From Nemertoderma westbladi (Eukaryota > Animalia > Xenacoelomorpha), in assembly GCA_032718475.1 (NCBI GenBank), contig JAUCBJ010000801.1, positions 1-33,965 on the forward strand: DNA of 33,965 nucleotides, written 5' to 3'. The translations under genes were made by a program, and so were the position numbers. Shown here in pieces: positions 1 to 33,965 of the stretch. Every line of letters starts with the position of its first letter. Position 1 is the first letter of the stretch. The notes beneath the pieces were generated by a model. It saw nothing but the letters and a program-made list of their open reading frames with translations, had not been told where the DNA came from and ran no database searches.

Positions 1-566
1 GTCCTATCAGAACAAAGTGTCATTCTGAGATAATCACCCTTTAGCGTTTTTTTTATTTACACATTAAAGTTGAAGTTGGCATTCTGTATTTTTGCATGCA
101 AGTACATAAATGTACTTCAAAATCTTTACTTCAAAAAAAATTTCCAAAACTTAAAAATTGTTTCGCATATATCAGGCAGTATTAATTGTACATAAGACCT
201 TTTTTGTTTATGTCTATGCGATTTTTACTGTACATAGTCTGACTATATTACTCCAGGATATCAGGCAGTATTGTTCATATGACCTCAGAACCTTATTGGT
301 AAGTCTCATAGGACCTCTGTATGAGTATAACTCTGATTCTAAGAAAATGTCACATAGGACCTTTTTATGCTCAGCCCTTCAATTTTAATGTCGCATTAAA
401 ATCAAGAGGAACAGGGATTATAAATATTGCATATGGGCATCAAAAATACAACTGATATGTTCCAAATATAATAAACCGATAAAACTGAGCGATATTTATG
501 TAACAGAAGCGAAGGTAATCCAACCGATCTATTGTAATTCAGTTAGAATTAATACGAATCACTACA

Positions 567-818
567 TTAATACTCTTCGTCGCCTTCTACATCGCCATCC
601 TCATCGCCCCCCGACTCCAAGGCGACCTCCTCGTAGTCCTTCTCCAGAGCCGCGAGGTCCTCGCGAGCCTCGCTAAACTCCCCCTCTTCCATCCCCTCGC
701 CGACGTACCAATGTACGAACGCTCGCTTCTGGTACATCAGATCGAACTTGTGATCTAACCTAGCCCAGGCGTCAGCAATAGCCGTAGTGTTACTCAACAT
801 GCAGACAGCCCGTTGAAC
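567..818 (-). CDS. TUBA: alpha-tubulin exon 8 (codons 371-453 and stop; acidic tail ending EEY)
   Basis: Acceptor aactag|GTT. Reads [15 protein letters not shown]...[16 protein letters not shown]...EGDEEY then TAA. Confidence 0.97.
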
Positions 819-1474
819 CTAGTTAAAAAAACATAAGTAAATAAACCGAATGTCAACGATGGCTTTTATTATTTTTGAAAAGCTTTTCTCGGTTCAACAT
901 AATTTTGTAGTTTTAGTGCCAATAGGTTGGGCAATATATCTTAAAACAGTAAGTAGACGAACTGTATTTAGTTGTAGTAATATACAGTACATATTTGTAC
1001 TTACGAATACTACCCGTTTACACGAAATAAACAGTAATATTATTTAGAGTTATAGTTATATTATGGGGAATTTACGAAATTGTTAAATATCATTAAATAC
1101 TATTCAACAAGGTAAAAATATTCAAAGTAAAGTTATTAAATGTATACTTTATTGTTGGCCGCCTAAAATCATTATGCAAAGTTTAAAATTGAACAAAAGT
1201 TATGATATTCCAAAATTAATTTCCCATTATCAAGCAAAAACATAAAACGCGTGATAAACTGAGTGTAATATTCAACCAATAGCATGATTACTTTATTGTC
1301 TTCTTTGTACTGATTTCAGTACTCAAATTAATCTATTGTATAATAGTGATGATTTTGCTCACAAAACGACTTGATTTTCCATTTACTAAAATCATCTGTC
1401 GTAAAATAATTTCGGCCTAATATGATCACATTTTTTTCAATAGGCCTAGATCTAGGCCTTATACTGTAGGACTA

Positions 1475-1666
<192 letters not shown>

Positions 1667-1784
1667 CTAGAAAATGAAACAAAATACCGGTACACAATAA
1701 CTGTAAAACAATAATTAAAATAAAGTATCTCATAGTCTGAGCCTATGAGATGAGATACGATATTAAACATGCGCGAAATCGGGC

Positions 1785-1827
1785 AGAGATTCCAAGTCCC
1801 ACGCTCTGCCATCTGAGCCACCGGGGC
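1785..1827 (-). pseudogene. tRNA-like 5' half (truncated tRNA-derived SINE head or tRNA pseudogene; TGG at anticodon position)
   Basis: Minus strand reads GCCCCGG TG GCTC AGATGGCA GAGC G TGGGA CTTGGAA TCTCT. This has an A-box, a paired D-stem and an imperfect anticodon arm, but no T-arm or B-box. Confidence 0.5.
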
Positions 1828-1879
1828 CGATCAAACCTTAATACTAAAACCTAACGATAAATTAACAACTCCAACATCG

Positions 1880-2338
1880 GAGTGAATGAATACCAGAGGT
1901 CCCCTTCGTTCCTAATACTGCATCAAAGGCTGGGACACAAACAACTACTACTCCAGAGTGCCATCATGGGGGAGGAGGAGTTTACTATAGCACCACACAT
2001 TGAGTGCCTTTATGCTCGGAAAACAAGCCGAGCTGAATGGCAGCCCGGGAGAAAGTCCTATTCGACTCGCGTTTGAGGGGATGACACAAGACCGTCGTCA
2101 TGTCGTCCAACTAGCCGTGCAGCCAACCTCCAGCCCAGCGGCTGGCTGTCTCAATATTTTATTTCTTGTATATTTTTCATATTTTGAATTTCTTGATTTA
2201 ATTTTATTTCTTGACTTTGTTCTTGTGATAGTGTTTTTGGTGTCTTGTTGTTTTCCTCTTCATTGTTAGGATTCGTTGCAAGTTTTTACTGTTGATTGTT
2301 GAATAAATAAATTTTGTTTAAAAAAAATAAAAATAAAA
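1880..2338 (+). mobile_element. Decayed 5'-truncated non-LTR retrotransposon (LINE) 3' end
   Basis: GC-richer segment reading ..HQRLGH.. and a frameshifted CCHC-like remnant (PEC...GEEEFTIAPHIEC). Followed by a T-rich UTR-like tract, AATAAA and an A-rich tail at ~2320-2338. Confidence 0.45.
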
Positions 2339-2660
2339 TTGTACCAATTAATCTACAAAAAAATAACAATTTATATGTATTTTCTAAATTCTACCGATGA
2401 GCAGTTTGTATGTTAGAATCTTATGTTTTATTAAACTGATTATTGTTTACTAACGTATAACACTTGGCTTACGGAATTTAATTCATAGATATCTTTATAA
2501 ACCAATTTAAAAGTAACCCAGGACTTTTGTGTAAAGTGTAATATTGTTTGTTATCATCAAAGCGATGCAATGCAATGCCTATCTACTACTACTTAATTAA
2601 AGTGCTGATGTCAGTGTTGCACACAAAGGTATTTAGTTTCAGTATCAATAATAATGAGAC

Positions 2661-2957
2661 ATTGGAAACTGCGACAGTTGCCGAAACGCGACGACACCGT
2701 TATAGGCTTTATTATTTGGTTTCAGTTCAACGGTCCTTCTTGTATTATCCGAATCAATTTCTAAGGGCATGTGAAGTTACACTTACATTGACAGACATGC
2801 CTGCCTACCGACCTAGTCAAATACTTGTAGGCTTAATCTACGCCGGTAGTAATATTGTGGTAGACCCTACTTGTATAATCAGATACAGTACATAATTAGT
2901 TTTTAAATTACAGACTCACAGACAGACCGTAGACCGACGATATTTATATATATAGAT
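2661..2957 (+). mobile_element. Possible Helentron/DINE-like non-autonomous element
   Basis: Ends in an ACAGAC-type microsatellite followed by TTTATATATATAGAT, a terminus style seen in DINE/HINE-like elements. Boundaries are uncertain. Confidence 0.3.
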
Positions 2958-3121
2958 AGGTATATCTATAATGGAGATTAGTACACTTTCTTATAAGGCT
3001 CCCGTGCTGCGCGAATGCCCCACAACGTGTAACCACACATAAGTAAAAGTAATATATAATACCACAACCGCCAGTACAACGTCTATACGGTGTCGCTGTC
3101 GGTGCACACATAGTTGGTGTA

Positions 3122-3940
3122 ATTTAAATAACATGTAATATCTTAGATTTGGTGAAAACTTTTCGGGGTTGGGTCCACGTACCTGAGTAAAGACCCAATA
3201 TTTCCACAGTTCGAGACATGGTGCAGTGCCCACGCCTTAAGAAATTAGAGTCATTCAAAATAATTAATAAATACAAATAATAATAAGTAAATAAATTATT
3301 GTTATAAAATGGCAATACATATACATAATGCAGTATTAACAATGAATTGAACTCAGTGAGGCCGTGACTCTGACAGTGAGGCCGCTTAGTTAAAGCCGAC
3401 AAAAGGTTTTCCATGATCTTTGAAACCTCTAGGCTCCGCCCCACCCAAGGCGACATTTAACCAACTCAACGGTTTATACTTCTAGTGATCGTTCATTCCA
3501 GCAATAAAACGAATGACGACCAAAACTTAAATGCCTTATAATTGTCGGAGACAGCCTCCATTCGCCTCTAGGCTTGGTCATACTGGCCTACTAACTACGG
3601 CCAAACACAGTTCGTTTTAAATTAAATTGATACCGGTACACAATGGAACGGCATGTCACATGCCCAATCACAATCACCTATGGGTTTGAGTAATACCTTA
3701 TAGTATAGCTTCCTGCATAGAGAGTTCAATTCATTGTTAATACTGCATAATGTACATGTATTGCATTTTATAACAGTAATTTATTTACTTATTATTATTT
3801 GTATTTATGAATTATTTTGAATGACTCTAATTTCTTAAGGCGTGGGCACTGCACCATGTCTCGAACTGTCGAAATATTGGGTCTTTACTCAGGTACCGAA
3901 AAGTTTTCACCAAATCTAAGATGTTACATGTTATTTAAAT
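3122..3940. mobile_element. Fold-back / MITE-like element with ~220-230-bp inverted arms
   Basis: 3122-3354 is the reverse complement of 3722-3940, with few mismatches and one ~14-bp indel. The spacer is ~370 bp and noncoding. Ends lie in ATTTAAAT, so the TSD is ambiguous. Confidence 0.75.
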
Positions 3941-4237
3941 AAATCAGAGATAGTTTATTTTCCTTTCTTAGTGGGTGAGTCAGACATTTCGCATTTCGAG
4001 AATATCAATTTACCTCCTTACTGTTAAATAATTTCTATTTAGGCCTATTACATTTTTTATTTATATTTTATTTATCGTAATTTATATTATTTAATATGAG
4101 TGCAGGCGGGGACCTAATGCTCTATCAATACATTTTATTCCTTATATAACCTTTATTCTTCTAACAAATTGAACATTTAATATTATCTATGGCGGAGTGC
4201 ACTAGCATACGCAGGAATTGAATTGAAAAGGCATAGT

Positions 4238-4262
4238 CCCCCCCCCCCCCCCCCCCCCCCCC
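4238..4262. repeat. poly-C homopolymer (25 nt)
   Basis: Direct reading. A 13-nt poly-G also occurs at 5149-5161. Confidence 0.9.
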
Positions 4263-4509
4263 GCAGCCCATCCAAACTAAAGCAGAAGGTAATAATACAT
4301 TTATTTTATTCTTCATCATATAAGTAAATAATCTGTGTGCAGAAAAAGGCACCACAGGGTGCGGCGTAAATTTATTTTCACAAATTTACCTATTTTACTG
4401 ACACTCTGTGAAAAAGGGACACGCGTGACGAGGCATGTGAACAGTGCCCATTTGTTTCCCCGAGTTTTGTAAAGTCTTAATAAATTATGGAACACATTGG
4501 TTTCAATGG

Positions 4510-4850
4510 GAGCGTCTCCACTGGTATGTCATAAGTGACAAGTCGTTTGTTACGACTTATGAGTCGAAAGTGATTATGTCCCATGCCATGTTCCATCTTT
4601 GACATACGACTCATAAGTTATATCCGGCAAGAGGAATGAGAGATTGGTTAATTTGAGTAGCAGCAAGCCAGAAAATAGTGTACAGAGAAAAAATGTGAGA
4701 CGCATCTTATATTTTTTAAGAAAATACTTATAACTTACCAGTGGAGCACGGTCGAGCTATAATACTTTTGACATACGGACTCAGACTAAATCTGAAAACG
4801 ACTTATGACATACTGTACGACTCATGAATTACCAGTGTAACACGGGTCTT
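4510..4850. mobile_element. Degenerate MITE-like remnant (possibly PIF/Harbinger-type terminus)
   Basis: CTCCACTGGTA at ~4516 is inverted relative to TACCAGTGGAG at ~4737 and TACCAGTGTAACACGGGTC-TTA at ~4830. ACGACTTATGA and GACATAC motifs recur in both orientations. Confidence 0.35.
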
Positions 4851-5765
4851 ATTATCCTGGCTATGGCCTGTGATTATTTCATTGGCCGAAAACTTAAACA
4901 ACAACAACTGTAGAAGATTGCTAGCTATACTAGGTTACTGCTTGTATAATGCATAATATATTTTGTCTTTGTCAGTTTTCCATCTGATAGCCTTTCACAG
5001 TTTAATCATTGATTGTGCACAATTACAAAATGTTCATTTTTCAATTTTTTCTATATCATGATATCTATAAAATTGCAAATAAAAAATAACTAATTTTGTA
5101 AGCCAAGCCTGCAAGCCAACATCCAACGTTTGTTTATTTTGTAAAGATGGGGGGGGGGGGGTCTTTCCACGCAATCAAAATTCATCACTCTCAAGGGGAA
5201 AATCAACGCAAATAACAGCTGATTACTCCCAAAAATAAAACTGTAAACTGTTCTACTGACTTTAGTTTATTGTTTTCGTTAGAATAACGTGACGCTGTAA
5301 CATGTTCCTTTCCCTTATTTAATAATTCAACATTCAGACGAGATATTATTTCGCTAAGATGGGGTTTGCGTTAAGCCCGCCCCTCCCCCACCCGCCTCAT
5401 TTTGTAAATAATTTTGTAGGCAAGGCCAACATCAAATGTTTGCTTATATATATTTGTAAGTGATTTTTCAGATTTGTCTTCTTAACTTATTAACACTGAA
5501 TAGAATAAGTATTATGAAGTTGTTGACAACCATGGGAGAAAGAAAACGTTTATTACTACAAAAACTTGTTAACATTATTTATAAATTTATAATGGCATTA
5601 CCATTACTACCCGGTGAGGAGTATAACATGGCTGCCGACTCAACTCTAACTTCACCTCATGACCATAAAATGAATCTCTGACAGTGGAACAACGAGGTGT
5701 ACTAGTACACCTTGATTATTAAATCGTAGTCTTTGTAAACATACTGCGTGGGCTGTAGGGGTAAC

Positions 5766-7943
5766 ATGGTTCTTATTGGATTCTCGGTCATTATGGGCGT
5801 AACGATTATATTTCCAGTCAGCGCCGATCTATCCTACGACATAAACAAATATTCAGGTCCACCGTGGTGCCTCAAATTTACGATGGATACAACAAAATCG
5901 CGGATAGTTGTTGATCAGCGCAACTTTGGTTTGGACTCTATGAAGTGTATCGCGAAATCTTCTTTCGCAATACCGAACTTACGTTTCATGAAACTGCACC
6001 CAAATTTAAAAACGACCTTTGATAAACTTCCATACGGATTAGAGAGCAAATATTTTGGTAAACAATCGAAGAAAAATTCGGCTAAAGCTTATCTCAGTAC
6101 GCACAAGTTGACTAGTCAACATTCTGGGATGTACCAATGTGTAGCAAAGCTACCGCGGTTTACTCTGCGGGATGATTGTAGATTGGTACCGGTACAAACT
6201 ACAAAGACTATGAATAATAGTCTCAATGTAAAACAACTGAAATGTCGACGAAAGCGGAGTACTTGTGGCGTGGTTGGGAGAGATTTAATTAACACCGATA
6301 TACATCTCGGTAAATCCGTCTCCATAGCGTGGGTTGTTAGTATCACGGTTTATAAGAGGCCCGAGTTCCTTAACACGCCTAGCTACAGACATATCAGCAC
6401 AAACCACGCCAGGGGATCCTGGACTACGCTAAACTGTAGCGCCGTCGGCTACCCGAAACCTCGTCTAGACTGGGTGGTGAACCACGACCCGCATCCTATA
6501 AACCCGCGCGACAGCTGGCCTCCCTACCGATTGGGTCTGGTGCCGAAAAGATTCCCAGCCTACCAGTATAGGGAGCCGCAGCTTACAGCCCAGATAAGAT
6601 CAAACAGCTTTCTAAACGACCAGGGTTTATGGGAGGTCAAATCGAAAATGACTCTTGGTCCCCTCTACGATGGAATGCAGGTAAAATGTATAGCTAGAAA
6701 TATACACGGAACTTTTGTAGAAGAATCCAAATTCGATTACACTCTAATGATAGATAGGCTCAACTGCTCTTCGGGAAATCCGATAGAGGCGTGCGTGCAT
6801 GGATATTGCGAGGTCACAGAATACGTTATAACAATGACTGAGTGCATCTGCGATGAAGGCTGGGATGGTCGCAATTGCAACGTAGATATAGACGAGTGCA
6901 AGTACCTTAGCAGCGGCTGCTCCCACATCTGCACCAACATGGTTGGCTCCTACCGCTGCAGATGTCCGCCCCATCTGGACCTCGACGATAACGGTAAGAA
7001 TTGCGTGCCCCCCGAACCATTGGTTGCCCCCCTCTGTGGCCCCTACTACCCCAACGGTGTCTGCAGTGACGTCATAGACGTTGAGACTTCAGTCTATCTC
7101 GGACCCACTCTGTTAGAAACCGAAACGCGTTTGAAGAACGTAACGGAGCAACTTCGTGACGTTCCCTCAGTCGCTTCCCCCGAGTGTATCACACTGTTAC
7201 GTCGCTTGCTGTGTCATCTGGAGTTGCCAGAGTGCTCGGCAGAGGAGCCATCACCGAGAACGTGTTGCCCTAGCGACTGCGATGCCTTACGTCTGGGACC
7301 GTGCGCTGAATTATACAAACGGTTAAAGTTGCATCACCCAGAAACACTAAAGGGCTGCGAAACTAATCCCACAGATGATGAAAGACAGAGTCCATGCAGT
7401 GTCCTCAACCCCTACTACCCACGCGTCAATGCAACCGGGATCGGGAGTGAGTGCCTATTGGAAGGAGGGGAATTCTATAACGGGAAAGTTAATGTAACAG
7501 AAACCGGGAAAAAATGTGTGTTTTGGAAAGATGTTTCGATAAGCACAAATAACTCATCAGCAGCATTGGGAGGGATAGAACATATTTCATACGTCCACGT
7601 TATACTGGTAGATCACTCAAACTACTGCCGCAATCCCGGTAACCACCGGGGGATCCCTTGGTGCTACACCGATCCCGCTGGCACCCAATGGGAGAGTTGC
7701 ACCATCCCCGAGTGCCCAACAACACAGAGGAGTCGTAAGTCCAGCGAGACAACGAACCCAGACACGGACATCGCCGTTACATCTTCCATGGGTCTCGTCG
7801 CGTTTATCTTTTTTCTCGCGACAATCTTATTGTATCGATACCGTAACCGCGTCCACCTATTGTTGTTACAATTGCCACGGACACCACATGAGTACGGGAT
7901 ATGGCGGTCTATAGTATCTCGTGCATCGTCTAATAATACGCAG
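5766..7943 (+). CDS. ROR/MuSK-like receptor tyrosine kinase, exon 1 (signal peptide, 2 Ig-like, EGF, Ca-binding EGF, Frizzled-type CRD, kringle, TM)
   Basis: ATG at 5766 followed by a hydrophobic signal (MVLIGFSVIMGVTIIFPVSA). Ig motifs SGMYQC and LNCSAVGYPKP..W..VKCIARN. EGF motif CICDEGWDGRNC and EGF_Ca motif DIDEC...C.N..GSYRC. ROR-like CRD cysteine spacing. Kringle motif YNG...TG..C..W...NYCRNP...PWCYT...WE.C.IPEC. TM segment followed by RYRNR. Donor CAG|gtttgt at 7943/7944 is inferred. Confidence 0.88.
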
Positions 7944-8083
7944 GTTTGTTACGATAATTTACAAAATATATTTTTTACTCTAACAGAAACACAAACAGCA
8001 CCATGGCCATTATTTCAAATGTAACAAGTGATACAAAGTAATAGTAATTATTAATGTTAATGACATTTTTCATCCACATCTAG

Positions 8084-9001
8084 GGAGTTCCTAGCGATCT
8101 ATGTCGGTTCGTTATACCCCGGAAACTGTTGGTGAAGGGCAACCAATTGGGAGTTGGTGCCTTCGGGGTGGTATACGCGGCAAAAATATACGGGGTTAAA
8201 GTCGCCGTGAAGATGGTCCTGGAGGAGTCCAGCAGGATAGACGCGAACCACGAGGCTCTGCTGCTGAGTAAGTTCCAGCATGTGAACGTGGTCACTTTGG
8301 TCGCGGTTTGTATGGACGCGACTCCCTACTGCATCATAATGGAACGGGCCAAGTTGGGTGATCTGGGTAACCAAATAACCCAGTGCGACGGTCTCCCGCT
8401 GAGGGTGTCTGTGCACGCCGCTGTTCAGGTCGCCGTTGGTCTAGAATACGTCCACGGCCATCGTATAGTCCACAGGGATATCTGCACGCGTAACTGCGTG
8501 GTGCGCAGCCGCAACCAGGCGGGATATCTCCACGTGCAGATCGCGGATTTCGGGTTATCCAAGTACATCGACGAAGGGATCGAGTTCTACGCGCGGGACG
8601 GGTTCGAGCCATTCAACGTGCGGTTTAGCGCGCCCGAGGTGCTGCGTCAGGGCGACGGGCGGACCTACTTCGCCTCGGATTGGTGGAGTTTCGCGGTTTT
8701 TCTCTGGGAAGTGCTGAGCGGGTGCTCGGTGCCCTACGCGGGGCTCTCCAACGCGGAGGTGATGGACGCGGTGGGATCCAACCAGAGGATCCCACGGTCC
8801 CTAGACACCGAGCAGTGCCCGGGCAGACTGTGGCGGTTGATGCTGGCCTGTTGGAACGCCGATATTGGAGGTCGCCCCACAGCTGGCGAGATCATTGACG
8901 AGCTCAAAGAGATTCGCTATCTAATAGACAATCCACAACCAGTAGAAACCATTGTGGAGGATGTTAATGAAAACGGTGATGAGTATATAGAAATAGTATG
9001 A
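8084..9001 (+). CDS. ROR/MuSK-like receptor tyrosine kinase, exon 2 (tyrosine kinase domain and tail)
   Basis: Acceptor tttttcatccacatctag|GGA is in phase 0 with the donor at 7944 (140-nt intron; ~1031-aa product). Kinase motifs LGVGAFG, VAVK, HRDICTRN, DFG, APE, SDWWSF and CW...RP are present. Confidence 0.9.
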   Translation, partial: GVPSDLCRFVIPRKLLVKGNQLGVGAFGVVYAAKIYGVKVAVKMVLEESSRIDANHEALLLSKFQHVNVVTLVAVCMDATPYCIIMERAKLGDLGNQITQCDGLPLRVSVHAAVQVAVGLEYVHGHRIVHRDICTRNCVVRSRNQAGYLHVQIADFGLSKYIDEGIEFYARDGFEPFNVRFSAPEVLRQGDGRTYFASDWWSFAVFLWEVLSGCSVPYAGLSNAEVMDAVGSNQRIPRSLDTEQCPGRLWRLMLACWNADIGGRPTAGEIIDELKEIRYLIDNPQPVETIVEDVNENGDEYIEIV

Positions 9002-9941
9002 TGTACTTTTATTCAGTTTATAATGCAGTGATTTTTATTTATATTGAATTATAAAGTTTATTCTGTTTATTGTGAGTGATTTGATTAATTATTGTTGAAT
9101 AGTTTAACGCAGCTATTATAATTTATGCAGTTTTTAATATTATCCTCTAATAAGTTTAATTATTTTAACTGTAATTTTAATTTGTGTATATTTTGATTCT
9201 AAAATTTAGTGCATTATTACCAGTTGTAGGTATGATAATACAGTAGAATTGTTGTAGAAACAGGACCAGTCCCAATGTCTACGTCTAGAGAGCTCTAGGA
9301 GCTATACTCGTCTGGTTTGATCCACTTGAGCTATAACTCTTTACAATAGAACTGTAGACTAAAACTGTAGGAGGTCCTTCCTGGTGCTCAGTCTTCTCTG
9401 TTCAATACAACTCTTACAGCTTTAATTATTTACAATTCCTGGTAGTAACTAGTAATTATGAGGCAGTGTCTTATTGTTAGTTAGTTATGTTCGCAGTCTA
9501 ATCAGTCCCTCAATGTAATTTATGTCAGGCATTAGTCTTAGTCCTCCAATATTCTTAGTGTTTTTTTCTTTTGATAGTTTTATTTTAGTGTTCTAGCTGT
9601 TTTCCTATTAATTTTGGTTTGGGAATAAACAGTTGCCAACGTTTACATGGGAATTTCCAAAGTAGTTAATTAATGGGAACTGTAAACAACTTATATAATG
9701 AATTATTTTAAACAGATAAATAGCCTTAAAGTTTGGCTGTTAGTAACTGTAACCATAGCAATGCTTAAATCGAAGTCGGCATTTATATAAATTGTAAGGC
9801 CACTTAATATTCAAAGTAAGATTCGTACATGACAGATGTACTAATCTTACTTTATATTACTGGTTACATTAATTATTTAATGGTAATATAATCTGAGATA
9901 TTTCGATATGTTATATTAAAGTAATTGAGTATCTAATATCA

Positions 9942-10645
<704 letters not shown>

Positions 10646-10682
10646 GGAATCAATATGGGTCATTCATTAATGACAAACTAAC

Positions 10683-10894
10683 CAATGGGAAATGAATCCT
10701 GGGATAGGGAACCAAGTTAGTCTGGAACTCGGTGAGGTCTACGTTGAGTGCGCCGTCGAACCGCAAGGAGGCGGTTACCGAACTCACGATCTGGCTGATA
10801 ATCCGGTTGAGGTTCGTGTAGGTGGGGTGGTCGATGTCGAGATTGCGTCGGCAGATGTCGTAGATCGCTTCATTGTCCAATAGGAAGCAGCAAT
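10683..10894 (-). CDS. TUBA: alpha-tubulin exon 5 (codons 199-269)
   Basis: Acceptor ttcag, donor TTG|gttagt. 212 nt. Reads [13 protein letters not shown]...[29 protein letters not shown]. Confidence 0.97.
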
Positions 10895-11328
10895 CTGAAC
10901 AGAAGAAACATAATTGGTTAACAACAAATATAATTAGTTTAAAAGAAACAATCCCAAAAATTGACAAAAATCACATCCCGGTGAATTAACAATGCTAATT
11001 ATCAATTAAGGGAATGGAGCCGGTTACAACAGCCTGGAATTTTATTCTAACCAAATATTGCAAATAAACAAAAAGTTCAGGATCTGTTTAATTTTTGCTC
11101 GTAATCAGCTGCTATGGGGAGAGTGGCATTCTGTTTGCATTAAGAATCCCACCCTCTATTTGAAAAGGATATATCAATAAGGGCTTCTAGAATTTATTAT
11201 TTATGTATTATGTATTTATTAACGACAATTCAATTTTAAATAAATAATACTATGTTCTAGAATTCCTTGGGGAGATCGACCAAATTATTGTTTATTGTCA
11301 TTAAATATTCTAGAATGTCTATACTAAC

Positions 11329-11504
11329 CAGAATGTTCCAATGTAGTGTGTGTCGTTAGAATAGAGTTGTAGGGTTCGACAACAGCTGTTGCTAGGTTAG
11401 GGGCAGGATATATCGCGAATTCCAACTTGGATTTCTTCCCGTAATCAACACTCAATCGCTCCATGAGTAACGCAGTAAAGCCAGATCCTGTGCCGCCACC
11501 GAAA
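11329..11504 (-). CDS. TUBA: alpha-tubulin exon 4 (codons 140-199, includes GGGTGSG signature)
   Basis: Acceptor ttgcag, donor G|gttagt. 176 nt. Reads SFGGGTGSG...[19 protein letters not shown]. Confidence 0.97.
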
Positions 11505-11607
11505 CTGCAAAGAATTAAATACAATCATCGGTCAACAACATTCTTTTTAGAGATTCAACAATAATTTGCCAAATAAATAATATTCATATTTTTCGGACAT
11601 CACCAAC

Positions 11608-11800
11608 CTATGGAATACTAGGAAGCCCTGTAATCCGGTACATTGATCAGTCAGTTTCCGAAGTTTGTCCAGTACGACATCTATAAGTTCCTTGCCGACG
11701 GTGTAATGCCCCCTAGCGTAGTTATTGGCAGCATCTTCCTTGCCGGTAATCAGCTGATCGGGATGGAATAACTGCCGATAAGTTCCCGTCCGAATTTCGT
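11608..11800 (-). CDS. TUBA: alpha-tubulin exon 3 (codons 76-140: [14 protein letters not shown]...[15 protein letters not shown]...[10 protein letters not shown])
   Basis: Acceptor ttttatacag, donor AG|gttggt. 193 nt; phase matches exons 2 and 4. Contains the conserved [13 protein letters not shown] motif. Confidence 0.97.
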
Positions 11801-11845
11801 CTGTATAAAATTAAGTTATTGATTATTGGTAGTAGTTGCTTAGAT

Positions 11846-14800
11846 TCTAGATCTACGAATATAAACTCAATAAACTCACCTACAACTGTTGGCTCTAGAT
11901 CTACGAATATAAACTCAATAAACTCACCTACGACTGTTGGCTCTAGATCTACGAATATAAACTCACCTACAACTGTTGGCTCTAGTTCTACAAATATAAA
12001 CTCAATAAACTCACCTACAACTGTTGGCTCTAGATCTACGAATATAAACTCACCTACAACTGTTGGCTCTAGATCTACGAATATAAACTCACCTACAACT
12101 GTTGGCTCTAGTTCTACAAATATAAACTCAATAAACTCACCTACAACTGTTGGCTCTAGATCTACGAATATAAACTCAATAAACTCACCTACGACTGTTG
12201 GCTCTAGATCTACGAATATAAACTCACCTACAACTGTTGGCTCTAGTTCTACAAATATAAACTCAATAAACTCACCTACAACTGTTGGCTCTAGATCTAC
12301 GAATATAAACTCACCTACAACTGTTGGCTCTAGATCTACGAATATAAACTCACCTACAACTGTTGGCTCTAGTTCTACAAATATAAACTCAATAAACTCA
12401 CCTACAACTGTTGGCTCTAGATCTACGAATATAAACTCACCTACAACTGTTGGCTCTAGATCTACGAATATAAACTCACCTACAAATGTTGGCTCTAGTT
12501 CTACAAATATAAACTCAATAAACTCACCTACAACTGTTGGCTCTAGATCTACGAATATAAACTCAATAAACTCACCTACGACTGTTGGCTCTAGATCTAC
12601 GAATATAAACTCACCTACAACTGTTGGCTCTAGTTCTACAAATATAAACTCAATAAACTCACCTACAACTGTTGGCTCTAGATCTACGAATATAAACTCA
12701 CCTACAACTGTTGGCTCTAGATCTACGAATATAAACTCACCTACAACTGTTGGCTCTAGTTCTACAAATATAAACTCAATAAACTCACCTACAACTGTTG
12801 GCTCTAGATCTACGAATATAAACTCACCTACAACTGTTGGCTCTAGATCTACGAATATAAACTCACCTACAACTGTTGGCTCTAGATCTACGAATATAAA
12901 CTCAATAAACTCACCTACAACTGTTGGCTCTAGATCTACGAATATAAACTCAATAAACTCAACTACAACTGTTGGCTCTAGATCTACGAATATAAACTCA
13001 ATAAACTCACCTACGACTGTTGGCTCTAGATCTACGAATATAAACTCACCTACAACTGTTGGCTCTAGTTCTACAAATATAAACTCAATAAACTCACCTA
13101 CAACTGTTGGCTCTAGATCTACGAATATAAACTCACCTACAACTGTTGGCTCTAGTTCTACAAATATAAACTCAATAAACTCACCTACAACTGTTGGCTC
13201 TAGATCTACGAATATAAACTCACCTACAACTGTTGGCTCTAGATCTACAAATATAAACTCACCTACAACTGTTGGCTCTAGTTCTACAAATATAAACTCA
13301 ATAAACTCACCTACAACTGTTGGCTCTAGATCTACGAATATAAACTCACCTACAACTGTTGGCTCTAGATCTACGAATATAAACTCACCTACAACTGTTG
13401 GCTCTAGTTCTACAAATATAAACTCAATAAACTCACCTACAACTGTTGGCTCTAGATCTACGAATATAAACTCACCTACAACTGTTGGCTCTAGATCTAC
13501 GAATATAAACTCACCTACAACTGTTGGCTCTAGATCTACGAATATAAACTCAATAAACTCACCTACAACTGTTGGCTCTAGATCAACGAATATAAACTCA
13601 ATAAACTCACCTACAACTGTTGGCTCTAGATCTACGAATATAAACTCACCTACAACTGTTGGCTCTAGTTCTACAAATATAAACTCAATAAACTCACCTA
13701 CAACAGTTGGCTCTAGATCTACGAATATAAACTCAACTACAACTGTTGGCTCTAGATCTACGAATATAAACTCAATAAACTCACCTACGACTGTTGGCTC
13801 TAGATCTACGAATATAAACTCACCTACAACTGTTGGCTCTAGTTCTACAAATATAAACTCAATAAACTCACCTACAACTGTTGGCTCTAGATCTACGAAT
13901 ATAAACTCACCTACAACTGTTGGCTCTAGATCTACGAATATAAACTCAATAAACTCAACTACAACTGTTGGCTCTAGATCTACGAATATAAACTCAATAA
14001 ACTCACCTACGACTGTTGGCTCTAGATCTACGAATATAAACTCACCTACAACTGTTGGCTCTAGATCTACGAATATAAACTCACCTACAACTGTTGGCTC
14101 TAGTTCTACAAATATAAACTCAATAAACTCACCTACAACTGTTGGCTCTAGATCTACGAATATAAACTCACCTACAACTGTTGGCTCTAGATCTACGAAT
14201 ATAAACTCACCTACAACTGTTGGCTCTAGTTCTACAAATATAAACTCAATAAACTCACCTACAACTGTTGGCTCTAGATCTACGAATATAAACTCACCTA
14301 CAACTGTTGGCTCTAGATCTACGAATATAAACTCACCTACAACTGTTGGCTCTAGATCTACGAATATAAACTCAATAAACTCACCTACAACTGTTGGCTC
14401 TAGATCTACGAATATAAACTCAATAAACTCAACTACAACTGTTGGCTCTAGATCTACGAATATAAACTCAATAAACTCACCTACGACTGTTGGCTCTAGA
14501 TCTACGAATATAAACTCACCTACAACTGTTGGCTCTAGTTCTACAAATATAAACTCAATAAACTCACCTACAACTGTTGGCTCTAGATCTACGAATATAA
14601 ACTCACCTACAACTGTTGGCTCTAGTTCTACAAATATAAACTCAATAAACTCACCTACAACTGTTGGCTCTAGATCTACGAATATAAACTCACCTACAAC
14701 TGTTGGCTCTAGATCTACAAATATAAACTCACCTACAACTGTTGGCTCTAGTTCTACAAATATAAACTCAATAAACTCACCTACAACTGTTGGCTCTAGA

Positions 14801-17800
14801 TCTACGAATATAAACTCACCTACAACTGTTGGCTCTAGATCTACGAATATAAACTCACCTACAACTGTTGGCTCTAGTTCTACAAATATAAACTCAATAA
14901 ACTCACCTACAACTGTTGGCTCTAGATCTACGAATATAAACTCACCTACAACTGTTGGCTCTAGATCTACGAATATAAACTCACCTACAACTGTTGGCTC
15001 TAGATCTACGAATATAAACTCAATAAACTCACCTACAACTGTTGGCTCTAGATCAACGAATATAAACTCAATAAACTCACCTACAACTGTTGGCTCTAGA
15101 TCTACGAATATAAACTCACCTACAACTGTTGGCTCTAGTTCTACAAATATAAACTCAATAAACTCACCTACAACTGTTGGCTCTAGATCTACGAATATAA
15201 ACTCAACTACAACTGTTGGCTCTAGATCTACGAATATAAACTCAATAAACTCACCTACGACTGTTGGCTCTAGATCTACGAATATAAACTCACCTACAAC
15301 TGTTGGCTCTAGTTCTACAAATATAAACTCAATAAACTCACCTACAACTGTTGGCTCTAGATCTACGAATATAAACTCACCTACAACTGTTGGCTCTAGA
15401 TCTACGAATATAAACTCAATAAACTCAACTACAACTGTTGGCTCTAGATCTACGAATATAAACTCAATAAACTCACCTACGACTGTTGGCTCTAGATCTA
15501 CGAATATAAACTCACCTACAACTGTTGGCTCTAGTTCTACAAATATAAACTCAATAAATTCACCTACAACTGTTGGCTCTAGATCTACGAATATAAACTC
15601 ACCTACAACTGTTGGCTCTAGATCTACGAATATAAACTCAATAAACTCACCTACAACTGTTGGCTCTAGATCAACGAATATAAACTCAATAAACTCACCT
15701 ACAACTGTTGGCTCTAGATCTACGAATATAAACTCAATAAACTCAACTACAACTGTTGGCTCTAGATCTACGAATATAAACTCAATAAACTCACCTACGA
15801 CTGTTGGCTCTAGATCTACGAATATAAACTCACCTACAACTGTTGGCTCTAGTTCTACAAATATAAACTCAATAAACTCACCTACAACTGTTGGCTCTAG
15901 ATCTACGAATATAAACTCACCTACAACTGTTGGCTCTAGATCTACGAATATAAACTCACCTACAACTGTTGGCTCTAGTTCTACAAATATAAACTCAATA
16001 AACTCACCTACAACTGTTGGCTCTAGATCTACGAATATAAACTCACCTACAACTGTTGGCTCTAGATCTACGAATATAAACTCACCTACAACTGTTGGCT
16101 CTAGATCTACGAATATAAACTCAATAAACTCACCTACAACTGTTGGCTCTAGATCAACGAATATAAACTCAATAAACTCACCTACAACTGTTGGCTCTAG
16201 ATCTACGAATATAAACTCACCTACAACTGTTGGCTCTAGTTCTACAAATATAAACTCAATAAACTCACCTACAACTGTTGGCTCTAGATCTACGAATATA
16301 AACTCAACTACAACTGTTGGCTCTAGATCTACGAATATAAACTCAATAAACTCACCTACGACTGTTGGCTCTAGATCTACGAATATAAACTCACCTACAA
16401 CTGTTGGCTCTAGTTCTACAAATATAAACTCAATAAACTCACCTACAACTGTTGGCTCTAGATCTACGAATATAAACTCACCTACAACTGTTGGCTCTAG
16501 ATCTACGAATATAAACTCAATAAACTCAACTACAACTGTTGGCTCTAGATCTACGAATATAAACTCAATAAACTCACCTACGACTGTTGGCTCTAGATCT
16601 ACGAATATAAACTCACCTACAACTGTTGGCTCTAGTTCTACAAATATAAACTCAATAAACTCACCTACAACTGTTGGCTCTAGATCTACGAATATAAACT
16701 CACCTACAACTGTTGGCTCTAGATCTACGAATATAAACTCAATAAACTCACCTACAACTGTTGGCTCTAGATCAACGAATATAAACTCAATAAACTCACC
16801 TACAACTGTTGGCTCTAGATCTACGAATATAAACTCACCTACAACTGATGGCTCTAGATCTACGAATATAAACTCAATAAACTCACCTACAACTGTTGGC
16901 TCTAGATCTACGAATATAAACTCACCTACAACTGATGGCTCTAGATCTACGAATATAAACTCACCTATAACTGTTGGCTCTAGATCTACGAATATAAACT
17001 CACCTACAACTGATGGCTCTAGATCTACGAGTATAAACTCAATAAACTCACCTACAACTATTGGCTCTAGATCTACGAATATAAACTCACCTACAACTGT
17101 TGGCTCTAGATCTACGAATATAAACTCACCTACAACTGTTGGCTCTAGATCTACGAATATAAACTCAATAAACTCACCTACAACTATTGGCTCTAGATCT
17201 ACGAATATAAACTCACCTACAACTGTTGGATCTAGATCTACGAAAATAAACTCAATAAACTCACCTAGAACTGTTGGCTCTAGATCTACGAATATAAACT
17301 CACCTACAACTGAGGGCTCTAGATCTACGAATATAAACTCACCTACAACTGTTGGCTCTAGATCTACGAATATAAACTCAATAAACTCACCTACAACTGT
17401 TGGCTCTATAGATCTACGAATATAAACTCAATAAACTCACCTACAACTGTTGGTTCTAGTTCAACGAATATAAACTCAATAAACTCACCTACAACTGTTG
17501 GCTCTAGATCTACGAATATAAACTCAATAAACTCACCTACAACTGTTGGCTCTATAGATCTACGAATATAAACTCAATAAACTCACCTACAACTGTTGGC
17601 TCTAGATCTACGAATATAAACTCACCTACAACTGTTGGCTCTAGATCTACGAATATAAACTCAATAAACTCACCTACAACTGTTGGCTCTAGATCTACGA
17701 ATATAAACTCAATAAACTCACCTACAACTGTTGGCTCCAGATCTACGAATATAAACTTAATAAACTCACCTACAACTATTGGCTCTAGATCTACGAATAT

Positions 17801-20800
17801 AAACTCACCTACAACTGTTGGCTCTAGATCTACGAATATAAACTCAATAAACTCACCTACAACTGTTGGGTCTAGTTCTACAAATATAAACTCAATAAAC
17901 TCACCTTCAACTGTTGGCTCTAGATCTACGAATATAAACTCAATAAACTCACCTACAACTGTTGGCTCTAGATCTACGAATATAAACTCAATAAACTCAC
18001 CTACAACTATTGGCTCTAGATCTACGAATATAAACTCAATAAACTCACCTATAACTGTTGGCTCTAGATCTACGAATATAAACTCAATAAACTCACCTAC
18101 AACTATTGGCTCTAGATCTACGAATATAAACTCACCTACAACTGTTGGCTCTAGATCTACGAATATAAACTCACCTACAACTGTTGGTTCTAGATCTACA
18201 AATATAAACTCACTTACAACTGTTGGCTCTAGATCTACGAATATAAACTCAATAAACTCACCTACAACTATTGGCTCTAGATCTACGAATATAAACTCAC
18301 CTACAACTGTTGGCTCTAGATCTACGAATATAAACTCAATAAACTCACCTACAACTGTTGGCTCTAGATCTACGAATATAAACTCAATAAACTCACCTAC
18401 AACTGTTGGCTCTAGATCTACGAATATAAACTCAATAAACTCACCTAAAACTGCTGGGTCTAGTTCTACAAATATAAACTCAATAAACTCACCTTCAACT
18501 GTTGGCTCTAGATCTACGAATATAAACTCAATAAACTCACCTACAACTGTTGGCTCTAGATCTACGAATATAAACTCAATAAGCTCACCTACAACTGTTG
18601 GCTCTAGATCTACGAATATAAACTCAATAAACTCACCTACAACTGTTGGCTCTAGATCAACGAATATAAACTCAATAAACTCACCTATAACTGTTGGCTC
18701 TAGATCTACGAATATAAATTCACCTACAACTGTTGGCTCTAGATCTACGAATATAAACTCAATAAACTCACCTACAACTGTTGGCTCTATAGATCTACGA
18801 ATATAAACTCACCTACAACTGTTGGCTCTAGATCTACGAATATAAACTCACCCACAACTGTTGGCTCTAGATCTACGAATATAAACTCACCTACAACTGT
18901 TGGCTCTAGAGCTACGAATATAAACTCACCTACAACTGTTGGCTCTAGTTCTACAAATATAAACTCAATAAACTCACCTACAACTGTTGGCTCTAGATCT
19001 ACGAATATAAACTCACCTACAACTGTTGGCTCTAGATCTACGAATATAAACTCACCTACAACTGTTGGCTCTAGATCTACGAATATAAACTCACCTACAA
19101 CTGTTGGCTCTAGATCTACGAATATAAACTCAATAAACTCACCTACAACTGTTGGCTCTAGATCTACGAATATAAACTCATCTACAACTGTTGGCTCTAG
19201 ATCTACGAATATAAACTCACCTACAACTGTTGGCTCTAGATCTACGAATATAAACTCACCTACAACTGTTGGCTCTAGATCTACGAATATAAACTCACCT
19301 ACAACTGTTGGCTCTAGATCTACGAATATAAACTCATCTACAACTGTTGGCTCTAGATCTACGAATATAAACTCACCTACAACTGTTGGCTCTAGATCTA
19401 CGAATACAAACTCATCTACAACTGTTGGCTCTATAGATCTACGAATATAAACTCACCTACAACTGTTGGCTCTAGATCTACGAATATAAACTCACCTACA
19501 ACTGTTGGCTCTAGATCTACGAATATAAACTCACCTACAACTGTTGGCTCTAGATCTACGAATATAAACTCACCTACAACTGTTGGCTCTAGATCTACGA
19601 ATATAAACTCACCTACAACTGTTGGCTCTAGATCTACGAATATAAACTCACCTACAACTGTTGGCTCTAGATCTACGAATATAAACTCACCTACAACTGA
19701 TGGCTCTAGATCTACGAATATAAACTCAATAAACTCACCTACAACTGTTGGCTCTAGATCTACGAATATAAACTCAATAAACCCACCTACAACTGTTGGC
19801 TCTAGTTCTACAAATATAAACTCAATAAACTCACCTACAACTGTTGGCTCTAGATCTACGAATATAAACTCACCTACAACTGTTGGCTCTAGATCTACGA
19901 ATATAAACTCAATAAACCCACCTACAACTGTTGGCTCTAGTTCTACGAATATAAACTCAATAAACTCACCTACAACTGTTGGCTCTAGATCAACGAATAT
20001 AAACTCAATAAACTCACCTATAACTGTTGGCTCTAGATCTACGAATATAAACTCAATAAACTCACCTACAACTATTGGCTCTAGATCTACGAATATAAAC
20101 TCACCTACAACTGTTGGCTCTAGATCTACGAATATAAACTCACCTACAACTGTTGGCACTAGATCTACGAATATAAACTCACCTACAACTGTTGGCTCTA
20201 GATCTACGAATATAAACTCAATAAACTCACCTACAACTGTTGGCTCTATAGATCTACGAATATAAACTCACCTACAACTGTTGGCTCTAGATCTACGAAT
20301 ATAAACTCACCCACAACTGTTGGCTCTAGATCTACGAATATAAACTCACCTACAACTGTTGGCTCTAGATCTACGAATATAAACTCACCTACAACTGTTG
20401 GCTCTAGTTCTACAAATATAAACTCAATAAACTCACCTACAACTGTTGGCTCTAGATCTACGAATATAAACCCACCTACAACTGTTGGCTCTAGATCTAC
20501 GAATATAAACTCACCTACAACTGTTGGCTCTAGATCTACGAATATAAACTCACCTACAACTGTTGGCTCTAGATCTACGAATATAAACTCAATAAACTCA
20601 CCTACAACTGTTGGCTCTAGATCTACGAATATAAACTCAATAAACTCACCTACAACTGTTGGCTCTAGATCTACGAATATAAACTCATCTACAACTGTTG
20701 GCTCTAGATCTACGAATATAAACTCACCTACAACTGTTGGCTCTAGATCTACGAATATAAACTCACCTACAACTGTTGGCTCTAGATCTACGAATATAAA

Positions 20801-23800
20801 CTCACCTACAACTGTTGGCTCTAGATCTACGAATATAAACTCATCTACAACTGTTGGCTCTAGATCTACGAATATAAACTCACCTACAACTGTTGGCTCT
20901 AGATCTACGAATATAAACTCATCTACAACTGTTGGCTCTATAGATCTACGAATATAAACTCACCTACAACTGTTGGCTCTAGATCTACGAATATAAACTC
21001 ACCTACAACTGTTGGCTCTAGATCTACGAATATAAACTCACCTACAACTGTTGGCTCTAGATCTACGAATATAAACTCACCTACAACTGTTGGCTCAAGA
21101 TCTACGAATATAAACTCACCTACAACTGTTGGCTCTAGATCTACGAATATAAACTCACCTACAACTGATGGCTCTAGATCTACGAATATAAACTCAATAA
21201 ACTCACCTACAACTGTTGGCTCTAGATCTACGAATATAAACTCAATAAACCCACCTACAACTGTTGGCTCTAGTTCTACAAATATAAACTCAATAAACTC
21301 ACCTACAACTGTTGGCTCTAGATCTACGAATATAAACTCACCTACAACTGTTGGCTCTAGATCTACGAATATAAACCCAATAAACCCACCTACAACTGTT
21401 GGCTCTAGTTCTACAAATATAAACTCAATAAACTCACCTACAACTGTTGGCTCTAGATCTACGAATATAAACTCACCTACAACTGTTGGCTCTAGATCTA
21501 CGAATATAAACTCACCTACAACTGTTGGCTCTAGTTCTACAAATATAAACTCAATAAACTCACCTACAACTGTTGGCTCTAGATCTACGAATATAAACCT
21601 ACCTACAACTGTTGGCTCTAGATCTACGAATATAAACCTACCTACAACTGTTGGCTCTAGATCTACGAATATAAACTCAATAAACTCACCTACAACTGTT
21701 GGCTCTAGATCTACGAATATAAACTCAATAAACCCACCTACAACTGTTGGCTCTAGATCTACGAATATAAACTCAATAAACCCACCTACAACTGTTGGCT
21801 CTAGATCTACGAATATAAACTCACCTACAACTGTTGGCTCTAGATCTACGAATATAAACTCAATAAACTCACCTACAACTGTTGGCTCTAGATCTACGAA
21901 TATAAACTCAATAAACTCACCTACAACTGTTGGCTCTAGATCTACGAATATAAACTCAATAAACTCACCTACAACTGTTGGCTCTAGATCTACGAATATA
22001 AACTCAATAAACTCACCTACAACTGTTGGCTCTAGATCTACGAATATAAACTCAATAAACTCACCTACAACTGTTGGCTCTAGATCTACGAATATAAACT
22101 CAATAAACTCACCTACAACTGTTGGCTCTAGATCTACGAATATAAACTCAATAAACTCACCTACAACTGTTGGCTCTAGATCTACGAATATAAACTCACC
22201 TACACCTGTTGGCTCTAGATCTACGAATATAAACTCACCTACAACTGTTGGCTCTAGATCTACGAATATAAACTCACCTACACCTGTTGGCTCTAGATCT
22301 ACGAATATAAACTCACCTACACCTGTTGGCTCTAGATCTACGAATATAAACTCACCTACACCTGTTGGCTCTAGATCTACGAATATAAACTCACCTACAA
22401 CTGTTGGCTCTAGTTCTACAAATATAAACTCAATAAACTCACCTACAACTGTTGGCTCTAGATCTACGAATATAAACCTACCTACAACTGTTGGCTCTAG
22501 ATCTACGAATATAAACTCAATAAACCCACCTACAACTGTTGGCTCTAGATCTACGAATATAAACTCACCTACAACTGTTGGCTCTAGATCTACGAATATA
22601 AACTCACCTACACCTGTTGGCTCTAGATCTACGAATATAAACTCACCTACAACTGTTGGCTCTAGTTCTACAAATATAAACTCAATAAACTCACCTACAA
22701 CTGTTGGCTCTAGATCTACGAATATAAACCTACCTACAACTGTTGGCTCTAGATCTACGAATATAAACTCAATAAACCCACCTACAACTGTTGGCTCTAG
22801 ATCTACGAATATAAACTCACCTACAACTGTTGGCTCTAGATCTACGAATATAAACTCAATAAACTCACCTACAACTGTTGGCTCTAGATCTACGAATATA
22901 AACTCAAAAAAATCACCTACAACTGTTGGCTCTAGATCTACGAATATAAACTCAATAAACTCACCTACAACTGTTGGCTCTAGATCTACGAATATAAACT
23001 CACCTACAACTGTTGGCTCTAGATCTACGAATATAAACTCACCTACAACTGTTGGCTCTAGATCTACGAATATAAACTCAATAAACTCACCTACAACTGT
23101 TGGCTCTATAGATCTACGAATATAAACTCACCTACAACTGTTGGCTCTAGATCTACGAATATAAACTCACCCACAACTGTTGGCTCTAGATCTACGAATA
23201 TAAACTCACCTACAACTGTTGGCTCTAGATCTACGAATATAAACTCACCTACAACTGTTGGCTCTAGTTCTACAAATATAAACTCAATAAACTCACCTAC
23301 AACTGTTGGCTCTAGATCTACGAATATAAACTCACCTACAACTGTTGGCTCTAGATCTACGAATATAAACTCACCTACAACTGTTGGCTCTAGATCTACG
23401 AATATAAACTCACCTACAACTGTTGGCTCTAGATCTACGAATATAAACTCAATAAACTCACCTACAACTGTTGGCTCTAGATCTACGAATATAAACTCAT
23501 CTACAACTGTTGGCTCTAGATCTACGAATATAAACTCACCTACAACTGTTGGCTCTAGATCTACGAATATAAACTCACCTACAACTGTTGGCTCTAGATC
23601 TACGAATATAAACTCACCTACAACTGTTGGCTCTAGATCTACGAATATAAACTCATCTACAACTGTTGGCTCTAGATCTACGAATATAAACTCACCTACA
23701 ACTGTTGGCTCTAGATCTACGAATACAAACTCATCTACAACTGTTGGCTCTATAGATCTACGAATATAAACTCACCTACAACTGTTGGCTCTAGATCTAC

Positions 23801-26800
23801 GAATATAAACTCACCTACAACTGTTGGCTCTAGATCTACGAATATAAACTCACCTACAACTGTTGGCTCTAGATCTACGAATATAAACTCACCTACAACT
23901 GTTGGCTCTAGATCTACGAATATAAACTCACCTACAACTGTTGGCTCTAGATCTACGAATATAAACTCACCTACAACTGTTGGCTCTAGATCTACGAATA
24001 TAAACTCACCTACAACTGATGGCTCTAGATCTACGAATATAAACTCAATAAACTCACCTACAACTGTTGGCTCTAGATCTACGAATATAAACTCAATAAA
24101 CCCACCTACAACTGTTGGCTCTAGTTCTACAAATCTAAACTCAATAAACTCACCTACAACTGTTGGCTCTAGATCTACGAATATAAACTCACCTACAACT
24201 GTTGGCTCTAGATCTACGAATATAAACTCAATAAACCCACCTACAACTGTTGGCTCTAGTTCTACGAATATAAACTCAATAAACTCACCTACAACTGTTG
24301 GCTCTAGATCAACGAATATAAACTCAATAAACTCACCTATAACTGTTGGCTCTAGATCTACGAATATAAACTCAATAAACTCACCTACAACTATTGGCTC
24401 TAGATCTACGAATATAAACTCACCTACAACTGTTGGCTCTAGATCTACGAATATAAACTCACCTACAACTGTTGGCTCTAGATCTACGAATATAAACTCA
24501 CCTACAACTGTTGGCTCTAGTTCTACAAATATAAACTCAATAAACTCACCTACAACTGTTGGCTCTAGATCTACGAATATAAACTCACCTACAACTGTTG
24601 GCTCTAGATCTACGAATATAAACCCAATAAACCCACCTACAACTGTTGGCTCTAGTTCTACAAATATAAACTCAATAAACTCACCTACAACTGTTGGCTC
24701 TAGATCTACGAATATAAACTCACCTACAACTGTTGGCTCTAGATCTACGAATATAAACTCACCTACAACTGTTGGCTCTAGTTCTACAAATATAAACTCA
24801 ATAAACTCACCTACAACTGTTGGCTCTAGATCTACGAATATAAACCTACCTACAACTGTTGGCTCTAGATCTACGAATATAAACTCAATAAACCCACCTA
24901 CAACTGTTGGCTCTAGATCTACGAATATAAACTCACCTACAACTGTTGGCTCTAGATCTACGAATATAAACTCAATAAACTCACCTACAACTGTTGGCTC
25001 TAGATCTACGAATATAAACTCAATAAACTCACCTACAACTGTTGGCTCTAGATCTACGAATATAAACTCAATAAACTCACCTACAACTGTTGGCTCTAGA
25101 TCTACGAATATAAACTCAATAAACTCACCTACAACTGTTGGCTCTAAATCTACGAATATAAACTCAATAAACTCACCTACAACTGTTGGCTCTAGATCTA
25201 CGAATATAAACTCAATAAACTCACCTACAACTGTTGGCTCTAGATCTACGAATATAAACTCAATAAACTCACCTACAACTGTTGGCTCTAGATCTACGAA
25301 TATAAACTCACCTACACCTGTTGGCTCTAGATCTACGAATATAAACTCACCTACAACTGTTGGCTCTAGATCTACGAATATAAACTCACCTACACCTGTT
25401 GGCTCTAGATCTACGAATATAAACTCACCTACACCTGTTGGCTCTAGATCTACGAATATAAACTCACCTACACCTGTTGGCTCTAGATCTACGAATATAA
25501 ACTCACCTACAACTGTTGGCTCTAGTTCTACAAATATAAACTCAATAAACTCACCTACAACTGTTGGCTCTAGATCTACGAATATAAACCTACCTACAAC
25601 TGTTGGCTCTAGATCTACGAATATAAACTCAATAAACCCACCTACAACTGTTGGCTCTAGATCTACGAATATAAACTCACCTACAACTGTTGGCTCTAGA
25701 TCTACGAATATAAACTCACCTACACCTGTTGGCTCTAGATCTACGAATATAAACTCACCTACAACTGTTGGCTCTAGTTCTACAAATATAAACTCAATAA
25801 ACTCACCTACAACTGTTGGCTCTAGATCTACGAATATAAACCTACCTACAACTGTTGGCTCTAGATCTACGAATATAAACTCAATAAACCCACCTACAAC
25901 TGTTGGCTCTAGATCTACGAATATAAACTCACCTACAACTGTTGGCTCTAGATCTACGAATATAAACTCAATAAACTCACCTACAACTGTTGGCTCTAGA
26001 TCTACGAATATAAACTCAATAAACTCACCTACAACTGTTGGCTCTAGATCTACGAATATAAACTCAATAAACTCACCTACAACTGTTGGCTCTAGATCTA
26101 CGAATATAAACTCACCTACAACTGTTGGCTCTAGATCTACGAATATAAACTCACCTACAACTGTTGGCTCTAGATCTACGAATATAAACTCAATAAACTC
26201 ACCTACAACTGTTGGCTCTATAGATCTACGAATATAAACTCACCTACAACTGTTGGCTCTAGATCTACGAATATAAACTCACCCACAACTGTTGGCTCTA
26301 GATCTACGAATATAAACTCACCTACAACTGTTGGCTCTAGATCTACGAATATAAACTCACCTACAACTGTTGGCTCTAGTTCTACAAATATAAACTCAAT
26401 AAACTCACCTACAACTGTTGGCTCTAGATCTACGAATATAAACTCACCTACAACTGTTGGCTCTAGATCTACGAATATAAACTCACCTACAACTGTTGGC
26501 TCTAGATCTACGAATATAAACTCACCTACAACTGTTGGCTCTAGATCTACGAATATAAACTCTCTACAACTGTTGGCTCTAGATCTACGAATATAAACTC
26601 ACCTACAACTGTTGGCTCTAGATCTACGAATATAAACTCACCTACAACTGTTGGCTCTAGATCTACGAATATAAACTCACCTACAACTGTTGGCTCTAGA
26701 TCTACGAATATAAACTCATCTACAACTGTTGGCTCTAGATCTACGAATATAAACTCACCTACAACTGTTGGCTCTAGATCTACGAATACAAACTCATCTA

Positions 26801-29800
26801 CAACTGTTGGCTCTATAGATCTACGAATATAAACTCACCTACAACTGTTGGCTCTAGATCTACGAATATAAACTCACCTACAACTGTTGGCTCTAGATCT
26901 ACGAATATAAACTCACCTACAACTGTTGGCTCTAGATCTACGAATATAAACTCACCTACAACTGTTGGCTCTAGATCTACGAATATAAACTCACCTACAA
27001 CTGTTGGCTCTAGATCTACGAATATAAACTCACCTACAACTGTTGGCTCTAGATCTACGAATATAAACTCACCTACAACTGATGGCTCTAGATCTACGAA
27101 TATAAACTCAATAAACTCACCTACAACTGTTGGCTCTAGATCTACGAATATAAACTCAATAAACCCACCTACAACTGTTGGCTCTAGTTCTACAAATATA
27201 AACTCAATAAACTCACCTACAACTGTTGGCTCTAGATCTACGAATATAAACTCACCTACAACTGTTGGCTCTAGATCTACGAATATAAACTCAATAAACC
27301 CACCTACAACTGTTGGCTCTAGTTCTACGAATATAAACTCAATAAACTCACCTACAACTGTTGGCTCTAGATCAACGAATATAAACTCAATAAACTCACC
27401 TATAACTGTTGGCTCTAGATCTACGAATATAAACTCAATAAACTCACCTACAACTATTGGCTCTAGATCTACGAATATAAACTCACCTACAACTGTTGGC
27501 TCTAGATCTACGAATATAAACTCACCTACAACTGTTGGCTCTAGATCTACGAATATAAACTCACCTACAACTGTTGGCTCTAGATCTACGAATATAAACT
27601 CAATAAACTCACCTACAACTGTTGGCTCTATAGATCTACGAATATAAACTCACCTACAACTGTTGGCTCTAGATCTACGAATATAAACTCACCCACAACT
27701 GTTGGCTCTAGATCTACGAATATAAACTCACCTACAACTGTTGGCTCTAGATCTACGAATATAAACTCACCTACAACTGTTGGCTCTAGTTCTACAAATA
27801 TAAACTCAATAAACTCACCTACAACTGTTGGCTCTAGATCTACGAATATAAACTCACCTACAACTGTTGGCTCTAGATCTACGAATATAAACTCACCTAC
27901 AACTGTTGGCTCTAGATCTACGAATATAAACTCACCTACAACTGTTGGCTCTAGATCTACGAATATAAACTCAATAAACTCACCTACAACTGTTGGCTCT
28001 AGATCTATGAATATAAACTCAATAAACTCACCTACAACTGTTGGCTCTAGATCTACGAATATAAACTCATCTACAACTGTTGGCTCTAGATCTACGAATA
28101 TAAACTCACCTACAACTGTTGGCTCTAGATCTACGAATATAAACTCACCTACAACTGTTGGCTCTAGATCTACGAATATAAACTCACCTACAACTGTTGG
28201 CTCTAGATCTACGAATATAAACTCATCTACAACTGTTGGCTCTAGATCTACGAATATAAACTCACCTACAACTGTTGGCTCTAGATCTACGAATATAAAC
28301 TCATCTACAACTGTTGGCTCTAGATCTACGAATATAAACTCACCTACAACTGTTGGCTCTAGATCTACGAATATAAACTCACCTACAACTGTTGGCTCTA
28401 GATCTACGAATATAAACTCACCTACAACTGTTGGCTCTAGATCTACGAATATAAACTCACCTACAACTGTTGGCTCTAGATCTACGAATATAAACTCACC
28501 TACAACTGATGGCTCTAGATCTACGAATATAAACTCAATAAACTCACCTACAACTGTTGGCTCTAGATCTACGAATATAAACTCAATAAACCCACCTACA
28601 ACTGTTGGCTCTAGTTCTACAAATATAAACTCAATAAACTCACCTACAACTGTTGGCTCTAGATCTACGAATATAAACTCACCTACAACTGTTGGCTCTA
28701 GATCTACGAATATAAACTCAATAAACCCACCTACAACTGTTGGCTCTAGTTCTACAAATATAAACTCAATAAACTCACCTACAACTGTTGGCTCTAGATC
28801 TACGAATATAAACTCACCTACAACTGTTGGCTCTAGATCTACGAATATAAACTCACCTACAACTGTTGGCTCTAGTTCTACAAATATAAACTCAATAAAC
28901 TCACCTACAACTGTTGGCTCTAGATCTACGAATATAAACCTACCTACAACTGTTGGCTCTAGATCTACGAATATAAACTCAATAAACCCACCTACAACTG
29001 TTGGCTCTAGATCTACGAATATAAACTCACCTACAACTGTTGGCTCTAGATCTACGAATATAAACTCAATAAACTCACCTACAACTGTTGGCTCTAGATC
29101 TACGAATATAAACTCAATAAACTCACCTACAACTGTTGGCTCTAGATCTACGAATATAAACTCAATAAACTCACCTACAACTGTTGGCTCTAGATCTACG
29201 AATATAAACTCAATAAACTCACCTACAACTGTTGGCTCTAGATCTACGAATATAAACTCAATAAACTCACCTACAACTGTTGGCTCTAGATCTACGAATA
29301 TAAACTCAATAAACTCACCTACAACTGTTGGCTCTAGATCTACGAATATAAACTCAATAAACTCACCTACAACTGTTGGCTCTAGATCTACGAATATAAA
29401 CTCACCTACACCTGTTGGCTCTAGATCTACGAATATAAACTCACCTACAACTGTTGGCTCTAGTTCTACAAATATAAACTCAATAAACTCACCTACAACT
29501 GTTGGCTGTAGATCTACGAATATAAACCTACCTACAACTGTTGGCTCTAGATCTACGAATATAAACTCAATAAACCCACCTACAACTGTTGGCTCTAGAT
29601 CTACGAATATAAACTCACCTACAACTGTTGGCTCTAGATCTACGAATATAAACTCACCTACACCTGTTGGCTCTAGATCTACGAATATAAACTCACCTAC
29701 AACTGTTGGCTCTAGTTCTACAAATATAAACTCAATAAACTCACCTACAACTGTTGGCTCTAGATCTACGAATATAAACCTACCTACAACTGTTGGCTCT

Positions 29801-32800
29801 AGATCTACGAATATAAACTCACCTACACCTGTTGGCTCTAGATCTACGAATATAAACTCACCTACAACTGTTGGCTCTAGTTCTACGAATATAAACTCAC
29901 CTACAACTGTTGGCTCTAGATCTACGAATATAAACTCACCTACACCTGTTGGCTTTAGATCTACGAATATAAACTCACCTACAACTGTTGGCTCTAGTTC
30001 TACAAATATAAACTCAATAAACTCACCTACAACTGTTGGCTCTAGATCTACGAATATAAACTCACCTACAACTGTTGGCTCTAGATCTACGAATATAAAC
30101 TCAATAAACTCACCTACAACTGTTGGCTCTAGATCTACGAATACAAACTCAATAAACTCACCTACAACTGTTGGCTCTAGATCTACGAATATAAACTCAA
30201 TAAACTCACCTACAACTGTTGGCTCTAGATCTACGAATATAAACTCACCTACAACTGTTGGCTCTAGATCTACGAATATAAACTCACCTACACCTGTTGG
30301 CTCTAGATCTACGAATATAAACTCACCTACACCTGTTGGCTCTAGATCTACGAATATAAACTCACCTACAACTGTTGGCTCTAGTTCTACAAATATAAAC
30401 TCAATAAACTCACCTACAACTGTTGGCTCTAGATCTACGAATATAAACTCACCTACAACTGTTGGCTCTAGATCTACGAATATAAACTCAATAAACTCAC
30501 CTACAACTGTTGGCTCTAGATCTACGAATATAAACTCACCTACACCTGTTGGCTCTAGATCTACGAATATAAACTCACCTACAACTGTTGGCTCTAGTTC
30601 TACAAATATAAACTCAATAAACTCACCTACAACTGTTGGCTCTAGATCTACGAATATAAACTCACCTACAACTGTTGGCTCTAGATCTACGAATATAAAC
30701 TCACCTACACCTGTTGGCTCTAGATCTACGAATATAAACTCACCTACAACTGTTGGCTCTAGTTCTACAAATATAAACTCAATAAACTCGCCTACAACTG
30801 TTGGCTCTAGATCTACGAATATAAACTCACCTACAACTGTTGGCTCTAGTTCTACAAATATAAACTCAATAAACTCACCTACAACTGTTGGCTCTAGATC
30901 TACGAATATAAACTCACCTACAACTGTTGGCTCTAGATCTACGAATATAAACTCACCTACACCTGTTGGCTCTAGATCTACGAATATAAACTCACCTACA
31001 ACTGTTGGCTCTAGTTCTACAAATATAAACTCAATAAACTCACCTACAACTGTTGGCTCTAGATCTACGAATATAAACTCACCTACAACTGTTGGCTCTA
31101 GATCTACGAATATAAACTCAATAAACTCACCTACAACTGTTGGCTCTAGATCTACGAATATAAACTCAATAAACTCACCTACAACTGTTGGCTCTAGATC
31201 TACGAATATAAACTCAATAAACTCACCTACAACTGTTGGCTCTAGATCTACGAATATAAACTCAATAAACTCACCTACAACTGTTGGCTCTAGATCTACG
31301 AATATAAACTCACCTACACCTGTTGGCTCTAGATCTACGAATATAAACTCACCTACAACTGTTGGCTCTAGATCTACGAATATAAACTCACCTACACCTG
31401 TTGGCTCTAGATCTACGAATATAAACTCACCTACAACTGTTGGCTCTAGTTCTACAAATATAAACTCAATAAACTCACCTACAACTGTTGGCTCTAGATC
31501 TACGAATATAAACTCACCTACAACTGTTGGCTCTAGTTCTACAAATATAAACTCAATAAACTCACCTACAACTGTTGGCTCTAGATCTACGAATATAAAC
31601 TCACCTACAACTGTTGGCTCTAGATCTACGAATATAAACTCACCTACACCTGTTGGCTCTAGATCTACGAATATAAACTCACCTACAAATGTTGGCTCTA
31701 GTTCTACAAATATAAACTCAATAAACTCACCTACAACTGTTGGCTCTAGATCTACGAATATAAACTCACCTACAACTGTTGGCTCTAGATCTACGAATAT
31801 AAACTCAATAAACTCACCTACAACTGTTGGCTCTAGATCTACGAATATAAACTCAATAAACTCACCTACAACTGTTGGCTCTAGATCTACGAATATAAAC
31901 TCAATAAACTCACCTACAACTGTTGGCTCTAGATCTACGAATATAAACTCAATAAACTCACCTACAACTGTTGGCTCTAGATCTACGAATATAAACTCAC
32001 CTACACCTGTTGGCTCTAGATCTACGAATATAAACTCACCTACAACTGTTGGCTCTAGATCTACGAATATAAACTCAATAAACTCACCTACAACTGTTGG
32101 TTCTAGATCTACGAATATAAACTCAATAAACTCACCTACAACTGTTGGCTCTAGATCTACGAATATAAACTCAATAAACTCACCTACAACTGTTGGCTCT
32201 AGATCTACGAATATAAACTCAATAAACTCACCTACAACTGTTGGTTCTAGATCTACGAATATAAACTCAATAAACTCACCTACAACTGTTGGCTCTAGAT
32301 CTACGAATATAAACTCAATAAACTCACCTACAACTGTTGGTTCTAGATCTACGAATATAAACTCAATAAACTCACCTACAACTGTTGGCTCTAGATCTAC
32401 GAATATAAACTCAATAAACTCACCTTCAACTGTTGGCTCTAGATCTACGAATATAAACTCACCTACAACTGTTGGCTCTAGATCTACGAATATAAACTCA
32501 CCTACAACTGTTGGCTCTAGATCTACGAATATAAACTCACCTACAACTGTTGGCTCTAGATCTACGAATATAAACTCAATAAACTCACCTACAACTGTTG
32601 GTTCTAGATCTACGAATATAAACTCAATAAACTCACCTACAACTGTTGGCTCTAGATCTACGAATATAAACTTAATAAACTCACCTACAACTGTTGGCTC
32701 TAGATCTACGAATATAAACTCACCTACAACTGTTGGCTCTAGATCTACGAATATAAACTCACCTACAACTGTTGGCTCTAGATCTACGAATATAAACTCA

Positions 32801-33566
32801 CCTACAACTGTTGGCTCTAGATCTACGAATATAAACTCAATAAACTCACCTACAACTGTTGGCTCTAGATCTACGAATATAAACTCACCTACAACTGTTG
32901 GCTCTAGATCTGCGAATATAAACTCAATAAACTCACCTACAACTGTTGGCTCTAGATCTACGAATATAAACTCACCTACAACTGTTGGCTCTAGATCTAC
33001 AAATATAAACTCAATAAACTCACCTACAACTGTTGGCTCTAGATCTACGAATATAAACTCACCTACAACTGTTGGTTCTAGATCTACGAATATAAACTCA
33101 ATAAACTCACCTACAACTGTTGGCTCTAGATCTACGAATATAAACTCACCTACAACTGTTGGCTCTAGATCTACGAATATAAACTCAATAAACTCACCTA
33201 CAACACTGTTGGCTCTAGATCTACGAATATAAACTCAATAAACTCACCTACAACTGTTGGCTCTAGATCTACGAATATAAACTCAATAAACTCACCTAAA
33301 ACTGTTGGGTCTAGTTCTACAAATATAAACTCAATAAACTCACCTTCAACTGTTGGCTCTAGATCTACGAATATAAACTCAATAAACTCACCTACAACTG
33401 TTGGCTCTAGATCTACGAATATAAACTTAATAAACTCACCTACAACTGTTGGCTCTAGATCTACGAATATAAACTCAATAAACTCACCTACAACTGTTGG
33501 CTCTAGATCTACGAATATAAACTCAATAAACTCACCTACAACTGTTGGCTCTAGATCTACGAATAT
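11846..33566. repeat. Giant minisatellite of 39-bp and 48-bp units (~500 copies) derived from the exon 2 / intron 2 junction
   Basis: Unit is CTCACCTACAACTGTTGGCTCTAGATCTACGAATATAAA with or without CTCAATAAA. At 21.7 kb this gives 450-560 copies. The last unit overlaps tubulin exon 2. Confidence 0.99.
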
Positions 33567-33758
33567 TGCTCGAGGAACGTGTTTCCCATTTCCCGTTTCG
33601 CTAAAGAAAGTATTAAAGGAATCGTCCCCGTACCCTATCGTCTTATCCGACGGCATCTGTCCATCAGGCTGGATTCCATGTTCCAGACAGTAGAGTTCCC
33701 AACAGGAGTTCCCGATCTGGGCACCAGCTTGTCCAATATGAATCGAGATACACTCACG
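33536..33758 (-). CDS. TUBA: alpha-tubulin exon 2 (codons 2-76: [12 protein letters not shown]...PSDK40...[13 protein letters not shown])
   Basis: Translates to the alpha-tubulin N-terminus. Acceptor ttttttatttag|CGT, donor GTAG|gtgagt. Length is 223 nt, the classic exon between the post-ATG intron and the phase-1 intron at codon 76. No ATG|gt found in 33761-33965, so exon 1 is outside the window. Confidence 0.97.
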
Positions 33759-33965
33759 CTAAATAAAAAATAGAAAACAAACAGTAATATAATTTCTGGA
33801 TTATGACCCGGGGGTTACATTCATTAAAATGTCATTGAACGGCACATAATTATGGTCTAGTTAATTAAAATAACTTTTGAAATAACAAGTAAAGGTATAA
33901 TTAAAAATATATTATTATAATATAGAATTGTTGTAAATAATATAAACAATTTTCAAATAGAATGA

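Follow-up and report, generated by a model that had tools for sequence, protein, structure and literature searches.

A 21.7-kb donor-site minisatellite in an alpha-tubulin intron of Nemertoderma westbladi and the probable disregard of its decoys through exon definition

An alpha-tubulin gene of Nemertoderma westbladi harbors in its second intron a 21,721-bp tandem array of 504 units, each repeating the end of exon 2 together with its donor site, and a spliced contig from one sequencing run joins the first of these donors to the acceptor of exon 3. We consider it probable that this array is a minisatellite that grew by slippage and unequal exchange, and that its 503 decoy donors are ignored through exon definition. 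The gene lies on the minus strand of the window, that is, the whole 33,965-nt stretch of contig JAUCBJ010000801.1 analyzed here, and all features below are on that strand.

Tandem Repeats Finder places the donor array at 11846-33566 (504.4 copies), and decomposition resolves it into a 17-nt partial unit and 504 units, mostly of 39 or 48 nt (274 of 39 nt, 217 of 48 nt, eight of 50 nt, four of 41 nt, and one of 38 nt). Each unit spans the exon–intron boundary, with 31 nt of exon end followed by 8 or 17 nt of intron start. Arranged head to tail, the units carry the splice signal on into the intron, and the genuine end of exon 2 forms unit 1. Over the 39-nt core, the 491 units of 39 or 48 nt match the consensus at 98.4% identity on average. 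The motif TAG/GTGAGT is found in 434 of the 504 units, the authentic donor included, and an exact copy of the authentic donor 9-mer is thus found in 433 of 503 decoys; the GT is kept next to an altered neighbor in 45 units and lost in 25. From exon 2 to the stop codon, the array makes up 65% of the length. Intron 2 (33535-11801) measures 21,735 nt, of which a unique 3′ remainder of 45 nt (11801-11845) holds the acceptor and, ≈11 nt upstream of it, a branch-like motif. Without the repeats the intron would be 53 to 79 nt long, and a tiny ancestral intron is plausible. The initial annotation had described the array coordinates, the unit of 31 nt of exon 2 end plus the authentic donor, the copy number, and the 45 unique nucleotides before exon 3, all of which the decomposition and Tandem Repeats Finder bear out.

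The gene around the array has an intact frame. The open frame over all exons comprises 452 codons with GT-AG borders in six of six introns, in keeping with the earlier claim that the exons flanking the array are intact. The predicted alpha-tubulin is 84.7 to 90.8% identical to four compared proteins, three of them without gaps, and tubulins of many animals match at ≈91%. Exon 2 (33536-33758, 223 nt) is placed by the Pfam Tubulin match and the spliced contig, and its last 31 nt are array unit 1, ending at the donor in use. Exons 3 (11608-11800), 4 (11329-11504), and 5 (10683-10894) follow from the spliced contig and the frame; exon 6 (9948-10073) follows from the frame, with its first 30 nt present in the contig, and exons 7 (1490-1666) and 8 (567-818, with the stop codon) are read from the DNA sequence. 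The name exon 2 presumes a start-codon exon 1 beyond the window, as the start codon lies outside it and a search of 33759-33965 for such an exon found none. Apart from the one with the donor array, the introns of this gene are mostly short; others in the window measure 103, 140, 434, and 671 nt. A nested kinase gene is also present; its best kinase match is at 29% and its other matches are to single domains, and no match to its outer part was found among 2,985 candidates. The unit pattern has no match in metagenome contigs and no relative of the nested kinase occurs among 213 candidate stretches, and thus these searches yielded no orthologous intron.

The donor array is real. It adjoins exon 3 in DNA runs from two samples, with ≈350 to 385 copies in one of them. 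Run X1 reaches 0.70 to 0.76 of the k-mer depth predicted from 504 units, and in run X3 the summed depth on the array is ≈620 times single copy. An assembly artefact would fit the low value of run X4 (0.04 to 0.10 of the depth predicted for 504 units) and the fact that no run record examined spans the array, but X3 and X4 come from the same sample, X1 is close to prediction, and the 60 unit types share variants in nested blocks; we regard an artefact as scarcely conceivable, with the exact array length less certain. Library bias is inseparable from allele length in these depth ratios, in which X3 stands higher than X1 and X4. Runs from both DNA samples break off at 11875, the edge of the array, and no continuation into exon 2 is found among the listed contigs of X1, X3, and X4.

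Internal block duplications of 0.8 to 1.7 kb, some nested in others, show past turnover of the array; seven of them score 53 to 112 against a best score of 22 in 20 shuffles. Slippage of the usual kind and unequal exchange are the likely causes of array growth; the array, without a function of its own, would simply be tolerated. Selection to weaken the decoys was considered and rejected: 11 of 41 distinct substitutions fall in the donor 9-mer versus 9.5 expected, and the GT is lost in just one of the first 84 units. Folding of RNA or DNA as a cause of donor choice or expansion was likewise rejected, since four-unit arrays show no gain in folding over arrays of shuffled units (z −0.46 to +0.91) and exposure of the first donor does not exceed that of the following 21.

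Splice-site use is read from run X2, which represents a different individual from the DNA-run samples and was judged to be spliced purely from its joints, none of the listed runs being on record as RNA. Contig 9 of this run (4,061 nt, depth 459) reads exon 3, one 31-nt copy, and then unique exon 2 sequence, and thus links the acceptor of exon 3 to the first donor; the initial annotation had asked for the 33536-11800 junction in spliced RNA, and it is joined here, in an individual whose own intron was not seen. The same contig joins exon 5 to exon 6, its loose end at 10682 continuing into exon 6. The depth of contig 9 alone explains the X2 signal in six of six bins at or next to both arrays. 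A retrocopy as the source of the contig was rejected: the unique parts of the introns are uncovered in X2, and the three DNA runs contain none of the three joints.

The second of these arrays, absent from the initial annotation, is an acceptor array in intron 5 (10067-10645; 26 nt × 22.5 by Tandem Repeats Finder), and like the donor array it is built of units of minisatellite size. Its unit consists of the 19-nt pyrimidine-rich intron end plus 7 nt of exon 6, which adds 22 upstream copies of the acceptor of exon 6; the AG is intact in 17 of these. The acceptor in use in the X2 contig is the last of the 23 copies. In this one run, therefore, the sites found in mRNA are the authentic exon-proximal ones, first donor and last acceptor, both of which give the shortest exon, as exon definition would predict. 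Pairing for the shortest intron would instead take the last donor (a 79-nt intron) and an early acceptor copy (42 to 120 nt). A donor array and an acceptor array in one gene thus offer a natural two-way test of splice-site pairing: the first donor and the last acceptor are expected under exon definition, the reverse under shortest-intron pairing, and the first of each under first-come scanning, and the variants of the 60 unit types would let nascent reads identify the copy used.

Under exon definition, only the first donor would have a real acceptor as its partner at the other end of a short exon, and for that reason the 503 decoys are likely ignored. The real acceptor 223 nt upstream is unique to the first donor. 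The decoys would be orphans because their unit appears to hold no good acceptor. The earlier statement that the spliceosome must choose the first of hundreds of locally identical donors accordingly stands as to the use of the first, whereas the context of the donors is not fully identical. What weighs against this explanation is that X2 comes from another sample than the DNA runs, one whose intron was not seen. Clean mRNA might come from an allele with few or no repeats, the long allele being badly spliced or silent. X2 holds no array sequence, which also fits a short allele, because trace unspliced RNA should assemble given ≈300 exact copies of each 31-mer in the array; X2 also contains contigs of paralogous tubulins, which could compensate for a weak gene, and longer ABCA7 alleles are described as lowering expression and raising exon skipping in the part of that study available (PMC5954066). 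Yet exons 3 to 5 of X2 show no difference from the window in 581 nt, an X1 haplotype differing at eight of those 581-nt sites also bears both arrays, the DNA runs of both samples share the break at 11875, and the frame is intact. We judge this alternative unlikely.

Clean steady-state mRNA might also arise from sloppy site choice, by nearest pair across the intron or at random, followed by decay of premature-stop transcripts, as steady-state contigs cannot tell accurate choice from error plus decay and assembled contigs lose rare variants. The last donor would yield an ordinary-looking 79-nt GT-AG intron, and premature stops result from all 17 intact upstream acceptors and from all alternative donors but six, that is, from those beyond unit 7. 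These six in-frame, stop-free decoys (+48 to +288 nt) would, however, escape decay, and none is found in X2 contigs; moreover, a random pick from the 479 units that bear GT would give hardly any correct mRNA, yet the contig depth is 459. Sloppy choice is therefore quite improbable, and under exon definition the rare slips past unit 7 would run into an early stop and be removed by decay. The same in-frame decoys could instead serve as an isoform dial, lengthening alpha-tubulin by repeats of 16 residues, given that 491 of 504 units have a length of 39 or 48 nt, in either case a multiple of three, and that donors 2 to 7 give stop-free products. Unit 7 disrupts the frame, which undergoes 13 shifts over the length of the array, no matching contig occurs in X2, and the alpha-tubulin protein aligns to animal tubulins without gaps, all of which render such a dial exceedingly improbable.

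Finally, intron 2 might be removed stepwise, each cut at TAG/GT rebuilding the same exon end and donor. Ratchet points in recursive splicing are AGs immediately before a GT donor within a long intron, in a good acceptor context, and the process leaves intermediates and lariats in nascent RNA. TAG/GTGAGT in 434 units does place an AG directly before a GT donor inside a long intron, and the final mRNA is identical for one step or many. The acceptor context of recursive splicing, with pyrimidine tract, no near AG, and branch site, is nevertheless missing from the unit: four further AGs lie in the 25 nt upstream of the AG that precedes each donor, the fraction of pyrimidines there is 0.47, and a branch-like motif is lacking. 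In a comparison that rests on eight introns, AGs at −25 to −4 number zero in eight of eight real acceptors in the window and two to four in 10 of 10 tested unit AG contexts, with pyrimidine fractions of 0.53 to 0.82 versus 0.41 to 0.59. Furthermore, the AG is simply the last two bases of the exon, needing no special explanation, and no selection keeps the TAG/GT motif. The stepwise option raised in the initial annotation is disfavored because the AG sites of the unit resemble poor acceptors, and we hold it to be very improbable, as is its extension in which several hundred ratchet points let array length set the timing or amount of tubulin while giving the mRNA observed. If true, the gene's own duplicated junction would provide the ratchet points for a 21.7-kb intron.

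In Drosophila, the Y-linked protein-coding genes kl-3 and kl-5 have introns inflated by satellites, which are simple repeats that do not derive from a splice site of the gene itself. Those introns resemble intron 2 as satellite-inflated introns in protein-coding genes but are megabase-sized, and the tubulin intron, at 21.7 kb, falls short of the hundreds-of-kb-to-Mb range (PMC6508621, PMC11207136, in the portions available). No longer exon-boundary repeat was found in the literature searched, which mostly excluded subscription journals and may have larger counts in supplements. As far as the consulted parts of these sources go, units of cited exon-boundary minisatellites measure 10 to 160 bp (PMC3087553), and lancelet "mirages" (globins BflGb6 and BflGb9, Adh3, troponin C, and PGBD5) likewise consist of exon boundaries, 5′ or 3′, copied in tandem in an invertebrate, with PGBD5 showing the two kinds together; they are reported to be length-unstable with splicing undisturbed, and BflGb6 has copy numbers of 3 and 6, whereas the tubulin array exceeds this about a hundredfold in size and is 98% homogeneous (PMC3087553, PMC3902484).

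A human likeness in the excerpts consulted is the 37-bp VNTR of F7 intron 7, with a boundary-spanning unit and identical pseudo-donors downstream of the donor in use; solely the most upstream of the identical donors is used, more distant ones being used less well; its authors favor oriented scanning, and their data fit exon definition just partly (PMC1557585). F7 copies only 4 nt of exon, compared with 31 nt here, and the competence of its decoys was tested by mutation, whereas the tubulin decoys are known from sequence; copies number 5 to 9 in F7, 10 to 26 in 6-16, CBS, LAMIN B2, and PDGF, and 504 in tubulin (PMC1557585). The VNTR of human ABCA7 intron 18 also begins at the exon's donor and repeats it over hundreds of units, up to 10,678 bp or ≈427 units in the largest allele, with both the canonical and a second-unit donor reported; its unit, however, is 25 bp starting at the GT, and it is a rare expansion, whereas the tubulin array, with 504 units in 21.7 kb, has twice that length and reaches a large size in both DNA samples (PMC5954066, in part). 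The surprise voiced in the initial annotation was thus overstated, since first-donor use among identical copies is documented in F7 (PMC1557585) and ABCA7 alleles carry ≈427 donor-bearing units (PMC5954066). The tubulin array is likely an extreme further case of these known exon-boundary minisatellites, of the F7 VNTR or mirage type, and not a new mechanism; if the long allele is spliced accurately, it would extend first-donor fidelity from 5 to 26 decoys (≈427 in rare human alleles) to 500, with decoys that carry 31 nt of identical exon context.

The window carries seven exons of an alpha-tubulin gene on the minus strand: exon 2 (33758-33536), exon 3 (11800-11608), exon 4 (11504-11329), exon 5 (10894-10683), exon 6 (10073-9948), exon 7 (1666-1490), and exon 8 (818-567); the start codon lies beyond the window. 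Joined, these exons form an uninterrupted 452-codon frame whose product matches animal alpha-tubulins at ~90%, and the six introns between them are all GT-AG. Five of the seven donors in the window (11607, 11328, 10682, 9947, and 7944) harbor a T at +3, which is unusual relative to the consensus as given in PMC1557585. A 50-nt piece of intron 4 (10979-11029) is a dispersed repeat; its summed depth runs into the thousands in each of the four public sequencing runs compared here (X1-X4). The 8.3-kb intron 6 contains, nested antisense, a two-exon receptor tyrosine kinase gene (5766-9001, plus strand; about 1,030 codons; 140-nt intron, 7944-8083) with Ig, EGF, Frizzled, kringle, membrane-span, and kinase domains, for which database searches returned no whole-length relative. 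By eye, 3177-3320 and 3770-3950 of the same intron look like long mutual inverted copies, perhaps a small foldback element.

Intron 2 is 21,735 nt long, and all except 45 nt is occupied by an array of donor sites (11846-33566, minus strand). Repeat analysis and unit decomposition show that the initial annotation described this array accurately in its coordinates, exon-end unit, donor, and 45 unique nt. The array is built from 504 complete units plus a partial one of 17 nt. A complete unit joins the terminal 31 nt of the exon to 8 nt of intron in the 39-nt form (274 units) or to 17 nt in the 48-nt form (217 units); 13 units differ from both in length. TAG|GTGAGT is found in 434 of the 504 units, the real one counted; GT is kept in an altered context in 45 and lost in 25. 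The array has 60 unit types, 34 of them singletons, together with seven duplicated blocks 0.8-1.7 kb long (scores 53-112 versus ≤22 in 20 shuffles), the pattern of repeated unequal exchange. Substitutions do not favor the donor motif (11 of 41 observed versus 9.5 expected) and the best-preserved decoys, i.e., copies other than the authentic donor, are those nearest the exon; there is thus no sign of selection to silence decoys. Folding analysis neither singled out the first donor nor found the array unusually structured. Judged from the sequence, a tiny ancestral intron 2 is plausible.

The initial annotation had raised the possibility of an assembly artefact, and we compared X1-X4 with the window over 10600-11960. 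In X1, X3, and X4, the single-copy contig breaks off within the last unit, at 11875; short high-depth contigs cover the unit itself. Two X1 array contigs reach 0.70 and 0.76 of the depth predicted from the 31-mer counts of the window, corresponding to about 350-385 units with the single-copy depth in doubt up to twofold. The assembly may have been built from X1; X3, from a different sample and study, has a summed array depth of ~620 times single copy. X4 shows just 0.04-0.10 of the predicted array depth, though it shares its sample with X3, an approximately eightfold difference relative to single copy. The donor array contains 437 GATC sites, and a GATC-cut library could explain this loss of depth. 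With the array present in X1 and X3 DNA, an artefact is unlikely; the length is given as assembled, since no record spans the array.

A second array is found in the 609-nt intron 5, where the exon 6 acceptor is repeated a further 22 times (10067-10645, minus strand). Each copy consists of 19 nt of pyrimidine-rich intron end and 7 nt of exon, and the array is also present in X1, X3, and X4 DNA. AG is intact in 17 of these 22 copies and lost in the one directly before the real acceptor. A premature stop is predicted from all 17 alternatives, so that decay could hide their products.

Evidence on splicing comes from X2, a third sample, listed as "DNA?" and judged RNA-like from its behavior. A 4,061-nt X2 contig (depth 459) lacks introns 3 and 4, with joints at the GT-AG ends of both and zero cover on unique intron parts, and uses the last acceptor copy of intron 5. 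From exon 3 its path enters one 31-nt copy and then 30 letters matching the unique part of exon 2; this joint is therefore the first-donor product. The same contig is the source of all X2 depth in six of six bins at or beside the arrays, and thus no assembled transcript bears the array; the six products expected from donors 2-7, all in frame and free of stops, are likewise absent, bearing in mind that contigs drop rare forms. By arithmetic, ~2,460 nt of this contig would lie upstream of exon 2, far more than tubulin leaders usually span; the candidates are a long leader, an overlapping neighbor, polycistronic RNA, and a chimeric contig. A short allele in the X2 individual, whose intron 2 was not seen, also fits the complete absence from X2 of a 300-fold repeated sequence; however, X2 is identical to the window across the 581 exon positions compared, and an X1 haplotype differing at 8 of these 581 also carries both arrays, both of which favor a long allele.

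At both arrays, the site used in the X2 contig adjoins the real exon. If sites paired across the shortest intron, the last donor would be expected, giving a 79-nt intron, along with an early acceptor, giving one of 42-120 nt; first-come scanning predicts the first acceptor. Exon definition predicts the observed choice of first donor and last acceptor; as suggested by the sequence and one contig, decoy donors would lie idle because a donor-array unit holds no good acceptor. In each of 10 AG contexts examined within the unit, two to four other AGs lie at -25 to -4, unlike the eight real acceptors in the window, all of which have none. The initial annotation had offered two routes, choice of the first donor, which fits the X2 contig, or stepwise removal of intron 2. 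Stepwise removal, which would pass from unit to unit through the TAG|GT ending each copy, is compatible with the mRNA, but given the same AG contexts we consider it very improbable.

The intron 2 array is a real, extreme case of an already known repeat type. Minisatellites whose first unit crosses an exon-intron boundary are described in human F7, 6-16, CBS, LAMIN B2, and PDGF, where splicing uses the first donor or one of the first few; in F7, mutating the first donor activates decoys with an efficiency that falls with distance, which its authors term "oriented scanning," with exon definition fitting only partly (PMC1557585). In the ABCA7 VNTR, whose 25-bp units each repeat a donor, alleles extend to 10,678 bp, or about 427 units, and expression is lower from the longer ones (PMC5954066). 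In lancelet "mirages," the repeated boundary is a 5' or a 3' one, with splicing reported as undisturbed (PMC3087553, PMC3902484), and exon-boundary repeats are reported in human paralogs (PMC2812944). New here are the size of the array, which with 504 units and 21.7 kb takes up 65% of the exon 2-to-stop span, the 31 nt of exon context copied in each unit, and the acceptor array paired with a donor array in one gene, a pairing that makes this tubulin gene a good test of how splice sites are paired.
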